In this document: positions 1 through 64,000 of the stretch, piece after piece
Layout: the number at the start of each line of letters is the position of its first letter
Numbering within the stretch: the first letter of the stretch is position 1
From: Escherichia phage dhabil
DNA length: 64,000 nucleotides
Sequence record: MN850621.1
Reading direction: 5' to 3' (one strand)
The notes under the pieces: model-generated
Seen by the model: the letters and a program-made list of their open reading frames with translations, nothing else
Database searches by the model: none
Told to the model about the DNA's origin: nothing
Made by a program: the position numbers and the translations under genes

Positions 1-116
1 CGTTCTTCTGAATTTCACTTCCTTTCGGCAAGTCTCTCAGTTGTAGTCCACCGCTTAGGATTAGCTAACCCCATACACCAGCAAAGCTCTGTATGGCATC
101 AGCCAATCCATATTAT

Positions 117-124
117 TATTTATA
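117..124 (-). promoter_or_regulatory. Late-promoter-like TATAAATA box
   Basis: Reverse complement of 117-124 reads TATAAATA, directly downstream of gene 31 stop and pointing to the left window edge. Confidence 0.3.
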
Positions 125-448
125 TCACTTATAAAGACACGGAATAGCTTTATAGTGACAGGTAACGAATTTCTGTTTAATTTCTTTAGGCTGTTTAATA
201 CCCAATGCAACTAAAGGGTGAGGCACGTTAGCAATCTTACCAACAGGAAGTGGAGTCAAATCGCCTACTTCACAAAAACCTTCAGGGACATCAGGTCCTA
301 CAGAATAAATTTCACAAAGTTCAGGGATTTCACCTTGATGAAGTTTGCCAATAACGATACCAGATGCAGTAGTTTCTTCATCGCCAGCTTGTTTTGGTTC
401 GGAAACGAGAATAACATATTCTCCAACCGCTTTAATAGGAAGTTCCAT
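125..448 (-). CDS. 31: Co-chaperonin gp31 (GroES-like capsid-folding cochaperone)
   Basis: 107-aa ORF; GroES-like sequence with C-terminal block [23 protein letters not shown] that I recognise from T4 gp31; lies next to cd as in T4. Confidence 0.85.
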
Positions 449-479
449 ATTTAATCCATGTTGTTTTGTTGATAGATTA

Positions 480-504
480 ATAATAACACGCTATTCTTAA
501 AGCA
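480..504 (-). promoter_or_regulatory. Candidate MotA-dependent middle promoter for gene 31
   Basis: Minus strand reads TGCTTTA (MotA-box-like), 12 nt, TATTAT; about 30 nt upstream of gene 31 ATG; no GTTTAC -35 element. Confidence 0.35.
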
Positions 505-506
505 TA

Positions 507-806
507 TTACAGGACAAGCAGAGTTTCAGTCTGAAGCCCGTTAATAGAAATCAGTTTATCGAAACGGAACGAGCGCCAGTCATTAACCTTGGTATCAAAT
601 ACACGAATATAATTAACCGGTTCTTTATTAGCTTCTGGGCCCGGTGCTTGAATTTCTTTATATGGGAGGAGGTCTAGGTCGCGAGTACAAGTCATACGAC
701 GAACGCTGCCATCCGCCTTTTCAAACAGAACTTCGTGAAAGCCTACAGACAAGATAGTCTTGACTTTTTCACGGAGCCGAATAGTTTCTTGTTCAGTTAA
801 AATCAT
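507..806 (-). CDS. Hypothetical protein (99 aa)
   Basis: ORF in operon orientation, tightly packed between gene 31 and cd; no motif recognised. Confidence 0.5.
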   Translation of the reverse strand: MILTEQETIRLREKVKTILSVGFHEVLFEKADGSVRRMTCTRDLDLLPYKEIQAPGPEANKEPVNYIRVFDTKVNDWRSFRFDKLISINGLQTETLLVL

Positions 807-808
807 AA

Positions 809-1042
809 TTATTCCAGGATAGTTTTAATAGTGGTTGCATTACGCTCTTTTAGAGCTCTTAATAGGCTATGGCAATTCTCAAGAATAGGCACTGTTTTGT
901 AATTCATGTCGGCATAAACCCACTCGGATTTATAGTACGATTTCCATCGAGAGAAAAAGTACTTTTTGTATTCTACCGAATAGGCTACTAAGCTTTCACC
1001 TTTTGAATTCAGACCTGAAAACTTAACTAGACGAAATTTCAT
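809..1042 (-). CDS. Hypothetical protein (77 aa)
   Basis: ORF abutting cd on same strand; no motif recognised. Confidence 0.45.
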   Translation of the reverse strand: MKFRLVKFSGLNSKGESLVAYSVEYKKYFFSRWKSYYKSEWVYADMNYKTVPILENCHSLLRALKERNATTIKTILE

Positions 1043-1587
1043 TATTCACCACAATAGTTTTGAATTGATTCCCAGTTCAGAGAACGGAGGCCAGTACGGT
1101 TATACTGGATAACTTCGATGCCTGATTCACGGAGGATATCATCCCAACCTTCAGGATTTCGGTCATAGAGTTCAGCATAAACCAGTGTTTTAATTCCGGA
1201 CTGCGCAATAGACTTAGCACAATCTGCACATGGGGATAGTGTCACATACATCGTAGCACCGTCAATAGAACTTCCTGTACGAGCTGCGAACAGGATAGCA
1301 TTCAATTCGGCATGGATTTCATTTTTGGATGACCATGCGGCATGGGCCATACGATGTTCTTTAAGAAGAATCGATTTATGGGACATTCGTGCTGGGTCAT
1401 ACACAACACGAGTCCAGTCCTGTTCCACTGCATGGTCACAACAGTTAACGCCACCAGACGGAGAACCATTATACCCTGTAGAAATAATACGGCCATTCTT
1501 TTCAATAACCGCGCCCACTTTCCATGAACAACATTTTGATTCCTGAGAAATCAAATAGGCAATCTGAAGATATGTACTTGCTTTCAT
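1042..1587 (-). CDS. cd: dCMP deaminase
   Basis: 181 aa; zinc-dependent deaminase motifs HAE and PCADC; position matches T4 cd. Confidence 0.9.
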   Translation of the reverse strand: MKASTYLQIAYLISQESKCCSWKVGAVIEKNGRIISTGYNGSPSGGVNCCDHAVEQDWTRVVYDPARMSHKSILLKEHRMAHAAWSSKNEIHAELNAILFAARTGSSIDGATMYVTLSPCADCAKSIAQSGIKTLVYAELYDRNPEGWDDILRESGIEVIQYNRTGLRSLNWESIQNYCGE

Positions 1588-1817
1588 TCTACGAACACTC
1601 GCTGCGCTTCGACCAGACCATCAGAACCAAGTTTTAACTGGGTAATCTGGCCGCCATTTTTAGGATTAACGATAACCAATACCGCACGTGGTGATTCCTG
1701 AATTACTCGCAGAGTTGCATCAGGAAAACGTACAGAAACCTTATTAATCAGAGCCTGAGCAAATTCTTTAACTTTAACTTGGAACTGCTCTACAGTAATG
1801 GGTTGTTCGCTCAGCAT
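1584..1817 (-). CDS. Hypothetical protein (77 aa)
   Basis: ORF with 4-nt overlap to cd; no motif recognised. Confidence 0.45.
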   Translation of the reverse strand: MLSEQPITVEQFQVKVKEFAQALINKVSVRFPDATLRVIQESPRAVLVIVNPKNGGQITQLKLGSDGLVEAQRVFVE

Positions 1818-2371
1818 TAGATGGTCTCCAACTTAAGTTGTTTGGTAGTGGTAGCTTGGGTAACGTCGCCTTTAACAATATAACACACTTGTTGGAACGA
1901 ACTGGTCAAAAGCTCTTCGGCTTGACGGTCGGCTTGTTCCTTTGTGTTATGGCGAGAATGAACTTCAATCTTACCATTTTTAACGATAAGCACTTTCCAA
2001 TCCGCAGTGGCTTTTACTGGTTTAGGTCCACCATTTTCAGGAATACTCACCGAGGCCAGTGGACGTACCACTTCAATAAAGTAATCGAATTCATGGCCAA
2101 AAAGGCCTGTTGAATTAAAAAGAACAGCATTTGCATCATCAGGATTACCTGTGATTTTGCTAGGGTCGACAAACATCATCTCGTCATATACACGAATTCG
2201 GCTTACACGTTCACGCCCATTATGGTAATCAATTTCAACTTCAAACGGGTTCATACCTACATACTTGGCAAAAGCTGTATTGAGGCCATAAGAGCCGTTA
2301 TTAGTGAATTTGTTTTTAGTGTATTCGCTAATGAACTTATAAAACTTACGCTCTTCAAAGAACTTACCCAT
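1817..2371 (-). CDS. Hypothetical protein (about 184 aa)
   Basis: ORF track gives 1817..2482; start moved to internal ATG at 2371 (GAGGA 8 nt upstream) because the extension overlaps the upstream ORF. Confidence 0.45.
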   Translation of the reverse strand: MGKFFEERKFYKFISEYTKNKFTNNGSYGLNTAFAKYVGMNPFEVEIDYHNGRERVSRIRVYDEMMFVDPSKITGNPDDANAVLFNSTGLFGHEFDYFIEVVRPLASVSIPENGGPKPVKATADWKVLIVKNGKIEVHSRHNTKEQADRQAEELLTSSFQQVCYIVKGDVTQATTTKQLKLETI

Positions 2372-2433
2372 TTCGATTTCCTCATTTGTTTCGGTAGGAC
2401 TACTATACCACAGTCCTACCGTGTTGTAAACAC

Positions 2434-2718
2434 TTAAATTGCTTCGACAACTACCGTTTGTTTCTGGAAGTCCATTTTGCATGAAATAGCCAAAATGTGG
2501 TTATCAATTTTAAATGGAACAATTGCAAATGCTGCACCGGGCGTGAGTTGGACAGTGATTGCATCGACTGCATCCGGGAACATGATTTCCAGAATAGCAG
2601 ACAAACGTCCGTGCACTTTTAGTTCAGTCGACGTGTCGACAGGTTCGTATAGGTAATCAGATACAATCTGACTAAAAACTACTTTAACAATTTCAGAATA
2701 AGTAGGGAACATAATCAC
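2434..2718 (-). CDS. Hypothetical protein (94 aa)
   Basis: ORF in operon orientation; no motif recognised. Confidence 0.45.
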   Translation of the reverse strand: MIMFPTYSEIVKVVFSQIVSDYLYEPVDTSTELKVHGRLSAILEIMFPDAVDAITVQLTPGAAFAIVPFKIDNHILAISCKMDFQKQTVVVEAI

Positions 2719-2719
2719 C

Positions 2720-2935
2720 TCAGTGTACTGTATGGACCTTCACGTTAACAATAAACCGGTCAACGACTTCAGTCAGTGGAACGAACTCGACATAATATTC
2801 ACCTTTGTAACGTTCGTTCAAGTCATTACGAAGAGTGGCAAGCGAGTTAATGAGAGCAGGAGACATATTCTGTCCTACCAGTTTCTGAAGCTCTTTATAA
2901 GCTTCTTCTTCAACTTCGTGGTGTTTGTTATACAT
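2720..2935 (-). CDS. Hypothetical protein (about 71 aa)
   Basis: ORF track 2720..3040; likely start at ATG 2935 (GGAAG upstream), overlapping stop of the upstream ORF. Confidence 0.4.
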   Translation of the reverse strand: MYNKHHEVEEEAYKELQKLVGQNMSPALINSLATLRNDLNERYKGEYYVEFVPLTEVVDRFIVNVKVHTVH

Positions 2936-3125
2936 AATGTTCTTCCAAGAAGGCAAGGAGTTCTGGCGCGGATTTAAAAATACCACCATCGACCTTGTCT
3001 TCATCTTTATAGTCCATAACATCCAGGCCAATACGTCCATCAGTTAAAGGCCACACGCCGAAGAAAAAGCATTTACGTTTTTCAATTTCTTCGATTGTAC
3101 GAAAAATCTTTTCGATATTATTCAT
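2928..3125 (-). CDS. Hypothetical protein (65 aa)
   Basis: ORF in operon orientation; no motif recognised. Confidence 0.4.
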   Translation of the reverse strand: MNNIEKIFRTIEEIEKRKCFFFGVWPLTDGRIGLDVMDYKDEDKVDGGIFKSAPELLAFLEEHYV

Positions 3126-3314
3126 AGGTTTTCCACGGTAACGGGATTTTAGTTTGCTTTACTGTTAATTCAATACCCGGGTTTTTGGCTTTTAATTTAA
3201 GGCATTCTTCCCAGGCTTTAGATTGACTAGTGAATACACAGAATTGCCCATTGTTAGTTCCAACTAGGCCACCGTCCACATGAACGACTGCCCAGGTTTC
3301 ATGATGCCATGCCA

Positions 3315-3315
<1 letters not shown>
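3118..3315 (-). CDS. Hypothetical protein (about 65 aa)
   Basis: ORF track 3118..3345; start at 3315 would give a TAATG overlap with the pseT stop; start uncertain. Confidence 0.4.
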
Positions 3316-4536
<1,221 letters not shown>

Positions 4537-4540
<4 letters not shown>

Positions 4541-5034
4541 ACACCGAGCTCCTTATAAAGTTCTTCACGGCAGGTTTTAAGGGTTTTACCGGATTCATAA
4601 GCAACACTTTCAGGAACATCGCCGAGAGTTACTGCGGATTGCATTTGACCATGACGTTTAGCCGCATATTCAAAACTTTTTACTAGCTCACGAATACGTT
4701 CTTTTTCTTCATGAAGTGATTGGTTTTCTTCATAGCATGCAGTAACATCTAAGATTGAATTCCACACATCAGAAGGAATAGGCTTGGATAATTTCAACAC
4801 TCTGCTCGGGAAATCATTCCATGGGGCGTAGTATTCAACTTCTGTAATAGCTTTGTCTTTACATTCTGAAATAAAGAATCGAGCTTTACCTTCCAAAGGT
4901 GTTTTACGGCAAGAACCAATTCGGGCCAGATTTTGGAAGAATTTGTCTTTACACTTCATGATATTATTAGCGTTCTCAACATACCATAATATTTTCATAG
5001 TCATTTCCTCAATTTTTATAATCCGTAGGAGCAT
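4537..5034 (-). CDS. Hypothetical protein (165 aa)
   Basis: ORF in operon orientation; no motif recognised. Confidence 0.45.
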
Positions 5035-5165
5035 TATACTCTGCTCCCAAGAGTTTGTAAACTACTTTCCAAAAATACCGTTCATACACATGCTGAACAC
5101 GATTCCAAAACAAAAGCATGCAAAACCAAATCGAACGATATCCCACCCGTCAGCACAAGCCTCGA

Positions 5166-5456
5166 TCATTTGCACTTCTCCTCTTTTAACCCGGAACGAT
5201 AATAACATAACATAGATTTCTGGTCTTGTACATATCTTTTTACGTCATTCAACCAAATACGATGTTCTTGTGAGTCTTCAAACGGCATACCGACCCAAGC
5301 CTTACCATCGATTACCTTAACCTGCCACTTAACGTTATGTTCGGCAATAGGTTGTGGCCATGAAGGGTGTAGTTGTTGCTTAGGCGCCACAGGAACATCC
5401 TGAGCACATCCAACTAGCAATCCAATAGATAACATTACAGCAGTCAATTTAATCAT
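5166..5456 (-). CDS. Putative outer-membrane spanin (lipoprotein)
   Basis: 96 aa; signal peptide with lipobox LLVGC; immediately downstream of and overlapping a TM plus coiled-coil ORF; matches the T4 pseT.2/pseT.3 spanin position. Confidence 0.55.
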   Translation of the reverse strand: MIKLTAVMLSIGLLVGCAQDVPVAPKQQLHPSWPQPIAEHNVKWQVKVIDGKAWVGMPFEDSQEHRIWLNDVKRYVQDQKSMLCYYRSGLKEEKCK

Positions 5457-5806
5457 TCTGTGATGCTCCTGAAGTCTTCTGTAAAGGAATCGAAGGACTT
5501 GTTGATTTGTTTTTCGACCAATCCTGGCTTACTTGCCACCACGTGCGCCTTCTTCGAATCTTTACGGAGCTTTTCATTTTCTACCTTAATTTTATCCAGT
5601 CTGGCATTCATTTCAGTAGTACGGAATTCAATATCTGAATATTGACCACGAAGGTCATCAACAGCTTCGGCGTTCTGTTTAGCTGTTTGCTGGGTTGTTT
5701 TCAGTTCTTCAGTTAATGTATCAATACGGCTTGATTGATACGAAATAAGACTGTAAGCACCTACTACAATGGCTCCAACTAAAAGGTAAATATTTAATTT
5801 AGACAT
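5453..5806 (-). CDS. Putative inner-membrane spanin
   Basis: 117 aa; N-terminal TM helix (IYLLVGAIVVGAYSLI) followed by a charged coiled-coil-like region; 4-nt overlap with the lipoprotein ORF. Confidence 0.55.
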   Translation of the reverse strand: MSKLNIYLLVGAIVVGAYSLISYQSSRIDTLTEELKTTQQTAKQNAEAVDDLRGQYSDIEFRTTEMNARLDKIKVENEKLRKDSKKAHVVASKPGLVEKQINKSFDSFTEDFRSITE

Positions 5807-6294
5807 TTGGTAATAATCTCGATGATGTCATCACGTGACAGGGAGTTGATAAGAACCGTTTTAGGGTTTTCGCACTGGATTTTATACGTTTCGAACATCA
5901 CGCACAATTCTTCAGCGGTATGGTAAGGGCTCGAAATGCCAAGGCGATTAAACTTATCGCTTAACGGGTCGCAAATCAAATAGAAAGTGATTCCTGAGAT
6001 TTTGACATTAGGTTGGCTGATATTAATGAATACCTCAGCATCATACTTAGAAAGGTTGTTTTGGAGAAACTCAACCATAGAGTTAACAGCTTCAGGCATG
6101 GCTTCACGCTTTTCTTCTGCATAACGGGTAGAGTATTCTTTTTGCTTAATTTTCTTTTTAGCATTTTTAGCTAAAGTAACACGAAGATCGGTTAGGTACC
6201 CTACTGCACGAGAACCTTTAAAAACTTGGATACCGTCAGTAGAGTCACCAAAAGCTTTAACAACCATTTCGTTAGTAATCATTTGCATATTCAT
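5794..6294 (-). CDS. Hypothetical protein (166 aa), in the position of T4 alc
   Basis: ORF directly downstream of an early-promoter cassette; identity with Alc not verifiable from memory. Confidence 0.5.
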   Translation of the reverse strand: MNMQMITNEMVVKAFGDSTDGIQVFKGSRAVGYLTDLRVTLAKNAKKKIKQKEYSTRYAEEKREAMPEAVNSMVEFLQNNLSKYDAEVFINISQPNVKISGITFYLICDPLSDKFNRLGISSPYHTAEELCVMFETYKIQCENPKTVLINSLSRDDIIEIITKCLN

Positions 6295-6324
6295 TTTGTT
6301 TTCTCCTCATTAGTTGGTAAGTCT

Positions 6325-6353
6325 ATACTAACACATCATGAGGAGATGTAAAC
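6325..6353 (-). promoter_or_regulatory. Early-promoter cassette
   Basis: Minus strand GTTTAC - 17 nt - TAGTAT, then leader CCAACTAATGAGGAGAA and ATG of ORF 5794..6294. Confidence 0.5.
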
Positions 6354-7501
6354 TACTCTATAACAATTTCTTTCAAATATTTTTCAGGGATTTGGGCCTT
6401 ATGATTTTTCAAGAACACAGAGTTAATTTGGTCTACGACCGTATCATAATTAATACCGCCTACGTACGCCTGCATAAGAATAGAGAACAACCCTGGGAAG
6501 TCTTTAAGGATTAACTGACCGGTAACAGCGTAGTCTTTACGGTCACGACCCTTGAGCTGAGAATATGCTGCTTCTAACAAAGCCAAGGACTGTTCTAAGT
6601 AGTCTAAATGAATGCGTTCAAATGCATTGATTTTCTCAATAGCAAATGAATCAGTACCGAACAAACCTCGGAGGTCATCAGTTCCACCAGCCACTACAAC
6701 TTCAAACAAACGTTCGTTATTGTTAATGGAATCTTTGGTATGATGCAGGGCGCTATACCAAGCGGTTTTGAGTTTAAAGAACGTGCCATCTTTAAGTACA
6801 AAGATAAAGCCTTCAATACCCTCTTGTTTACGGATATTGTCAACAAAATCACCTTCAGAGAGTTCATAGCTTTTAACCAAATGCTTACGCAGAGCGCCAT
6901 CTTTAAACAGTTCAGCGTAAGGGATATACTCACCCGTTTCGTTATTACGAACGTTCAGTAAGATAAGGTTTGTTTCTTGGTATGCCAGCACAATACGGTT
7001 AGTAGGCGAAACGTACTCGAGGTTGCACGTATAGCCTGCTTTAGTAATTTCTTCTAAACGAGCAGCGAAGGCCTCGTTTTCAGGGAGTCGAAGGAAACGT
7101 AAAGAATCATGTACCATCGACGAATGGATAGAGCCTTTAGATTTAACAGAAAGATATTGTCTATCCATGAAGGTAGAAATCAAGGAACCATCTTCCTTAG
7201 CCATTACGAGGTCAATATTTTCTTGTGATAAATCCAAACCAATAGTCAATGGATTTTCATCGAGATTAAAGAACTTTTGCATAGGACGAGCAGCGATACG
7301 TACAGGACCATTCTCGTCCATTTCAAACATAATTCCTCGGCACTCTAGTGCGCCGTCTTCCAACCAATCACTGTACGATGCATAGTTATAACTAAAGATG
7401 CGATAGTTGACTCCTAGCGCACTCTGGAAGTCTTTAAAGAAGAACTTAGATTTAGTCGAGTTTTTAACCAAAGTCATCAAGTTATCATATAATTCAATCA
7501 T
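6353..7501 (-). CDS. rnlA: RNA ligase 1
   Basis: 382 aa; nucleotidyltransferase motif KEDGSL; N-terminal block YRIFSYNYASYSDW as in T4 Rnl1 (gene 63). Confidence 0.85.
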   Translation of the reverse strand: MIELYDNLMTLVKNSTKSKFFFKDFQSALGVNYRIFSYNYASYSDWLEDGALECRGIMFEMDENGPVRIAARPMQKFFNLDENPLTIGLDLSQENIDLVMAKEDGSLISTFMDRQYLSVKSKGSIHSSMVHDSLRFLRLPENEAFAARLEEITKAGYTCNLEYVSPTNRIVLAYQETNLILLNVRNNETGEYIPYAELFKDGALRKHLVKSYELSEGDFVDNIRKQEGIEGFIFVLKDGTFFKLKTAWYSALHHTKDSINNNERLFEVVVAGGTDDLRGLFGTDSFAIEKINAFERIHLDYLEQSLALLEAAYSQLKGRDRKDYAVTGQLILKDFPGLFSILMQAYVGGINYDTVVDQINSVFLKNHKAQIPEKYLKEIVIE

Positions 7502-7911
7502 TGCTTTATCCTATGTTGGGTATTCCAAGGTGGATTAAATTTCTTTATGAACATTGGCTCTTCAAGAGACATGGTCTCAACTGACATAGTTCCAAGTTCG
7601 TTAGTCATCGACAGATTAAAGCACTGTCTAGCATAGAACTCTACCTTTTTACCAGCCATTAATGCTTCATGAATCAGAATGGACTTGGTCGAATCCGACG
7701 TTTGGTCCTTACGATTAATAGCGGTTCGGTAGTAGTTGATGCGCTTACGAAGATTTTTAGTCTTCCCGATGTAGACTAGTATATCATCAACCGCTATAGC
7801 ATATATGACATTTTGTTTATTCGGAACCGTGATAGGGGCTATAGTAGCATCTGTTTGGAGCTCTAGTGTAACGTACTTGATAAAGCTAAATTCATCTGCG
7901 ATTTCTTTCAT
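7498..7911 (-). CDS. denA: Endonuclease II (GIY-YIG nuclease)
   Basis: GIY-YIG motif VIYAIA...LVYIGKT...RKRINYY; start placed at MKEIADEF (ORF track extends 8 codons into an upstream hairpin); about 137 aa like T4 DenA. Confidence 0.8.
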   Translation of the reverse strand: MKEIADEFSFIKYVTLELQTDATIAPITVPNKQNVIYAIAVDDILVYIGKTKNLRKRINYYRTAINRKDQTSDSTKSILIHEALMAGKKVEFYARQCFNLSMTNELGTMSVETMSLEEPMFIKKFNPPWNTQHRIKQ

Positions 7912-7919
7912 AGCAATAA

Positions 7920-7933
7920 GGGGCCGAAGCCCC
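7920..7933 (-). other. Tetraloop RNA hairpin between nrdB and denA
   Basis: GGGGC-CGAA-GCCCC on plus strand (GGGGC-UUCG-GCCCC in the minus-strand RNA); no U tract. Confidence 0.4.
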
Positions 7934-7938
7934 ATTCC

Positions 7939-9108
7939 TTAAAAATATTTCTTGTATGATGCCATTACTTTTTCATCGACATCATTATCAATTTGTGCTA
8001 CAAGGTAAGAACTGATTTCCACTTCCTGAGGAGCAGCCTGTACAGCATCAGAGTTCAGGTATTCACGAATCCAAGGATAAGGATGGCGAGTAGGAGCATC
8101 AGTAATAGGACATGGTAAACCACATTGCTTCATACGAGAAACTGTCAGGTAATCGACAAAACCACCCATGTTCTGAGTATTTAATCCAGGGCAAGTACCA
8201 TCTTTGAACAGGTGAGCGGCCCATTCTTTTTCTTGACGGTTAACTTCCATGAAAATATCAACTGCTTCTTGTTCACACTCTTGAGCAATTTTAACCCATT
8301 CATCGCCATCAGTGCCAAGTTGAAGTTGACGAATAATGTACTGAGTACCTTTAAGGTGAAGCTGTTCATCACGTGCAATGAACTTCATAATCTTAGCATT
8401 GCCTTCCATGATTTCCATGTTCTTATGGAAGTTAAAGGTGCATGCGAAAGATACATAAAAACGAATAGCTTCCAATGCGTTGATTACATGCAGGCAGAGG
8501 TAAAGAGAGCGCATTAGTTCGTATTTAGCGGTTTTAACACCTTCACTGAACTCATGGTATTCTTCTAAAGCATTTTGGTATTTACGAGTTTTCTCAATAA
8601 CATCATCATAATAACGACCAATAGATTCAGCACGTTTCATGATAGCTTCATCTAATAGAATTTCATCAAATACCTTAGATGGGTCTGTATAGAGGTTACG
8701 CATGATATGGGTATACGAACGAGAGTGAATGGTTTCACTAAAGGTCCATGTAGCCACCCATGTATCAAGGCTAGGGTCTGAAATCAATGCTTGGAGTGCA
8801 GCAGAAGGAGCACGTCCCTGGATACTATCCAGAAGTGATTGATACTTCAGGTTATTTGTAAAAATATTTTGCTGGAATTGTGGAAGCTTATTAAACTGGG
8901 CAGCATCCATCATCAAGTTAACTTCCTCTGGACGCCAGAAGAAACTCAACTGCTTTTCACAAAGCTCTTCGAATACTTTATGACGTTGGATATCGTAACG
9001 AGCAATACCCAATCCTGAACCAAAGAACATCGGTTCGACTAAAACATCAACTGGGGTAGTATTAAAAACTGTAGACATGTTATTCTCATTTGTTAGTGGC
9101 TCATCCAT
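7939..9108 (-). CDS. nrdB: Ribonucleotide reductase small (beta) subunit
   Basis: 389 aa class Ia R2-like sequence; uninterrupted, no intron. Confidence 0.9.
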   Translation of the reverse strand: MDEPLTNENNMSTVFNTTPVDVLVEPMFFGSGLGIARYDIQRHKVFEELCEKQLSFFWRPEEVNLMMDAAQFNKLPQFQQNIFTNNLKYQSLLDSIQGRAPSAALQALISDPSLDTWVATWTFSETIHSRSYTHIMRNLYTDPSKVFDEILLDEAIMKRAESIGRYYDDVIEKTRKYQNALEEYHEFSEGVKTAKYELMRSLYLCLHVINALEAIRFYVSFACTFNFHKNMEIMEGNAKIMKFIARDEQLHLKGTQYIIRQLQLGTDGDEWVKIAQECEQEAVDIFMEVNRQEKEWAAHLFKDGTCPGLNTQNMGGFVDYLTVSRMKQCGLPCPITDAPTRHPYPWIREYLNSDAVQAAPQEVEISSYLVAQIDNDVDEKVMASYKKYF

Positions 9109-9131
9109 GAGTCAATTATAATCATATTTTA

Positions 9132-11387
9132 TTAAAGCTTACAAGCTGCGCAATCATCGGCTTTAGGAGTTTCGATTTCGTAATCGTCAGTACCAGAGCC
9201 ATCACGGGTATTATGATAATAAAGGTTCTTACCACCAAAGTACCAGAAATATAACAGGTCATCAAGCATTACTGACATAGGAACTTTTCCTTTCTCATAA
9301 TTCTGAGGGTCGTAATACGTATTCGCTGATGCTGATTGGCAAATCCATTTCAACATAATTGCTACTTGGGTAAGATAAGGTTTATTACCTTTCTTAGCGA
9401 GGCTCCAAGCGTAATCATAGAGGCCTTGGTTATGTTCTACATTAGGAACTACCTGACGGAAGTTACCTTCTTTAGATTCTTTAATACTTACCGGACCACG
9501 CGGAGGTTCGATACCGTTTGTAGAGTTGGAAACTTGGCTGCTTGACTCGCATGGCATAAGTGCTGATAATGTGCTATTACGGATGCCATGTTTAGCCAAG
9601 TCTTCCCGCAACGACGACCAGTCACAAACATAGTTTGGGGCTGCGATTTGGTCAATCTTTTTATTGTACCAGTCGATAGGAAGCTCGCCTCGAGACCATT
9701 TAGTGTCTGAATAATACTCGCAAGGTCCTTTTTCTTCGGCCAGCTTGATTGATGCTCGGATAAGTCCATATTGTAATCTCTCAAACAATTCGTGAGTTAA
9801 ATCGTTTGCATCTTCATAAGAAGCAAAGTTGCTTGCTAACCATGCGGCGTAGTTAGTAACACCTACACCCAGGTTACGACGTTTCTTAGCCTTCAAAGCT
9901 TCAGGAACAGGATAGCTTTGATAATCTAATAGGTTATCAAGTGCACGTACCTGTACTTCAGCGAGTTCGTTGATTTTGTCTTGGTCTTGCCAATCAAAGT
10001 TATCCAACACGAATGCAGACAGCGTACACAACCCGATTTCAGCGTCCGGACTATTCACATCGGTGGTCGGGATAGCAATTTCACAACACAAGTTACTCTG
10101 GCGAATAGGAGCCTTTTCACGAATAAATGGTGTGAAGTTGTTAGTGTTATCAACAAACTGAGGATAAATTCGTGCAGTGCCTGAACGTTCGGTCATGAAC
10201 AATTCAAAGAGGTCGCGTGCTTTAATACGTTTCTTGCGAATGCTAGGGTCTTTTTCAGCCGCTTCATACAATTCACGGAAACGTTCTTGGTCTTCAAAAT
10301 AAGAATAATAAAGCTCACCGCCCATTTCATGAGGACTGAACAACGTGATGTAATCATTTTTACCGAAACGTTCCATCATAAGGTCGTTCAACTGGATTCC
10401 GTAGTCCATATGTCGAATACGGTTCTCATCGACACCTTTGTTGTTTTTCAGAACGAGCAGATTTTCAACTTCCAAATGCCAAATAGGATAATAAGCAGTA
10501 GCAGCGCCGCCACGGATTCCACCTTGTGAACATGATTTAACAGCAGTCTGGAAATGTTTCCAGAATGGAATAACACCGGTATGCTTGACTTCACCCATGC
10601 CAATACGAGAACCTTCAGCACGAATCATACCAACGTTGATACCAATACCGGCACGTTTAGAAATGTATTCAATTATTGAGTTAGCAGTTTTGTTAATAGA
10701 TTTCAGCGAGTCGCCTGCTTCAATAACCACACAAGAACTAAATTGACGGGTTGGAGTACGTGCTCCGGCCATAATAGGAGTAGGCAACGAAACCTGACGA
10801 GTACTTACGGCGTCATAAAAACGAATAATATGTGCTAAACGGTTACCTGGCTCGTCTTGGTGTAAGGCCATACCAATACACATGATAGCGAACTGAGGAG
10901 TTTCATAGATTTTACCGGTTGTTTTATCTTTAACCAGATATTTCTCTTTAAGCTGCATTGCACCAGCATAGGTTAATTCGAAATCGCGTTCATGCTTGAT
11001 ATGAGATTCTAAGAAAGTAATTTCTTCTGCAGAATATCGAGACAGCAATTCAGGGTCATATTTACCTTCGTTAACACAATAGGAAATATGGTCTATAAAA
11101 CTACGCGGTTCGAACTGCCCATAAACTTCTTTACGCAGTGCAAACATCAATTGCTTTGCAGCAACATATTGGTAATCGGGTTCTTCAACCGAGATAAGGT
11201 TGGCTGCTACCTTAACAGTCAGATTCTGGATATCTTTGGTGGTCATACCATCACGAAGATGGGATTTGATTTCTTCGTATAATTCATAGGGGTCGATTTG
11301 GGTTCCTTCACAGCCCCAAGTCAGAACTTTAATAATTTTTTGTGCGTCAAAATCTTGGGATACACCGCTACTTTTTTGTACTTGCAT
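9132..11387 (-). CDS. nrdA: Ribonucleotide reductase large (alpha) subunit
   Basis: 751 aa; ATP-cone N-terminus and class Ia catalytic core including C-terminal CxxC. Confidence 0.9.
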   Translation of the reverse strand: MQVQKSSGVSQDFDAQKIIKVLTWGCEGTQIDPYELYEEIKSHLRDGMTTKDIQNLTVKVAANLISVEEPDYQYVAAKQLMFALRKEVYGQFEPRSFIDHISYCVNEGKYDPELLSRYSAEEITFLESHIKHERDFELTYAGAMQLKEKYLVKDKTTGKIYETPQFAIMCIGMALHQDEPGNRLAHIIRFYDAVSTRQVSLPTPIMAGARTPTRQFSSCVVIEAGDSLKSINKTANSIIEYISKRAGIGINVGMIRAEGSRIGMGEVKHTGVIPFWKHFQTAVKSCSQGGIRGGAATAYYPIWHLEVENLLVLKNNKGVDENRIRHMDYGIQLNDLMMERFGKNDYITLFSPHEMGGELYYSYFEDQERFRELYEAAEKDPSIRKKRIKARDLFELFMTERSGTARIYPQFVDNTNNFTPFIREKAPIRQSNLCCEIAIPTTDVNSPDAEIGLCTLSAFVLDNFDWQDQDKINELAEVQVRALDNLLDYQSYPVPEALKAKKRRNLGVGVTNYAAWLASNFASYEDANDLTHELFERLQYGLIRASIKLAEEKGPCEYYSDTKWSRGELPIDWYNKKIDQIAAPNYVCDWSSLREDLAKHGIRNSTLSALMPCESSSQVSNSTNGIEPPRGPVSIKESKEGNFRQVVPNVEHNQGLYDYAWSLAKKGNKPYLTQVAIMLKWICQSASANTYYDPQNYEKGKVPMSVMLDDLLYFWYFGGKNLYYHNTRDGSGTDDYEIETPKADDCAACKL

Positions 11388-11453
11388 AATTTCCTCAATA
11401 TGTTAGGTTCTATAATTATTCTATCATAGAACCTGTTAAGCATGGACTGATAT

Positions 11454-11747
11454 TTATAGGTCTTCTAATGAGAACGTATCTTTGAAAAGTTTGTTAACAA
11501 CCAGGGCTATCACATCCCCATGACAGTCCTTAGGTTTACAGGTACACGCTATTCGCATACCTCTAAGGGTTTCAAGGTGTTCTCTTTTAATTTCACCCGA
11601 TTTTATTTTAGCAATAAAGTATTCTTTAAAGTTCTTGATGTTTTCCTCGCGTGTACCATCTTTAAATGGATTACCCCACATGGTTCCACGCTGGATATTG
11701 ACATCAAAATCTTCTTTATACTTGTTAACAACTCTACAGACTCTCAT
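11454..11747 (-). CDS. Hypothetical protein with WGNPF ... CTCKPKDCHGD motif (DUF4326-like)
   Basis: ORF track 11454..11873 overlaps td; internal ATG at 11747 avoids the overlap; start uncertain. Confidence 0.45.
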   Translation of the reverse strand: MRVCRVVNKYKEDFDVNIQRGTMWGNPFKDGTREENIKNFKEYFIAKIKSGEIKREHLETLRGMRIACTCKPKDCHGDVIALVVNKLFKDTFSLEDL

Positions 11748-11808
11748 TATAGCACCAAATTCAGCCCAATCATAATAACCAAAAATAAGGTACCGGCAAT
11801 TTGAATTT

Positions 11809-12668
11809 TCATACAGCCATCTTAGCCTTAATGGTAGGGTGTGATTCGTAACCAATGAGTTTAAAATCTTCATGGACCATATGCTCTGTTACCCAATGAA
11901 GCTGTAATGTCGTGCTCCAATCAGAGAATCCTTCAGGCCAATTAATTTCCAGTTCACAAAGCTCTTTAGGCTCACGACGAAGAACTTCTTGGCATTGTTC
12001 AACGTGGTTAGAATAGATGTGCGTATTGCCGCCTGAGAACACTAAATCACCAGGAATAAGATTACACATCTTAGCTACAATATGCACAAGAGCGGCGTAA
12101 GAGGCGATATTAAATGGCAATCCTAAGAACACGTCAACAGAACGTTGGTACCACTGGAGGTCAAGATGTCCATTACGAACGTTGAACTGGTAAAAACAAT
12201 GACATGGAGGAAGAGCCATCTGGTCGATTTCAGCCGGGTTCCATGCAGATACTATTTGACGTCGGTCATTAGGCATCTTTTTAATGCGGTCGATAATTTC
12301 TACAACCTGGTCGACACCACCAAAATCTCGCCATTGTTTCCCGTATACCGGACCAAGTTCACCACTATGATAACCTAGGTCTTTGGCCTGATTTTCATAG
12401 TTCTCGTCCCAAATAGTTTTGCCGCCAATTAATGAACCGTGAGTACGGAAACGAAGGTCATTAACGTTAGTTGAACCCGAAAGGAACCAAAGGAGCTCAG
12501 CAATACAGGCTTTCCATGCTAATTTTTTAGTTGTTACTGCAGGAAAGCCTTTAGTTAAATCAAAACGTAATTTAGTACCGAACAGTGCAATTGTACCGGT
12601 GCCGGTACGGTCGTCGGTTTCGTAGCCATTTTCCAGGATATCTTTAATTAAAAATTGGTATTGTTTCA

Positions 12669-12681
<13 letters not shown>
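11809..12681 (-). CDS. td: Thymidylate synthase
   Basis: 290 aa; active-site region PPCHCFYQF; continuous ORF, no intron or homing-endonuclease insert. Confidence 0.9.
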
Positions 12682-13462
<781 letters not shown>

Positions 13463-13792
13463 TTAACTGCATTTTTTAATTGCGGTAAAATCTTTGCGAA
13501 TATCAAGAACCAATTTGTAAAGATGTTTAATGGTACTAGTATCAAAATAAGCGACGGCACAACGTGATTGGCGAATATCTTCTAATGAATATTTGCTTTC
13601 GCTAGACCCGTATCCAATGATACCGCTAATGCACTTGTCGTTAAGCGTATATTTCTGTGGACCATCAATATTATTTTTAGGATAGATGTAAAGGCTCCAA
13701 TCAAATTTTTGTTCAAGTGTATTAACCTTAACTTCAAGAATCAGTTCAGGATGTGCATCATCTTTAGCAAAGCAAGTGTATTCAGTAAGCAT
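13463..13792 (-). CDS. Hypothetical protein (about 109 aa)
   Basis: ORF track 13463..13933; start moved to ATG 13792 (GAGGA upstream) to avoid overlap. Confidence 0.4.
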   Translation of the reverse strand: MLTEYTCFAKDDAHPELILEVKVNTLEQKFDWSLYIYPKNNIDGPQKYTLNDKCISGIIGYGSSESKYSLEDIRQSRCAVAYFDTSTIKHLYKLVLDIRKDFTAIKKCS

Positions 13793-13802
13793 TATATTTT
13801 CC

Positions 13803-14042
13803 TCACGCTTTCTTAGCGACTTTCCAGTCGGCTTTAAATTGGTCAACATCAGAATGGTGAATCCAGAAACCAGATGAGCTACCATCTTCATAAAGAGGAC
13901 ACCCATCACACTCATCTTTCCAACCCATTTCACACAAAGCTTGTTCGGCTTTTTCCAGAGCTTCCGGATTGTTACCTTGGATTGTGAAGTACCATTTGCC
14001 TTTAACTTCAGAATCTTTGATTGATTCGCGTTGTAATTTCAT
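13803..14042 (-). CDS. Hypothetical protein (79 aa)
   Basis: First ORF after early-promoter cassette 14069..14098. Confidence 0.5.
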   Translation of the reverse strand: MKLQRESIKDSEVKGKWYFTIQGNNPEALEKAEQALCEMGWKDECDGCPLYEDGSSSGFWIHHSDVDQFKADWKVAKKA

Positions 14043-14068
14043 TTTATTCTCCTCAAGTTGATAAGGCT

Positions 14069-14098
14069 ATAGTATCACTACCATAGCCTTAGGTAAAC
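14069..14098 (-). promoter_or_regulatory. Early-promoter cassette
   Basis: Minus strand GTTTAC - 18 nt - TACTAT - leader ...TCAACTTGAGGAGAAT - ATG. Confidence 0.5.
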
Positions 14099-14100
14099 AC

Positions 14101-14328
14101 TTATTTTTGAATTAAGCCCATATAAAATTCAGCGTCTTCAGCATGCATACCATCGCAATATTCATCAGCCATAAAGCGGGTAAGGTCTTCAAGAGGACCT
14201 TGAACTTCAATTTGCATACTACAGAATTGCGTGTCTTTGATATAAGTCATAGTCAAAGAAGGATAACGATTACGGATAACTTCGTAGGTGTATTCAAAAT
14301 CAACGATATCGATATTAACCTTAGCCAT
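14101..14328 (-). CDS. Hypothetical protein (about 75 aa)
   Basis: ORF track start 14346 lies inside the promoter leader; ATG at 14328 follows GAGGAAAA. Confidence 0.5.
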
Positions 14329-14360
14329 TTTATTTTCCTCACTCATTAGTTGATAGGTCT

Positions 14361-14389
14361 ATAGTATCATGCCTATAGACCTTGTAAAC
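14361..14389 (-). promoter_or_regulatory. Early-promoter cassette
   Basis: Minus strand GTTTAC - 17 nt - TACTAT - AGACCTATCAACTAATGAG; includes 10-bp inverted repeat 14355-14364 / 14373-14382. Confidence 0.55.
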
Positions 14390-14391
14390 AT

Positions 14392-14652
14392 TTATTTTTG
14401 AATTTTATCAAGCCATTTACCAAGCTTAATCATTTCTTTGGTAGCTTTTTCCATACTTCTGAATTTAACCAGTAAGGGTTGAGCATCAAAACCCATAACC
14501 AAGCTGGTTACAAGACTATGTTCACCTACAAGCCATAACGAATACGTTTGGACATCGAGCCCATAATTTCGGTCTTTATGAACTCGTACACCCATCACTT
14601 CAAATTTCTCACTGGCTTTTTCTACTGCATCCAGGAAATCATCTTTAGTCAT
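14392..14652 (-). CDS. Hypothetical protein (about 86 aa)
   Basis: ORF track 14392..14715; internal ATG at 14652 abuts the upstream stop. Confidence 0.45.
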   Translation of the reverse strand: MTKDDFLDAVEKASEKFEVMGVRVHKDRNYGLDVQTYSLWLVGEHSLVTSLVMGFDAQPLLVKFRSMEKATKEMIKLGKWLDKIQK

Positions 14653-14653
14653 G

Positions 14654-15037
14654 TTAGGCCTTAAAAGTTTTTTGCAAAAGTTTAATAATTTGGTCAACGT
14701 TCTGTTCGGTAACAATGCAATGTATTTGAGTTACGCCTGCCTTAGTAACAGGTTCGTCAACTTCATCTTGTTCGGCATATTCACGGAAGCAATAGAACTC
14801 ATCTTCATGCAATTCAAAATATTCCTCTAGGGTCCCGTCCGAACTAAAAATCTCACCATTCGCACATTTAATTTTAGTTACAAATTTATCCCCATCTGTG
14901 GTCATCATGTCCTTTACTTCAAACCAACCACCGTTTTCTTGGATAATATCAACCATATCATTATTATTGATAGGGCTGATATTGATAAAAGATTTGATAC
15001 GCTCAGGACGAAGTTCGTATTTTTTACCGATTTCCAT
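14654..15037 (-). CDS. Hypothetical protein (127 aa)
   Basis: First ORF after early-promoter cassette 15067..15095. Confidence 0.5.
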   Translation of the reverse strand: MEIGKKYELRPERIKSFINISPINNNDMVDIIQENGGWFEVKDMMTTDGDKFVTKIKCANGEIFSSDGTLEEYFELHEDEFYCFREYAEQDEVDEPVTKAGVTQIHCIVTEQNVDQIIKLLQKTFKA

Positions 15038-15066
15038 TTTTATTTCCTCATGTAGTTGATAGGTCT

Positions 15067-15095
15067 ATAGTATCATGTTTAAAGGCATTGTAAAC
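15067..15095 (-). promoter_or_regulatory. Early-promoter cassette
   Basis: Minus strand GTTTAC - 17 nt - TACTAT - AGACCTATCAACTACATGAGGAAATAAAA - ATG. Confidence 0.55.
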
Positions 15096-15106
15096 CATTA
15101 AATGCC

Positions 15107-15131
15107 AAAAAGGGAAGACCGAAGTCTTCCC
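15107..15131 (-). terminator. Intrinsic terminator downstream of gene 32
   Basis: Stem GGGAAGAC / GTCTTCCC with CGAA loop, followed in the minus-strand RNA by UUUUU. Confidence 0.6.
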
Positions 15132-15147
15132 ATTATAAATCAATAAC

Positions 15148-16053
15148 TTATAGACCAGCTAACAGGTCGTCCAGACCATCGTCATCAGAAGGACTTACTG
15201 ATGGTTCAGGAGTAGTGGAACGGGTCGGTGTAGACGGTTTGGAATCATATGCATCAAGGTCTGCACTGAATGCGTCCAGGTCATCACCAATCTTATCAGC
15301 AGCTGCAGAAGCTTTAGCGGCAGCACCACCAAGAGCAGCAGTACCAACAACTTTCTTAAACTTGGCTTCATTAGTTTCAAAGGATTTGAACTCGAGCAGT
15401 TTAGAAAGGTCGTGCATTTCTTCCATCAATTTAGCTTGGTAAGCTTCATCATTGATGTTAGGAATTTCAGACTGACCCATGAATTTGGAATCGTCATAGT
15501 TTTTGAAGTCGCCAACTTTCTTAGATTTCAGTACGAAGTTAGCACCATCAAACGGACATGTTACGTCAACCGGCACTTCACCAATATCAGTATCAACTTC
15601 AACCATCTGGTTGATTTTATCCATAATTTTCTGACCGAAACGGAATTTAAACACTTTACCTTCGTTAGCAGGCACTGCACTATCCTTAATAACAAGGATG
15701 TTAGCCCAGAAGGAAGTTTTACGTTTCATCAGTTTGTATTCGGCGTTATTAGTATTATACGTATCGTTCTGGTTCATGTATTTACATACAGGACAAGAAT
15801 CGAAATCACCGTGAGTAGACGTACAGTTTTCAATGTACCATTGACCATTTTTCTTAAAGCCGTGGTTAACGAGCTTAACGAATGGAGATGGATTTTCTTC
15901 GTTTTTCGAAGGTAGGAAACGAATTACCGCAGTACCAACACCATTGTCATCTTTCAATTTCCATTCAGCTTTATCATCGGAAGAGAAAGAAGAACCACCT
16001 TTCATTGCAGACAGTTGAGCAGCCAGTTGGGAAGGGTCTTTACGTTTGAACAT
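15148..16053 (-). CDS. 32: Single-stranded DNA-binding protein gp32
   Basis: 301 aa; MFKRK... N-terminus, zinc-binding CxxxxC...C core and acidic C-terminal tail, closely resembling T4 gp32. Confidence 0.95.
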
Positions 16054-16143
16054 ATTATTTACCTTAGCAGATTTTAGCAGTTGTATTTTATTAACAGTTT
16101 TTAACAGATTGAGTTAGTATATTAACACATTTAATATGAAGCA

Positions 16144-16797
16144 TTAAAACTTACAAGATTTGATAGTTTCAATGAACAATTTACGAGCTTCTAAATTATC
16201 TATTATAAGAATTTTCTTATAAGCATTTAATTTAGTCGAATACTTAGTCCACACTAAATCGTTGGTCTGTTCATCATGTTTATTTATTATATCCATAAAT
16301 GAATCAAGCAAAATAAACGTTTCGAACGAAATAACATTCGATTGAAGGAGCTTAAAAATATAGCTCGAATTAACCTTTTTATTATAATCAAAAATTTCAG
16401 AAAGTGCTTGAACTTCCACTTTCTTACTGAAATAATAGATGTTTTTGATATCATCCTCAAAAACTTGTTTTATTCTTTTAAGTCTACCGATATATTCTCG
16501 GTAAAAGACTAAGGCGTCAGCATCACTGATGTCGCCAATCCATGCGTCTTGGTTAGCCACCAAGTTACTCATGAAGATAAGAGCAAGCTCTTTCAAAGTG
16601 TATTTATCACTCAATTTCTCGAAGAAATATTTGTCACGACGTTTTTGGTAAGCCGTATCAGAGATTCGCATGACCCAGTTATATTTTATAACGTCGTATT
16701 TGGCGTTGAAGTGATGTTTGAGCATTAAGTATAGTGAATATACGCTCTTACCATTCACCATACGGTTATTGTTTGGTGGCATGCGAATCTTAATCAT
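16144..16797 (-). CDS. 59: Helicase loader gp59
   Basis: 217 aa; near-colinear with T4 gp59 as I recall it (MIKIRMP...KYDVIKYNW...NLVANQDAWIGDISDADALVFYREYIGRLK). Confidence 0.9.
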   Translation of the reverse strand: MIKIRMPPNNNRMVNGKSVYSLYLMLKHHFNAKYDVIKYNWVMRISDTAYQKRRDKYFFEKLSDKYTLKELALIFMSNLVANQDAWIGDISDADALVFYREYIGRLKRIKQVFEDDIKNIYYFSKKVEVQALSEIFDYNKKVNSSYIFKLLQSNVISFETFILLDSFMDIINKHDEQTNDLVWTKYSTKLNAYKKILIIDNLEARKLFIETIKSCKF

Positions 16798-17096
16798 AAC
16801 AAGAAATCCAGGGTATTAGTTTTTTGCGTTCGTGCCATTGAAGGACGAAGCAAGTTATCATCAATGGCCTCGTTCATAATTTTATCAATAATTCCTGCAG
16901 GCAAATAACGAGCAAAATTACCTTCAGGGATGCTGTTCTCTTCCAACCATGCGGTAGCCGCTTCGAGGTAACTACAACCTTCAGCCTCAACAAAGGCCTC
17001 AATATCAAGGCCGTTCTGTTGTTTATTTACCAATACATGGACTGGTTCAGAAGCGGTATTAACCGCTCCATCAAAATCATTCAAAGATTGTGTCAT
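16794..17096 (-). CDS. 33: Late-transcription accessory protein gp33
   Basis: 100-aa acidic ORF between 59 and dsbA, as in T4; assignment mainly positional. Confidence 0.6.
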   Translation of the reverse strand: MTQSLNDFDGAVNTASEPVHVLVNKQQNGLDIEAFVEAEGCSYLEAATAWLEENSIPEGNFARYLPAGIIDKIMNEAIDDNLLRPSMARTQKTNTLDFLL

Positions 17097-17355
17097 ACAG
17101 TTCTACCACTTCAGTTTTTTCGTCTTCGAAACGTTCACGAGTGCCTTTATGATACAGGGAGAACAGCTGGTTAAACATTTTACCGTCTACACCAAGTTCA
17201 GTCTTAGCACGGTCTTTGATATCTTTAATTTCGTCGCCGTATGCTTCCATTTTTAATTTGGTATCGGAAGCAGTTTTAATCAATTGGGCTAGGGTATTAC
17301 CATGTTCTTCTTGGTTGAATTCAACTTTCACTTTTTCTTTAGCCATTATATTCAC
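17077..17355 (-). CDS. dsbA: Small double-stranded DNA-binding protein (DsbA-like)
   Basis: 92-aa ORF between gene 33 and rnh; positional and size match to T4 dsbA only. Confidence 0.5.
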   Translation of the reverse strand: MNIMAKEKVKVEFNQEEHGNTLAQLIKTASDTKLKMEAYGDEIKDIKDRAKTELGVDGKMFNQLFSLYHKGTRERFEDEKTEVVELYDTIFE

Positions 17356-17356
17356 C

Positions 17357-18304
17357 TTAATAAAAATCAGCTACTGTAGCAGTTAGTTTAGACAAACCTG
17401 ATTTAACGAAATAAGGATAAACTTTAGATTTCGAAGGTTTGTTATACGTATTATATCTTTCAGTAATTAAAGCAACAATATCATCTGGAATAAAGTCCAT
17501 ATCAATTAAGATTTGGTTTTCACAGAAACGTTCATATTGTTCCTCAGTAAGAAGCGTTTTAATTATATCATGGTCATAATAATTAAGAGCAATTGCTTCA
17601 AGTTCCTTGGCACGAGTGCTAGGAGTACGTTCGCCTTCAACCATTGTCAACCAATAATCACCACGAACTTTAATACTTGCAACGTTATCCTTGCGGTCAC
17701 CTTTAATAACCTTAGTCACACAATCAAGCAGAGCATCACCAGATTTTGTTTTGACGAATTTTTTCTGCATTGGAGACCATTGTTTTACACCAGGGAATTT
17801 ATGAAGTTGGGTAAAGTCACCATCAGAAGAACCAATCATAACCGGATGGCCTTTATCTGTAAGGATACGAGTCAATACAGCAATATGGTCATCAGCCTCG
17901 ATTGTATCGATATTCATAACAATATAAGGCATGTTTTGTTCCAGTTCATCCACAATAATATGCATTGCAGTGAATAAGCCTTCCCAATCAAATGGTGATT
18001 CATCACGTGCCTTGGCACGGTTTTTCTTATAATAAGAAGAATAACGACGACGCCAATAACCTGATTTAGAGTTATCAACACAAATGATTAGTTGGTTGTA
18101 ACCTTGTTTTTTAAAGTCTTTAATGTTTTTCTTGATTGAATTCAACACGAGATGTCGAAGCATTGCCGTGGTTACTTTAGGAAATCCAGCGTTTTCACCA
18201 AATTCTTGGAAAGCCGCAGCCATAATGATTTGGCTGAAATCCAGGAGTAAAAATCCATCTTTTTGTCGGTCTTCTTCAGGAAGTAAAAAATCTAAATCGT
18301 TCAT
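17357..18304 (-). CDS. rnh: RNase H (5'-3' exonuclease / flap endonuclease)
   Basis: 315 aa; blocks GYWRRRY...YYKKNRAKARDESPFDWEG and SSDGDFTQLHK resembling T4 RNase H. Confidence 0.9.
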   Translation of the reverse strand: MNDLDFLLPEEDRQKDGFLLLDFSQIIMAAAFQEFGENAGFPKVTTAMLRHLVLNSIKKNIKDFKKQGYNQLIICVDNSKSGYWRRRYSSYYKKNRAKARDESPFDWEGLFTAMHIIVDELEQNMPYIVMNIDTIEADDHIAVLTRILTDKGHPVMIGSSDGDFTQLHKFPGVKQWSPMQKKFVKTKSGDALLDCVTKVIKGDRKDNVASIKVRGDYWLTMVEGERTPSTRAKELEAIALNYYDHDIIKTLLTEEQYERFCENQILIDMDFIPDDIVALITERYNTYNKPSKSKVYPYFVKSGLSKLTATVADFY

Positions 18305-18372
18305 ATGAACCTCTGTCCAATTAGTGTAGAAGGTTATTATATCATGGCCCTGGAAGAAGTAAACACTTTGCT

Positions 18373-18380
18373 ATAAATAG
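18373..18380 (+). promoter_or_regulatory. Late promoter (TATAAATA) for gene 34
   Basis: Exact TATAAATA 32 nt upstream of the gene 34 ATG. Confidence 0.7.
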
Positions 18381-18411
18381 TTCTATACCCTGAAAACGAA
18401 AAGGAAATAAA

Positions 18412-21400
18412 ATGGCTGATATTTTAAAACCTGCATTCCGTGCTACATCCGGACTCGATGCTGCGGGCGAGAAAGTTATCAATGTTGCCAAAGCCGATTA
18501 CAATGTACTAGATGATGGCGTCAACGTTGAATTCTTTATAGATGAGAACACCATCCAGGCGTACGACGAGACGCGCGGATATAAGAAAGGGTTTGCCGTA
18601 ATCCATGACCAGCGTATTTGGGTTGCTCAACGTGATATCGCTGCACCGGCTGGAACTTTTGTACCTGGATATTGGACCGCTACCCGTACTGACCCTAAAT
18701 GGATTACAGTAGCATCTCCTACACGCCAGCTGGCTTCCGGTGAATATATCGCAGTGGATTCTGCTGCTAGCTTTACTACATTTACCCTGCCTCCTAACCC
18801 TACTGATGGTGATACCATCGTAATCAAGGACATTGGTGGCCGTGTAGGTTATAATGAAATCAAGGTTCAATCTAGTTCTGCTCCAGGCGGTGGTAATCAG
18901 AAAATTGTTCGATTTGGTAACCAGTTCTCTGAAACTCTGATAACCAAACCTTTTTCTTATAACATGCTTATCTTTGCTAACCGTCTTTGGCATTTCTGGG
19001 AAGCAGGTAACGAAGAACGCGGTATTCGTGTAGAGCCTAACACTGCACAGTTCCAATCACAAGCAGGTGATAACGTTTTACGTCGTTATACTTCAGGTGC
19101 AGTAATTAAATTTACTCTTCCTAAGTATGCAAACCAAGGTGATATGGTTAAAACCGTTGATATCGATGGTCTTGGAAGTAAGTTCCATTTAGTAGTTGAA
19201 ACGTTTGATGCGTCGTCTTCATTAGGTAAGCCTGGCCAACACAGCATGGAATTCCGTACCTCAGGTGATGGGTTCTTTGTTTATAACTCTGTTGAAAAAA
19301 TGTGGTATGTTTGGGACGGAGACCGTCAAACTCGTTTACGTGTAATTCGTGACGATGTTGAGCTCTTGGCTAATGAAAGTGTTATTGTTTTTGGTCCTAA
19401 TAACACAACTCCACAAACTATTAATATCACTTTACCTACTAACGTAGCGCAAGGCGATACTATTAAAATCGCATTGAACTACCTTCGTAAAGCCCAGACA
19501 GTAAATATTAAGGCTGCTGTAGGTGATAAAATTGCTTCTTCGGTTCAATTGCTCCAGTTCCCTAAACGTTCGGAATATCCACCGGATACTGAATGGGTTC
19601 TGAATGACGTATTGACCTTTAATGGTAACTTAAGTTATACTCCGGTTATCGAATTAAGTTATCTTGAAGATACAGATATTAACGTTAACTACTGGGTGGT
19701 TGCTCAGAACGTTCCTACTGTAGAACGTGTGGATTCTAAGGATGATTTAACTCGTGCTCGTCTCGGTGTTATTGCCCTTGCATCTCAGACCCAGGCAAAC
19801 GTCGACCATGAAAATAATCCTGAAAAAGAACTTGCAATTACTCCACAGACTTTAGCTAATCGTGTTGCCACCGAATCACGTCGTGGTATTGCTCGTATTG
19901 CTACAACTGCTCAGGTAAACCAGAATACAACTTTCGCTTTCCAGGACGATTTGATTATTTCTCCTAAGAAATTAAACGAACGTACTGCTACCGAAACTCG
20001 TCGTGGTGTAGCTGAAATTGCTACGCAACAGGAAACTGATGCAGGTGTTGATGATACAACCATTATCACTCCTAAGAAGCTACAGACGCGCCAGGGAACC
20101 GAAAGCCTATCTGGTATAGTAAAATATGTATCTACCACAGGAACCACTCCTGCGGACTCCAGAGCAACTGTAGGTACCAACGTTTATAATAAGAACACTA
20201 CTACTTTAGTTATTTCTCCTAAAGCTTTGGACCAGTATAAAGCCGACCAAAATAACCAAGGTGCTGTATATCTTGCTACGCAAGCCGAAGTTAATGCTGG
20301 TGCTACTAACCCTGGTTTTAGTAACTCGGTTGTCACACCTGAAACATTAGGTGCTCGTCGTTCTACTGATACCAATCATGGTTTAATTGAAATTGCTACG
20401 CAACAGGAAACTGATGCTGGAACTGATTATACTCGTGCGGTAACGCCTAAGACGTTAAATGATAGGAAGGCTACAGAGACTTTAACTGGTATTGCTCGTA
20501 TTGGTACTCAAGTAGAATTTGATGCAGGTGTATTAGATAATGTTATTTCAACTCCGTTGAAAATTAAAACAAGATTTGATAATACTGCTAGAACTTCTGT
20601 CTCAGTAGCCAGTGGTTTGGTTGAATCAGGAACCTTATGGAACCATTATACACTAGATATCCGTGAAGCAAGTAATACCCAACGTGGTACGGCCCGTTTG
20701 GCTACCCAAACTGAAGTTAATACCGGAACCGATGATAAAACAATCATTACTCCGCTTAAGCTTCAAGCTAAAAAGGCTACCGAAAATGCCGAAGGTATTA
20801 TCCAGCTTGCTACTCAGGCCGAAGTTATTGATGGTACGGTAAGTAATAAAGCGTTTAGTCCTAAGCATTACAAATATATCGTCCAACAGGAAAAATCCTG
20901 GGAAGCTACTTCTGCTCGTAGAGGATATGTTAAATTAACTACAGGTACAGCCACTTGGGAAGGTGACGATACTAATGGTTCTGTTGCTAACCTGGCCAAA
21001 TTTGAAGACAACGGCTTTGCTATTTCCCCTCTTCAATTGAATACGGCGTTAACTCACTATCTTCCGATTAAAGGTAAGGCTTTTGACTCTGATAAATTGG
21101 ACAACCTGGATAGCTCTCAGTTCGTCAGGAGAGATATCGACCAAATAGTTGAAGGAACATTAACCCTTCGTAAAAACATCAGAGTGGATGGCCAGTTGGC
21201 TACAGGCGGTACCGGTGAATTTGGTGGTTCTTTAGCTGCTAATAGTACATTTACTATCCGTAACACGGGAACGGCTACTCGTATAGTATTTGAAAAGGGC
21301 CCTCAAACAGGAACTAACCCGGTTCAGTCAATGAGCATCCGTGTATGGGGTAACCAGTATGGCGGTGGTTCGGATACGAGTCGTTCTACCGTGTTTGAAG

Positions 21401-22311
21401 TCGGTGATGAAACGTCTAACCATTTTTATTCCCAACGCAATAAAGATGGTAATATAGCGTTTAGCATTAATGGTACTGTAATGCCGATAAATGTGAATGC
21501 TTCCGGGTTAATGAATGTGAATGGCGTTGCAACATTCGGTCGTTCGGTTACAGCTCAGGGCGAATTTATATCTTATAGTTCGAACGCATTTAGAGCAATT
21601 AGTGGTAATTATGGATTCTTTATTCGTAATGATAACTCTAATGTCTATTTTATGCTGACCGACTCAGGCGATCAAACAGGTGGCTTTAATGGATTAAGAC
21701 CATTAGCTATTAGTAATACATCTGGCCAGGTTACAATTGGCGAAGGTCTTATTATTGCCAAAGGCGCAACTATTAACTCAGGTGGTTTAACGGTTAACTC
21801 GAGAATTCGTTCTCAAGGTACTAAACCTGCCGACCTTTATTCCAGAAAACCTAATGCAGACAATACCGGCTTTTGGTCTGTTGACGTTAATGACGAAGCC
21901 ACATATAACCAATTCCCTGGTTATTTTAAAATGGTTGAAAAAATTAACGAAGTAACAGGGTTGCCGTATTTGGTTCGTGGTGAAGAAGTTAAATCGCCTG
22001 GTACGTTAACTCAGTTCGGTAACACTCTGAATTCACTTTACCAGGATTGGATTACCTATCCAAATACTGCAGACGGAAGCACTACTCGTTGGACTCGTAC
22101 TTGGCAGCAAAATAAAAATGCTTGGTCTGGATTTGTTCAGGTATTTGATGGCGGTAATCCACCTCAACCGTCTGATATCGGTGCATTACCTTCTGATAAT
22201 GCTTCAATGAGTAACTTGACCATTCGTGATTGGTTGCGTATTGGTAACGTTCGTATAATTCCGGACCCGGTAACTCGTTCTGTTAAATTCGAATGGATTG
22301 ATACACCATAA
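18412..22311 (+). CDS. 34: Long tail fiber proximal subunit gp34
   Basis: 1299 aa; first gene of the plus-strand fiber operon after rnh; contains the characteristic repeated RGxAxIATQxExxxGxDD...ITP motif. Confidence 0.9.
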   Translation: MADILKPAFRATSGLDAAGEKVINVAKADYNVLDDGVNVEFFIDENTIQAYDETRGYKKGFAVIHDQRIWVAQRDIAAPAGTFVPGYWTATRTDPKWITVASPTRQLASGEYIAVDSAASFTTFTLPPNPTDGDTIVIKDIGGRVGYNEIKVQSSSAPGGGNQKIVRFGNQFSETLITKPFSYNMLIFANRLWHFWEAGNEERGIRVEPNTAQFQSQAGDNVLRRYTSGAVIKFTLPKYANQGDMVKTVDIDGLGSKFHLVVETFDASSSLGKPGQHSMEFRTSGDGFFVYNSVEKMWYVWDGDRQTRLRVIRDDVELLANESVIVFGPNNTTPQTINITLPTNVAQGDTIKIALNYLRKAQTVNIKAAVGDKIASSVQLLQFPKRSEYPPDTEWVLNDVLTFNGNLSYTPVIELSYLEDTDINVNYWVVAQNVPTVERVDSKDDLTRARLGVIALASQTQANVDHENNPEKELAITPQTLANRVATESRRGIARIATTAQVNQNTTFAFQDDLIISPKKLNERTATETRRGVAEIATQQETDAGVDDTTIITPKKLQTRQGTESLSGIVKYVSTTGTTPADSRATVGTNVYNKNTTTLVISPKALDQYKADQNNQGAVYLATQAEVNAGATNPGFSNSVVTPETLGARRSTDTNHGLIEIATQQETDAGTDYTRAVTPKTLNDRKATETLTGIARIGTQVEFDAGVLDNVISTPLKIKTRFDNTARTSVSVASGLVESGTLWNHYTLDIREASNTQRGTARLATQTEVNTGTDDKTIITPLKLQAKKATENAEGIIQLATQAEVIDGTVSNKAFSPKHYKYIVQQEKSWEATSARRGYVKLTTGTATWEGDDTNGSVANLAKFEDNGFAISPLQLNTALTHYLPIKGKAFDSDKLDNLDSSQFVRRDIDQIVEGTLTLRKNIRVDGQLATGGTGEFGGSLAANSTFTIRNTGTATRIVFEKGPQTGTNPVQSMSIRVWGNQYGGGSDTSRSTVFEVGDETSNHFYSQRNKDGNIAFSINGTVMPINVNASGLMNVNGVATFGRSVTAQGEFISYSSNAFRAISGNYGFFIRNDNSNVYFMLTDSGDQTGGFNGLRPLAISNTSGQVTIGEGLIIAKGATINSGGLTVNSRIRSQGTKPADLYSRKPNADNTGFWSVDVNDEATYNQFPGYFKMVEKINEVTGLPYLVRGEEVKSPGTLTQFGNTLNSLYQDWITYPNTADGSTTRWTRTWQQNKNAWSGFVQVFDGGNPPQPSDIGALPSDNASMSNLTIRDWLRIGNVRIIPDPVTRSVKFEWIDTP
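19880..21050 (+). repeat. Array of about nine diverged 35-40-aa coding repeats inside gene 34
   Basis: Repeated peptide units such as RRGIARIATTAQVNQNT...ISPKKL and RRGVAEIATQQETDAGVDDTTIITPKKL; in-frame, degenerate. Confidence 0.6.
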
Positions 22312-22319
22312 GAGGTAAT

Positions 22320-23444
22320 ATGGAAAGATTTATGGCTGAATTTGGACAAGATTACGTTCAAATTCCTGTACTATCTGAAAATAATGCCGTTAGTTATAAA
22401 CTTAGTATAGCAGGGAGCTGTACTAAGTCTACTAAAAAGGCTTATATTAAATTTCAAGATGAGGACTTCGGTCCTCAGAATTTCCAATCCGGGCTAAATT
22501 TGGTTGAAATAGACCCGACAAATAACACAATAGTGGCTACAAAATCATACGCCTTTACCAAAGACCATGATGTTATTTCCCAAGCGTTTATAACTTATAT
22601 TTCTTCTATACCTGCCGGTAGAATTGTTTGCTTTATTTCTTCCGGCAAATTAAACGCCTCGCAAGTGTTAATTGATTGGTTTAGAGCTGCAGGGTCTGCG
22701 GCCTTTCCAGATAAATGGCTCATTGATAAAGTGGATACTTCTTATTCAGCTTTTTACGTTTCAGGAAGAAATGCCATTGTAATGGAGCACGTTCTTTATA
22801 ACGACGGTGTTTTAGTTGAAGATGTTTCAACTCCGTTAGAAGTAGTTTATGATAATTTTAATGACGTAGGTGGGACAGGATTCCCGGTTAGAATTGTCGA
22901 AGATGAAAATACTTATTATAGTGGAGCTACCCAAGAAATTAAAAGGTTTCCTACTGAAGCCACTATAACTCCTTGTGCAGATTATAATATGGTTCCAGGA
23001 GATTTCTTTTATCTTAAATTCCAAATGACCTATGACCAGGCTTTAAAAGATTTAGGGACGACCCAGATGTCCATACGATTTTTTAATGGGCAAGAAATGC
23101 TTCAATCCACTGATATCAATATTCCTGTAGGAGCTGGCTCCCCACCGGCAGGCGCATGGATGTCCTTTGAGCGTGTAGTAGAAGTTCCATTAAATGCTAG
23201 TGGATTTACCTTATATGCCAGAAAAACTGTCCTAGACGGTCAAGGTGGTGTTAGAAATGTTGTGTTTGGTGAAATAGCTAGACCTGAAGATACTCCTAAA
23301 TCCGCCGAAATTGGTGTTAACGGTATTCGTATGAACTTTGGTACAGAAACCCGTTCAATGGATAATGTTATTGCACAGTTGAATGATAAATCATCCGGTA
23401 ATGCAGGTAAAGTATTTGTTCAAGAATTTAAAGAAAAATATTAA
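22320..23444 (+). CDS. 35: Long tail fiber hinge connector gp35
   Basis: 374 aa; second gene of the fiber operon, size as T4 gp35. Confidence 0.8.
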   Translation: MERFMAEFGQDYVQIPVLSENNAVSYKLSIAGSCTKSTKKAYIKFQDEDFGPQNFQSGLNLVEIDPTNNTIVATKSYAFTKDHDVISQAFITYISSIPAGRIVCFISSGKLNASQVLIDWFRAAGSAAFPDKWLIDKVDTSYSAFYVSGRNAIVMEHVLYNDGVLVEDVSTPLEVVYDNFNDVGGTGFPVRIVEDENTYYSGATQEIKRFPTEATITPCADYNMVPGDFFYLKFQMTYDQALKDLGTTQMSIRFFNGQEMLQSTDINIPVGAGSPPAGAWMSFERVVEVPLNASGFTLYARKTVLDGQGGVRNVVFGEIARPEDTPKSAEIGVNGIRMNFGTETRSMDNVIAQLNDKSSGNAGKVFVQEFKEKY

Positions 23445-23466
23445 GGGACCTCACGGTCCCTTTTTG
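23445..23466 (+). terminator. Intrinsic terminator after gene 35
   Basis: GGGACC-TCAC-GGTCCC followed by TTTTTG. Confidence 0.6.
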
Positions 23467-23467
23467 C

Positions 23468-23475
23468 TATAAATA
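23468..23475 (+). promoter_or_regulatory. Late promoter (TATAAATA) for genes 36-37-38
   Basis: Exact TATAAATA 25 nt upstream of the gene 36 ATG. Confidence 0.7.
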
Positions 23476-23500
23476 CGTTATCTAATAAAGAGGAATAACT

Positions 23501-24160
23501 ATGGCTGATTTAAAATTAGGCTCAACCGCTGGAGGTTCCGTTATATGGCACCAAGGTAACTTTCCGCTGACGCCGGTATCAAATGATATTTTATATAAAA
23601 CCTACAAAATCTATACCGAATTTAATAAGCCCCAAGCCGCAGATAACGACTTTGTTTCTAAAGCCAACGGTGGGAATTATTTGGGTACTGTAAACTTTGA
23701 TAAAGACCTACAATTTAAAGATTCGGATGGTTATTGGGTTAAATTAGGTAGAAAAACCAATACTACTCCAATGTCGACTACGTATTCTTTCTCATTTAGA
23801 ATGAGTAAAGGTATGGGACTTGAAACAGCAGATGGGACGCCATTTGTAATCTTTGACCCTAGCACTACAGTAGGAGCTAACCGTCTTACCGTAATGGGCG
23901 ATATTCTTGGCCGTCAGATTAAAGATGAATCCGGTCGAGTATTTTCACCTGGTAACACCCCTACTAAAGCCCAGGTTGGATTAAGTGATGTAGATAACGC
24001 AAAACAGGTCCAAATAAATAATAGTAACATACAATCTATGGCTGGTGTTCTTTCAGCCCCGAATTTCATATCTAGGAATCCAGGTACATTGAACGAACAT
24101 GTTCCTCGTATTGACCAGGTTGTTCTTAGAGGTACGTCTGAAGATTTTGGATATTATTAA
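23501..24160 (+). CDS. 36: Long tail fiber distal connector gp36
   Basis: 219 aa; N-terminus MADLKLGSTAGGSVIWHQGNFPL closely matches T4 gp36. Confidence 0.85.
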   Translation: MADLKLGSTAGGSVIWHQGNFPLTPVSNDILYKTYKIYTEFNKPQAADNDFVSKANGGNYLGTVNFDKDLQFKDSDGYWVKLGRKTNTTPMSTTYSFSFRMSKGMGLETADGTPFVIFDPSTTVGANRLTVMGDILGRQIKDESGRVFSPGNTPTKAQVGLSDVDNAKQVQINNSNIQSMAGVLSAPNFISRNPGTLNEHVPRIDQVVLRGTSEDFGYY

Positions 24161-24168
24161 GAGGCATT

Positions 24169-27100
24169 ATGGCTACTTTAAAATCGATACAATTTAAAAG
24201 AAGTAAAATAGCAGGAGCCAAGCCTACTGCAGCCCAGTTAGATGAAGGTGAACTGGCTATTAACTTGCGTGACCGCACTATTTTTACTAAGTCAGACCAA
24301 GGACAGATTATTGATTTGGGCTTTGCTAAAGGTGGACAAGTTGATGGTGATGTTAATATTAACGGGACTTTGAATTTAAATGGTGAACTTGTCCAAACAG
24401 GTACGGCAGGTATGAGAACTGAAGGTAGTATTACTGCCCCTGTTTTCCGAGCTAGTAAGGGCTCATTTTATTCTAGAGCGTCTAATGATACTTCTAACGC
24501 ACATTATTGGTTTGAAAACGCAAATGGCACTGAACGTGGTGTTTTATATGCTAAACCACAGCTTGAAAATGAAGGCGTAATTACCATGCGTGTTCGCCAA
24601 GGTACTGCTGCCGGCGCGCAAAATTCAGAGTTTCACTTTATTTCTAATGATGGTGGTATTTTTCAGGCTCGTAAATTAGCGGCTTTAACTTCAATATCAA
24701 CACCTACAATTTCCGTTAACTTAGTAAACCATGATTCAAAAACGTTTGGACAGTATGACAGCCAATCTTTAGTTAATTACGTATACCCGGGCACCGGCGA
24801 AACAAATGGTGTAAACTATCTTCGTAAAGTTCGTGCCAAATCTGGCGGCACTATGTGGCATGAGCTTTGTACTGCTCAATTAGGCCAAGCTGATGAAATG
24901 TCTTGGTGGACAGGTAATACTCCTCAGTCTAAACAATACGGTGTTCGTAACGACGGCCGTTTGATTGGTAGAAATAGCCTTGCATTAGGTACTATGACTA
25001 CCGATTTCCCATCTAGCGATTATGGTAATACCGGAGCTATGGGTGACAAATACCTAGTTTTAGGTGATACCGCGACCGGTTTAAAATATATTAAACAAGG
25101 TAATTTTGATTTGGTGGGTGGAGGTTATTCTGTTGCTTCTATTACTACTGATGGTTTCCGCGGTACAAGCAAAACCATATTTGGACGTAGTAATGACCAG
25201 GGGCTTACTTGGCTTCTGCCGGGCCAGAATTCTTCTATGGTTTCTATTAGAACCGAAATAGATGGTAATAACTCCGGGGATGGCCAAACCCATTTGGGTT
25301 ATAATTCTAATGGTAAACTTTATCATTATTTCCGTGGCACAGGTCGTGTAGCCATTTCTATGGCAGAAGGTATGATTATTGAACCTGGTATTTTAAATAT
25401 TAAGACCGGGGTTAACGAATTAAATCTTAGAGCAGACGGCACAGTTTCTACTACACAGCGTTTAATGGTTAATAACGGCCTAGTTCTTAACGCAAACAAT
25501 AATACTTCTGCATTGGCATTAACTGCTCCTACCGGTGTTGATGGTACAAAAACCATTAACTGGGACGCTGGTACCCGAAATGGCCAGAACAAAAATACCG
25601 TTACCATGAAAGCATGGGGTAACTCATTTAACGCCGGTGGCGGTAATAGAGAAACTGTATTCGAAGTATCAGATTCACAAGGATATTATTTCTATGGCCA
25701 ACGTACTAATCCGGCTTCCGGTGAAACTGTAGGCCCTATTAACTTCAAGTTCAACGGCTCTGTTGAAACAGGTCATTTTTCTAGTCTCGGAAATATAAGT
25801 GCATCCGGTACCGGTTCTTTTGGTGGCAATGTTACCATGACTAATGGCCTGTTTGTCCAAGGCGGCGCTTCAATTAGTGGCCAAGTTAAAATGGGTGGTA
25901 CTGCTGACGCATTAAGAATTTGGAACGCTGAATATGGTTTGATTTTCCGTCGTTCAGAAACGGGTTCTTCTGCTTCATTCCATCTTATTCCTACCCTTCA
26001 AAACGCCGGTGAAAATGGTGGAATAAGCGACCTCCGTCCGTTGTCTATTAATTTAGCCAATGGTACCGTTATAATGGGGAATAAATCTACAGGTGGTCCA
26101 CTTTTTACAGTCGACAACGTAAGTAAATTTGTCCAAACTGACTGTAGGTTGCGTGTTAATATGGATTCCGATGGTATTGTTTTGAATGCTTCATCTCAAG
26201 CAGCATCCAACTTTATCCAAGGACGTAAAGCAGACGTTACAAAATGGTATCTTGGTATTGGTGACGGCGGTAACGTTGTTCGTTTACATAACTATACTTA
26301 TTCACATGGTATTGCATTAAACTCTGATACTGTTGATATAACCAAGCCTCTTAAAATAGGTTCTGATATTCGTATTGGTACAGATGGTAACATTACAGGC
26401 AGTTCTACCTTAGACAACTTTAAAAACCTGAATTCAACATTAGACCATAAAGTTAATATGGGCGGATGGTCGGGTGGTGCTACTACAGGTTGGTATAAAT
26501 TTGCTACTGTAGAAATTCCGCAGTCAACAGGCACGGTATCTTTTAAAATATTTGGTGGTTCCGGATTTAATTTTAAAAGTTATGGTCAGGCTTCAATAGC
26601 TGAAATAATCCTTAGAACTGGTAATAATAACCCTAAAGGCCTTAATGCTACGTTGTGGAATAGGACTTCTGAAGCTATTTCCCAGATTGCTTCGGTTAAT
26701 ACAAGCGAAGATATCTATGATATTTACGTTTATTTGGGTGGATATTCTAATTCTTTAGTAGTAGAATATACATGCAGTAGCAATAGTAAAGTAACCGTAG
26801 TAGGTATGGATAGCGGCATCCAGCCTTTGGTAGAAACATTACCTGAAGGTCATATTGTAGGTAAATCTGTAAGAATGCTGAACAATATTGACGGAATGTT
26901 TGCTGCTGGTGAATCAGATATTGTTACTCGTGGTGAATATGTTACCAATAACCAAAAAGGTATGCGTATTAAATCTAAAGGTAATGATTTAGATTCTAAT
27001 GCTGCTTTACTTAGAAACGACGGTGGAAGTTTTTATATTTTAGCTACAGATAAAAATACGACAGAAAAACCCGATGCGGCTAATGGTGATTGGAATGGCT

Positions 27101-28035
27101 TAAGACCTTTCTCTATTAATATGGCTGATGGTCGCGTTGGTATGAACCACGGTCTGAATATTACTGGTGGCGGATTAAACGTTACAGGTGGTAATACAAA
27201 CCTTGGTAATATTACCTCTCGTGTAGTTTCTTCTGCACGTTCACCTGCAGGCTGGGCTGATAACTCAGATGCAATGAAACCTAAAATCACCTTTATGGCA
27301 GACCATGGTGATTTATCCAATTCAGGTAGTTATTATCCTATTGTCGGAGCGTGGAGTAACTATGGTTCAGCAGGTTATCGTCAGACCTTTGAGTTTGGTT
27401 GGGTTGGTTCTGGTACCACAGCTGGATGGCGTGATGGTATTATTCGTATACGTGGCGACAATGCTAATGGCCAACAAGCAAGATGGCGCTTTGTAATGGA
27501 CGGTACTTTAGAGTGTCCAGGTAAAGTACTGCTACCACAAACAAGTGCCTTCGGTATTAACACAATAAACGGGTTTGGTGGTAACTCACTTGTAATTGGG
27601 GATAGCGATACTGGTTTTAGACAAGTTGGTGACGGTCTTTTAGAAGTTTGGACTAATGCTTCTCGCCGTATGCGATTCCAAGGTGGTGACACTTATTCAG
27701 ATATGAATATAAATGCTCCAAACGTTTATATTCGTTCTGATATTCGTTTGAAATCAAACTTCAAACCAATTGAAAACGCTCTTGAAAAGGTTGAACAGCT
27801 TGATGGTTTAATCTATGATAAAGCTGATTATATTGGTGGAGAGGTTGTTCACACTGAAGCAGGTGTTATTGCACAGAAATTGAATGAAGTATTACCTGAA
27901 GCTATTCGTGAAGTTGAAGATATCAAAGGTAATAAAGTTCTGACAGTTTCTACTCAGGCACAAGTTGCTCTATTAATTGAAGCAGTTAAAACTCTGTCGG
28001 CTAAAGTAAAAGAACTTGAAGCTAAGTTAAACTAA
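24169..28035 (+). CDS. 37: Long tail fiber distal subunit gp37, with C-terminal intramolecular-chaperone-like segment
   Basis: 1288 aa; follows gene 36; last 99 aa begin with SDIRLK and are helix-rich. Confidence 0.85.
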   Translation: MATLKSIQFKRSKIAGAKPTAAQLDEGELAINLRDRTIFTKSDQGQIIDLGFAKGGQVDGDVNINGTLNLNGELVQTGTAGMRTEGSITAPVFRASKGSFYSRASNDTSNAHYWFENANGTERGVLYAKPQLENEGVITMRVRQGTAAGAQNSEFHFISNDGGIFQARKLAALTSISTPTISVNLVNHDSKTFGQYDSQSLVNYVYPGTGETNGVNYLRKVRAKSGGTMWHELCTAQLGQADEMSWWTGNTPQSKQYGVRNDGRLIGRNSLALGTMTTDFPSSDYGNTGAMGDKYLVLGDTATGLKYIKQGNFDLVGGGYSVASITTDGFRGTSKTIFGRSNDQGLTWLLPGQNSSMVSIRTEIDGNNSGDGQTHLGYNSNGKLYHYFRGTGRVAISMAEGMIIEPGILNIKTGVNELNLRADGTVSTTQRLMVNNGLVLNANNNTSALALTAPTGVDGTKTINWDAGTRNGQNKNTVTMKAWGNSFNAGGGNRETVFEVSDSQGYYFYGQRTNPASGETVGPINFKFNGSVETGHFSSLGNISASGTGSFGGNVTMTNGLFVQGGASISGQVKMGGTADALRIWNAEYGLIFRRSETGSSASFHLIPTLQNAGENGGISDLRPLSINLANGTVIMGNKSTGGPLFTVDNVSKFVQTDCRLRVNMDSDGIVLNASSQAASNFIQGRKADVTKWYLGIGDGGNVVRLHNYTYSHGIALNSDTVDITKPLKIGSDIRIGTDGNITGSSTLDNFKNLNSTLDHKVNMGGWSGGATTGWYKFATVEIPQSTGTVSFKIFGGSGFNFKSYGQASIAEIILRTGNNNPKGLNATLWNRTSEAISQIASVNTSEDIYDIYVYLGGYSNSLVVEYTCSSNSKVTVVGMDSGIQPLVETLPEGHIVGKSVRMLNNIDGMFAAGESDIVTRGEYVTNNQKGMRIKSKGNDLDSNAALLRNDGGSFYILATDKNTTEKPDAANGDWNGLRPFSINMADGRVGMNHGLNITGGGLNVTGGNTNLGNITSRVVSSARSPAGWADNSDAMKPKITFMADHGDLSNSGSYYPIVGAWSNYGSAGYRQTFEFGWVGSGTTAGWRDGIIRIRGDNANGQQARWRFVMDGTLECPGKVLLPQTSAFGINTINGFGGNSLVIGDSDTGFRQVGDGLLEVWTNASRRMRFQGGDTYSDMNINAPNVYIRSDIRLKSNFKPIENALEKVEQLDGLIYDKADYIGGEVVHTEAGVIAQKLNEVLPEAIREVEDIKGNKVLTVSTQAQVALLIEAVKTLSAKVKELEAKLN

Positions 28036-28037
28036 TA

Positions 28038-28055
28038 AGAGGGCTTCGGCCCTCT
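28038..28055 (+). other. UUCG tetraloop hairpin between genes 37 and 38
   Basis: AGAGGGC-TTCG-GCCCTCT; no U tract. Confidence 0.4.
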
Positions 28056-28066
28056 AAGGATTTATA

Positions 28067-28855
28067 ATGGCGATTGTAGGATTACCTGGTTGGATTGGAC
28101 AATCTGCGGTTGACGAAACAGGTCAACGTTGGATGGATGCTGCAATGCGAGATGTTCGTGTTGCAGTTCCAGGCTGGATGGGTTCGATGGCTAACCAATC
28201 AAAAGAAATTTACTTATCTATAGGGGCTAACCATAACTATGATAGAAATAGTCTAATCAACTGGATGAGAGCTCAAGGTGGCGCGCCCGTAGTTATTACT
28301 ATAACAGGCGATTTAGTATCCAATAGTACAGGTAATGCTTGTTTAGAATTTCCTAGCGACCTTCCTAATGCATATATTCAACTTACTATTAATAGTGGTG
28401 TAACTGTTTATGGACGTGGTGGTAATGGTTCAACTAACGGTTCAGCAGGCGGAAATGGTGGTGTTGCGATACGTAACTCAGCAGGAACCAAATTACGCAT
28501 TCGGAACAACGGTACTATTGCTGGCGGTGGTGGCGGTGGTGGCGCAGTATCATTGCAAAATAACTACCCGACTAACGGTTCCTGTGGTGGCGGTGGTGGT
28601 AGACCATTCGGCGTCGGCGGGAAAATAGGGACGGATAGCATATTGTCCGGTTCAAACGCATCCCTAACTGCTGCAGGCACAGGTGGTACCACGGTCCAAT
28701 ACGGCGCGGGTAATGGCGGTAACGTTGGTGCTGGCGGCGGACGAGGATGGGGTTCTAACGTTTATACTTCTGCAGGTGGTTCTGCTGGTGCAGCCGTTAC
28801 AGGTAATGCTCCTTCTTGGCAAAACGTTGGTACTATTCACGGCAGCCGAGTTTAA
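28067..28855 (+). CDS. 38: Tail fiber adhesin gp38 (T2-type, glycine-rich motifs)
   Basis: 262 aa; N-terminus MAIVGLPGWIGQSAVDETGQRWM like T2-type gp38; C-terminal half carries poly-glycine islands. Confidence 0.8.
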   Translation: MAIVGLPGWIGQSAVDETGQRWMDAAMRDVRVAVPGWMGSMANQSKEIYLSIGANHNYDRNSLINWMRAQGGAPVVITITGDLVSNSTGNACLEFPSDLPNAYIQLTINSGVTVYGRGGNGSTNGSAGGNGGVAIRNSAGTKLRIRNNGTIAGGGGGGGAVSLQNNYPTNGSCGGGGGRPFGVGGKIGTDSILSGSNASLTAAGTGGTTVQYGAGNGGNVGAGGGRGWGSNVYTSAGGSAGAAVTGNAPSWQNVGTIHGSRV

Positions 28856-28866
28856 TACTTCTGTAT

Positions 28867-28874
28867 TATAAATA
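28867..28874 (+). promoter_or_regulatory. Late promoter (TATAAATA) for holin gene t
   Basis: Exact TATAAATA 18 nt upstream of the t ATG; GGAG Shine-Dalgarno between. Confidence 0.7.
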
Positions 28875-28892
28875 TCTTTAAAGGAGAAAAGT

Positions 28893-29546
28893 ATGGAACC
28901 AAAAGTAGGATTTTCGATAACAGACCTACTTTTTGGACTTCTTGATAGAATTTTTAAAGATACTTCTTCCGGGAAAGTAGTTTTTTCCCGGGTCCTAGTC
29001 GTAATATTATTGTTCTTTATGGCATTGGTTTGGTATAAAGGCGAGCATATTCTAAACTTTTACAAAGAGACAACTTATGCCTCTTATACTGAAATGATTA
29101 GACAAGACCAGGACAATAGATTTAAAATTGCGGCTATCGAGCAGCTCCGAATAGTGCATTCTTCTTCAGGCGCAGACTTCACAGCAATATATTCTTTTAG
29201 GCCAACCAACATGAATTATTTTGTGGATATGGTAGCTTATGAGGGTAAATTACCGGAAACGGTAGACGCAAAAAATACGGGAGGATTCCCGATTGACAAA
29301 ACGTCAGTAGAGTATATGGCGGGAGTTAACGGGAACTATTTTGAATCATCTACTGAATCTGTGTTTCTCCCTACAAAGGAGAAAACCCATTTCACTTATA
29401 TGTTTTCATGCCCGTTTTTTAATTTGGATAACATCTATGCCGGCTCGATATCATTATATTGGTACGATATCAAACCGGATTTAGGATTTCCTAGACTTTC
29501 GTCTATGTGTGGTCAGGCTGGGAGAACATTAGGTCGAACTCGTTAA
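28893..29546 (+). CDS. t: Holin (T4 gpt-type, lysis-inhibition capable)
   Basis: 217 aa; one N-terminal TM segment and large periplasmic domain; strong similarity to T4 T (ILFG.LDR.FKD...GKV...SRV.VVILLF, NYFVD..AYEGKLP, YMFSCPFFNLDNIYAG). Confidence 0.9.
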   Translation: MEPKVGFSITDLLFGLLDRIFKDTSSGKVVFSRVLVVILLFFMALVWYKGEHILNFYKETTYASYTEMIRQDQDNRFKIAAIEQLRIVHSSSGADFTAIYSFRPTNMNYFVDMVAYEGKLPETVDAKNTGGFPIDKTSVEYMAGVNGNYFESSTESVFLPTKEKTHFTYMFSCPFFNLDNIYAGSISLYWYDIKPDLGFPRLSSMCGQAGRTLGRTR

Positions 29547-29818
29547 AAATTGGAGGTATACATCATTAGATAACGGTGTATATCTTCATACCCTTCATTA
29601 AATTGCTCAATAAGAGTATCACGTTCATCTTCAGTTAAAGACTTAAAGAGTTTATTAAAAGATAGGCCATTAAGTTCCTTTCCATGTTCATTACGAATAC
29701 CCAACTCATTCAAAAAGGCAATAAACTCATCACGACGTTGCATGATGTCTTCACAATCCGTTTTAATCAAAATAGAAACAATAGTAGCAATTTCGGAAAC
29801 GATTTCAATTTTAGTCAT
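29543..29818 (-). CDS. asiA: Anti-sigma70 factor AsiA
   Basis: 91 aa; blocks ANFIAFLNE.G and DTLIEQFNEGYEDIHRYLMMYT match T4 AsiA as I recall it; converges tail-to-tail on t with a 4-nt overlap. Confidence 0.85.
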   Translation of the reverse strand: MTKIEIVSEIATIVSILIKTDCEDIMQRRDEFIAFLNELGIRNEHGKELNGLSFNKLFKSLTEDERDTLIEQFNEGYEDIHRYLMMYTSNF

Positions 29819-29876
29819 TTTAATTTACTCAAGTATTCAATAGGACATTCATTTATTCAGTAAGAATATTGTAACA

Positions 29877-30041
29877 CTATTCTTCTGGGTTGTACACATG
29901 ATTTTTCATCTGTACAACATATTCCTGATACATTTCTTCGATAGGTTCCAGGAACTTAAAATCGGCTCCTAGGAATTCCTCAAAGCAAGCCTGCTCGCGT
30001 GTACGCTGGCCAGTAATGGTATTCTCTAAGTTATGACTCAT
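29877..30041 (-). CDS. Small acidic protein (54 aa), not in ORF track
   Basis: Translated by hand: MSHNLENTITGQRTREQACFEEFLGADFKFLEPIEEMYQEYVVQMKNHVYNPEE. Confidence 0.3.
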   Translation of the reverse strand: MSHNLENTITGQRTREQACFEEFLGADFKFLEPIEEMYQEYVVQMKNHVYNPEE

Positions 30042-30130
30042 AGCCTTTACCCTTATGTTTCTGTTTACGTTTGGACTCTTTAAAGTTTTTCTTCTTGTCC
30101 TTATGGACTGAAGCCTTATTGAAATCGTGC

Positions 30131-30412
30131 TTAGCTACAAGGTTGTTCACGTAATTTCCTTAATTGATATTCAAGAGAACTGATAATTTCTTTATTAGTT
30201 GCAATATACATATCACGTAGGAACGGCTTCAACCCTTCCATATTCCCATGGATTGTCTTAGAACTAATATTCTTTATATATTCATGGTCTAATGCATCCC
30301 AAGCCGGTTGGTTGACATAAGTTCCCCAGTTGTCTTCCAGCATAACATTCAGACGTTTAATATGGTTGATATGGGCTTCGATTGCATCAATCTGGAGTTG
30401 TTTAAGATTCAT
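30131..30412 (-). CDS. Hypothetical protein (93 aa)
   Basis: ORF in operon orientation between asiA and motA; no motif recognised. Confidence 0.45.
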   Translation of the reverse strand: MNLKQLQIDAIEAHINHIKRLNVMLEDNWGTYVNQPAWDALDHEYIKNISSKTIHGNMEGLKPFLRDMYIATNKEIISSLEYQLRKLREQPCS

Positions 30413-30900
30413 TAGTAAAGGTCCTCAGAGTAAAGTTCTTTTTCACTACCACCACGTTCAATACGAACTTGATTAGCATATGTTGCAATAATCATTGCTT
30501 CTTCGCGAGTCCAATAATTTGAGTATTGGTCGATAAATCCTTGGTCATCACCACAAACATGCTCTGACACAAGTTTATCACTTACTTGGTCAAGCACTTC
30601 TGCCATATCTTTTGAATAATGTCTGGCTCCTGGAATAACCAGAGTCCCACCGTCTTTTAACTTAAAGCGATTGGCTGCGCATACAATTCGACGTTGGTAT
30701 TTTTCATTGTTATTCCAATGAGCAATCTGCCAACAGATTTCAGGAACCTCTTCTAAAACATCCTCTTCCGAATATTCAGTGTAATCACCGTAGGCTCGTA
30801 ATTTAGCTGCTAAGCTTTCAGGCGTCTCGCGAGAAAGAGCTTTATCTAACAAGGCCATACGGTCTTTAAAGGATAATTCTTTACCTTTTAACAGATTCAT
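30412..30900 (-). CDS. Hypothetical protein (162 aa)
   Basis: ORF with start/stop overlap to neighbours; no motif recognised. Confidence 0.5.
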
Positions 30901-31256
30901 TTCACAATCACCTTATAGCCTTTAACTTTGGAAAATGATTGGATTTTGGAACCTGTTTCTATCAACATATCCTCATTCGAAGAAGATAAACTGATGTTCA
31001 CAATTTGACCTTTACCGTATGGGTTGATAGAAACTTCTTCCTTAGCAATCATAGCTAAAAATCTATTTAACTGCATACCAAATTCAAGAGTCACGTCATG
31101 AATACGGAGATTAAGCTGGTATACTTTCTTAACACCGTTAACTAAGGAAGCCATTTCATTCCAGGCATTACGTTGTTCTTCGCGAGGCTCTTCAATCAAT
31201 TTAAGGGAATGGCCTTCGCCGTCCCAGTTAAGTTCCATTGGAATCATTTGAACCAT
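30897..31256 (-). CDS. Hypothetical protein (119 aa)
   Basis: ORF in operon orientation. Confidence 0.45.
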
Positions 31257-31573
31257 CCTTTAACACGTTGCCATAAAGTTTTCTGTTGAGCTTTATTTAC
31301 ACCAATTGAACGAATAACCGGTTGTGATTCCTGGTATTCTTTGTAGTCGGCTTTATAGACTTCATAAGCGGCCGGAACAAAGGTGCTGATGGCAGCCATA
31401 AAGTTCTTACGAATTCCCATAGAAGCTTCAGAACCACCACGGATGATTAGGTATTTACCTGCTTTAATCTTAACAATAGTTCCAAGATAAGCGCCATGGT
31501 ACCAAATATCCCAACCTTCTTGAGTAGGTTCTGCACAACGACGAAGTTCATTAACAATATTCAGCTTGTTCAT
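31244..31573 (-). CDS. Hypothetical protein (109 aa)
   Basis: ORF in operon orientation. Confidence 0.45.
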   Translation of the reverse strand: MNKLNIVNELRRCAEPTQEGWDIWYHGAYLGTIVKIKAGKYLIIRGGSEASMGIRKNFMAAISTFVPAAYEVYKADYKEYQESQPVIRSIGVNKAQQKTLWQRVKGWFK

Positions 31574-31591
31574 AATAATTTCCTCAGCCAG

Positions 31592-32224
31592 TTAAATTGC
31601 GTTGGTTACGGTTTTGATAACTTCAGATGATACGTTTTGGAAGTCGATATAAGTATTCTTACCACCAGTCTTAATCTTAACATCAAGACTCAAGGAAGTA
31701 AACACTTGTTTTTCTTTATCGGTCATATTATAACCGAAAATACGCATCATTCCGTCACGACGGACTTCGATTTGACGAATACCGTTGGTACGTTTAGCGA
31801 ATCGAACTTCAAGATTGCTACGGTTTTCAGCGATTTCACGAATCTCGATACGGTCTTCTAACAAAGATTTAACTTCATCAGCCAGTACCACCATTTCAGG
31901 AGTAACACCACGTGAACTGCGAGTTTTACGTTTTTCCAACATCTCTGGAGCATTTTCAGAAGCGAACAGGTCAGCAGCTTTTTGAACTAGGTCCATTGCT
32001 TCACCTGTAGCCACCAGTCCATCACCAGATTTTTCGATGAATCCTTTCTTAATCAATACACCAATGTTAGAGTTAACTACCGCAGCACTAAATTGTTCAC
32101 TCAGGGCTTCGCGGACTTCGCCTGAAGTGATGAAGTTATTCTTGATGATATGTACTAAGATAGAAGCCGTTTTTTCATTCAGGACGTCTTCAGAAGCTTT
32201 GATGATATAAGTAATTTTAGACAT
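31592..32224 (-). CDS. motA: Middle-transcription activator MotA
   Basis: 210 aa; N-terminus MSKITYIIKAS.DVLNEKTA...NSNIGVLIKKG..EKSGDGL and C-terminal RTNGIR...MRIFGY closely resemble T4 MotA. Confidence 0.8.
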   Translation of the reverse strand: MSKITYIIKASEDVLNEKTASILVHIIKNNFITSGEVREALSEQFSAAVVNSNIGVLIKKGFIEKSGDGLVATGEAMDLVQKAADLFASENAPEMLEKRKTRSSRGVTPEMVVLADEVKSLLEDRIEIREIAENRSNLEVRFAKRTNGIRQIEVRRDGMMRIFGYNMTDKEKQVFTSLSLDVKIKTGGKNTYIDFQNVSSEVIKTVTNAI

Positions 32225-32258
32225 TTTAATCTCCGATAACCATTTATTTGATAGGTCT

Positions 32259-32287
32259 ATAGTATCATGTTTAAAGCAGAAGTAAAC
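32259..32287 (-). promoter_or_regulatory. Early-promoter cassette for motA
   Basis: Minus strand GTTTAC - 17 nt - TACTAT - AGACCTATCAAATAAATGG; near-identical copy of cassette 32584..32612. Confidence 0.55.
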
Positions 32288-32295
32288 TTTATTTT

Positions 32296-32315
32296 GAGCT
32301 CTTTTCCAAGAGCTC
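32296..32315 (-). other. RNA hairpin downstream of ORF 32329..32544
   Basis: 8-bp inverted repeat GAGCTCTT / AAGAGCTC with 4-nt loop. Confidence 0.35.
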
Positions 32316-32328
32316 TGGTAAAAATTAC

Positions 32329-32544
32329 TTAGATTGATAGGTCTTTAATCTCGGCGATTAAAGCGGCTTTTCCTTCACGAAGTTTTTCCAGTTCACGACC
32401 ATTAGAGCCGCGAACTACTAAGGAATTTATCTCCACTTCCAGCCAATTTAGTTTTTCAACTAGTTCTTTACGTTTAGCATTCATACCAGGTTTAACTTTA
32501 CCGAAACGGATGGTAGCGTTTTGGGTATTTTTCATCTTATTCAT
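32329..32544 (-). CDS. Hypothetical basic protein (71 aa)
   Basis: ORF flanked by two near-identical early-promoter cassettes. Confidence 0.5.
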   Translation of the reverse strand: MNKMKNTQNATIRFGKVKPGMNAKRKELVEKLNWLEVEINSLVVRGSNGRELEKLREGKAALIAEIKDLSI

Positions 32545-32583
32545 TTTTGTATCTCCATTTCACTCTGTTGTTTTGATAGGTCT

Positions 32584-32612
32584 ATAGTATCATGTTTAAA
32601 GCAGATGTAAAT
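32584..32612 (-). promoter_or_regulatory. Early-promoter cassette (ATTTAC -35 variant)
   Basis: Minus strand ATTTAC - 17 nt - TACTAT - AGACCTATCAAAACAACAG. Confidence 0.45.
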
Positions 32613-32630
32613 ACTTTTTTGCACTAAACC

Positions 32631-32652
32631 AAAAAAGGAACCCGAAGGTTCC
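32631..32652 (-). terminator. Intrinsic terminator after the gene 52 / small-peptide pair
   Basis: GGAACC-CGAA-GGTTCC flanked by A run (5' on plus strand) and T run, so terminator-like in both directions. Confidence 0.55.
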
Positions 32653-32757
32653 TTACTTTTTAAAGTGTGCTGCTATTAAACCTATAGCTAAGCCCGTCGC
32701 CAGGCCTAGGATAACAGCAAAGATACAGAGTAACAAGAACTCGACTCCAAGGCTCAT
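32653..32757 (-). CDS. Small hydrophobic peptide (34 aa), not in ORF track
   Basis: MSLGVEFLLLCIFAVILGLATGLAIGLIAAHFKK; ATG overlaps the gene 52 stop (ATGA), terminator directly downstream. Confidence 0.4.
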   Translation of the reverse strand: MSLGVEFLLLCIFAVILGLATGLAIGLIAAHFKK

Positions 32758-34133
32758 AGAGCCTCCAAATCTTTAACATACTCAGTTACAACATCAGTGG
32801 TTTTCCAGTATTGATGCTCTTCTTTCTTAGCCTTGGCTTCCAAAGCCAGTTTCTTAGCTTCATCGGACGTGATATGGAAAATGTTCATTGCTACGAGTTT
32901 ATCAGCATATTCACCGTAGACTTTATTACCGGCCAATTCTTCGGTTAAAACCTTACGGGTCTTACCTTGGATAACCACTACACCGTCAATAACATCTTTA
33001 ATGAATGTAGCTTTAGCCAATGCCAGTTTGAAAGCTTCTTCGGTTTCGATGATTTTACCATCAATACGTTTTTGTACAAAGGTCTTACGGACCTCAACGA
33101 AATCACGAATCAGTTCAACTGCATCTTCGTAAACCTTAAGTTTACCTTTCTCATTAATGACGGTCAGGTTTTGCGAACGACGTTCGATTAACCCGAAGTC
33201 CTTCATGATTTTTTCGTGCTTCTTATTTTCTTCAGTAGGCAATTCATATTCTTTACGAATCTTAACCTTGAAGCCGAAACCATTCTCGTCACAGTCGTCA
33301 TCATACGTGATATACCCTTTGTCTTCTAAAGGGTCCAACACCTTAGCCACGTATGTTTCACGGTCATATTTGTACGGGATTTCTGTAATATGCATTTGGG
33401 TTCGAGAGGTGAACTTATACGTTCCACGAATCTCATAACTTCCAGGTTCAATCTCAACAACTTCACCACGGAATTCCGGATAAGCTACCTTAGGCTTGGT
33501 TACGCGTTTTTCTTGAAGAACCTGCAATACAGCTTTCTTAACAGAATCAAAACTATGAGGAAGAATATTAGTTGCATAACCAGTTGCAATACCGGAAATA
33601 CCATTAAGAAGAACAGTAGGAATAATAGGCAGATAAAAAGCTGGTGGCTTATGTTCGACATCCGCATGAACCGGAGCATATTCTGTATCCTTATAAACCT
33701 TTGCGAAATTAGTTCCAATTCGTGCAAAAATATAACGAGAGGCTGCAGCCTTTTGAACTAATCGAGAACCAAAGTTACCTTGGCCATCCAACAGTGGGAA
33801 GTTGTTGTTCCATGTGTTAGCCATCAAAGCCCCTGCTTCCTGAGCAGAACCTTCACCATGGTGATATCCAAGGTCGGCTACACCACCTGCAATAGAAGCT
33901 AGTTTGTGGAATTTTTCTTTATTACCACGAGCCATATCAAGACAACGAGCAACTACAAAACGTTGTACAGGTTTAAAGCCATCAATCATATTTGGAATGG
34001 CGCGGTTTTCGACAGTATACATTGCGTAAGCCAGCGCTTCGTTGTCGATAATGCTTTTTAAGTCACGACGAGTAAAAGCGTCATCGTAAACATCTAAGGA
34101 TTGTTTAAAAAGGGTATCAATTACATCAGCCAT
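32754..34133 (-). CDS. 52: DNA topoisomerase II medium subunit gp52 (GyrA-like cleavage subunit)
   Basis: 459 aa; GyrA/ParC-like N-terminal region; position after motA as in T4. Confidence 0.85.
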   Translation of the reverse strand: MADVIDTLFKQSLDVYDDAFTRRDLKSIIDNEALAYAMYTVENRAIPNMIDGFKPVQRFVVARCLDMARGNKEKFHKLASIAGGVADLGYHHGEGSAQEAGALMANTWNNNFPLLDGQGNFGSRLVQKAAASRYIFARIGTNFAKVYKDTEYAPVHADVEHKPPAFYLPIIPTVLLNGISGIATGYATNILPHSFDSVKKAVLQVLQEKRVTKPKVAYPEFRGEVVEIEPGSYEIRGTYKFTSRTQMHITEIPYKYDRETYVAKVLDPLEDKGYITYDDDCDENGFGFKVKIRKEYELPTEENKKHEKIMKDFGLIERRSQNLTVINEKGKLKVYEDAVELIRDFVEVRKTFVQKRIDGKIIETEEAFKLALAKATFIKDVIDGVVVIQGKTRKVLTEELAGNKVYGEYADKLVAMNIFHITSDEAKKLALEAKAKKEEHQYWKTTDVVTEYVKDLEAL

Positions 34134-34137
34134 AATT

Positions 34138-34278
34138 TTACCATACTAGTGAATGAATAACCATAATAACATCGGAAATAAAAAGCACAACTTGGATAAG
34201 ACCGAATATTACTCCATAATACAGCGCTACTAATAAAGCAGCAAGGGCTACAGAGTAGCCCAAGATTTTCTTAATCAT
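34138..34278 (-). CDS. Small membrane peptide (46 aa), not in ORF track
   Basis: MIKKILGYSVALAALLVALYYGVIFGLIQVVLFISDVIMVIHSLVW; stop 4 nt before the gene 52 ATG; in the position of the T4 ac/stp small genes. Confidence 0.35.
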   Translation of the reverse strand: MIKKILGYSVALAALLVALYYGVIFGLIQVVLFISDVIMVIHSLVW

Positions 34279-34432
34279 TTTTAATCATCTTAAGTAAACC
34301 GACAAAAGTAGAAAGAACCCAGCCAATAAACAGAAAACTTAAGAATACCGGACCAGGGGTCCATACACCTAAAAAGAAGCAAACTGAACAGACCATAGCC
34401 ATAATAAGTTCAATAAAAACTAGGATAATCAT
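34271..34432 (-). CDS. Small membrane protein (53 aa), not in ORF track
   Basis: MIILVFIELIMAMVCSVCFFLGVWTPGPVFLSFLFIGWVLSTFVGLLKMIKND; 8-nt overlap with the next small ORF. Confidence 0.35.
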   Translation of the reverse strand: MIILVFIELIMAMVCSVCFFLGVWTPGPVFLSFLFIGWVLSTFVGLLKMIKND

Positions 34433-34519
34433 ATTTTCCTCATTAGCGTCCGAAGACGCCTTTAGTTTTAAGATTGTTACGATAGAACTGCATCACATGT
34501 TCGTTATGGAAATTACTCA

Positions 34520-34969
34520 TTAGTAAGCCTGCAGAACGAATTTGAAGTTATCGGCCAACATACGGTTCATTTCTTCCAGTGTCTGGAGGTCTGAACTATG
34601 GTTGCGAGTGAAAGCCATAGCGATTTGACCTTTACCGAAGCCTGTAGTCAGTGGTTTCATTTTAGAAGCCGGCACATAAAGAACTTCATACACAACACCA
34701 TTCACTGCCATAGTGCGAGCTGATTGTGAACGTTTCTTACGAATGTTAGCTACGATACCATCAAGACCTTGAGCTGAACGTTGGTTGCCGACATAAAAGC
34801 GTGCAGCTACGACACGAGAATCTGCTTCACCTTTAACAAAGAAGTAGAAGCCTGGCTGGGCTGAGATTTCTTTAGAAGGCTTACCATTTTGGTATTCGCC
34901 ATTCTTAACATAAGCAACAGTAGTAGCACCAGCAGACAGAACGTTACCGCGAGTCATATAAGTATTCAT
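34520..34969 (-). CDS. ndd: Nucleoid disruption protein Ndd
   Basis: 149 aa; C-terminal block [22 protein letters not shown]...[19 protein letters not shown] resembles T4 Ndd as I recall it; position consistent. Confidence 0.65.
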
Positions 34970-35018
34970 ATCAATTTCCTCAGTAGATTAATGTTTTGTT
35001 ATCCAGTCAACGAGAACC

Positions 35019-35047
35019 ATTATAACATGATTCTCGAGGTTGTAAAC
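35019..35047 (-). promoter_or_regulatory. Early promoter (canonical GTTTAC-N17-TATAAT) for ndd
   Basis: Minus strand GTTTAC - 17 nt - TATAAT, about 50 nt upstream of the ndd ATG. Confidence 0.6.
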
Positions 35048-35391
35048 TATTTTTGTAGCTGTTCTAAAATAAATCCGCTAGTATAAAAGGGAGCATTATA
35101 AACCTTGTTCAGTGGGTTCAAAGCCTGTCCGTAAGTATCACGTAGTTCTTTGATAACGTTTTCATAACTCACGTAGTAAGCACTATGATAACCAGGGTCC
35201 ATACTCATACGAAATTTAATGAACCGATAAAAGCCTGTTTCCGGGTCTTGAACGAAAACGAAATCAGCACTCGTCATAATCTTTGAATGTACGCCGGGAA
35301 TCATACTTTGATTGAATGCCACCGATGCATCCTGAAGGCTGAGTTGTTTAAAGAACATTACCTTAGCATTACCAAAAAAGATTTTAGACAT
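35047..35391 (-). CDS. Hypothetical protein (114 aa)
   Basis: ORF abutting the ndd promoter. Confidence 0.45.
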   Translation of the reverse strand: MSKIFFGNAKVMFFKQLSLQDASVAFNQSMIPGVHSKIMTSADFVFVQDPETGFYRFIKFRMSMDPGYHSAYYVSYENVIKELRDTYGQALNPLNKVYNAPFYTSGFILEQLQK

Positions 35392-35405
35392 GATAATTTC
35401 CTCAA

Positions 35406-35651
35406 TTATTCAGGGTCAACTGCGCCATCCCACAGGTCAACTTCTTCTGATGATTCCATCAGTTCATCAACTGTGAAGCACTCAGTATTATTTTCAATAG
35501 CAAAACGCTTTTGATAAAAAGGATAATCCAAACAGTTTTCAGTACGAATAGGCCGCTCGCTATTATCCATTAAAGGAGAAATACGAATCAATTGTTGACC
35601 ATTACCTAAGACAAATTTTTCACCAACTGCGATATCTTTAAAAAGTTTCAT
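35406..35651 (-). CDS. Hypothetical protein (about 81 aa)
   Basis: ORF track 35406..35693 begins at a TTG; ATG at 35651 has GAGGA 7 nt upstream. Confidence 0.45.
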   Translation of the reverse strand: MKLFKDIAVGEKFVLGNGQQLIRISPLMDNSERPIRTENCLDYPFYQKRFAIENNTECFTVDELMESSEEVDLWDGAVDPE

Positions 35652-35661
35652 AATATTTTCC

Positions 35662-35778
35662 TCAGAAGTTAAAGAATACACGTACATGGTCAATCATAAA
35701 AACTATTGGGAAAATGCTCAATACAACCAATAACACAAACATGTTCCAAATTGCTTTAAGTAAGTTTTTCATAATCAT
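35662..35778 (-). CDS. Small membrane peptide (38 aa), not in ORF track
   Basis: MIMKNLLKAIWNMFVLLVVLSIFPIVFMIDHVRVFFNF; first ORF after cassette 35799..35827. Confidence 0.35.
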   Translation of the reverse strand: MIMKNLLKAIWNMFVLLVVLSIFPIVFMIDHVRVFFNF

Positions 35779-35798
35779 CTCCATTAGTTGATAGGTCT

Positions 35799-35827
35799 AT
35801 AATATCATGTCTAATGGAGATGTAAAC
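35799..35827 (-). promoter_or_regulatory. Early-promoter cassette
   Basis: Minus strand GTTTAC - 17 nt - TATTAT - AGACCTATCAACTAATGGAG; 10-bp inverted repeat 35778-35787 / 35811-35820. Confidence 0.55.
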
Positions 35828-35882
35828 ATTGATTGTTATCATTATTACTGGAAATAATATCACTCATATTAAGCGCCAGAAC

Positions 35883-36074
35883 CTACTCAAACCCTGCGCT
35901 CCCAATTTCAAGGTTAGAGCGGTTGTCAAAGATTTTGCACCGACCTTTAACCTGGCTGGATGCGTAGAACTCCGCAGTTTCTTGAACATCAAAAGCATAC
36001 AACCTTGTTTCTAAATCGCGATAACGTGGTTCGCCGTTAAGTTCAAACCAAATCATAATAGTTACTGGGATCAT
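35883..36074 (-). CDS. Hypothetical protein (63 aa)
   Basis: ORF downstream of promoter-like element 36107..36135. Confidence 0.4.
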   Translation of the reverse strand: MIPVTIMIWFELNGEPRYRDLETRLYAFDVQETAEFYASSQVKGRCKIFDNRSNLEIGSAGFE

Positions 36075-36106
36075 TTTCGGGTTCCTTGTTTGTTGGTGTA
36101 TGAGTA

Positions 36107-36135
36107 CTATAACATGCTAAATCTGAGATGTAAAC
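36107..36135 (-). promoter_or_regulatory. Early-promoter-like element
   Basis: Minus strand GTTTAC - 17 nt - TTATAG; weaker -10. Confidence 0.35.
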
Positions 36136-36225
36136 TGATTTATGCTAATTTCCACAACAATAAACTAAAGCATATACAAATAATTGGAATACAAGTCATC
36201 CAAATAAGGCACCACGTTTTGCTAC

Positions 36226-36492
36226 TCAAAACACCACCTCTTTTATCTCAATCAATCCCCTGTGCAATGCGGTGCGAAGGTCATAAAGGATATCTATACC
36301 GTCAACATTATCCAGTTTACCGTCGATAAGTTTTTGTAAATCTTTTTTTGACGCTATCAAAGGGCGGAGAAATTTACATTCAGAAAGAGATAACTCTGTA
36401 GTAACATCATCACCTTCACCTGATGCATCATACATAGCGGCGACAACCATACCCGTAACTTTGTGTTTAGCGTAATATAATTTGATATCCAT
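36226..36492 (-). CDS. Hypothetical protein (about 88 aa)
   Basis: ORF track start 36552 lies in the promoter leader; ATG at 36492 follows the GAGGAG of the cassette. Confidence 0.5.
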   Translation of the reverse strand: MDIKLYYAKHKVTGMVVAAMYDASGEGDDVTTELSLSECKFLRPLIASKKDLQKLIDGKLDNVDGIDILYDLRTALHRGLIEIKEVVF

Positions 36493-36520
36493 TTTGTTCT
36501 CCTCATTAGTTGATAGGAAG

Positions 36521-36550
36521 ATAGTAACACCATCCATGGCGTATGTAAAC
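36521..36550 (-). promoter_or_regulatory. Early-promoter cassette
   Basis: Minus strand GTTTAC - 18 nt - TACTAT - CTTCCTATCAACTAATGAGGAGAA - ATG. Confidence 0.5.
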
Positions 36551-36563
36551 ACTTATTTTAAAA

Positions 36564-37040
36564 TTATAAGGCGAGATACCAGCCGTTGTAATTACTCTTA
36601 CGGACTAGCTTTTTGATGGATTCTCTGTCACCAGAGAACTTAGGAGTGAACAGGACGTCGCCTGCCTCATTTACTGAAGTGTCGAATATAATTATACAGT
36701 CTGCAACTTTATGATTCAAGAGCGGTCCCAGGTTTATCCCTGTTCCATAAGGGAAGTCACCCGAGTATCCTGTAGTGCAGGAAATCCACTTAGAATCAGA
36801 TTGGTGGGTCTTGACCTCTACACGTAGTCCGCAGTACATAGGATGGGCTAAAACATCCCAGGCGTAGGTATAAGGGTCGTCATGGTCTTCCAGACCACTG
36901 TTGACATATCCTTTCAACCAATCAGCAACCATGTACTCTGCATACGTTGCAATAACACACCGAGTCAATACTTCTTTCTTATCTTGGGAGGGGTCTTGGC
37001 TTAAGGAATATAATACGGTATCCTTAATCTTGACCTTCAT
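36564..37040 (-). CDS. Hypothetical protein (about 159 aa)
   Basis: ORF track 36564..37148 overlaps the upstream ORF; ATG at 37040 gives a clean junction; start uncertain. Confidence 0.4.
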   Translation of the reverse strand: MKVKIKDTVLYSLSQDPSQDKKEVLTRCVIATYAEYMVADWLKGYVNSGLEDHDDPYTYAWDVLAHPMYCGLRVEVKTHQSDSKWISCTTGYSGDFPYGTGINLGPLLNHKVADCIIIFDTSVNEAGDVLFTPKFSGDRESIKKLVRKSNYNGWYLAL

Positions 37041-37053
37041 TTCACCCGTTAAA

Positions 37054-37362
37054 TCAGATGTCTTCAGGGTAAATGTCGGCATCGCTGCCAATCGGAGTAA
37101 CCCCGGGTTCGTCTTCACCATAAATGCCTCGAATATGAAGTTCACCATAATAAATTCGGTCGTTTGGTTCTAAAATATCGGAATCAATTAAAGGAAATTC
37201 ACCTTCGACCACCTCATCACATTCTAGAAAAGCGTAATGGACATCGCCAGGATGTTTAACGAGCTTAGCACAATAAACAGTACCTGCTCGATGGAACCCA
37301 CGCAAATTAGAAATCTTGATATCACGTTCACCGACATTTAGGTAATTAATCATTTTACTCAC
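37054..37362 (-). CDS. Hypothetical protein (102 aa)
   Basis: ORF in operon orientation. Confidence 0.45.
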   Translation of the reverse strand: MSKMINYLNVGERDIKISNLRGFHRAGTVYCAKLVKHPGDVHYAFLECDEVVEGEFPLIDSDILEPNDRIYYGELHIRGIYGEDEPGVTPIGSDADIYPEDI

Positions 37363-37552
37363 CGAAATAAGAAATACGAACCTCTAAACAATGCGCATAT
37401 GCACCCATCGCATCCAGTTGGGCAATCAGTAACCCTTGTTGACGGATATCAAGAGTTTCAAAAACACCACCTTTAATAAACTCTTCGAGAGCATTAATTT
37501 TCAGGACCAGTTGGTCGTATTCTTCAATTACACGTGCTTGGAAACCTAACAT
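37355..37552 (-). CDS. Hypothetical protein (65 aa)
   Basis: ORF with GAGGA Shine-Dalgarno, downstream of hairpin 37565..37580. Confidence 0.45.
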   Translation of the reverse strand: MLGFQARVIEEYDQLVLKINALEEFIKGGVFETLDIRQQGLLIAQLDAMGAYAHCLEVRISYFGE

Positions 37553-37564
37553 AATTCCTCATTA

Positions 37565-37580
37565 GGAGGCCGAAGCCTCC
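37565..37580 (-). other. Tetraloop RNA hairpin after rIIB
   Basis: GGAGGC-CGAA-GCCTCC; no U tract. Confidence 0.4.
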
Positions 37581-37590
37581 ATTTATTAAT

Positions 37591-38559
37591 TTAGTATTTG
37601 TATTCGTTTGCGAACTGTTCAGTGACGTCTTCCAGAACTTCATAATAACATACACGCATTTTAGCATCACCGTAATCGACTGGGATACTAACAACATCAC
37701 GTGGGTTAACTTTACATGAAACTACTTTACAGTTAGAGTTACCAAAATGACCGATATAGCTACGAGAGCAAACATGCAGACCCGTTGAACAAGTTACTTC
37801 GTCGTCATCATTTACACGCGAACGAGGCATTTTAACTGGCTTACCTGGCGAGTTATCAAACGTACCAGTACGGCAGTCGGTGTAATCGGAGTTAACAACT
37901 TTCCATGCGATAAAGTGGCCGTCTTCAGTGATTTTGATATCGTTCGCGACCAGGAAGTCGAACAGACGCTGTACGGCTTTTTCGCTTGGGTTTTCTAACA
38001 GATTCTCAAGGAACGGCAGGTAGAATTCAAAATCTTCGCCATTTTCCATTGAGGTGATAATACGGTCAATCAACCCTGAACGTAATTCAATACCTTGATA
38101 AACCAGACGTCCACCTTCAATACGAACGTTACCTTTAACGAAAGCCTTGACAGCTTCTTTAATGGAAATCAGTTTAATCGCATCATCAAAACGGGATTCT
38201 TTAAGAGCCTGTACGATGGCATCAAAATGTTTGTTCTTATTAGTAGTGTTCCATACTGTACGACCTTCAGTGATGGATACGAATTTAGAACTGGCGTTCC
38301 AGATAATTTCTGGACGAGAACCGCCGATAGTAATATCCACCGGAACAAATCGAGGTTCGTTAGGAACCGTTACTTTGATATTTCCGGTAATAACCACTTG
38401 AGAACGTTTAGCTTCTTCAGCATTTTTCAGGACTTTACGGATGCTATCAACCGAGACACTGTACCGGTCGGCCAACTCATTCTGGGTATAATTACCAGAA
38501 GTATATAACTTAACGATGTCGACTTGTTCGGATTTAGTCAAACACTTAATATTGTACAT
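37591..38559 (-). CDS. rIIB: rIIB protein
   Basis: 322 aa; N-terminus MYNIKCLTK.EQ..IVKLY.SGNYTQ.ELAD and C-terminal blocks CSTGLHVCS, NPRDVVSIPVDY, DAKMR, YEV.EDVTEQF match T4 rIIB. Confidence 0.85.
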   Translation of the reverse strand: MYNIKCLTKSEQVDIVKLYTSGNYTQNELADRYSVSVDSIRKVLKNAEEAKRSQVVITGNIKVTVPNEPRFVPVDITIGGSRPEIIWNASSKFVSITEGRTVWNTTNKNKHFDAIVQALKESRFDDAIKLISIKEAVKAFVKGNVRIEGGRLVYQGIELRSGLIDRIITSMENGEDFEFYLPFLENLLENPSEKAVQRLFDFLVANDIKITEDGHFIAWKVVNSDYTDCRTGTFDNSPGKPVKMPRSRVNDDDEVTCSTGLHVCSRSYIGHFGNSNCKVVSCKVNPRDVVSIPVDYGDAKMRVCYYEVLEDVTEQFANEYKY

Positions 38560-38573
38560 AATATTTCCTTAGA

Positions 38574-40784
38574 TTAAGCCGCTTCCACGGCTTTCATGAA
38601 TTTAACGATTTGAGCTACAGAAGCCTCGGTAATGGATGTTCCACGACGATACATGTAATCCGAAACTAAATGGTAATCGGATTCAAACTGTACAGTCATT
38701 TTATCATTGTTACTTGAAGCATTATTGGTTAGCGTATTGAACGTCGTGTTACAGATTTTCTTGATAACAGAAAGTTTGTCATCAGTGATATACCCATGGA
38801 AATTCATATAACGGAATATATCATAGAAATTGCTCAGACGAGTATATGCTTCAGACACCGGCTTATCACTGAAATATTTAGTCATAAAACCAAGCTCAGG
38901 GAACTTAGCAATAATTTCAAGATAATACCTTGCACGGGTATTACTACCAATATAATCATCAATATCTACAGCATCTAGTGCTTCGGCATAAGCTTCTAAC
39001 GTGGTTTCCATCAAGCATTCACATTGGCCTAACTTTTTAATCTTTTTGGCAATCTGAGGGCGAATGATATGGAATTCGGTAGCACCAATCAAATTAGCCA
39101 TACGGCACATGGTAGTGGTGTTGATGTCAAAGATACCATAAGCTTCATCCATTCCCATGATATCAGAACGACTACCAAACAATACGTACCCTGTAATTTC
39201 TTCTGCTTCTGCAGCAGTTAAGTATAAGGTCTCTTGTTGCCAACGCCCGTCTTTAATGAACCAACGATAAGCACTTGGTGTTTTAGGACGAGGTTCGGAT
39301 GAACGAACAGTAACCGGAATCCACGGCTTAACAATTTTATTCAGTTCAGAGACTTTATAAAAATGAATTGTGTCGCCTTTAAAAAGTTCTTTAACCTTTT
39401 CAAGTTGTTGCATTTGCAACATTGAATTCGGGTCAACAAAAATAAGGTCTGTTCTGTATTTAGGAATATTGTGCTCTTTAACAATTTTCTTGGCCGAAGC
39501 GCTGTTGTCCATTGCTAAGGCCCAAAGTCCTCGAACTAATGGCACACGACCCTTTTCATCATCATAAACAATATGGATTTCTTTATTATTAATACCTAAT
39601 AGGCCACTAAGTCCTGCTACCGAAGAAGTATTACCACTCGGCTTAATTCGTTTCAAACGTGGGTCCATACAAACTTCGTAAACAACACCCAAATTAATAA
39701 GGTCGTTTTGAAGTGTATAACGTTGGTACAATTTCTCGTATGTTAATTTTTCAGTTGTGAACTCTTTAGTAACGCCTCTTTTAGAAAGATAGTCGCGAGC
39801 ACTATAACCTAGGTTAGAAAGGTCACGATAAACATGACGTGGATTATCAGATTCAACCCATTCCTGTGTATCGTTTTTAAAGACCAATGCATCCAAGGCT
39901 TCGATACGAGTTGCGATATTTTCCATTGTGCGTTTATCAAGAGACAGCACTTCACGAGATGGAGCGATATCTAACGAACCCATAGGGAACTTAATATAAA
40001 CTACATCATGGCGAGTACGCATCCATGTGCCTTTAATATAAGCCGAATCCAATGGATAAACAATACCACCATAAACGGCATAAAGCCCTGAACGTTCAAA
40101 ATCACCGTAGCCGGTATCGGTTACAGCATAGTAGTCATCAAATTCAGGGAAATAATCAACTTCGGCCCCATCAACATCACCAAGCCCAATGAACGGGCGC
40201 ATGATATATCGAACTTCAGTTTCAAACTTACGGAAATCTTCTTCGTCGACAGGAACCGTGATTTCGATACCTGTTTTGTCGCCTGGTTGCATTGGTTCAA
40301 CGAATGTAGGTTTAATCTGCGGCCCGTCACCATCCATATAAGCTACATAACCGCGAACTTCACCATTATGCCAGGATGTAATATTAAACGTTTCGGTATA
40401 ACTGAACGGGGATTTAGAACCAAGGCCAAATCCACCAATGAAATCGTTAGAAGCAGTTTTAGATGATGCGAAATAAGAGTTATACAAACCGGTTTCGTTT
40501 TCATCACCACGAATCTGGAAATCGCTCATACCTGGACCGAAATCACGACACACAAAGCGTGGGTCGAGCTTACCAGGAACCTGTACTTTCCAACGTTCTT
40601 TATTACCATTCAGAATATGAGCATCGATCATGTTGGTAATTAGTTCACGAACTACAGCACGCACCTTATTACTATAAAGGTCTGATGAAAGAATTTTAAA
40701 GACCTTAGGTGAGGCCTGGATAGTAAATCCTGTGGACTTAGCACCATTACCAATGATTTGTTCTTTTTCGGTTTCAATAATCAT
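38574..40784 (-). CDS. rIIA: rIIA protein
   Basis: 736 aa, adjacent to rIIB; size and order as T4 rIIA. Confidence 0.85.
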   Translation of the reverse strand: MIIETEKEQIIGNGAKSTGFTIQASPKVFKILSSDLYSNKVRAVVRELITNMIDAHILNGNKERWKVQVPGKLDPRFVCRDFGPGMSDFQIRGDENETGLYNSYFASSKTASNDFIGGFGLGSKSPFSYTETFNITSWHNGEVRGYVAYMDGDGPQIKPTFVEPMQPGDKTGIEITVPVDEEDFRKFETEVRYIMRPFIGLGDVDGAEVDYFPEFDDYYAVTDTGYGDFERSGLYAVYGGIVYPLDSAYIKGTWMRTRHDVVYIKFPMGSLDIAPSREVLSLDKRTMENIATRIEALDALVFKNDTQEWVESDNPRHVYRDLSNLGYSARDYLSKRGVTKEFTTEKLTYEKLYQRYTLQNDLINLGVVYEVCMDPRLKRIKPSGNTSSVAGLSGLLGINNKEIHIVYDDEKGRVPLVRGLWALAMDNSASAKKIVKEHNIPKYRTDLIFVDPNSMLQMQQLEKVKELFKGDTIHFYKVSELNKIVKPWIPVTVRSSEPRPKTPSAYRWFIKDGRWQQETLYLTAAEAEEITGYVLFGSRSDIMGMDEAYGIFDINTTTMCRMANLIGATEFHIIRPQIAKKIKKLGQCECLMETTLEAYAEALDAVDIDDYIGSNTRARYYLEIIAKFPELGFMTKYFSDKPVSEAYTRLSNFYDIFRYMNFHGYITDDKLSVIKKICNTTFNTLTNNASSNNDKMTVQFESDYHLVSDYMYRRGTSITEASVAQIVKFMKAVEAA

Positions 40785-40791
40785 ATTTTTC

Positions 40792-40995
40792 TCAATTCAG
40801 GTTACGTTTAAAAATATCTGCTACTTCAAGGAGCTCTTCCTTAGTAGCGATGTCGTTGAGTATTTTATACCGTATTTCCTTAAAGCGTTCTTTAAAATCT
40901 TCAGCTGCATTGATATCAAAAAATCTCTGGATTAGCCGGAATTCTTTATGGACAGCTTTATCGAACAAATCAATGTTGACTTTAAAGTTTGTCAT
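40792..40995 (-). CDS. Hypothetical protein (67 aa)
   Basis: ORF immediately upstream of rIIA. Confidence 0.45.
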   Translation of the reverse strand: MTNFKVNIDLFDKAVHKEFRLIQRFFDINAAEDFKERFKEIRYKILNDIATKEELLEVADIFKRNLN

Positions 40996-41305
40996 TTTTA
41001 ACTACCTCATGTTGAACATATTCTCTGGTAGAACCTAGTTCAGCCAGAATTCTTCTCATAGAACCCATTGTACTTTTGTGCTCTCTGTGGCGATACAATA
41101 TCTCTAGAACCTTTTCCTGGACAACGGGAGAGAGCGCCTGGTTATCTTTAATCTTTAAGGCAATAGATTTTACAGCCTTAAGGTATTCTAGTCCCTTACC
41201 GCTTGTAATCACTACTCCTTCATCTTTACAGTTACGAATAGCGGTTTCCATAAAGGATAAAGCCAAGTTGTCAGTGTTCACTATACTATTATCTTGCATA
41301 ATCAT
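40982..41305 (-). CDS. Hypothetical protein (107 aa)
   Basis: ORF in operon orientation. Confidence 0.45.
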   Translation of the reverse strand: MIMQDNSIVNTDNLALSFMETAIRNCKDEGVVITSGKGLEYLKAVKSIALKIKDNQALSPVVQEKVLEILYRHREHKSTMGSMRRILAELGSTREYVQHEVVKNDKL

Positions 41306-41356
41306 ATTCTCACCTCTTAGAGAATCATATCACACTTTTAATCTGTTGTAAACCCC

Positions 41357-41377
41357 GAAAAGGGCCCGTAGGCCCTT
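41357..41377 (-). terminator. Intrinsic terminator
   Basis: AAGGGCC-CGTA-GGCCCTT, followed in the minus-strand RNA by UUUU. Confidence 0.5.
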
Positions 41378-41379
41378 AA

Positions 41380-41532
41380 TTATTCAATTTTGTAGACTTG
41401 ACCTCGAACTTGATAAAATTCGCCTTCCCAGGTTTCTACCATAATGGTCACATACTCTGCGAACAAAGGTCTCTTCTCGGCCCAGAGGTATCCAAATTCA
41501 CCGGTGGCTAGCGTTATCCAGTACTTTCTCAT
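41380..41532 (-). CDS. Small protein (50 aa), not in ORF track
   Basis: MRKYWITLATGEFGYLWAEKRPLFAEYVTIMVETWEGEFYQVRGQVYKIE; AGGAG Shine-Dalgarno 4 nt upstream; terminator directly downstream. Confidence 0.4.
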   Translation of the reverse strand: MRKYWITLATGEFGYLWAEKRPLFAEYVTIMVETWEGEFYQVRGQVYKIE

Positions 41533-41575
41533 AAAGTCTCCTAATTGTATGGCACTCATGTACCATACATATTTA

Positions 41576-43393
41576 TTACGACATCCAGGCCTTACGGAGT
41601 TGAGGGTCGTTCCCGAGGAGCATTTCGAACTGTTCTTTCCAATCTTCAGGCAATTGAACTACATCAAATTTAGGGTCTTGAATCATTCGACGGTATTCAG
41701 CTTTCTCAAGAGAACCTAAACCTTTAATATATCGAATAGAATGTTTCGGTAGAGAGTCCTTGGCTTTGGTATAACTAGGAACATCATAAAACCATTCTTG
41801 TTCTTTACCGACCTGGGCAATAATCACCGGAGTTTTACAGAATCTCACTCGACCTTGTTCGAACAATTCAGGCCATTGACTAAAGAAGGCTAGCAATGAT
41901 GGATAAATCGAACCAGTACCATCCACATCAGCATCGGTCATAATGGCGATATTACGATAGTTGGTTTTATCTGCAGGTTCGCCAATAACCAATCCAGTGA
42001 TTGCACAGATATCAAATAGTTCCTTATTCTTCATGATATCTGTTGCTGTCATTCCCCAGGTATTCATAACCTTACCACGTAATGGATAACCACCTTGAAG
42101 GTCTTTATTACGGACTTCAATGAAAGGACCCATAGCGGAATCACCTTCAGTCAAGAACAGGGTTGTATCGGCATCTTTACCGTATAAGTTAGCTTTAATA
42201 TGCTTATGGACCTTGGCTTTAGAAGCTTTCTTAGCAGCTTTAGTTTCAGCAGCCTTTTCAGCTGCTAATTTACGTGCTAAAGCAGCTTCGACGATAGGCA
42301 TAATAAGCCCTTCGTTTTTAAGAATATACTGTGAGATTTTCTTTGCATCAATTTGAATATGATTACGAATTTCACCGAATGGTGACGTCAAACGCTCTTT
42401 AGTCTGGGAATCAAAACGCATATTACTCATATCACGAATGAACATTACCATCGTAAGGCATTCTTTAACACGAGCCTTTGTTACTTCAATTCCACGATAT
42501 TTCTTTTTAATACCAGGCAGAAGGTGCTCACAAATATCATCGAATACACATTCAACGTGGTGACCACCATTCTTAGTGTGGATATTGTTTACATAAGTCA
42601 GTTGACGGAAACCATCTGGAGATGTAGTAAATGCCATTGAGACATTATCGGTTTCTTGAATTACTACATCTTTACCAAATTGATTAGCATACTTTTTAAA
42701 GTTACCATCTACTTTTTTACCATTAAAAGTAAATTGGATACTAGGATAAATTACAGCTAGGGTTTTAAGACGATCTAAAGTAATATCCAGATAAATTTGG
42801 GTCAAACTATTTTCTTCGAAATGGTTAAAGTCTGGAGTGAATATAACCGAAGTGCCTTTATCTTTGGATTTCTTAGTAGTCCAACCTTTGTTTTCCATTC
42901 CGTTAGAACAGTTAACAGTAATCTCATTCTCACCATCAGAGGTGATGCCTGTGAACAAAACGGAGAAGATATTAGTTAAACTACTACCGACACCATTCAT
43001 GCCACCTGTCTTACGCTCTGCGTCATCTCCAAAGTTACCACCAGCCTTTGGAATAGTCCATGCAGCTACAGGACCTGGAATTTGTTCACCGTTTTGGTCA
43101 GTAACCATTGCTTGTGGAATACCACGGCCATTATCAGAAACTGAAACCTGATTATTCTTAATTCGGACATCAATTTTGTTTGCGAATTTAAAATTAGTAC
43201 GAATAGCTTCATCGACAGAGTTATCAATGATTTCATCAATTAATTTAACTAGCCCTGGAACATAGTTCACCTGTGTAAAATTACCGAACAGGAATCGACC
43301 ATGGGCTTCATTAGCACTAGAGCCAATATACATCCCACTACGTTTTTTGATATGTTCAATGTCGGACAGTACTTTAATTTCATTCTTAATCAT
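41576..43393 (-). CDS. 39: DNA topoisomerase II large subunit (GyrB-like ATPase plus Toprim), single unsplit gene
   Basis: 605 aa continuous ORF with GHKL ATPase N-terminus and Toprim region. Confidence 0.85.
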   Translation of the reverse strand: MIKNEIKVLSDIEHIKKRSGMYIGSSANEAHGRFLFGNFTQVNYVPGLVKLIDEIIDNSVDEAIRTNFKFANKIDVRIKNNQVSVSDNGRGIPQAMVTDQNGEQIPGPVAAWTIPKAGGNFGDDAERKTGGMNGVGSSLTNIFSVLFTGITSDGENEITVNCSNGMENKGWTTKKSKDKGTSVIFTPDFNHFEENSLTQIYLDITLDRLKTLAVIYPSIQFTFNGKKVDGNFKKYANQFGKDVVIQETDNVSMAFTTSPDGFRQLTYVNNIHTKNGGHHVECVFDDICEHLLPGIKKKYRGIEVTKARVKECLTMVMFIRDMSNMRFDSQTKERLTSPFGEIRNHIQIDAKKISQYILKNEGLIMPIVEAALARKLAAEKAAETKAAKKASKAKVHKHIKANLYGKDADTTLFLTEGDSAMGPFIEVRNKDLQGGYPLRGKVMNTWGMTATDIMKNKELFDICAITGLVIGEPADKTNYRNIAIMTDADVDGTGSIYPSLLAFFSQWPELFEQGRVRFCKTPVIIAQVGKEQEWFYDVPSYTKAKDSLPKHSIRYIKGLGSLEKAEYRRMIQDPKFDVVQLPEDWKEQFEMLLGNDPQLRKAWMS

Positions 43394-43441
43394 GTTATTT
43401 CCTCATGTAGTAGGAGAATATTATCCCATTTCACTTAAAGC

Positions 43442-43461
43442 ATAAAAGGGCCGAAGCCCTT
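43442..43461 (-). terminator. Intrinsic terminator after lipoprotein gene
   Basis: AAGGGC-CGAA-GCCCTT, followed in the minus-strand RNA by UUUU. Confidence 0.5.
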
Positions 43462-43720
43462 AATCAAATCGGATGGTCGACTTTTTAAAGAATAACCCAG
43501 AACAAACTGTTCCTTCAACCCTTTTACCTGTCGGACCTACAGCAATAAAGCCTGTACGTTGGAAATCATCTTCAGAACAGCCAAATAGGTTGTATCCTGT
43601 GATTTGGATTTGTTTGTAGCCATTTGCATCCAATACACGGGCGGCATTATCGGCATCAGTACAACCAACCAACGAAACTGCTAGTACCAGAGCTGCAATA
43701 GAACGATTAACGTATTTCAT
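43460..43720 (-). CDS. Predicted lipoprotein (86 aa)
   Basis: Signal peptide with lipobox LVGC then a small Cys-containing domain. Confidence 0.5.
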   Translation of the reverse strand: MKYVNRSIAALVLAVSLVGCTDADNAARVLDANGYKQIQITGYNLFGCSEDDFQRTGFIAVGPTGKRVEGTVCSGLFFKKSTIRFD

Positions 43721-43726
43721 AATTTC

Positions 43727-43903
43727 TCACTTAGTCAGCAGGTCGTAAAAACCGCCATTAACATGTTTAGGGGCCGAGACTAACCGAACAGCCAGCCGAT
43801 GGCAATCAGGACAAACATCGTTATCTCTTTCAGAGATTTTCTTGATTTTTTCGTATTCTTTTGCACAGTCTTCAGATTGGCATTTGTAATCATAAAGTGG
43901 CAT
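43727..43903 (-). CDS. FmdB-like zinc-ribbon protein (58 aa), not in ORF track
   Basis: MPLYDYKCQSEDCAKEYEKIKKISERDNDVCPDCHRLAVRL...; CxxC pairs. Confidence 0.4.
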   Translation of the reverse strand: MPLYDYKCQSEDCAKEYEKIKKISERDNDVCPDCHRLAVRLVSAPKHVNGGFYDLLTK

Positions 43904-43904
43904 G

Positions 43905-44342
43905 TTATTCCTTAAAGTGTGCTTTCAGCATCTGGTAAACGGTCCAGGCTTCAGAGTTATTAGAGATAGTGATTTTAGTCAAAGGGAAATCACTCGGTTC
44001 ATATGGGGCTGCATCTTCAGACTGGTCTTCGTCTTCAGAGAAACCATCTTCGGCCCATTCGTCTTCACTGTCAACTACAACCATTTCCGTAAAGAATTTA
44101 CGCTCGCTTGGATATAAAACCATATCAATGTTATCGCCATAAGCCAAGTCTGCATTAAATACATATCCAGCCGATACTCTAACAGGGCAAAAACCTTCAG
44201 AATTGACAATAATATCTGCTATAGAAGAATTATCAGGATTTCTAATATTATGGGAATTCAGCTTACGGAATTCAGCTTCTGCCGCGTCATCTTTAAAATA
44301 GTACCATTTACCTTTTTCAAATTCGAGTTCTTGATTAAGCAT
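43905..44342 (-). CDS. Hypothetical acidic protein (about 145 aa)
   Basis: ORF track 43905..44435; ATG at 44342 gives an 8-nt overlap with the upstream ORF stop. Confidence 0.45.
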   Translation of the reverse strand: MLNQELEFEKGKWYYFKDDAAEAEFRKLNSHNIRNPDNSSIADIIVNSEGFCPVRVSAGYVFNADLAYGDNIDMVLYPSERKFFTEMVVVDSEDEWAEDGFSEDEDQSEDAAPYEPSDFPLTKITISNNSEAWTVYQMLKAHFKE

Positions 44343-44553
44343 TGTAAGTTTCCTTCCAGAAGTCGGTGCCTTCAGCAGTGATTTCACGGAACACTGCATA
44401 GATAGGGTTTTTATCGCCTTGATTTTCGTATACATAAACCGACGATAAATGAGAAAACGTATCAGAATGTTCCTTTTGAACCACGATTAAATCAGGGTTG
44501 AACAGAACGTCTTCAAATTCTTCACGAGTCGAGTTCACAGTAACTTTAGCCAT
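44335..44553 (-). CDS. Hypothetical protein (72 aa)
   Basis: First ORF after promoter-like cassette 44584..44613. Confidence 0.45.
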   Translation of the reverse strand: MAKVTVNSTREEFEDVLFNPDLIVVQKEHSDTFSHLSSVYVYENQGDKNPIYAVFREITAEGTDFWKETYNA

Positions 44554-44583
44554 TTTATTTTCCTCTCATTTGTTGATAAGGTA

Positions 44584-44613
44584 ATAGTATCACTACCCTA
44601 CCGTATTGTATAC
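44584..44613 (-). promoter_or_regulatory. Early-promoter-like cassette (GTATAC -35 variant)
   Basis: Minus strand GTATAC - 18 nt - TACTAT - TACCTTATCAACAAATGAGAGGAA - ATG. Confidence 0.35.
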
Positions 44614-44626
44614 TGTTTTTTTAAAC

Positions 44627-45190
44627 TTATGCACGATGAATATTAGCATACTCGACAATAAAGCTTTCAGGAACCACCTTAAAAGTTCCAAGGAACACGA
44701 TGTTATAAAGCTTAACGCCTTCTTCAACCCACTGGTCTGTGATGTAACCGGACATGCTGGTGGTTTCATAAGTACCGAAAAGTTCGTCATCGTATTCAAA
44801 CGGCTTAGGGGAAACGAAAAAGACACCTTGACCTAATTCCCATTTAAAATCAACACCCACATGAGACTGGTCGATAGTTTCAACGTCTTGAGCTACTACG
44901 CCACGGATATCATTGCTTTCACATACATACCCATCATGGGATTCAACTTCTTCAACCACTGGGGTATGAACAAGTTCAGGAACTATTGGACGCGCTTTCC
45001 AGCCCTTAGAAATCAAAGTGACATAGCGTTCTTTAACATAACCTACAGTTGAAGAAACGAAACCACTGGAACGAAATGCCTGGACTTTAACAAGACCACG
45101 AGAGAAATTGAATCCAATAATAATACATTTTTTACCAGCAACTTTAGATTTAGAATCTTCGGAAACCGATACGATATCACCAATTTTCAT
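44627..45190 (-). CDS. Hypothetical protein (187 aa), paralog of 45268..45816
   Basis: Shares C-terminal block GYITDQWVEEGVKLYNIVFLGTFKVVPES with the next ORF. Confidence 0.5.
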   Translation of the reverse strand: MKIGDIVSVSEDSKSKVAGKKCIIIGFNFSRGLVKVQAFRSSGFVSSTVGYVKERYVTLISKGWKARPIVPELVHTPVVEEVESHDGYVCESNDIRGVVAQDVETIDQSHVGVDFKWELGQGVFFVSPKPFEYDDELFGTYETTSMSGYITDQWVEEGVKLYNIVFLGTFKVVPESFIVEYANIHRA

Positions 45191-45236
45191 AATATTACCT
45201 TTTGTTTAGGAATTAGGTTTATTCTCCATAAGAGCC

Positions 45237-45265
45237 ATTATAACATGGCTCTCGATAAAGTAAAC
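45237..45265 (-). promoter_or_regulatory. Early promoter (canonical GTTTAC-N17-TATAAT)
   Basis: Minus strand GTTTAC - 17 nt - TATAAT, about 45 nt upstream of ORF 44627..45190. Confidence 0.55.
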
Positions 45266-45267
45266 TA

Positions 45268-45816
45268 TTAATTCAATACATTAACCACTGCACTACGAGG
45301 TACTACGCTAAAATCACCAGCATGTACAACGTTCAGCAGCTCAACACCATCTTCAATCCACTGGTCTGTTACCCAACCACAGATAGGATTATCAAAAGGA
45401 CGACGGATAGCCACAGCAGCACACAACAGGTCGGTAGGGCCTTGTTCTTCAACTTCTTGGAACAGGATGAACTCATCTTCATAAACCAGGTTTTTCTCTA
45501 TTTTGTTATTATCTAACCGGCGACCGTGGATGACGTAAGATTTGTCAAACCACTCACTTTTGGCGAATTCTTCAACAATAAATTCGCCTTCGCCAAAAAC
45601 ATAAGTCAGAGTTTTATAACCGGAAATCAGGGCCTTAGTTTTAAATTCAGGTTCAACCAGTTTGTAGGTTTTGCCGATTTCGATAGTCTGAGTAGTCATA
45701 GTGGGTTCCTTAATTTCCAATGGTTTAATAGGGGCTACATAAGTGCTTAAAACATCAAAATCAATCAATTTGGCCGCCGGGTTCGGTGTGTATTTGGGAT
45801 TATAATTAAATTTCAT
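45268..45816 (-). CDS. Hypothetical protein (182 aa), paralog of 44627..45190
   Basis: C-terminal block GWVTDQWIEDGVELLNVVHAGDFSVVPRS. Confidence 0.5.
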   Translation of the reverse strand: MKFNYNPKYTPNPAAKLIDFDVLSTYVAPIKPLEIKEPTMTTQTIEIGKTYKLVEPEFKTKALISGYKTLTYVFGEGEFIVEEFAKSEWFDKSYVIHGRRLDNNKIEKNLVYEDEFILFQEVEEQGPTDLLCAAVAIRRPFDNPICGWVTDQWIEDGVELLNVVHAGDFSVVPRSAVVNVLN

Positions 45817-45818
45817 AA

Positions 45819-46322
45819 TTATCTCATTTCAATAAAATCTACGAGTTCAGCATGGGATTTGCGGAACATTACTTGGCGGTCACCAATGACTACCTCATCT
45901 TCAGGTATTTCGTAAACAGCAAGATAGAATCCTTTAGAAGATAATTCTTCGCGCTCTTCACGAGTGAACCAGCGCATCATATCATACTCGCTGGCAAAAG
46001 CAAAATGGTAGAGGTTAACAAACCAACCCGGAATATAATCGTCACAGTCTTCATAATCAGGTCGTTTCCACTTAGTTCTAATGGCTTTATTAGAATTTTC
46101 TACCAACAACTTATCTTGACTTGGTAGTGGGATATTTTTATTAATGCTATGATGATGTCTAAAAATAGGTCTGTCCAAACCTACTTCCAATAACCAGCCT
46201 TCACTCCATGAGTCTGTTGTACTTCTATACGGGGTCATTTGAGTACAGAGGTCTCGTCGTATTGTGATAGCGTTTCCATCATCTAAGATACTGAACGATG
46301 ACTCAACTCGATAAATTTTCAT
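45819..46322 (-). CDS. Hypothetical protein (167 aa)
   Basis: First ORF after cassette 46350..46378. Confidence 0.5.
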   Translation of the reverse strand: MKIYRVESSFSILDDGNAITIRRDLCTQMTPYRSTTDSWSEGWLLEVGLDRPIFRHHHSINKNIPLPSQDKLLVENSNKAIRTKWKRPDYEDCDDYIPGWFVNLYHFAFASEYDMMRWFTREEREELSSKGFYLAVYEIPEDEVVIGDRQVMFRKSHAELVDFIEMR

Positions 46323-46349
46323 TTTGTTCTCCTCATGTTGATAGGGTAG

Positions 46350-46378
46350 ATAATATCATGTCATGAGGAGAAGTAAAC
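46350..46378 (-). promoter_or_regulatory. Early-promoter cassette
   Basis: Minus strand GTTTAC - 17 nt - TATTAT - CTACCCTATCAACATGAGGAGAA - ATG; 11-bp inverted repeat 46327-46337 / 46362-46372. Confidence 0.55.
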
Positions 46379-46382
46379 ACTT

Positions 46383-47057
46383 TTATCGATTTTTTACACT
46401 TAATGGGTCTGGATTCTCAGGAACATCTTCTAGGTTTAAAGCATATCGTTGGGCATATTTCAGCATCAAGATATCCTTAGCACAGTCATGGATAGAGTCA
46501 TGAGCAACAAAACCATTCAATGTTCCGTTAGGCAGAGGGCACATGCTCAATCCTCGCGTCAGTGAATACGCTTCAATAGCTGTACGGATATCACGTTGGT
46601 TCCAGAATTTAACCGGTTCCAACTTGGTGGTATCGATTTCGTTCTCAGGAACACCTTCAGAACGATAAGCATCGCGAATAAGGTCCACTAAGATTGGAAA
46701 GTCAAAGGACATTCCGCGACACCACATCTGGGATTTCCATTGGTCCACTTCGTTTTTACGACAGTATTCCAGGAAATTACCAAGGCCGATAGAAGTAGTC
46801 ACATCAATTTCGGACGGAGCCAGGTTTTTACGTGCTTCAGGTCCTTGTTCTTTCCACCACTGCAATGTGCTTTTAGAGAACAGACGTTTATCACGTTGAG
46901 AAGCCAAATCGAATTTAATACGAAGGCCGCGTTGAGTAAGCTCTTCAAAAGATTCTACTACCTCTGGATTAGGGTCATAAGCAATTACGGCGAGGTCAAT
47001 AACTGCTGCATTTTGGGTAGTGGCAAAGGTTTCAAAGTCAATAATTATATCTTTCAT
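46383..47057 (-). CDS. dexA: Exonuclease A (DEDD 3'-5' exonuclease)
   Basis: 224 aa; N-terminal IIDFETF motif; position next to dda as in T4. Confidence 0.8.
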   Translation of the reverse strand: MKDIIIDFETFATTQNAAVIDLAVIAYDPNPEVVESFEELTQRGLRIKFDLASQRDKRLFSKSTLQWWKEQGPEARKNLAPSEIDVTTSIGLGNFLEYCRKNEVDQWKSQMWCRGMSFDFPILVDLIRDAYRSEGVPENEIDTTKLEPVKFWNQRDIRTAIEAYSLTRGLSMCPLPNGTLNGFVAHDSIHDCAKDILMLKYAQRYALNLEDVPENPDPLSVKNR

Positions 47058-47344
47058 TTAACGTACCTCATAAGGTCTCGGATTTGGCCAACAGTATAGT
47101 CTTCAATATAAACCGAAGAGATATTGTCATCCATCAGTTTTTGCACTGCAATAAAATCGCTTTCAATCTCTTTAAGTGAATGCAAGACCTTATGAGCCTT
47201 GCCACGGATATTTGTATCGTCTGGGTCGACCTTAATAATATATTCCGTCTCGAATTTCAACTTATAAAATTGGTCTTTAGTTACTTTAATCATATTTTCC
47301 TCAAACATAATAGGCATCAGTACGAGCACGGGTAATACTAACAT
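47054..47344 (-). CDS. Hypothetical protein (96 aa)
   Basis: ORF between dexA and dda. Confidence 0.45.
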   Translation of the reverse strand: MLVLPVLVLMPIMFEENMIKVTKDQFYKLKFETEYIIKVDPDDTNIRGKAHKVLHSLKEIESDFIAVQKLMDDNISSVYIEDYTVGQIRDLMRYVK

Positions 47345-48632
47345 AAGCCAGCTGTGAAGCTAAATTCGCATCAGCCATGTGCATACACGGAGTATAGATG
47401 AAACTGTTTTGGACAGTAAGGCCCTGTGATTTATGAACAGTGCTCACCGGAAGAGCTCTAACCTTAGTGAACATTCGCTTGGCTTTCCAGAAATCAGCCC
47501 ACTTAGGTTTCTTACCGGTTCCACGCATAGCCTTGTACTCAGTAGCCACCTTAGCCAAGAAATAATGGAACTTCTCAACTGAAGCCTCATCAATAACTTT
47601 CAAGTGTTCTACATAGTACTCGTCATCCTCATCAATAGATTCAACCTGGAGGTCCCAGTAATTAATCATCTGGCGAGTGCCTACATCCTTGGCAGACAAG
47701 AACAATGAGGTATGGTTCACATCTAAAATACGAACCATTTGCCCGTTATTAAAAATGGTTTCAGAGAATTTCTTACCGTCGTATTCAAGCTCCTTCATAA
47801 AAGGCTCTTGCATCACGAGGATTTCACCCTTGATATAAGGCGCATCGGTTTCATAAAGCTTTTTACGAATAATGCTATTCAGCTTTTCAACCGATTTATT
47901 CGTATAAGCAAACATCCGGTTCTCAAACAAGGCATCGGCATCTTTTACGATGGAAAAATAATTCATCATAAAATCTTTTAAGGCTGTTTGAGATTTGAAA
48001 CCATGGACACCATGGCCTTCGAATATACAATCTCGGAACCATCCACCATTACGGATTTCAGTAGCAACCTCAATGATAGGAGCATTACTACGCATTACTT
48101 CAGTAAGGTGTAGCTGTTTAATTTTAGGGTGGGTAAAGAATGGAGACAACTGAGGACTACCATCACTTCCAGGTTCTACTGGCTGTAACTGAGCTCGGTC
48201 GCCAATCCCTAGTACAGTGCACCATGGTGGAACCGATGCTTCGATAATCTTAAACAACTTACCGTCAATCATTGAGCCTTCGTCGACCACAAGAACATTA
48301 CATTTGCTCAAGTCAGGAGCTTCACGCTGTTCAAAAATATCCTGGTCTTCGTATGTAGTCGGGTTAATCTTTAAGATTCGGTGGATTGTCGATGCTTCTT
48401 GGCCTGCGAGTTTCGACAATACCTTCTTGGCCGCGTGTGTGGGTGCGGTCAAAATAACTCCGAGTTCGCCATTCTTGACTAAGTGGTCAAGAATAAATTT
48501 AGTAAGGGTCGTTTTACCTGTACCGGCAGGACCATTCAATGTAATCCATTCGCCCTTACGTCGTTTAATAGCTTCAATGATTTCTTTAAAGGCCGTCCTC
48601 TGGCCGATGTTCAAGTCTTCAAATGTAATCAT
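47301..48632 (-). CDS. dda: Dda DNA helicase (SF1B)
   Basis: 443 aa; Walker A GPAGTGKTT; long colinear similarity to T4 Dda (AKKVLSKLAGQEASTIHRILKINP, CTVLGIGD, SPFFTHP). Confidence 0.9.
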   Translation of the reverse strand: MITFEDLNIGQRTAFKEIIEAIKRRKGEWITLNGPAGTGKTTLTKFILDHLVKNGELGVILTAPTHAAKKVLSKLAGQEASTIHRILKINPTTYEDQDIFEQREAPDLSKCNVLVVDEGSMIDGKLFKIIEASVPPWCTVLGIGDRAQLQPVEPGSDGSPQLSPFFTHPKIKQLHLTEVMRSNAPIIEVATEIRNGGWFRDCIFEGHGVHGFKSQTALKDFMMNYFSIVKDADALFENRMFAYTNKSVEKLNSIIRKKLYETDAPYIKGEILVMQEPFMKELEYDGKKFSETIFNNGQMVRILDVNHTSLFLSAKDVGTRQMINYWDLQVESIDEDDEYYVEHLKVIDEASVEKFHYFLAKVATEYKAMRGTGKKPKWADFWKAKRMFTKVRALPVSTVHKSQGLTVQNSFIYTPCMHMADANLASQLAYVSITRARTDAYYV

Positions 48633-48928
48633 GCCAATTTTACTCGCTTAACATATAAAGTGTCTAAAACTAATTTCAATTCTCGTGCATGTTCTTCAGT
48701 CGGAAAAACAGTTTTTGTTTCCCACTTATCAAACCACCATTTTCTAGGTGTGCATACTGTTTCAATACGTCCCATGCGTAAATATCGGTTTGTAGTATAT
48801 GAATAGTTGGCAAGTTCATATTCTGCGCCCGCTTTTGTGGTGTATAAGGTCACCTTTCCGTCATATTCTAGCGGATGTTCGTACCCATCTTTGTCTTTGT
48901 GAACTAATACGTATGCATAGTACATCAC
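48629..48928 (-). CDS. Hypothetical protein (99 aa)
   Basis: ORF with 4-nt overlap to dda. Confidence 0.45.
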   Translation of the reverse strand: MMYYAYVLVHKDKDGYEHPLEYDGKVTLYTTKAGAEYELANYSYTTNRYLRMGRIETVCTPRKWWFDKWETKTVFPTEEHARELKLVLDTLYVKRVKLA

Positions 48929-48929
48929 G

Positions 48930-49679
48930 TTAACCTCTAATCAGTGAAAAAATTGAAGCATTCAATGGAAGACCTTTTTTCAACTTCAATTTGTCAATAA
49001 AAGAAAGGTGTTCTAAACGCTCCAGACCTTGAATAATTTTATCATACATATCGTAACGCGTTTCTGCTTCAGACAATTTAAACTTGACACGCCAATCAGG
49101 CCCACCAATTAAAGATTTAAGACCTTTTTCCATAGTACCGATTGAAGCGTTAGAACCGTGGATACGGGCCTTAACTGCGATAACAGAAGGAGTCTTATCA
49201 GTAGCTCCTGATTTAATAAGGTCTTTAAGACGTTTTTCACGTTTTTTAAGACCTCTTTGGGTATCTTTTATATTTTTAACGATTTTACGGATTTTATAAT
49301 AGTTATCAGGAGTAACTTTAAAACTATTAGGCATTTTAGAACTACCTGAAATACGAACTGCTAAACGAGTCTGAGCACGTTTCAGTTCATCAAGGGACAA
49401 ATCGGCACGTAAGCTGTTATACTTAACTTTAACTGGGATTACATTACCCTCAATATAGCCGATATCGTTGTTAAAACGTTCAAATGAAATCTTGTCATTA
49501 ACTGAATTTTCATCAAAGTACTCGCCCGAATAAGCGCACACTTTTTGTTCGAGAAGTCTACGAACATACTTACTAGACAGATTGAAGTCCTTACCGCGTT
49601 TACAAGCAGAAGCTTTGGTGTGTTTGCGGCGGTTGTAAACCTTTAACTCAAATTCATCGTTAGTTTTAATAGTAGGCAT
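48930..49679 (-). CDS. Hypothetical basic protein (249 aa), in the position of T4 srd
   Basis: ORF after cassette 49720..49748; Srd identity is positional only. Confidence 0.5.
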   Translation of the reverse strand: MPTIKTNDEFELKVYNRRKHTKASACKRGKDFNLSSKYVRRLLEQKVCAYSGEYFDENSVNDKISFERFNNDIGYIEGNVIPVKVKYNSLRADLSLDELKRAQTRLAVRISGSSKMPNSFKVTPDNYYKIRKIVKNIKDTQRGLKKREKRLKDLIKSGATDKTPSVIAVKARIHGSNASIGTMEKGLKSLIGGPDWRVKFKLSEAETRYDMYDKIIQGLERLEHLSFIDKLKLKKGLPLNASIFSLIRG

Positions 49680-49719
49680 GATATTTTTCTCATCTTACGG
49701 ACGATTAGTTGATAGGTCT

Positions 49720-49748
49720 ATAGTATCATGTTGCTTAATAAAGTAAAC
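49720..49748 (-). promoter_or_regulatory. Early-promoter cassette
   Basis: Minus strand GTTTAC - 17 nt - TACTAT - AGACCTATCAACTAATCG. Confidence 0.5.
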
Positions 49749-49817
49749 ACTTTTTTGCTTTAAATTTTCGACGGTATAATGAATCAAGGACTTTGCCTTT
49801 CAATTAAACCGGGTGGT

Positions 49818-50432
49818 TCAGTAAGAAAGAACGGAAAGATTCCATAATGTATAATCTTGCCATCCACAAACTCTCTCAATAGAGTCTACGCGTAGCGTAG
49901 TTCCCGCAGGGAACATCATCTCATCTTCATCGTTTACTAATTGCAAGTTTGAAGTACGAGTTATTTCTGGATATGGCCCGTTGAACTCTTCGGGAGGAGC
50001 GCCACAAATCATTTTAAAGATTGCTTCCTGGTAATCAAATGCAAAAGGTGCATCATTAATACAGAAAATATTTTTGGTTCCGTAAAAATTATATGAAGCA
50101 AAGTTACGGGCCACCTTAAAATCTTTAGAGAAGCTCATTACTCTGTCAAATTCAATTGTGGCACCAACACATCCTACCGATTCGAGGTATTTCAAAGTTT
50201 TCTTAGAAATTCCACGGTACAGTTTGTCAGGCACTACAGAAGTTAGATTCTTACGAATGATTTTGTTCAAAGTTTCTTGGATAGAATCAGGTTTATTTTC
50301 CATGCACTGCCAGAGGACACTCTGTTCTAAATCAGAGTACTGCCCGTCTATTTCACCCTGAATGTTTTCACGGAAATCATCACATTTAACATTGTCATAG
50401 AACTCTGATAATTTATGATTTGGATATAACAT
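49818..50432 (-). CDS. modA: ADP-ribosyltransferase, ModA-like
   Basis: 204 aa; R (LYRG), SFS and EDE blocks in the order of the R-S-EXE ART signature; paralog of next ORF; symbol assigned by order. Confidence 0.6.
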   Translation of the reverse strand: MLYPNHKLSEFYDNVKCDDFRENIQGEIDGQYSDLEQSVLWQCMENKPDSIQETLNKIIRKNLTSVVPDKLYRGISKKTLKYLESVGCVGATIEFDRVMSFSKDFKVARNFASYNFYGTKNIFCINDAPFAFDYQEAIFKMICGAPPEEFNGPYPEITRTSNLQLVNDEDEMMFPAGTTLRVDSIERVCGWQDYTLWNLSVLSY

Positions 50433-50457
50433 ATTATTCTCCTCAGTTGATAGAAAG

Positions 50458-50487
50458 ATAGTACCACAAGCATCCTTGCCTGTAAAC
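50458..50487 (-). promoter_or_regulatory. Early-promoter cassette
   Basis: Minus strand GTTTAC - 18 nt - TACTAT - CTTTCTATCAACTGAGGAGAATAAT - ATG. Confidence 0.5.
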
Positions 50488-51056
50488 TAAAAATCTAACA
50501 TTTTTAAATGAATTATTTTGTACTCGATTTCGTATGGGTCTCTTTTGATAGTTTCGATTTCCACAATCTCGAACCGTGATAGACTAGAGACCATGAACTC
50601 ACATTCAGTTTCGACCATATCATAGAGGTCTATCCGGGTTTCATCTATTTCAAGTTCGTCCACATTCCCTGCAAGAACAAGGTCGATAGCATGATTGTAG
50701 TAGTCGAAAATGAACGGTGCATTCCTGAGACTTAAGATGGTTTTAGTTCCATATTCCCACGCCCCTGCGAACTGACGAGCCTGAGAGTATTGTGTACTAA
50801 AAGAAGTAACACGGCCGGGAGACCACTGGCATCCGACAGAAAGAACTTCAAGTTGCTCAAGTTCTCTTGGAGTAATCCCACGATAAAGCTCTACCGGAAC
50901 GACCGAAGTAACATGCTTACGAACTAGTTTGTCTAGGTCATAATGGAAGTTAGGGTCTTTTTTGGCATCCAGACATTTCTCTAACAACGCTTGTTCAGAT
51001 TTTGAAAATTTAGAATTGATTCGGTCTTGATAAAGACATTTTTGTTCGATGTTCAT
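50487..51056 (-). CDS. modB: ADP-ribosyltransferase, ModB-like
   Basis: 189 aa; LYRG, SFS and ECE blocks (R-S-EXE); paralog of 49818..50432. Confidence 0.6.
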   Translation of the reverse strand: MNIEQKCLYQDRINSKFSKSEQALLEKCLDAKKDPNFHYDLDKLVRKHVTSVVPVELYRGITPRELEQLEVLSVGCQWSPGRVTSFSTQYSQARQFAGAWEYGTKTILSLRNAPFIFDYYNHAIDLVLAGNVDELEIDETRIDLYDMVETECEFMVSSLSRFEIVEIETIKRDPYEIEYKIIHLKMLDF

Positions 51057-51080
51057 ATGACCTCCAGTGATTTAGAGGTC

Positions 51081-51109
51081 ATTATAACATGAAGGGAGGA
51101 GGTGTAAAC
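51081..51109 (-). promoter_or_regulatory. Early promoter (canonical GTTTAC-N17-TATAAT)
   Basis: Minus strand GTTTAC - 17 nt - TATAAT; leader contains 7-bp inverted repeat 51058-51064 / 51075-51081 covering the Shine-Dalgarno. Confidence 0.55.
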
Positions 51110-51363
51110 TACTTAAACACACCAAGTGGGACGCCAAACACTGCAATGTCAGCAGCTTGGCCTGTTAAGGATTGGGTATATGAAGTATAAGAGCTTTTTG
51201 GTTGATAAGAGCTTTTTATTTCCGGCGCCTTGGTCATAATCTTAGGAGCTTTTGCCTGAATATTTTTTTGCTCGATTTCCTTACGAGCTTGTTTACGGTC
51301 TATATCTAATGCCGATGTAGGTATATTTGTTAGCCAATTCATTATTTTACCCAAGGTGCCCAT
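51109..51363 (-). CDS. Hypothetical protein (84 aa)
   Basis: ORF in operon orientation. Confidence 0.45.
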   Translation of the reverse strand: MGTLGKIMNWLTNIPTSALDIDRKQARKEIEQKNIQAKAPKIMTKAPEIKSSYQPKSSYTSYTQSLTGQAADIAVFGVPLGVFK

Positions 51364-51530
51364 GGTGGAGGGTCTTGATAGTAAGAAGCTAGGTCGGCCA
51401 GGGCATCTTTAGGCAACTTAAAGCCGTGCTTCTGTATAATCATATCAAGTTCATTGACAAGGTCAATAGGCGGCTCCTGAGTTGTTTCAGGCTCAGGGTC
51501 CGGAATGACGAACATATCAAATAAGTCCAT
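51342..51530 (-). CDS. Hypothetical protein (62 aa)
   Basis: ORF in operon orientation. Confidence 0.4.
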   Translation of the reverse strand: MDLFDMFVIPDPEPETTQEPPIDLVNELDMIIQKHGFKLPKDALADLASYYQDPPPWAPWVK

Positions 51531-52021
51531 TAGTAACCACCGATAGGACCATAACCATACATACGAGCTCGTAACTTAGCATCACGAATAGCTTCTTCAG
51601 TCATAGTAAAACGTAAGCCAATATCAAAGTGTTTCCAAATCTGTCGTTCGACTTCAGTAAGGTCTTCGGTGGTGGAAATCAAATATGTACGACCTTTAAG
51701 ACGTTCGTTGGACATTCTATCAGTATCTTTATAGAAAATATCCATTGTTCCTTCGGCATATGGGTCCGCCGGATAACGATAACCCTTGATATGTAATGCT
51801 TCAGCCAGGCTAAAAGGACACCCCTCAGCAACATCAACATTTTTATTATGATATGCCTTCATTAGAATATTTTCTGGCAGCTTAATATCTTTTAATCGTG
51901 TTTCTAATTGGGTGATAGAATTCATGCCGTTGTCAACAAGGATAAGGGCAGCCGTGGCATCATAAGGCAGCGTTTGACCGGATGAATCACGCACATGGAA
52001 TTCTAGTTCATAAACTTTCAT
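51530..52021 (-). CDS. Hypothetical protein (163 aa), in the position of T4 mrh
   Basis: ORF in operon orientation; identity not verifiable. Confidence 0.45.
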
Positions 52022-52171
52022 TATGTTTTCCTCTTTTTAGTTTACCTACTAAAGGGCCATCCGGAATTTTATTTTCCTGGATGTATTTCTCGTTTTCTTC
52101 CATCATTTTACTACCAATTTTAAGAAGCAAATCCATTGCCTCTTTAGTACGTGCTTCAGCTTCTTCAATAG

Positions 52172-52372
52172 TCATGATTTATCCCCATAGATATCACGCA
52201 TAATCCTAAGGGCCTCGCGTTCTAATTTCTTTTCGCGTTCTTCACGGATACCTTTAAGAATCCATTCCTCAGATTCATGTTTCATTTCTGCGTTAGCTTG
52301 GTCTAACCAACCGTCATCAAGATAATCACCAGGACGGTCTAGCCAATCTTTAAGCCATGATAAAGGTTTCAT
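52172..52372 (-). CDS. Hypothetical protein (66 aa)
   Basis: ORF in operon orientation. Confidence 0.4.
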
Positions 52373-52689
52373 TAATCACACGAGCTTGACGAAGAGTCAC
52401 AGCTTCCTGAGTCAGAATAAGACGAATCGCCGGTCCAAGAACTAACGGCAGCCGCAACCATAATAGGAGTGGTATCAATATGGTTTGTACGACGAGTTTC
52501 TAGGTGTTCTTTTAACTTTTTAGAATTCAGTGGTAACGCACCAACACCAACATTACCTGCTTTTTCAGGCTGACGGATAACTTCTTCCATCATACCATCA
52601 CCCATGTAAACGTATTCCTTTGGGCCCGAGATAGGAACCATCCCTTCACCAGGTTTGGTCTTGAAAAAATTCTTAAGCCAACGAATCAT
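52372..52689 (-). CDS. Hypothetical protein (105 aa) with Ser/Asp/Cys-rich C-terminal tail
   Basis: ORF; C-terminal DSSYSDSGSCDSSSSSCD low-complexity tail. Confidence 0.45.
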   Translation of the reverse strand: MIRWLKNFFKTKPGEGMVPISGPKEYVYMGDGMMEEVIRQPEKAGNVGVGALPLNSKKLKEHLETRRTNHIDTTPIMVAAAVSSWTGDSSYSDSGSCDSSSSSCD

Positions 52690-52895
52690 AGGAAACCTCG
52701 TTTAAATTCAACTTTATCAATATCATCAGTCTCGTGACGGATTTCGGCATTAAATTCGACAGAACCGTCTTCATGCATCATAAATGAATGGACAATAACT
52801 TCGGTATACCAAGGAGTATAGAAGTACTTTTTCAATACGTGATTAGCGATAATTTCATCCAAAGTTTTATTTGGTTTAATCCAACGATTTAACAT
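52686..52895 (-). CDS. Hypothetical protein (69 aa)
   Basis: ORF in operon orientation. Confidence 0.4.
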   Translation of the reverse strand: MLNRWIKPNKTLDEIIANHVLKKYFYTPWYTEVIVHSFMMHEDGSVEFNAEIRHETDDIDKVEFKRGFL

Positions 52896-52962
52896 AGTGT
52901 TCTCCTCTATAAGATAGGTCTATCTTAACTCGGTCCAATAAGAAAGTAAACCATTAAAAACG

Positions 52963-52984
52963 AAAAAAGGAACCCGAAGGTTCC
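52963..52984 (-). terminator. Intrinsic terminator after soc
   Basis: GGAACC-CGAA-GGTTCC, followed in the minus-strand RNA by UUUUUU. Confidence 0.6.
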
Positions 52985-52990
52985 TTATAA

Positions 52991-53224
52991 TTAAACAATA
53001 TCAGTTGGCGTAAACATCGCCGCGTTCTTAGTTCGCCAATCAGCAGCATCAGTAACTACGGTTGAGTAGGCCGCAACTGCAGAAGGGAAAGTCTGATAAT
53101 GAGAATTAGCGATACGATGCTCATTAGAATAGATTTCAAACGGAACCGAAACCTCAGTACCTTTAACTTCTTTACCTTCACCAGCTGGATGCGTAAAGGT
53201 TTTTATATTAACGAAACCACCCAT
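52991..53224 (-). CDS. soc: Small outer capsid protein Soc
   Basis: 77 aa; blocks VNIKTF, GKE.S..F..YS..H.I...HYQTFPS..AAYSTV match T4 Soc. Confidence 0.8.
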   Translation of the reverse strand: MGGFVNIKTFTHPAGEGKEVKGTEVSVPFEIYSNEHRIANSHYQTFPSAVAAYSTVVTDAADWRTKNAAMFTPTDIV

Positions 53225-53261
53225 AATTAACTCCTTTGTTGTTTAATTACAGGCGTATTTA

Positions 53262-53393
53262 TTACTTTGAATTCGCCAAAGCTTCAATGATTTCTCTGTC
53301 TATTTCTTTAGTTATTTCGTTACGTAATAAAATAGCGGCCGAAGCCCTTTTCTTATTCAACTTTTTGAGTTGACGTTTATTTAAACGAGGCAT
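53262..53393 (-). CDS. Small basic protein (43 aa), not in ORF track
   Basis: MPRLNKRQLKKLNKKRASAAILLRNEITKEIDREIIEALANSK; ATG overlaps the gene 56 stop (TAATG); low confidence. Confidence 0.3.
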   Translation of the reverse strand: MPRLNKRQLKKLNKKRASAAILLRNEITKEIDREIIEALANSK

Positions 53394-53914
53394 TAATAAC
53401 CTCGGTCTTGACGAGCAAAGTTCTCGGCATTTTTCAGATAATACAGTTTAAAGATTTCTTCAGCGGTCAGTCCAAGACCCTGGAACATATTAAGAACAAA
53501 GTGCAGAATATCAATCATCTCGAATTTGATTTCGAGCTGGTCTTCAGGAGACAACTCGTCAATACGACGATTACGGAATTCAGCATGTTGGGCTTTCCAA
53601 GGCTTCCACACACTAGAGGCAGCTTTTTCGCCATTACTCATACCGCCAAGAGAAGTCAGCAGTTCACGGAATTCATCATCAATATAATCTTTCTGGTTGC
53701 GAAGCCAATCAACAACTTGACCTGCTGTAGCTAGTTCATCAGGATTGGTGTTGAATTCCGATTTTTCAGTGGCCAGACGAACCTGTAATGATTTCTGCAT
53801 ATCAAGCATAACTTGCAGAGGGTCTTTATCTTCGTGAATCAGAGCATTAAAATAAGCTTCTTCAGCTTTATCAGCACCAGCAATAAGTTGAGAACATTCA
53901 TTAAAATGAGCCAT
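53393..53914 (-). CDS. 56: dCTP pyrophosphatase gp56 (dCTPase/dUTPase, MazG-like)
   Basis: 173 aa helical ORF between soc and primase, as T4 gene 56; assignment by position and size, moderate. Confidence 0.7.
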   Translation of the reverse strand: MAHFNECSQLIAGADKAEEAYFNALIHEDKDPLQVMLDMQKSLQVRLATEKSEFNTNPDELATAGQVVDWLRNQKDYIDDEFRELLTSLGGMSNGEKAASSVWKPWKAQHAEFRNRRIDELSPEDQLEIKFEMIDILHFVLNMFQGLGLTAEEIFKLYYLKNAENFARQDRGY

Positions 53915-54005
53915 TATATTTTTCCTTTTTCAATTCATTAATAAGTTAGATAATTATAAACTGTTAGACTAAAGCGAATAAATATTAATTTAACAGGAGG
54001 ATAAC

Positions 54006-54206
54006 ATGGGCAGTATTTTTTACCAAATCTGGAAATTGGCAGAAAAGAAAGACAAGAAAATGATGTTAGGTTTTCTTGCGCTAGACGTATTCCTTTGGAA
54101 TCTTCTAGTAGTCCCTGTAGCCGCTAGCCAAGGGGTAATTTTACCAGCGGTTACAATGGAACACGTGTTAAGCATAATTGGATTCTTTAGCGGAGTTCCT
54201 GTCTAA
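54006..54206 (+). CDS. Small membrane protein (66 aa), antisense to its neighbours
   Basis: Consensus AGGAGG 6 nt upstream of ATG; two hydrophobic segments; only plus-strand ORF with a strong ribosome-binding site in this minus-strand region. Confidence 0.45.
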   Translation: MGSIFYQIWKLAEKKDKKMMLGFLALDVFLWNLLVVPVAASQGVILPAVTMEHVLSIIGFFSGVPV

Positions 54207-55231
54207 ATTTTAGAATATTTTGAAAGCCTCATTTTTGCCATTAACCCTTGGGCTATATTAGCTTTCATATATGCCAATACATCATTTATATCAGCTTTAT
54301 CTTTCATAACCATATCATTTATATCTTTAGAAGGCCACGGAGCCTTGTCCCAGAATAGAACCCTTTCGCCAGCATCAACTAGGCGTTGCATACGCTTAAT
54401 TGTGTCAGGATGACGGGGTTCATTGTCCATTACCCACGCTCTTGTTTCTTTACATGGAACTACTGATAAGTCTAATGACCCACCAGTAATTGCTATGGCA
54501 TTAGGGACAAATAAAGAATCAATAGGACCTTCCATTACCCACACCAATTGACGTTCGTCAACTGTATCCATTCCATATATTTTTGTAGCTTGGTCATGAG
54601 CTTTTATTGTAATATATTTTTGTGGAGCATCTTTACGTAAGGCTCGGCCCTGAAAACTTTCTATTTGTTTATCCTTATTGAAAATAGGAATAACCAAACG
54701 AGGCTCAGGCATTTCTTTAGAATAGGTTCCTGGATTAACTGAGTTAACCAATGCAGGCCATTCTTTAGTAAACCATAACCGATTCCATTTATTTTCAGGA
54801 ATGCACCGCAACGTCACATATTTGATAATAGGATGGTCCTTCGGCATTCTATCTAATCGTTCGCAGAAATTAAGCTTTTCAATGACAGGCATCTTAGCTT
54901 TAATTTTTTCAGATATCTCCACCTTAGGTGCAGCTTGTCTCCCGAACGATTGCTCTTTATGTTTCTCAAGAATATATTCCCGATATAAATCAGGTTCGTA
55001 TTCGTATAGGTACTTCTTAATTCCTGCCGAATAATCACAGTTAAAACAGTGTAGCATTACAGAGCCGTCATTGGCCGGATAGGCCCAGAATCGAGCTTTG
55101 TTTTCATCTTTTTGGGAGTCACCACATACACGGCAACGACAGTTTAATTTAAAATCACTACCAGTTACTTGTCTGAATTTAGGTTGGTAATTCAAGGCAC
55201 GTACAGCAAATTCTCTATCGACATATGACAT
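54203..55231 (-). CDS. 61: DNA primase gp61
   Basis: 342 aa; N-terminal zinc ribbon CRCRVCGD...CFNCDY plus Toprim-like core; same length as T4 gp61. Confidence 0.85.
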   Translation of the reverse strand: MSYVDREFAVRALNYQPKFRQVTGSDFKLNCRCRVCGDSQKDENKARFWAYPANDGSVMLHCFNCDYSAGIKKYLYEYEPDLYREYILEKHKEQSFGRQAAPKVEISEKIKAKMPVIEKLNFCERLDRMPKDHPIIKYVTLRCIPENKWNRLWFTKEWPALVNSVNPGTYSKEMPEPRLVIPIFNKDKQIESFQGRALRKDAPQKYITIKAHDQATKIYGMDTVDERQLVWVMEGPIDSLFVPNAIAITGGSLDLSVVPCKETRAWVMDNEPRHPDTIKRMQRLVDAGERVLFWDKAPWPSKDINDMVMKDKADINDVLAYMKANIAQGLMAKMRLSKYSKI

Positions 55232-55243
55232 TATTTTTCCTTG

Positions 55244-55263
55244 GGCTCTAAATTAATAGAGCC
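55244..55263 (-). other. RNA hairpin upstream of gene 61
   Basis: 7-bp inverted repeat GGCTCTA / TAGAGCC with 6-nt loop, just 5' of the gene 61 Shine-Dalgarno. Confidence 0.3.
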
Positions 55264-55269
55264 ATTATA

Positions 55270-55431
55270 TCATTCGTTTTCGGATTTTTCTTTACGCTTT
55301 TTAGATGGGATTTGTTCAGGCCCTTTGTTGACGACTGCGCCTGAGGTAGTTCCGGAGGCAATATTAGATGGATTTCCATCAGCATCGCCTGCGACCATAT
55401 CTTCGTTCATAACTTCTTTAAAAGATTTCAT
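55270..55431 (-). CDS. Small protein (53 aa), not in ORF track
   Basis: MKSFKEVMNEDMVAGDADGNPSNIASGTTSGAVVNKGPEQIPSKKRKEKSENE; AGGAG Shine-Dalgarno 4 nt upstream. Confidence 0.4.
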   Translation of the reverse strand: MKSFKEVMNEDMVAGDADGNPSNIASGTTSGAVVNKGPEQIPSKKRKEKSENE

Positions 55432-55447
55432 AGGCTCCTGGCCTTAT

Positions 55448-55639
55448 TTATATTACGAAAATAGCTTTATCACCATTTGCATCAGTGACTTCATACGTAT
55501 CTTCGTGGTAAAGTGGAATAATCCAAGTTAAGCCATCACCTGCAATAATATGGATAGCTTCTTGGTCTTTTGATACGATTTCATATTCTTCGAACAGTTC
55601 GAATACAGAAATCTTAGAGCCTGTACACATTGCAGTCAT
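55448..55639 (-). CDS. Hypothetical protein (63 aa)
   Basis: ORF in operon orientation. Confidence 0.45.
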   Translation of the reverse strand: MTAMCTGSKISVFELFEEYEIVSKDQEAIHIIAGDGLTWIIPLYHEDTYEVTDANGDKAIFVI

Positions 55640-55640
55640 A

Positions 55641-56081
55641 TTAACCTCGGTTCATAAAGGCATTAAAAATCTGGTCGTCGATTGAATAAACCGGAGCTTC
55701 CAGAATTTTCAACAGACTGTTTTTGATATACTTGCTAGGGATATCCATATTAACGGCATCATTCAATTCGTTGTCCCGGAGGATATCTTTAAATTCAAAC
55801 CCTTCAAACTCAACCTTGTCAGGAATACCATCAGAGAAAAAATAAACCAATTGGTGCATTGTATTACATGAAAATAATTTAGACTTCACTGCAATAAGTT
55901 CTTCCCAGTGGTTTAATTCTCTATTAAGAAGTTTATGGGCAAATATAATCCTATCATCACTATCAACAAGAAAATAACCTAGGTACTGGTGGTCGTCGCT
56001 CCAAAACATCCTGTATGCTTGTGCATTTGGATTTTTACAACGAAGCTTTTTGATAACTAAATTTCTGTTAATCTTATTCAC
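55641..56081 (-). CDS. Hypothetical protein (146 aa)
   Basis: ORF in operon orientation. Confidence 0.45.
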   Translation of the reverse strand: MNKINRNLVIKKLRCKNPNAQAYRMFWSDDHQYLGYFLVDSDDRIIFAHKLLNRELNHWEELIAVKSKLFSCNTMHQLVYFFSDGIPDKVEFEGFEFKDILRDNELNDAVNMDIPSKYIKNSLLKILEAPVYSIDDQIFNAFMNRG

Positions 56082-56367
56082 CTGTCACCTCTTTAACAAT
56101 ATTTTTGTTATCGAAATTAGCATCACAGTACAGAACATAGTTATACTGCATAACACCACTAGAAGCCAATTGGTCAGATACTTCTTTAACCATATCAGGA
56201 CGGTCGCGTTTAGTGATGTTCATGATATCAGCGTAAATCTGATGTTCAACTGACTCTTGGTCTGCAGTCATAGACCATTCACAAAGGTCTTTATCCAATC
56301 CGGCAGTTACCGGAGCCGTGCCACATGATGCTACTGTAAGGATTGCTGCGATTAATAACTTTTTCAT
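56074..56367 (-). CDS. sp: Spackle periplasmic protein (superinfection exclusion)
   Basis: 97 aa; signal peptide then DKDLCEWSMTADQ and GVMQYNYVLYCD.NF.NKNI blocks matching T4 Sp (gene 61.3) as I recall it. Confidence 0.75.
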   Translation of the reverse strand: MKKLLIAAILTVASCGTAPVTAGLDKDLCEWSMTADQESVEHQIYADIMNITKRDRPDMVKEVSDQLASSGVMQYNYVLYCDANFDNKNIVKEVTGE

Positions 56368-56396
56368 TTTTAACTCCTCATTAGTTGATAAGGCCT

Positions 56397-56426
56397 ATAG
56401 TATCACTACCATAGACCGTTGTAAAC
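56397..56426 (-). promoter_or_regulatory. Early-promoter cassette for sp
   Basis: Minus strand GTTTAC - 18 nt - TACTAT - AGGCCTTATCAACTAATGAGGAG. Confidence 0.5.
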
Positions 56427-56427
56427 T

Positions 56428-56667
56428 TTATTTTAACGAATCTTCTAAATAAATTTTACGGAATTTACGTTTGGTCTGACGAATCTGACGCTTAGTAGGC
56501 TTCACAGGAAATTCGAAGAACTCTACATATTCCTGTTCATAATCATTATGACCTACTGAAAGAACTAGTTCCCAGCTGCTTACGGTGCGTTGGATAAACA
56601 TATTATGTTTACCAAAAGATTTATTCCAAAAAGAGCTAGGGGTTGGCTTCATTAATACAATATTCAT
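56428..56667 (-). CDS. Hypothetical basic protein (79 aa)
   Basis: ORF in operon orientation. Confidence 0.45.
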   Translation of the reverse strand: MNIVLMKPTPSSFWNKSFGKHNMFIQRTVSSWELVLSVGHNDYEQEYVEFFEFPVKPTKRQIRQTKRKFRKIYLEDSLK

Positions 56668-56808
56668 TTATTCCTCGTCTTCGTGTTTATGAGCAATTTC
56701 TTCGTATTCGCTATTGCAGTCTAAACAAGTTGCGTTGTCCCAAGCATCAAATACCGCCTGGTCTTCACATACCGAACAACCACATACTACACATTCAACC
56801 TCTTCCAT
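56668..56808 (-). CDS. Small Cys-rich acidic protein (46 aa), not in ORF track
   Basis: MEEVECVVCGCSVCEDQAVFDAWDNATCLDCNSEYEEIAHKHEDEE; CxxC pairs; abuts dmd. Confidence 0.35.
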   Translation of the reverse strand: MEEVECVVCGCSVCEDQAVFDAWDNATCLDCNSEYEEIAHKHEDEE

Positions 56809-57012
56809 TTAGATTTCCTCAATGCGGGCATCATATTCAAAAACTTTATTGTCATTAACAAAGGCTTTCACCAGTGCATTATTCACTTCTGCATACTGCA
56901 CTGTAACCCATTCAATCATTTTTTGGTCACTAACATCCAGCGCAGTTTCTTTGGTAAACATATTACCGTTTTCAAACCAACCAATAAACACTACGTTCTC
57001 TAATTTATACAT
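56809..57012 (-). CDS. dmd: Dmd antitoxin (discriminator of mRNA degradation)
   Basis: 67 aa; blocks VVFIGWFENGNMFTKE and TVQYAEVNNALVKAFV match T4 Dmd (61.5) as I recall it. Confidence 0.8.
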   Translation of the reverse strand: MYKLENVVFIGWFENGNMFTKETALDVSDQKMIEWVTVQYAEVNNALVKAFVNDNKVFEYDARIEEI

Positions 57013-57330
57013 TTAGATTTCCTCACAGAAGGCCCATTCAGCGTGATAAACCGTAGCGCCTTTGGTATCATTTAAACAAACCACATCTACCGGAGCAATT
57101 ACACGATAAAGACGAGGTTCTCCTCCCACCGAACGAGCAGCTCGTCCAGCATAAATCTTAGCCAAACCAATGTCCTCAGTAAAGAACACACGATTTAGGT
57201 TTTTCTTACGACCAGTTTCAGACAGAACTCCTGTTTCCTCAGGAGGACAAAGCATATTACCAATATTAGCAACACTACAACTTCCATGATAATACACTTT
57301 ATATTCTGCTTTACAGTCGATGGTTTTCAT
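57013..57330 (-). CDS. Hypothetical protein (about 105 aa)
   Basis: ORF track start 57342 is a TTG; ATG at 57330 follows GGAG; first ORF after cassette 57355..57383. Confidence 0.5.
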   Translation of the reverse strand: MKTIDCKAEYKVYYHGSCSVANIGNMLCPPEETGVLSETGRKKNLNRVFFTEDIGLAKIYAGRAARSVGGEPRLYRVIAPVDVVCLNDTKGATVYHAEWAFCEEI

Positions 57331-57354
57331 TTTGTTCTCCAAGTTGATAGGTCT

Positions 57355-57383
57355 ATAGTATCATGCCTACAGGAGAAGTAAAC
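57355..57383 (-). promoter_or_regulatory. Early-promoter cassette
   Basis: Minus strand GTTTAC - 17 nt - TACTAT - AGACCTATCAACTTGGAGAACAAA - ATG. Confidence 0.55.
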
Positions 57384-57392
57384 CCTTAAAAC

Positions 57393-57412
57393 AAAAAAGG
57401 AGCCGAAGCTCC
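57393..57412 (-). terminator. Intrinsic terminator after gene 41
   Basis: GGAGC-CGAA-GCTCC, followed in the minus-strand RNA by UUUUUU. Confidence 0.6.
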
Positions 57413-58852
57413 TTAAAATTTGATAGATGCTGCTAAATCGTCTAAATCGCTTCTATTAACACGCGACTGGCGATTGACCTCTGCTTGGCGGTTCATTTCA
57501 CCTGTAGCCTCACGAACGGTGTTCACTGGACCTGGGTTAGAATCGTCTTCAACTTCATACCAACGCTGGTTTCCTTTCTTAACACCAATCTTAAATTTGT
57601 TGTAGTAGCTCTTATCGCCATAACGAGATTTAAGCTGCTTAACCATCTGCATACCCATCTGAGCAAACTCTTCTGTCTCGACCACACCTAACATGAAGTC
57701 TGCCGTATGTGCAATACCAAAGGATTCAGCAATATCGGCCATATCGATTTCGGCCGCAACATTCGCACCACGAGTAGTCTGGGCTGCAGTCCACAGCAAT
57801 AATTTCTTCTCTACTGCAAGGCCACGTAGTTCTTCGGCAACCATCTTAATCAATCCGTAACTGTTTTCAGAGAAAACTTTCGTACGAGATGAAGCACAGA
57901 TAGCCAAGTAGTCGACGATAACGACCTGTGGGACAAAGTTTTGTTTGAGCTTGTATTCGTTTAATAATGCACGGAATGTATCGGCATTAGCACCACCAGT
58001 AGGGTACTGTTTAATCTTTAAACGACCTAAAGTAGCAGTTGAACGCCACTTATCCATCTTAGCTTTATATTCAGGCCATGAGACGTGACCATCATCAATA
58101 TCATCCAGTGATACATCCAGAAGGTTGGCATCGATACGCTTAGCACATACTTCCTCTGCCATCTCCATGGAGATATAAAGAACATCATAACCGGATTGAA
58201 GGTAATCAGCAGCCAATGAACATAGTCCAAGAGACTTACCTACGTTTGTTCCTGCCAACAATACGTTTTCAGTACCAAACTCAGCGCCACCCTTGGTAAT
58301 CTTATTCAGAATATTAAGACGGAATGGAACCTTACGGGCTTTATCAGAATAACTTTTAAAACGTTCTTCATAGTCATCCATCCAGTCATGGCCTAATTCA
58401 GAATCGAAACAAATCGATAATGCATCGCGCATGATATCCGGAATGGCACCAATACCTGGGAGTTTTCTATTTTGTTGCTCAACCGGAAGGTCGGCATTAG
58501 TTTGAATTTCAATAATTTTTGAAGTGGCATTATACATCGCTGCCTTCTGAACATATTTCTCTGTCTCTTTAACCAACCATTCTTGGTCTTCAGGGCCTGC
58601 ATTCAGAGAATTTAAAAGCTCTTTAGCTCCTTGGTGTTCAACTTCTGAAAGGGTGCTGTTATCTAATGCAATACTCAAAGCATTTTTAGAAGGCACCGCA
58701 TTATATTCATTGACATGTTTTTTTATTTCTTTGAAAAGGGTCTTTGCCGGACCCTGGTCAAAATAAGAATCATTCATATAAGGCCAGACCTTAGTGAAAT
58801 AATCACTATTGCCTAGCAGTTGAGCCAAAATAGTTTCTACCACTTCCACCAC
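57413..58852 (-). CDS. 41: Replicative DNA helicase gp41 (DnaB-like)
   Basis: 479 aa; Walker A GTNVGKS; long colinear similarity to T4 gp41 (YISMEMAEEVCAKRIDANLLDVSLDDIDDGH, LWTAAQ). Confidence 0.9.
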   Translation of the reverse strand: MVEVVETILAQLLGNSDYFTKVWPYMNDSYFDQGPAKTLFKEIKKHVNEYNAVPSKNALSIALDNSTLSEVEHQGAKELLNSLNAGPEDQEWLVKETEKYVQKAAMYNATSKIIEIQTNADLPVEQQNRKLPGIGAIPDIMRDALSICFDSELGHDWMDDYEERFKSYSDKARKVPFRLNILNKITKGGAEFGTENVLLAGTNVGKSLGLCSLAADYLQSGYDVLYISMEMAEEVCAKRIDANLLDVSLDDIDDGHVSWPEYKAKMDKWRSTATLGRLKIKQYPTGGANADTFRALLNEYKLKQNFVPQVVIVDYLAICASSRTKVFSENSYGLIKMVAEELRGLAVEKKLLLWTAAQTTRGANVAAEIDMADIAESFGIAHTADFMLGVVETEEFAQMGMQMVKQLKSRYGDKSYYNKFKIGVKKGNQRWYEVEDDSNPGPVNTVREATGEMNRQAEVNRQSRVNRSDLDDLAASIKF

Positions 58853-59166
58853 CTCTTAGATTTAATTTTATCCAGTTCTTCTTGTATTTGCATTGTAACA
58901 CATTTTTCTACATGAAGCGCTAGCTCTTCTTTTCGGTCTTCGGAAGGAGTTCCGAAATCAACCGACACTTTTCCATCTTTCTCAATAACAATATTCATCA
59001 CATAAATGATGTGAGCAGTGCCATCGGGTAATGTAAGCATAATTTCCTGCTTAACAGAACCCATTGACTTACGGATTATATCTAACGATTTCTCATAATA
59101 ACGAGGGTCACTAGGACCCTCTTCAGTATCTTTAACAAAATTATCTAAATCAGATAAATCAGTCAT
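58837..59166 (-). CDS. 40: Hypothetical protein in the gene 40 position (head assembly)
   Basis: 109-aa ORF between uvsX and 41; positional assignment. Confidence 0.5.
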   Translation of the reverse strand: MTDLSDLDNFVKDTEEGPSDPRYYEKSLDIIRKSMGSVKQEIMLTLPDGTAHIIYVMNIVIEKDGKVSVDFGTPSEDRKEELALHVEKCVTMQIQEELDKIKSKRWWKW

Positions 59167-60331
59167 CTAAATCCATCTCTTCTAAATCGTTTTCGATATC
59201 AGCAGCACTTTGAGCGTCACCACTCAATTTAACTGCAACGTTCTTAGAGACACGAGAGTTAATAAGGTCGTTCACGGCATCATCGACTTCTTTAATAGAA
59301 TTAATTGCACCAAGCTTATACTTATTCTCGATTGCTTCACGGAACGGGGCATGTTTAAACAGCGGTCCCCAGAACTCGACACAATCGGTAGCTTTAGCAC
59401 GCCATGATTTTTCTTCTTGAACCATTTCACCTGTAGTTTCGTCAAGGAATGCACGATTATACCAACCAGCTTTAGGTTTCACGACAAAGCCAATATCAGT
59501 AGCCATTTCAAGCAGACCACTAAACGGGTCGATACCACCTTCAAAGTTCACAGTAATTGGGAACGTTGATTTCTCTTTAACAGTACGAGATTTTTCGGCC
59601 TTCAGGGTGAAGTCATAACCAGTGAGCTCAGTACCATCTTTAACCTGACGTTTAGAGATAAAGAATACGGTAGAAGCAGAGTACAGAATACCAGTACCAC
59701 CACCCATAATCTCTTTAGGATACATTCCACCAATTTCCATAGCCGTATGGTTAATTGCTACGCAAGGAATGTCCTTGATAGTCAAATAAGGTGTTACGAT
59801 ACGGAACAGAGATTTCAGAGACTTAGCACGAGTCATATCACCTACAACTTTCTCGTTCAAAGCATCTTCGGTTTCTTTCTTAGAAGCGGTGTTACCGATG
59901 GAGTCGATAAAGATAATAACCTTTTCACCACGAGTAATTTCTTCCAATTGGTTGGTCATGTCAACCTTCAGTTGTTCGACTGACTGGATTGGCGTATGAA
60001 CCACACGTTCCAGGTCAACACCCATTGAACGGAAATAAGATTCTGAAGCACCGAACTCAGAGTCATAGAACAAGCAAATTGCGTCTGGATATTTCTTCAT
60101 ATATGCCGCAACCATAGTTAATCCAAACAACGTTTTAAAGTGTTTAGACGGTGCAGCAAAGATTGTCAAACCTGATTGTAAGCCTGCATTCAACGCACCA
60201 CCCAATGCAATATTAAGCATAGGAATACGAGTAGGAACTTCGTCACGACCATTAAACAATTTAGATTTGGTCAGATCGGCAGTCATTTTAGAAGTAGAAG
60301 CTTTAATCAAACGGGATTTTAAATCGGACAT
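59159..60331 (-). CDS. uvsX: UvsX recombinase (RecA-like)
   Basis: 390 aa; RecA-fold ATPase with Walker A AAPSKHFKT; colinear with T4 UvsX. Confidence 0.9.
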   Translation of the reverse strand: MSDLKSRLIKASTSKMTADLTKSKLFNGRDEVPTRIPMLNIALGGALNAGLQSGLTIFAAPSKHFKTLFGLTMVAAYMKKYPDAICLFYDSEFGASESYFRSMGVDLERVVHTPIQSVEQLKVDMTNQLEEITRGEKVIIFIDSIGNTASKKETEDALNEKVVGDMTRAKSLKSLFRIVTPYLTIKDIPCVAINHTAMEIGGMYPKEIMGGGTGILYSASTVFFISKRQVKDGTELTGYDFTLKAEKSRTVKEKSTFPITVNFEGGIDPFSGLLEMATDIGFVVKPKAGWYNRAFLDETTGEMVQEEKSWRAKATDCVEFWGPLFKHAPFREAIENKYKLGAINSIKEVDDAVNDLINSRVSKNVAVKLSGDAQSAADIENDLEEMDLDD

Positions 60332-60384
60332 TATATTTTTCCATAGGCACCATTATATTTTTCTCACGTTTTTAAGATAGGGTA

Positions 60385-60409
60385 ATTATATCACTTCACA
60401 GCTATAGCA
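60385..60409 (-). promoter_or_regulatory. Candidate MotA-dependent middle promoter for uvsX
   Basis: Minus strand TGCTATA (MotA-box-like) - 12 nt - TATAAT, about 55 nt upstream of the uvsX ATG. Confidence 0.35.
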
Positions 60410-60541
60410 TTACTTAATTCCTCGGTTGATAGCCTTATCGACTATCTTCCGAACTTCTCGTTTCTCGAGCCAGCATAATACTAGAAGGGCTCCGAAAGAG
60501 AATAATAACAAACCTATAAAAAGCAATAGAGGACCTAGCAT
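60410..60541 (-). CDS. Small membrane peptide (43 aa), not in ORF track
   Basis: MLGPLLLFIGLLLFSFGALLVLCWLEKREVRKIVDKAINRGIK; ATG overlaps the stop of the 297-aa ORF. Confidence 0.35.
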   Translation of the reverse strand: MLGPLLLFIGLLLFSFGALLVLCWLEKREVRKIVDKAINRGIK

Positions 60542-61428
60542 ACTACGTCCTCATAACGTGGCATTTCGTACTCAGAATGAATATGGGCACCGAAATAAAT
60601 GAATTCAGCCAGACCAGGATGGAATACTAAACCTGGGTTCTCATGATAAATGATATGTGGTCTTGATTTCAGAATCTGATAATATTCAACCTTACTCGGT
60701 TTGAATTTAACAATCTCTACATCAGGACGATAGTCTTCACGCTTAAATGAATCATTCGGGTCGGTGATATAAAGACGAGCACCTTCAGCGGCAGCTTGGT
60801 CTACAACTCTTTCGAATTGATAGCACTTATCCGAAATACGGAATGGATGGAAAATACCATCAATTTTAATAGGCGCTAGACCATCAGAGTAACGCTCAAT
60901 TACTGCAGGATTAATTACCTTTTGGTCTACAAAAATCTTATCAGAGGATGCACCTCGTGACACCAGGACGTCTTTCTGGCATTGATTCAGGACTGTAGTA
61001 TAAAGTGAACGTTCAACTGAAGCCACATCAATATCAATGAACTCATCGATATAATAACGAGGAACTTCAGGGTCCATTGTGATATTAAAGTTGAATTGTA
61101 CAGTATGAGCACCATCATAACCGGTGATATCGGTTACCAGTCCTGAGCAATCATAGTATTCGATTAGTGAATCGACTACAAACTCATTTTCGGACCAGAA
61201 ATGTTTACGGGTTTCATAAGCATTTTCTTTATACCAAAGTGGTACGAAATTCAGTTCTGGGAATAATTCAATGCATTCTTTGATATCGCTCGAATTTCTA
61301 GGATAAGCCAGATAATCACCTGGACGAGCACGATTTAAATGGAGTTGAAAATTACCGTCCTTAAGGACGGCATATTCACCTGTTTCGTAACTACGCATAC
61401 TGAAAATAGGAACGATAAACAAACTCAT
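60535..61428 (-). CDS. Hypothetical protein (297 aa) in the beta-glucosyltransferase slot
   Basis: ORF between uvsX and gene 42 where T4 carries bgt; no similarity to T4 beta-gt recognisable by eye. Confidence 0.55.
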   Translation of the reverse strand: MSLFIVPIFSMRSYETGEYAVLKDGNFQLHLNRARPGDYLAYPRNSSDIKECIELFPELNFVPLWYKENAYETRKHFWSENEFVVDSLIEYYDCSGLVTDITGYDGAHTVQFNFNITMDPEVPRYYIDEFIDIDVASVERSLYTTVLNQCQKDVLVSRGASSDKIFVDQKVINPAVIERYSDGLAPIKIDGIFHPFRISDKCYQFERVVDQAAAEGARLYITDPNDSFKREDYRPDVEIVKFKPSKVEYYQILKSRPHIIYHENPGLVFHPGLAEFIYFGAHIHSEYEMPRYEDVVC

Positions 61429-62123
61429 TTCAGGAAACCTCGGACGTAGTCAAAATCACGTTCAAACACGTGTGCACTTACCATGGTGTGGGAATACGTA
61501 CCTAAACCGACACCACACTGTTCGGCAATAAATGCCATCAGTTTACCCTGCAGATAGAAATCCAGCTGCATAACAACAGCGCAGTTTTGTGAACGCATAT
61601 GGGTATGTGCGTACAAACGACCATCACGAATATAATACGTTACTGAATCGGTGCACGGGTATTCTAAGGATTCGTCAGAATCAAGGAGGGCTTGGTCTTG
61701 TTCTTGGAGAATCTGGAACACAACTCTTCGCGAGTTAGCCTTTTCTTTAAGCTCTTTAAGTAGGGCTGGGAGCTGGGCCACAATTCGAGGTCCATAGAAA
61801 GTGTTGAAGTTTGCAGGCAATACGTCACTTTTCGGCTTATCAATGAACTTAGCAACATTAGGGTATTCCTTAAATGCTTCGGCAGCGTCAGTACCACCAG
61901 AAATCATAAATTTCCAAAAGGATTCGGCATATTCATAACTGATACGATTGATACGTGGGTCGGTGAATTTATAGGTGCTGGCATCCAGTACTTCTACTGA
62001 AGCAGAACCAATTTCATAACAGCGTCCGATACGAGAATCAACTGCAAACTGTGGAGCTTCCAGGATTTCTTCGTTCATTTGTTTAAATGCGTTTTCAAAA
62101 CTAACAGCGGTAATGTGTTTCAT
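61425..62123 (-). CDS. 42: Deoxynucleotide hydroxymethylase (gene 42 family, thymidylate-synthase fold)
   Basis: 232 aa; block EYPCTDSVTYYIRDGRLYAHTHMRSQNCAVVMQLDF aligns with the T4 gp42 active-site region FMCTNTVQYLIRD...NMRSNDVVFGF; otherwise diverged. Confidence 0.7.
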   Translation of the reverse strand: MKHITAVSFENAFKQMNEEILEAPQFAVDSRIGRCYEIGSASVEVLDASTYKFTDPRINRISYEYAESFWKFMISGGTDAAEAFKEYPNVAKFIDKPKSDVLPANFNTFYGPRIVAQLPALLKELKEKANSRRVVFQILQEQDQALLDSDESLEYPCTDSVTYYIRDGRLYAHTHMRSQNCAVVMQLDFYLQGKLMAFIAEQCGVGLGTYSHTMVSAHVFERDFDYVRGFLK

Positions 62124-62656
62124 TTATTCACCTTATTTTCAATATATTCGTTCAGACGTTTTAATTCTACCATATCAACATTAAGCAAATTATTATGACC
62201 GTCATGATTTAAGATTTTAAACACGTTTTCAAAACATGTTTCGTATTGCTGGATAGTTAGGTTGAACTCATCTTTGGTTAATTTAATAAGGTCATCTTCG
62301 AAGTCTTCGTCTAATGGGTTGCGAGTTAAAATAACCTCGATAACGTTAAATTCAGATTTAAACCCTTTCCAATCTTCCAGTTCTACATAAGGGTCCATTT
62401 CACCACGAAGGAATCCTGAGTAAACAATATTACTTGGATAACCACGGTCAAGGATATAAACGAAATTAGGGTCTAAAAACTTATACAGAGTTTCAACTAA
62501 AGCCTTATCGTTATCAGTTCCTAATGAAATACACTTGCCATTAATCTTTTTAGGAAAATCAATAAGGCGGTATTTCTTATTGGATAACAGATTTTTAATT
62601 AAAGTGGACTTCCCGGAATTATCCGGGCCGTCTATAACAATGATTTTTGGATTCAT
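62120..62656 (-). CDS. P-loop nucleoside/nucleotide kinase-like protein
   Basis: 178 aa; Walker A GPDNSGKST and a DRG(Y) element reminiscent of thymidylate-kinase-family enzymes. Confidence 0.6.
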   Translation of the reverse strand: MNPKIIVIDGPDNSGKSTLIKNLLSNKKYRLIDFPKKINGKCISLGTDNDKALVETLYKFLDPNFVYILDRGYPSNIVYSGFLRGEMDPYVELEDWKGFKSEFNVIEVILTRNPLDEDFEDDLIKLTKDEFNLTIQQYETCFENVFKILNHDGHNNLLNVDMVELKRLNEYIENKVNK

Positions 62657-63051
62657 GGATGATAGGCCTTATAACTATCAAGAGTTCCTTCACGAACCAA
62701 TTCTTTAAAGTGGTCAGGACGGATTGCTCGGTCATCGATGATAAAAGTATAACTCGGCTTGTGTGTAAGCAAATTGTGATATTTCAATCCAATTTTTTCA
62801 AGATTCTTAACCAATGCAGGAACTACTTCAACCAAGATTCGACCTGGGCCACATGAAGTCATGCCACGGGCAGTGAACAATGTAATCTCGTACCCTTCAT
62901 CATAAAGCTTATTAATCATGGACACCATTTCGGTGTCCGGTTTAAAGTTCTCATAATCACGGTCATGGTTCCAAATCGTGATTGTGTTATCGATATCAAA
63001 ACATAAATGTGGCTTATTTTCTACTCGATGCGACATTAAATTTTCTTCCAT
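62653..63051 (-). CDS. HAD-superfamily phosphatase-like protein
   Basis: 132 aa; HAD motif I FDIDNTIT, TAR element and IDDR (motif IV-like). Confidence 0.55.
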   Translation of the reverse strand: MEENLMSHRVENKPHLCFDIDNTITIWNHDRDYENFKPDTEMVSMINKLYDEGYEITLFTARGMTSCGPGRILVEVVPALVKNLEKIGLKYHNLLTHKPSYTFIIDDRAIRPDHFKELVREGTLDSYKAYHP

Positions 63052-63950
63052 TGTTTGTGGAGTTCAGTAGAACCTGTAGGTTTATATTTTACACCAGTTT
63101 CCTGGTCAAGCAAAACCCACTTATCAGGACAACGAGTAATAATTTGAGCCGTAATAGGGTCACGAACTTCATCGACAAATTCACCCGTAATAAGCTTACG
63201 CTTACGAGGATGCCGCTTCAGCAGCACACTCAGTTGATACAAACCATTATAATAAGCACCCAGAGCTTTCAGAGGGTTATTCTTAAAGTAACCTGCCAGA
63301 GCCATCCAAATAACGGCAATCCAGAGCTTGTGCTTAAATGTGCACATAGGGATATCGTCTAAAGGCATAACCTTTTCGATATCAACGAATACACGAGTTC
63401 CGTTACGAGTTAATCCACCCCATAGAGGGTCTGAGTTAAATTTATCATAGCCATCGATAGAATAAAGCACCTTAGCTTCATCATAAATCGCAGGGCCTTT
63501 AGAACTATTACCGAAATAACCGCGTGGGTCGATGATTTTAATATCACCTTCGTCCGACAGCATAATATTACTGTAGTGCGGGTCGCCATGAATAAGTTGG
63601 TATGGTTCTTTATGTTCAGACAGAATTTCTAGTGCATGGCGGAGAAGTTTTTCAGGGTCGCCTACTTTGAAATCGTTAACGTGGGTAATGCCTTGTGGAG
63701 CAAAGCCTTCAATCAATCCAGCAATAGAAGCATTACGAATAAGGACCTTGTCCAATACTTCTTTCTTAACATCAGAATACCATTGTTCATCGGACGGATT
63801 ATCGATAGTTCCACCAAATGAACGTAATGCACTAATGACCTTATAAACCATGAGGACTTTAGTTTCTTTGGACATAAAGCGGTAGGCATCTGCCATGGTA
63901 CGACCAAAGATACGTTCCATTTTAATGAATTCGCCTGGAGAAAAGTCCAC
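63036..63950 (-). CDS. APH/choline-kinase-fold phosphotransferase
   Basis: 304 aa; catalytic loop HGDPHYSN (Brenner motif) and IDPRG metal-binding element. Confidence 0.6.
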   Translation of the reverse strand: MDFSPGEFIKMERIFGRTMADAYRFMSKETKVLMVYKVISALRSFGGTIDNPSDEQWYSDVKKEVLDKVLIRNASIAGLIEGFAPQGITHVNDFKVGDPEKLLRHALEILSEHKEPYQLIHGDPHYSNIMLSDEGDIKIIDPRGYFGNSSKGPAIYDEAKVLYSIDGYDKFNSDPLWGGLTRNGTRVFVDIEKVMPLDDIPMCTFKHKLWIAVIWMALAGYFKNNPLKALGAYYNGLYQLSVLLKRHPRKRKLITGEFVDEVRDPITAQIITRCPDKWVLLDQETGVKYKPTGSTELHKQWKKI

Positions 63951-64000
63951 AATACTAGGAACAAATTCAGAATCAATAGAATTATACCAATTGATTTCTT

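Follow-up and report, generated by a model that had tools for sequence, protein, structure and literature searches.

The open reading frame at positions 61425-62123 on the minus strand of the analysed window, a stretch of 64,000 nucleotides from Escherichia phage dhabil (MN850621.1), very probably encodes an FMN- and O2-dependent 5-hydroxy-dCMP synthase (dCMP C5-hydroxylase) with the thymidylate synthase (TS) fold, and not a hydroxymethylase, judging by its sequence. On this reading its distance from T4 gp42 stems from membership of another enzyme subfamily that occupies the equivalent genomic position, rather than from accelerated drift. What has probably changed is the cofactor and the transferred group: a hydroxyl group derived from O2 via flavin, rather than CH2OH from methylene-tetrahydrofolate. 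The finding is real but already explained, because descriptions of this enzyme family and of its occurrence in Dhakaviruses appeared in 2026, with Dhakaviruses named among the carriers of the syntenic gene cluster (Lee et al., NAR 2026, PMC13326640).

The gene, designated dhaeg_217 in MN850609, has an ATG start codon and a TGA stop codon, is preceded by an AAGGTG Shine-Dalgarno sequence 5 nt upstream of the ATG, and encodes a protein of 232 aa. Over the whole window the identity to Escherichia phage dhaeg, a member of Dhakavirus, is 99.9%. Across the Dhakavirus genomes compared, the DNA of which is 92-99% identical to the window, the protein is conserved at 97.8-100%, which marks the reading frame as a genuine gene under constraint. 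Homologues with E < 1e-50 were found in 342 phage records, and the GenBank labels given to this family vary between thymidylate synthase, dCMP hydroxymethylase and hypothetical protein. The Pfam family PF00303 matches only the C-terminal half of the protein. A single-sequence AlphaFold2 model had a mean pLDDT of 38 and was unusable; such a model is unnecessary because the crystal structure 9IQU is 80% identical. A scan for promoters and terminators between 60200 and 64000 gave counts no higher than those in shuffled sequence, and no tRNA or Rfam matches were found in scans of the whole window.

Comparison with characterised enzymes placed the protein among 5-hydroxy-dCMP synthases. With RB69 gp48 it shares 79.7% identity across 231 aa (E = 7e-144), and it matches the PDB entries 9IQU, 9IQC and 9IR2 at E = 2e-125. 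The sequence of 9IQU is that of the phage HY126 enzyme (100% identity) and is 80.1% identical to the window protein; RB69 gp48 and the HY126 5-hydroxy-dCMP synthase, to which all three entries belong, are the subject of Lee et al. (NAR 2026, PMC13326640) and reportedly of He et al. (Nat Chem Biol 2026). The proteins fall into the same length class (232 aa, as against 238 aa for RB69 gp48 and 234 aa for the HY126 enzyme), and all 17 active-site positions compared between the window protein and RB69 gp48 are identical, including C146 and the substitutions D169N, N177D and L143E in the numbering of E. coli ThyA. On the neighbour-joining tree the window protein groups with the D169N sequences of RB69, Ac42, Thanatos-2, phiM9 and PAU, apart from gp42 of T4 and PG7 and from ThyA and Td. 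RB69 gp48 and the HY126 enzyme have been published as 5-hydroxy-dCMP synthases, which have the TS fold and employ flavin and O2 but no folate (PMC13326640). Production of 5hodC in vivo was demonstrated for RB69 gp48 and DLP3 gp80, and nine out of nine further D169N homologues also made 5hodC (Lee et al., NAR 2026, PMC13326640). In characterised enzymes of this class, FMN co-purifies with the protein and 18O from 18O2 enters the product, and, as stated there, the HY126 enzyme was crystallised with a flavin and in vitro reconstitution of its reaction was achieved (PMC13326640). The DNA modification of RB69 was re-determined in the same study as arabinose ether-linked to 5-hydroxycytosine (PMC13326640).

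Particular residues support this placement. The replacement D169N is the diagnostic signature of 5-hydroxy-dCMP synthases (PMC13326640), and in the window protein this position is occupied by Asn180 of the RSQN motif (codon 61584-61586, minus strand), whereas Asp is found there in T4 gp42, PG7 gp42, E. coli ThyA and the Td of this phage. Cys157 (codon 61653-61655, minus strand) is the counterpart of C146, the catalytic nucleophile in E. coli ThyA, and its column is invariant in both alignments examined. Glu154 (codon 61662-61664, minus strand) takes the position of ThyA L143, where an acidic residue is typical of enzymes without a methyl product (PMC13326640). Asp188 (codon 61560-61562, minus strand) stands at the position of ThyA N177, and Asp there is a known determinant of specificity for cytosine, that is, for dCMP (PMC13326640). 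The initial annotation had considered that dCMP and dUMP specificity could not be told apart from sequence, but this residue makes the distinction usefully readable. Two more substitutions accompany D169N (N180), namely W80 to A91 and G173 to V184. In an alignment of 11 sequences W80 and G173 were lost in the D169N sequences only, whereas T4 gp42, PG7 gp42 and BF486P3 retain D, W and G at the positions of ThyA D169, W80 and G173. These three ThyA residues act in folate binding, and their replacement in the window protein is consistent with a changed cofactor.

The relationship to T4 was evaluated by a blastp search with T4 proteins among the ORFs of the window. T4 gp42 (246 aa) matched the 232-aa protein with 24.5% identity over 159 aa (E = 1.8e-8), which is the weakest of all T4 matches in the window and the sole one below 30%, while the other 31 T4 orthologues are 33-81% identical, with values of 66.8% for UvsX, 65.3% for gp41 and 61.2% for gp61. 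These data bear out the initial description of a far-diverged gene 42 homologue, 232 aa long against about 246 in T4, among conserved neighbours, with uvsX, 41 and 61 close to their T4 counterparts. As a yardstick, gp42 of Karamvirus PG7, a true orthologue from another genus, is 69% identical to T4 gp42; likeness at this level is absent in the 232-aa protein. In phmmer searches MilA (52.9 bits) and several ThyA proteins scored above T4 gp42 (24.9 bits). The suggestion that only the active-site neighbourhood is shared with T4 gp42 was right in that the motifs EYPCTDSVTYYIRD and MRSQN are both found in the protein, but the similarity spans its C-terminal two thirds.

The interpretation placed on this divergence, that a hydroxymethylase gene of the modification module evolves faster than the replication core, did not stand. 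The protein is about 80% identical to the RB69 gp48 and HY126 hydroxylases. Accelerated drift of gene 42 was rejected because the 79.7% identity to the RB69 orthologue lies within the 38-94% range of the neighbouring genes, so that the rate of change is ordinary. The related expectation of altered substrate or product specificity proved half correct, since a change of product accompanies the divergence, but no switch between dCMP and dUMP does.

Before 2025 the textbook view would have been that this gene is a true, if fast-evolving, orthologue of T4 gene 42, encoding a folate-dependent enzyme that makes 5hm-dCMP, which is later arabinosylated. This view would account for the location of the gene in the same slot as T4 gene 42, bounded on one flank by uvsX and a transferase gene and on the other by imm and 43, for the catalytic Cys, the Asp at 177 and the acidic residue at 143 in common with T4 gp42, for the listing of JS98-type phages with gene 42 alleles (Petrov et al. 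2010), and for the report of arabinosyl-hmC in RB69 (Thomas et al. 2018). It is nevertheless very unlikely, given an identity to T4 gp42 of 24.5% where PG7 and T4 share 69%, and the loss of D169, W80 and G173, all retained in T4 and PG7 gp42 and in ThyA. Moreover, flavin binding and formation of 5hodC with oxygen from 18O2 are on record for relatives that share about 80% identity with the window protein, and the RB69 DNA proved upon re-determination to carry an arabinosyl ether of 5-hydroxycytosine (PMC13326640). T4 gp42 (PDB 1B5E) and the window protein do have in common the TS fold, a slot beside a DNA sugar transferase gene and the absence of the C-terminal extension, or lid, of ThyA. However, T4 gp42 uses methylene-tetrahydrofolate to add CH2OH, whereas the window protein can be assigned to the flavin/O2 hydroxylase branch from its residues.

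The phage already has a genuine thymidylate synthase, the intron-less Td encoded at 11809-12681 on the minus strand. This enzyme shares 47.6% identity with E. coli ThyA, scores 327 bits against NF002497 (cut-off 327) and 312.6 bits against TIGR03284 (cut-off 108.35) among the NCBIfam models, and retains the folate-type residues W80, D169, G173 and N177. That the 232-aa protein might be a second thymidylate synthase, another dUMP-acting enzyme or an inactive relic can hardly be credited, in spite of the thymidylate synthase label in some GenBank records and the match to PF00303. Its best NCBIfam thymidylate synthase scores, 61.6 bits (cut-off 174.55) and 37.4 bits (cut-off 108.35), are below all of the equivalog cut-offs, which range from 108 to 427 bits, and Asp replaces Asn at ThyA position 177. 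The reading as a relic is weakened by the conservation of the protein in Dhakaviruses (97.8-100%) and by the occurrence of its homologues in 342 phage records. The core residues Y94, R126/R127, C146, R166, S167 and H207 of E. coli ThyA and the phage Td are conserved in the window protein, which is 18% identical to the former and 14% to the latter and differs from ThyA in having Asp for Asn177, Asn for Asp169 and Glu for Leu143. The best-scoring non-hydroxylase structure was that of MilA (PDB 5JNH/5B6D; E = 4e-13, residues 5-226), the CMP 5-hydroxymethylase of mildiomycin biosynthesis. It acts on a cytosine nucleotide, as does the window protein if dCMP is its substrate as assigned, but unlike the latter it is folate-dependent, uses CMP and comprises 325-342 aa.

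The gene context agrees with that of the characterised hydroxylases, and homologues of RB69 gp46:47, gp51 and gp52:53, covering sugar transfer and NDP-sugar synthesis, directly adjoin the hydroxylase gene. The first of them, at 60535-61428 on the minus strand, encodes a putative first DNA arabinosyltransferase of 297 aa whose identity to gp46:47 is 69.8% for one half and 64.6% for the other and which matches phrog_3891; it fills the position of beta-gt in T4, and its start codon overlaps the hydroxylase stop codon in the sequence ATGA. The role of first DNA arabinosyltransferase has been proposed for RB69 gp46:47 (PMC13326640). At 62120-62656 (minus strand) lies a gene for a P-loop nucleotide-kinase-like protein of 178 aa, a homologue of RB69 gp45 (37.9% identity), which matches phrog_761 (thymidylate kinase) and, weakly, (d)CMP/dTMP kinase models. 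Beside it, at 62653-63051 (minus strand; start at 63036 in the dhaeg annotation), is a gene for a HAD-type phosphatase, the homologue of RB69 gp51 (62.4% identity) and HY126 AfhF, with matches to TIGR01689 (capsule biosynthesis phosphatase) and HAD-IIIA. The reaction proposed for gp51/AfhF is the conversion of arabinose-1,5-bisphosphate to arabinose-1-phosphate (PMC13326640). The segment at 63036-64000 (minus strand) covers the C-terminal kinase domain of a homologue of RB69 gp52:53 and HY126 AfhE, a nucleotidyltransferase/kinase whose gene is cut off by the window boundary. The full gene (L001:14640-16310) encodes a bifunctional protein of 557 aa, with the Pfam domains NTP_transferase at residues 3-100 and APH at 346-417, which is 41-44% identical to RB69 gp52 and gp53; the role of RB69 gp52:53 is that of an Ara5P kinase/UDP-arabinose pyrophosphorylase (PMC13326640).

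The genes of this cluster are co-oriented. Of its four junctions in the window, three are 4-nt overlaps (ATGA); at the remaining one the overlap is 1 or 16 nt, according to which start is used. A putative first arabinosyltransferase, a HAD phosphatase and a bifunctional kinase/uridylyltransferase are neighbours of the hydroxylase here, as they are of RB69 gp48 and the HY126 enzyme. A difference concerns the kinase-like gene, which is located beside uvsX in the RB69 cluster but between the hydroxylase and phosphatase genes in the window. Homologues of T4 alpha-gt, beta-gt and T4-type gp42 were found by blastp neither in the window nor in L001 or the selected dhaeg ORFs, so that these genes are probably missing from the remainder of the genome as well, and the a-gt slot of dhaeg contains only a-gt.2 to a-gt.4.

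Based on these homologies, the following pathway may be proposed. The dCTPase/dUTPase gp56, encoded at 53393-53914 on the minus strand and 67.6% identical to T4 gp56 and 94.2% to RB69 gp56, would convert dCTP and dCDP to dCMP and at the same time remove dCTP, as does its T4 counterpart. Cys157 of the hydroxylase would then attack C6 of dCMP, while Asp188 would read or protonate the N3/N4 face of cytosine; a reduced-flavin/O2 species would donate an oxygen atom to the activated C5, and 5-hydroxy-dCMP would be freed once the Cys is eliminated. This chemistry is modelled on thymidylate synthase and flavin monooxygenases; the reports of a bound flavin and of O2 as the oxygen source concern RB69 gp48 and the HY126 enzyme rather than the window protein. 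A dNMP kinase of the phage (dhaeg_114, which lies outside the window), together with the host NDP kinase, could yield 5-hydroxy-dCTP, which gp43 would put into DNA instead of dCTP. The AfhE-like kinase/uridylyltransferase and the AfhF-like phosphatase are predicted to turn arabinose-5-phosphate into UDP-arabinofuranose, and the gp46:47-like transferase would link the arabinose to the 5-hydroxyl by an ether bond. The expected outcome is DNA with O-arabinosylated 5-hydroxycytosine, resistant to restriction enzymes.

The downstream product in Dhakaviruses may differ from that of RB69, because the two clusters are not the same. Homologues of RB69 gp3 (the second transferase), gp49, gp50 and gp55 (arabinose-5-phosphate isomerase) were not found in the window, L001 and 20 selected annotated dhaeg ORFs, and the kinase-like protein and the AfhE-like sugar-activating enzyme are just 38% and 41-44% identical to their RB69 counterparts. 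Phage Thanatos, with a single syntenic transferase, is mono-arabinosylated (PMC13326640). One could accordingly keep the enzyme in the hydroxylase branch and suppose an end product unlike that of RB69, such as a single arabinose, another sugar or unglycosylated 5-hydroxycytosine. As a competing explanation this is highly improbable, since the hydroxylation step stays unchanged and the main explanation is modified rather than replaced; in addition, the homologues of the first transferase (65-70%) and the phosphatase (62%) are well conserved, and the host enzymes KdsD and GutQ are able to supply arabinose-5-phosphate. Within the 5-hydroxy-dCMP synthase reading it is conceivable, albeit doubtful, that Dhakavirus DNA carries an undescribed modification, either strictly mono-arabosylated 5-hydroxycytosine or another sugar on the 5-hydroxyl. 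For the mono-arabosylated candidate, arabinose-5-phosphate would come from the host. Dhakaviruses might possess the leanest hydroxylation/glycosylation module, with one transferase and neither a phage arabinose-5-phosphate isomerase nor a gp50-like protein. Searches of the available literature turned up no biochemical or mass-spectrometry results on Dhakaviruses.

As this gene shows, genomic position and fold together can mislead annotation. The distinction matters because the presence of O-arabosyl-5-hydroxycytosine rather than glucosyl-5-hydroxymethylcytosine decides which restriction, type IV and CRISPR systems are evaded or triggered, and Dhakaviruses are in use as therapeutic coliphages. 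If, as expected, the hydroxylation requires O2, one may also ask how phages of this kind manage DNA modification in the anaerobic gut.

Three-way identities had suggested that the alleles of gp56, gp43 and UvsX co-segregate with the 5hoC pathway, an idea that was rejected for gp56. Some Tequatrovirus gp56 alleles are 81-82% identical to that of dhaeg, those of the 5hoC-type phages PEi20 and Acinetobacter phages just 65-67%, and that of another Dhakavirus, NC-G, 92.5%, a value that does not exceed the one for RB69 (94.2%). The gp56 identities reflect ordinary allele shuffling.

The stretch at 60400-64000 of the window is 99.9% identical to Escherichia phage dhaeg (MN850609; Straboviridae, Tevenvirinae, Dhakavirus) and has 97-99% identity to JS98, JS10 and related phages. 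It contains an ORF at 61425-62123 on the minus strand, with an ATG start, a TGA stop and the sequence AAGGTG 5 nt upstream of the start codon, whose 232-aa product includes the motifs EYPCTDSVTYYIRD and MRSQN. The corresponding dhaeg gene, dhaeg_217, is labelled 'putative thymidylate synthase' in GenBank. The initial annotation had described this ORF as a gene 42 hydroxymethylase diverged from that of T4 far more strongly than its neighbours. T4 and RB69 proteins were used as blastp queries against all window ORFs, and 31 T4 orthologues were found in the window at 33-81% identity; the values were 66.8% for UvsX, 65.3% for gp41, 61.2% for gp61 and 67.6% for gp56. T4 gp42 (246 aa) matched the 232-aa protein with an identity of 24.5% over 159 aligned residues (E = 1.8e-8), whereas a genuine orthologue from another genus, Karamvirus PG7 gp42, is 69% identical to T4 gp42. 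The protein is therefore a clear outlier, and both its divergence and its shorter length were correctly noted.

The Pfam thymidylate synthase domain covers only the C-terminal half of the protein, which falls below every NCBIfam thymidylate synthase cut-off. The phage's own thymidylate synthase, Td, is encoded at 11809-12681 on the minus strand; this 290-aa protein shares 47.6% identity with E. coli ThyA, satisfies the cut-offs of two NCBIfam thymidylate synthase models and is a bona fide Td, its gene lacking the group I intron present in T4 td. A sequence search of the PDB was decisive for the 232-aa protein, with the entries 9IQU, 9IQC and 9IR2 ('thymidylate synthase', 234-238 aa) on top at E = 2e-125, followed by the CMP hydroxymethylase MilA (4e-13) and many ThyA proteins, and with T4 gp42 at just 1.5e-4. 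The sequence in 9IQU matches that of Escherichia phage HY126 with 100% identity and the window protein with 80.1% identity; the window protein shares 79.7% identity with RB69 gp48 across 231 aa. ORF 61425-62123 thus very probably encodes a 5-hydroxy-dCMP synthase. Homologues with E < 1e-50 were found in 342 phage records, and in GenBank the family is variously labelled thymidylate synthase, dCMP hydroxymethylase, deoxycytidylate 5-hydroxymethyltransferase or hypothetical protein.

Signature residues were compared in an alignment of 11 sequences, comprising the window protein, E. coli ThyA, the phage's Td, T4 gp42, PG7 gp42, RB69 gp48 and the homologues from Ac42, Thanatos-2, phiM9, PAU and Bacteroides phage BF486P3. 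The nucleophilic cysteine (ThyA C146) is present in the window protein as C157, as well as in Td and both gp42 proteins. At ThyA L143 the window protein has E154, gp42 Asp and Td Leu, while ThyA N177 is replaced by Asp in the window protein (D188) and in gp42, with Asn retained in Td. The remaining three positions set the window protein apart from both groups: Asp at ThyA D169 is kept in Td and gp42 (RSND) and is N180 in the window protein (RSQN), while W80 and G173, likewise kept in Td and gp42, are replaced by A91 and V184. At all 17 positions compared the window protein agrees with RB69 gp48. In this small sample, W80 and G173 were lost in every case where D169N was present; in thymidylate synthase both residues line the folate site, and their loss would fit a changed cofactor. 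On a neighbour-joining tree the protein is placed among the D169N sequences, separately from the gp42 and ThyA/Td clades.

The reaction itself has been described in relatives. In RB69 and in Acinetobacter phage DLP3, dCMP is converted to 5-hydroxy-dCMP by gp48 and gp80, respectively, with O2 as the oxygen source according to 18O2 labelling and with FMN co-purifying with the enzyme; Asn at the D169 position was proposed as the diagnostic residue, and nine out of nine further D169N homologues made 5-hydroxy-dC (Lee et al., NAR 2026, PMC13326640). The modified base of RB69 is 5-hydroxycytosine carrying arabinose in ether linkage, not arabinosyl-hydroxymethylcytosine, and carriers of the syntenic cluster include Dhakaviruses (Lee et al., PMC13326640). 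As cited in that paper, the HY126 enzyme was crystallised with flavin and its reaction reconstituted in vitro (He et al., Nat Chem Biol 2026). Earlier, JS98-type phages were counted as carriers of a gene 42 allele, as in the initial annotation, and their modification was posed as a question (Petrov et al. 2010); the homologue of the fused RB69 ORF053c/052c in Dhakavirus IME08 was also pointed out (Thomas et al. 2018). The divergence is real and was well spotted, and it is already explained, since the chemistry was worked out in the 2026 papers, in which Dhakaviruses are named.

The replication genes form a mosaic region, spanning 53393-60331 of the window and 17312-26616 of L001, a stretch of the dhaeg genome that overlaps the window's end and runs past it (genes 56, 61, 41, 40, uvsX, 43, regA, 62, 44, 45, rpbA, 46 and 47). 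In three-way comparisons, dhaeg gp56 (94%), UvsX (90.5%), gp43 (84%), RegA (84%) and RpbA (67%) are much nearer to RB69 than to T4, while gp41, gp61, gp40, gp62, gp44, gp45, gp46 and gp47 are more alike between RB69 and T4 (65-85%), with dhaeg as the outlier. The gp56 alleles were tested for an association with modification type (5-hydroxycytosine versus hydroxymethylcytosine phages), and no tracking was found. The hydroxylase, at 79.7% to RB69, lies below gp56, UvsX and gp43 and above gp41 (68%), gp61 (64%) and gp40 (38%). Because this value is within the range of the neighbouring genes, the proposal that the modification module evolves faster than the replication core fails; the distance to T4 gp42 is that of another enzyme subfamily occupying the same slot.

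From 60535 to beyond 64000 all genes lie on the minus strand, with ATGA or TAATG overlaps between consecutive genes. The hydroxylase gene is accompanied by those for a putative first arabinosyltransferase (60535-61428, 297 aa; 65-70% to RB69 gp46:47), a P-loop kinase-like protein (62120-62656, 178 aa; 38% to RB69 gp45), a putative HAD phosphatase (62653-63051, 132 aa; 62% to RB69 gp51) and a putative nucleotidyltransferase and kinase (63036 to past the window end, 557 aa in L001; 41-44% to RB69 gp52:53). The latter two resemble AfhF and AfhE, respectively, HY126 proteins with proposed roles in UDP-arabinose synthesis. The equivalent slot of T4, bounded by uvsX and imm/43, is occupied by segA, beta-gt and gene 42; in the window, uvsX and the modification module have no homing endonuclease gene such as segA between them. 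The gp45 gene of RB69 adjoins uvsX, whereas in the window the kinase-like gene lies between the hydroxylase and phosphatase genes. The kinase-like protein matched models of (d)CMP and dTMP kinases weakly and may act on a nucleotide or on a sugar phosphate. A search of the window, of L001 and of 20 ORFs chosen from the remainder of dhaeg yielded no homologue of T4 alpha-gt or beta-gt, or of RB69 gp3, gp50 or gp55. Where RB69 encodes its arabinose-5-phosphate isomerase gp55, dhaeg has dhaeg_213 (L001 16374-16871, shortly after the window ends); its 166-aa product belongs to phrog_1754, matches no Pfam family and does not detectably resemble gp55. An unannotated, strongly hydrophobic 43-aa ORF (60410-60541, minus strand; MLGPLLLFIGLLLFSFGALLVLCWLEKREVRKIVDKAINRGIK) separates uvsX from the transferase gene; it may encode a small membrane protein or be a chance ORF. 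No tRNA genes or Rfam families were found in the window, and a scan of 60200-64000 revealed no promoter or terminator signals above chance.

A pathway can be proposed on the basis of the residues and homologies observed here. With dCMP supplied by gp56, Cys157 would add at C6 and Asp188 would select cytosine; a flavin/O2 species would then hydroxylate the activated C5, followed by elimination of the cysteine. 5-Hydroxy-dC would enter DNA through the dNMP kinase, the NDP kinase of the host and gp43, and the transferase would attach arabinose to the 5-hydroxyl from UDP-arabinofuranose made by the adjacent enzymes. The O2/flavin step is adopted from reports on relatives about 80% identical, and we infer the detailed chemistry and all points specific to Dhakavirus. 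In the dhaeg stretch L007 (MN850609 122845-127155, outside the window), nrdD/nrdG, the anaerobic ribonucleotide reductase genes located between genes 49 and 55 in T4, are missing by annotation, which is notable given that the cytosine modification of dhaeg would need O2.

Two other genes differ from T4 in their organisation or extent. The topoisomerase large subunit gp39 (41576-43393, minus strand) is a single 605-aa protein, undivided as in RB69, whereas T4 has it in two pieces, gp39 and gp60. Gp37 of the long tail fibre (24169-28035, plus strand) comprises 1288 aa versus 1026 aa in T4, and only about 810 N-terminal residues align, with 52.9% identity; the receptor-binding tip therefore differs from that of T4.

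Follow-up and report, generated by a model that had tools for sequence, protein, structure and literature searches.

An arabinose-based pathway of phage DNA modification was reportedly worked out biochemically in 2025–2026, in work attributed to Mahler et al. in 2025 and to He et al. in 2026 (Nat Chem Biol). In this pathway the phage makes UDP-arabinose and attaches the arabinose to 5-hydroxycytosine in its DNA, which blocks host nucleases. A published account of He et al. 2026, which also draws equivalences to DLP3, describes AfhE of phage HY126 as converting arabinose-5-phosphate to arabinose-1,5-bisphosphate and arabinose-1-phosphate plus UTP to UDP-arabinofuranose, equates RB69 gp53:52 with this arabinose-5-phosphate 1-kinase and UDP-arabinose pyrophosphorylase, and equates RB69 gp51 with AfhF, an arabinose-1,5-bisphosphate 5-phosphatase (PMC13326640). 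RB69 gp48 is a verified 5-hydroxy-dCMP synthase with 5hodCMP as its product, a role as the first arabinosyltransferase ("Ara-GT1") has been proposed for RB69 gp47:46, and Dhakaviruses are named among the lineages that carry the syntenic cluster (PMC13326640). The thymidylate synthase (TS) homologues of RB69 and HY126 have been described as flavin-bound. For UDP-arabinose synthesis, RB69 homologues were proposed in 2018 (PMC6024577). The pathway is not new, and the Dhakavirus copy that we describe here is a stripped-down version of the system published between 2018 and 2026.

The window, a 64,000-nucleotide stretch of Escherichia phage dhabil (MN850621.1), is matched at 99.9% identity by the Dhakavirus Escherichia phage dhaeg, in which the gene order is 43-imm-x-[557 aa]-[HAD]-[P-loop]-[TS]-[297 aa]-uvsX. 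The region at the right edge of the window makes up the 5′ half of a block of five genes, namely those for the AfhE-like protein, the AfhF-like protein, a Tmk-like kinase, a predicted 5-hydroxy-dCMP synthase and a predicted arabinosyltransferase (Table 1). Overlaps of 1, 4, 4 and 4 nt run along the block (1 nt between the HAD and AfhE-like genes, and 4 nt between the P-loop gene and each of its HAD and TS neighbors), and a TATAAT/GAGGA site lies inside a 60-nt gap upstream of the 557-aa gene. The original prediction described three co-oriented, overlapping minus-strand ORFs with kinase and phosphatase motifs; their coordinates and motifs hold, and the strong homologues of all three identify them as genes rather than chance ORFs. 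It also had the operon continuing past the right edge with possible further components. The APH-like ORF does run off the edge and its N-terminal domain lies beyond 64000, but no further pathway genes follow in dhaeg, where the 557-aa gene is preceded by the 60-nt gap, a hypothetical gene, imm and the DNA polymerase gene.

Table 1. Features of the predicted arabinosylation block in the window
Feature	Position	Strand	Basis
AfhE-like protein, C-terminal 320 aa (residues 238-557 of 557), APH/choline-kinase-fold sugar kinase domain (predicted)	63036..64000	-	Pfam, phrog_4098, BLASTP vs RB69 gp52
AfhF-like HAD phosphatase (predicted), 127 aa	62653..63036	-	62% identity to RB69 gp51; PDB 9iqw match
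Thymidylate-kinase-fold P-loop kinase, 178 aa, RB69 gp45 orthologue	62120..62656	-	
Predicted 5-hydroxy-dCMP synthase, thymidylate-synthase-family	61425..62123	-	80% identity to RB69 gp48; Asn180
Putative first DNA arabinosyltransferase (RB69 gp47:46 orthologue, "Ara-GT1"), 297 aa	60535..61428	-	BLAST identity; phrog_3891
Hydrophobic ORF, 43 aa	60410..60541	-	ATG overlaps transferase stop codon

We consider it likely that this translationally coupled block replaces the cytosine of Dhakavirus DNA with arabinosylated 5-hydroxycytosine, a prediction founded on orthology at 38–80% identity. The APH-like domain at the C-terminus of the 557-aa protein would add a phosphate to C1 of D-arabinose-5-phosphate drawn from the host KDO pathway (KdsD/GutQ). 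The HAD phosphatase would then take off the 5-phosphate, and the nucleotidyltransferase domain at the N-terminus of the 557-aa protein would convert arabinose-1-phosphate and UTP to UDP-arabinofuranose. The TS homologue would convert dCMP to 5-hydroxy-dCMP, the Tmk-fold P-loop enzyme would phosphorylate this nucleotide toward the triphosphate for replication, and the 297-aa transferase would move arabinose from the donor onto the 5-hydroxyl. Our assignments draw on orthology, domains, motifs, kinase fold, gene coupling, co-occurrence and the absence of an isomerase and a second transferase, and the enzyme activities are those given in papers on RB69 and HY126; we found no chemical analysis of Dhakavirus DNA in the accessible literature.

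The APH-like ORF in the window corresponds to positions 242–559 of the 559 of phrog_4098 (E 4e-151) and has a full-length counterpart of 1674 nt, dhaeg_214. A GTG at 63950 was rejected as its start, as the reading frame stays open up to the edge of the window and is part of the gene for the 557-aa protein. The N-terminal ~215 aa of that protein, at window-equivalent positions 64001–64709, form an NTP_transferase domain (Pfam match at residues 3–100, 33.9 bits against a cutoff of 21.2), and the APH match falls at residues 346–417 (26.0 bits, and 26.4 bits for the in-window part alone, against a cutoff of 23.2). In BLASTP comparisons, RB69 gp53 matches the N-terminal domain at 44% identity (E 3e-55) and gp52 the C-terminal domain at 41% (E 3e-78), the two matches being collinear. 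The kinase domain contains the HGDPHYSN catalytic loop and the metal-binding Asp of IIDPRG, both conserved with RB69. The nucleotidyltransferase domain (GAGLGSRLYPIT...PK) lies beyond the window and, when aligned to RB69 gp53, reads GAGLGSRLYPITNEIPK at the motif GxGxRLxPxT...PK. Models of MurU, GlmU, RmlA and HddC, together with LicC (PDB 1jyk), gave weak matches to the N-terminal domain, far below family cutoffs. With two domains in a single chain, orthology to gp53:52 over the full length and the catalytic motifs of both domains, the 557-aa protein is an orthologue of RB69 gp53:52 and a predicted bifunctional enzyme of the AfhE type. The APH/choline-kinase-fold phosphotransferase anticipated from the window alone is therefore correct as to domain and motifs, but accounts for merely 320 of 557 aa, with the nucleotidyltransferase domain lying past the edge.

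For the adjoining HAD gene, the ATG at 63036 is the most likely start, in preference to 63051: it overlaps the stop codon of the gene upstream (TAATG) and agrees with both the dhaeg annotation and the N-terminus of RB69 gp51. Its product carries the motifs DxDxT (FDIDNTIT), TAR, HKP and IIDDR, is 62% identical to RB69 gp51 (E 1e-63) and matches PDB 9iqw, its closest solved relative, over residues 3–127 (E 3.6e-54) and 1xpj more distantly (E 9e-12), all of which bears out the earlier call of a HAD phosphatase; 9iqw appears to be the HY126 AfhF entry. HAD motifs I–IV, kinship to a solved homologue and strict genomic pairing with an AfhE-type gene place the protein in the AfhF type, and as the orthologue of RB69 gp51 it is predicted to be an arabinose-1,5-bisphosphate 5-phosphatase. 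An activated non-glucose sugar donor had been suggested as the product of the locus, and the fusion of the APH-like domain to a nucleotidyltransferase, the paired HAD gene and identities of 41–62% to the RB69 AfhE and AfhF equivalents support that suggestion. In public records the HAD protein is mislabelled "phosphoheptose isomerase" or "capsule biosynthesis protein". Were the locus devoted to nucleotide salvage, with the P-loop protein a plain dTMP/dCMP kinase, the HAD protein a 5′(3′)-deoxyribonucleotidase and neither involved in DNA modification, one could explain why PHROG and RefSeq label the P-loop protein "thymidylate kinase," why the polynucleotide kinase phosphatase family gives a weak match to the HAD protein, why Foldseek returns a putative deoxyribonucleotidase for RB69 gp51 (PMC13326640) and why the kinase persists by itself in Morganella phage MP1. 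We regard salvage as very unlikely, given the affinity of the HAD protein to 9iqw, its occurrence alongside an AfhE-like gene in all 27 Straboviridae loci whose TS is of the Asn type, the absence of the HAD gene from all 10 RL38JI-like loci, which lack AfhE, and the lack of all three genes between 42 and imm in T4, whose DNA carries plain glucosyl-hmC; the HY126 equivalent, moreover, is reported to be the arabinose-bisphosphate phosphatase (PMC13326640).

The resemblance of the proposed donor pathway to bacterial ADP-heptose synthesis is one of analogy, not membership. The bacterial pathway uses the GmhA isomerase, the HldE kinase/adenylyltransferase and the GmhB HAD phosphatase. In both, phosphorylation at C1 (predicted for the phage) is followed by removal of the distal phosphate by a HAD enzyme and nucleotidylation of the sugar-1-phosphate, the kinase and nucleotidyltransferase are fused, and the isomerase, optional in phages, is a SIS-domain enzyme. 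The phage kinase domain, however, has an APH/choline-kinase and not a ribokinase fold, its predicted substrate is a pentose and not a heptose, and the nearest NCBIfam of the phage HAD protein is the capsule biosynthesis phosphatase TIGR01689 (below cutoff) and not GmhB. The same two folds act in series in AmgK-MurU (an anomeric MurNAc kinase and a MurNAc-1-P uridylyltransferase) and in LicA/LicC-type pairs, but in the phage they are fused in the order nucleotidyltransferase-kinase, and, unlike these pairs, the phage pathway would need an intervening phosphatase step because the kinase substrate is already phosphorylated.

The TS-family gene next to the P-loop kinase had been called a gene 42 hydroxymethylase, an identity that we reject. 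Its product is 80% identical to RB69 gp48 (E 5e-146) versus 25% to T4 gp42 (E 1e-10), and matches PDB entries 9iqu/9iqc at E ~2e-125 and the gp42 entry 1b49 at E 1.5e-4. Cys157, Asn180 and Asp188 align with T4 Cys148, Asp171 and Asp179, and the protein reads RSQN where gp42 reads RSND; Asp188, at the E. coli Asn177 position, specifies cytosine, whereas Asn180 stands at the position of E. coli ThyA Asp169, the Asp expected of a T4-type dCMP hydroxymethylase. All 46 close homologues that could be read here have Asn at this position, and D169N is found in all verified 5-hydroxy-dCMP synthases (PMC13326640). On these grounds the protein is an orthologue in the RB69 gp48 family and a predicted 5-hydroxy-dCMP synthase. 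T4 gene 42 with its alpha- and beta-glucosyltransferases shares with the Dhakavirus locus its genome position, TS-family modification of dCMP, gp56 dCTP exclusion, glycosylation of the new hydroxyl, and the catalytic Cys and cytosine-specifying Asp. It differs in the low identity and the residue at E. coli 169, in a product that is 5-hydroxymethyl where that of Dhakavirus would be 5-hydroxy, and in drawing on host UDP-glucose where the Dhakavirus donor would be phage-made UDP-arabinose; Dhakavirus, in addition, has no alpha- or beta-gt homologue. Pairings of a kinase with a TS-family enzyme reportedly exist in thymidine-hypermodifying phages (an observation attributed to Lee et al. 2021), and the P-loop kinase here lies directly upstream of such an enzyme, as might be expected if it or the APH-like kinase phosphorylated the 5-hydroxymethyl of hmC or hmU in DNA in the manner of 5-HMUDK, creating a leaving group for hypermodification. 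This proposal, part of the original prediction, is exceedingly unlikely and fails for want of a substrate, because no hydroxymethyl group would be made: the cluster yielded a single TS-family enzyme, which belongs to the 5-hydroxy type. Furthermore, the best structural matches of the P-loop protein are mononucleotide (thymidylate) kinases, the APH-like domain is fused to a sugar-1-phosphate nucleotidyltransferase, and the RB69/DLP3 chemistry is an ether-linked arabinose with no displaced phosphate (PMC13326640).

The P-loop protein, 38% identical to RB69 gp45, carries the motifs GPDNSGKST, FPK, LDRGY (DRGYxSN) and FEDDLI, and its P-loop, DR(Y/F/H)-type motif and structural matches agree with a Tmk fold. 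Both curated dTMP kinase models nonetheless score below cutoff (Pfam Thymidylate_kin 15.7 bits, cutoff 27; NCBIfam DTMP_kinase 18.5, cutoff 83), with the P-loop alone aligning, and we therefore describe the protein as Tmk-like and not as a true dTMP kinase. Kinase, transferase, AfhF and AfhE are all present in each of the 27 Straboviridae loci with an Asn-type TS, 10 of which lack a nearby isomerase and keep the remaining genes. Among the RL38JI-like loci, TS and transferase occur in 10 of 10 and the kinase in 8, the other two contigs stopping just past the transferase; AfhE, AfhF and the isomerase occur in none of the 10, two of which have full 10-kb flanks. A TS-transferase-kinase triad, mostly in that order, is common to both groups, and the genes fall into two separate modules, one for the nucleotide (synthase, transferase and kinase) and one for the sugar donor (AfhE, AfhF and, in some loci, the isomerase). 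Because the kinase is partnered in related loci with the synthase and transferase and not with the sugar genes, it probably stands outside the sugar pathway, contrary to its earlier inclusion in a three-gene sugar set, and would act in the nucleotide branch on modified dCMP (5-hydroxy-dCMP). A T4-type gp1 dNMP kinase is also encoded by dhaeg, and Morganella phage MP1 retains the Tmk-like kinase with the rest of the cluster not nearby.

The module split draws attention to the substrate of the Tmk-like kinase. Conservation of the triad across both groups would suit a kinase that acts after glycosylation, on a bulky arabinosyl-nucleotide that T4-type gp1 cannot handle, the transferase having modified free 5-hydroxy-dCMP; published work leaves the first acceptor as either a mononucleotide or DNA, and transferases assayed singly in vitro did not act on 5hoC DNA (PMC13326640). 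The first sugar would then be added to the free nucleotide, glycosyl-5-hydroxy-dCMP would need its own kinase and dCTP already carrying the sugar would be built into DNA by the phage polymerase, a pre-replicative glycosylation unlike the post-replicative T-even mechanism. We find this scheme improbable: to our knowledge of the T-even literature, all phage DNA glycosylation is post-replicative, and T4 beta-gt and gene 42 are also adjacent, yet the transferase works on DNA. Later arabosylation steps have been demonstrated on DNA as well (PMC13326640). We favor 5-hydroxy-dCMP itself as the kinase substrate.

The 297-aa transferase is 70% and 65% identical to RB69 gp47 and gp46, respectively, has no Pfam or NCBIfam match, and occupies the slot of the beta-glucosyltransferase in T4; the alpha-gt slot is empty in dhaeg. 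No homologue of RB69 gp55 (isomerase), gp50 (U32-like) or gp003 (second transferase), or of T4 beta-gt, was found in the dhaeg genome at E<=0.1. Since the genome holds one transferase alone, the DNA product is predicted to be mono-arabinosyl. Within the gp45-gp55 cytosine-arabinosylation cluster of RB69 (Mosigvirus), all genes of the Dhakavirus block have orthologues (gp53:52, gp51, gp45, gp48 and gp47:46). The two lie at the same place in the genome, between DNA polymerase and uvsX, and agree in domain architecture and, for the TS homologue, in the Asn signature. Dhakavirus differs in lacking gp55, gp50, gp49 and gp003 genome-wide, in placing the kinase gene between phosphatase and synthase where that of RB69 follows the transferase, and in identities of only 38–44% for the sugar kinase/nucleotidyltransferase and the Tmk-like kinase.

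E. coli constantly makes arabinose-5-phosphate for KDO via KdsD/GutQ. As the phage has no isomerase of its own, its arabinose-5-phosphate would come from this host pathway, and a phage isomerase would be dispensable because the supply is constant. The missing isomerase and the identity of just 41–44% between the AfhE-like protein and that of RB69 could also mean that the sugar differs, such that the same machinery activates another host-abundant pentose phosphate (for example ribose-5-phosphate or a xylose-derived one) and a non-arabinose pentose is placed on DNA; a Thanatos phage cluster protein, TH1_063, has been reported to have UDP-xylose pyrophosphorylase activity (Thanatos paper). A different pentose seems unlikely to us in light of the host supply, the retention of the other genes in the 10 Straboviridae loci that lack a nearby isomerase and the closeness of the phosphatase (62%) and transferase (65–70%) to those of RB69, and we retain arabinose as the predicted sugar.

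With five genes, one transferase and no isomerase, the Dhakavirus set is the smallest complete set among the loci compared and a handy minimal system for reconstitution. Such a set predicts that the phage depends on the KDO precursors of its host and carries a mono-arabosylated base, with expected consequences for its sensitivity to type IV restriction and to other defences that matter in phage therapy. The misleading public annotations "thymidylate synthase/dCMP hydroxymethylase", "phosphoheptose isomerase", "capsule biosynthesis protein" and "thymidylate kinase" can be corrected accordingly. The 43-aa ORF, without annotation in dhaeg and of uncertain membership in the pathway, is kept at 93–98% in four of six Dhakavirus loci.

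The five overlapping genes of window bases 60400-64000, the first of which runs past the window edge, are a known base-modification pathway, correctly rediscovered in a further genus and in a reduced form. The original prediction of a kinase-phosphatase-kinase operon, serving either a sugar donor or phosphorylation of a hydroxymethyl group, was partly confirmed as an observation and partly supported as an interpretation. Much of the groundwork lies in the literature: Petrov et al. 2010 noted a "gene 42" but no glucosyltransferases in JS98 and RB69, Thomas et al. 2018 (PMC6024577) proposed that the RB69 gene products make UDP-arabinose and pointed to a homologue of the fused protein in the Dhakavirus IME08, a 2021 survey of Tevenvirinae listed gp45, gp51 and gp52 as associated proteins, and Lee et al. 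2026 (PMC13326640) placed Dhakaviruses among the lineages having the syntenic cluster. A literature search for a published chemical analysis of Dhakavirus or JS98 DNA found none.

This segment is 99.9% identical to Escherichia phage dhaeg (MN850609, Dhakavirus, JS98-like) and 92-99% identical to other Dhakaviruses. The annotated dhaeg record gives the order DNA polymerase (43)-imm-hypothetical-dhaeg_214-dhaeg_215-dhaeg_216-dhaeg_217-dhaeg_218-uvsX, on one strand throughout. The equivalent T4 slot reads 43-imm.1-imm-42-beta-gt-segA-uvsX, in agreement with the layout given in the original prediction, and the 557-aa, HAD and P-loop genes are additions relative to T4. The three minus-strand ORFs and all motifs quoted for them were found, but the APH-like ORF proved incomplete and the HAD start shifted. 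The former contributes residues 238-557 to the window, covering positions 242-559 of 559 in the PHROG family 4098 profile; an ORF lister gave it a GTG start at 63950, yet the frame is open through base 64000 and the true start lies about 709 nt past the window edge. For the HAD gene the likeliest start is 63036, since the ATG there overlaps the upstream TAA and agrees with the N-terminus of the RB69 orthologue. Successive overlaps of 1, 4, 4 and 4 nt make the five genes a tightly coupled block. The 60-nt gap 5′ of the 557-aa gene contains TAGAAA-16-TATAAT and a GAGGA ribosome-binding site; among the scanned promoter sites only this one fits by position, and because promoter-like sites overall were no commoner than in shuffled sequence, its plausibility is positional only. 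Base composition across the block carried no foreign-DNA signal.

Genes and other features of the locus and its relatives, with pairwise comparisons to RB69 proteins
Feature	Location	Strand	Length	RB69 protein	Identity	E value
AfhE-like protein (dhaeg_214), N-terminal domain		-	557 aa, 1674-nt gene (whole)	gp53	44%	3e-55
AfhE-like protein (dhaeg_214), C-terminal domain		-		gp52	41%	3e-78
HAD AfhF-like phosphatase (dhaeg_215)		-	127 aa	gp51	62%	1e-63
Tmk-like P-loop kinase (dhaeg_216)		-	178 aa	gp45	38%	4e-36
TS homologue (dhaeg_217, annotated "putative thymidylate synthase")				gp48	80%	5e-146
Putative transferase (dhaeg_218)			297 aa	gp47 and gp46	70% and 65%	3e-96 and 3e-49
Hydrophobic ORF	window 60410-60541	-	43 aa
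Trace of hydrophobic ORF, T4 (L003)	4267-4350
T4 alpha-glucosyltransferase slot, dhaeg (L006)	45369-47211 (dhaeg 127368-129210)
Flavodoxin_2 gene, RL38JI-like contig (L080)	9478-9972	+
Tmk-like kinase, Morganella phage vB_MmoM_MP1 (L026)	9995-10525

The downstream gene had been read as the T4 gene 42 hydroxymethylase, an assignment ruled out by pairwise comparison together with a check of the D169N substitution. The encoded thymidylate synthase (TS) homologue is 25% identical to T4 gp42, against 80% for RB69 gp48, and its Cys157, Asn180 and Asp188 align with T4 Cys148, Asp171 and Asp179. Because T4 Cys148 and Asp179 match Cys146 and Asn177 of E. coli ThyA, Asn180 corresponds to E. coli position 169, at which an Asp-to-Asn change is common to all verified 5-hydroxy-dCMP synthases (PMC13326640). 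RB69 gp48 and DLP3 gp80 convert dCMP to 5-hydroxy-dCMP, with bound flavin and oxygen from O2 (Lee et al., PMC13326640). Across two collection scans, all 46 readable close homologues carried Asn at the 169 position and Asp at the 188 position. The TS homologue also matched PDB 9iqu/9iqc (E about 2e-125), and the HAD protein matched 9iqw (E 3.6e-54); these structures, listed by molecule name, probably represent the enzymes that He et al. 2026 studied from HY126. A synthase of the 5-hydroxy type yields no hydroxymethyl group, and the proposal that the kinase phosphorylates that group as a leaving group therefore fails, its substrate never being made.

The upstream genes resemble a sugar-activating module. 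Outside the window, the 557-aa protein continues into a domain of the sugar-1-phosphate nucleotidyltransferase type (Pfam NTP_transferase, 33.9 bits), joined in one chain to the APH domain (26.0 bits), both above the Pfam cutoffs; in RB69 this gene (gp53/52), like that of the transferase (gp47/46), was divided through sequencing errors (PMC13326640, PMC6024577). Alignments with RB69 showed conservation of GAGLGSRLYPIT...PK, HGDPHYSN and IIDPRG in the 557-aa protein and of DxDxT (FDIDNTIT) and IIDDR in the HAD protein, whose closest NCBIfam model, TIGR01689 (capsule biosynthesis phosphatase), scored below its cutoff. By the equivalence drawn in PMC13326640, RB69 gp52:53 is AfhE and gp51 is AfhF. 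In that paper's summary of He et al. 2026, AfhE converts arabinofuranose-5-P to the 1,5-bisphosphate, AfhF, a Mg-dependent HAD phosphatase, takes off the 5-phosphate, and the AfhE nucleotidyltransferase domain makes UDP-arabinofuranose; structure predictions for the RB69 orthologues of the APH-like domain and the transferase are also given there. Orthology suggests that the same steps would operate in Dhakavirus, and the conserved motifs are those that such reactions require. The scheme mirrors ADP-heptose synthesis, which uses HldE and GmhB, and this likeness is probably why public records give the phosphatase the name 'phosphoheptose isomerase' or 'capsule biosynthesis protein'. GenBank and RefSeq annotations of Dhakavirus genes in window 61425-63036 are inconsistent and misleading more generally, the synthase being labelled 'thymidylate synthase' or 'deoxycytidylate 5-hydroxymethyltransferase' and the 557-aa enzyme and transferase 'hypothetical protein'. 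Plain nucleotide salvage fails as an explanation of these genes, given the strict AfhE-AfhF pairing and their absence from T4.

The Dhakavirus set is the smallest seen, since tblastn of the whole dhaeg genome (the window plus L001, L005 and L006, coverage verified) at E<=0.1 detected no homologue of RB69 gp55 (arabinose-5-P isomerase), gp50 (U32-like) or gp003 (second arabinosyltransferase), nor of T4 beta-gt. Of 27 Straboviridae loci, 17 have the isomerase no more than 10 kb away. Its absence from dhaeg, the modest 41-44% identity of the AfhE-like protein to RB69 and the UDP-xylose pyrophosphorylase activity reported for a Thanatos cluster protein (Thanatos paper) would suit activation of a different pentose. 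We consider arabinose more likely, because the host supplies arabinose-5-P and the phosphatase and transferase are close to those of RB69. KdsD and GutQ, which provide host arabinose-5-P for KDO synthesis, would be the source, and the single transferase would give a mono-arabosylated product, as in Thanatos, which has one transferase (PMC13326640). The T4 alpha-glucosyltransferase slot in dhaeg is empty, consistent with a non-glucose modification; there, gene 47 comes immediately after homologues of a-gt.4, a-gt.3 and a-gt.2.

The role of the Tmk-like kinase was approached through its neighbours. A homologue search with it gave only 9 matches, all without annotation. Two viral-contig scans were run, one seeded with the kinase and one with the TS homologue. 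The first found the Asn-type TS, transferase, AfhF and AfhE alongside in 23 of 25 Straboviridae loci, the exceptions being Morganella phage MP1 and a contig fragment of 4.4 kb; the second found kinase, transferase, AfhF and AfhE in all 27. It also returned ten RL38JI-like loci (TS 54-60% identical), assigned to a myovirus from the tail sheath gene in L080. All ten have TS and transferase and eight have the kinase, the other two contigs stopping right past the transferase; AfhE, AfhF and isomerase were found in 0/10, two of these with complete 10-kb flanks. This matches the arrangement of RL38JI itself (kinase gp214, transferase gp215, synthase gp216), whose sugars are galactose and glucose (PMC13326640). 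Because these loci keep the kinase without AfhE, AfhF or isomerase, it accompanies the base-modifying enzymes rather than arabinose activation, and we infer from this gene association that its substrate is 5-hydroxy-dCMP, or some derivative of it, en route to the triphosphate. A gp1-type dNMP kinase also encoded in dhaeg might do so instead. That the Tmk-like kinase acts on a nucleotide already glycosylated seems unlikely, though the experiments in PMC13326640 do not separate a first arabosylation on the nucleotide from one on DNA. Gene order varies: the kinase follows the transferase in RB69, whereas in Dhakavirus it lies between phosphatase and synthase. The MP1 kinase (38% identical) sits between DNA polymerase and uvsX, with TS homologue, transferase, AfhE and AfhF all absent within 10 kb; it is either a leftover of a lost cluster or a kinase with a broader role, and shows that the gene can persist by itself.

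Other loci carry different accessories. U32-peptidase-like homologues of RB69 gp50 occur in 11 of 23 Straboviridae clusters (L013-L019, L021, L023, L024 and L028; 83-99% identity) and not in Dhakavirus. In rRNA and tRNA, C and U are 5-hydroxylated by an oxygen-independent route that needs the U32-family proteins RlhA and TrhP, and by analogy gp50 might be an alternative source of 5-hydroxycytosine; PMC13326640 cites Kimura 2017 and Lauhon 2019. Directly 5′ of the Asn-type TS homologue, the RL38JI-like contigs (L080, and the L076-L084 and L093 group) have a Flavodoxin_2 gene, FMN-dependent reductase-like, which would fit a reduced-flavin supply for hydroxylation; these loci have the synthase-transferase-kinase triad and lack arabinose-donor genes. 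Two metagenomic viral contigs, L090 and L091, encode distant Asn-type TS homologues (46-50%) beside weak matches to three further proteins, the transferase at 25-27%, an isomerase at 33-36% and an AfhE-like protein at 25-30%, with Tmk-like kinase and AfhF undetected on either, and may represent a more divergent form of the pathway.

The 297-aa protein matched no Pfam or NCBIfam model, and its probable identity as the transferase comes from RB69 orthology. A hydrophobic ORF (MLGPLLLFIGLLLFSFGALLVLCWLEKREVRK...), unannotated in dhaeg, starts within the region of the transferase stop codon. It is 93-98% conserved in four of six Dhakavirus loci and missing from the other two, and in T4 a degenerate trace, broken by stop codons, can be seen 3′ of beta-gt.
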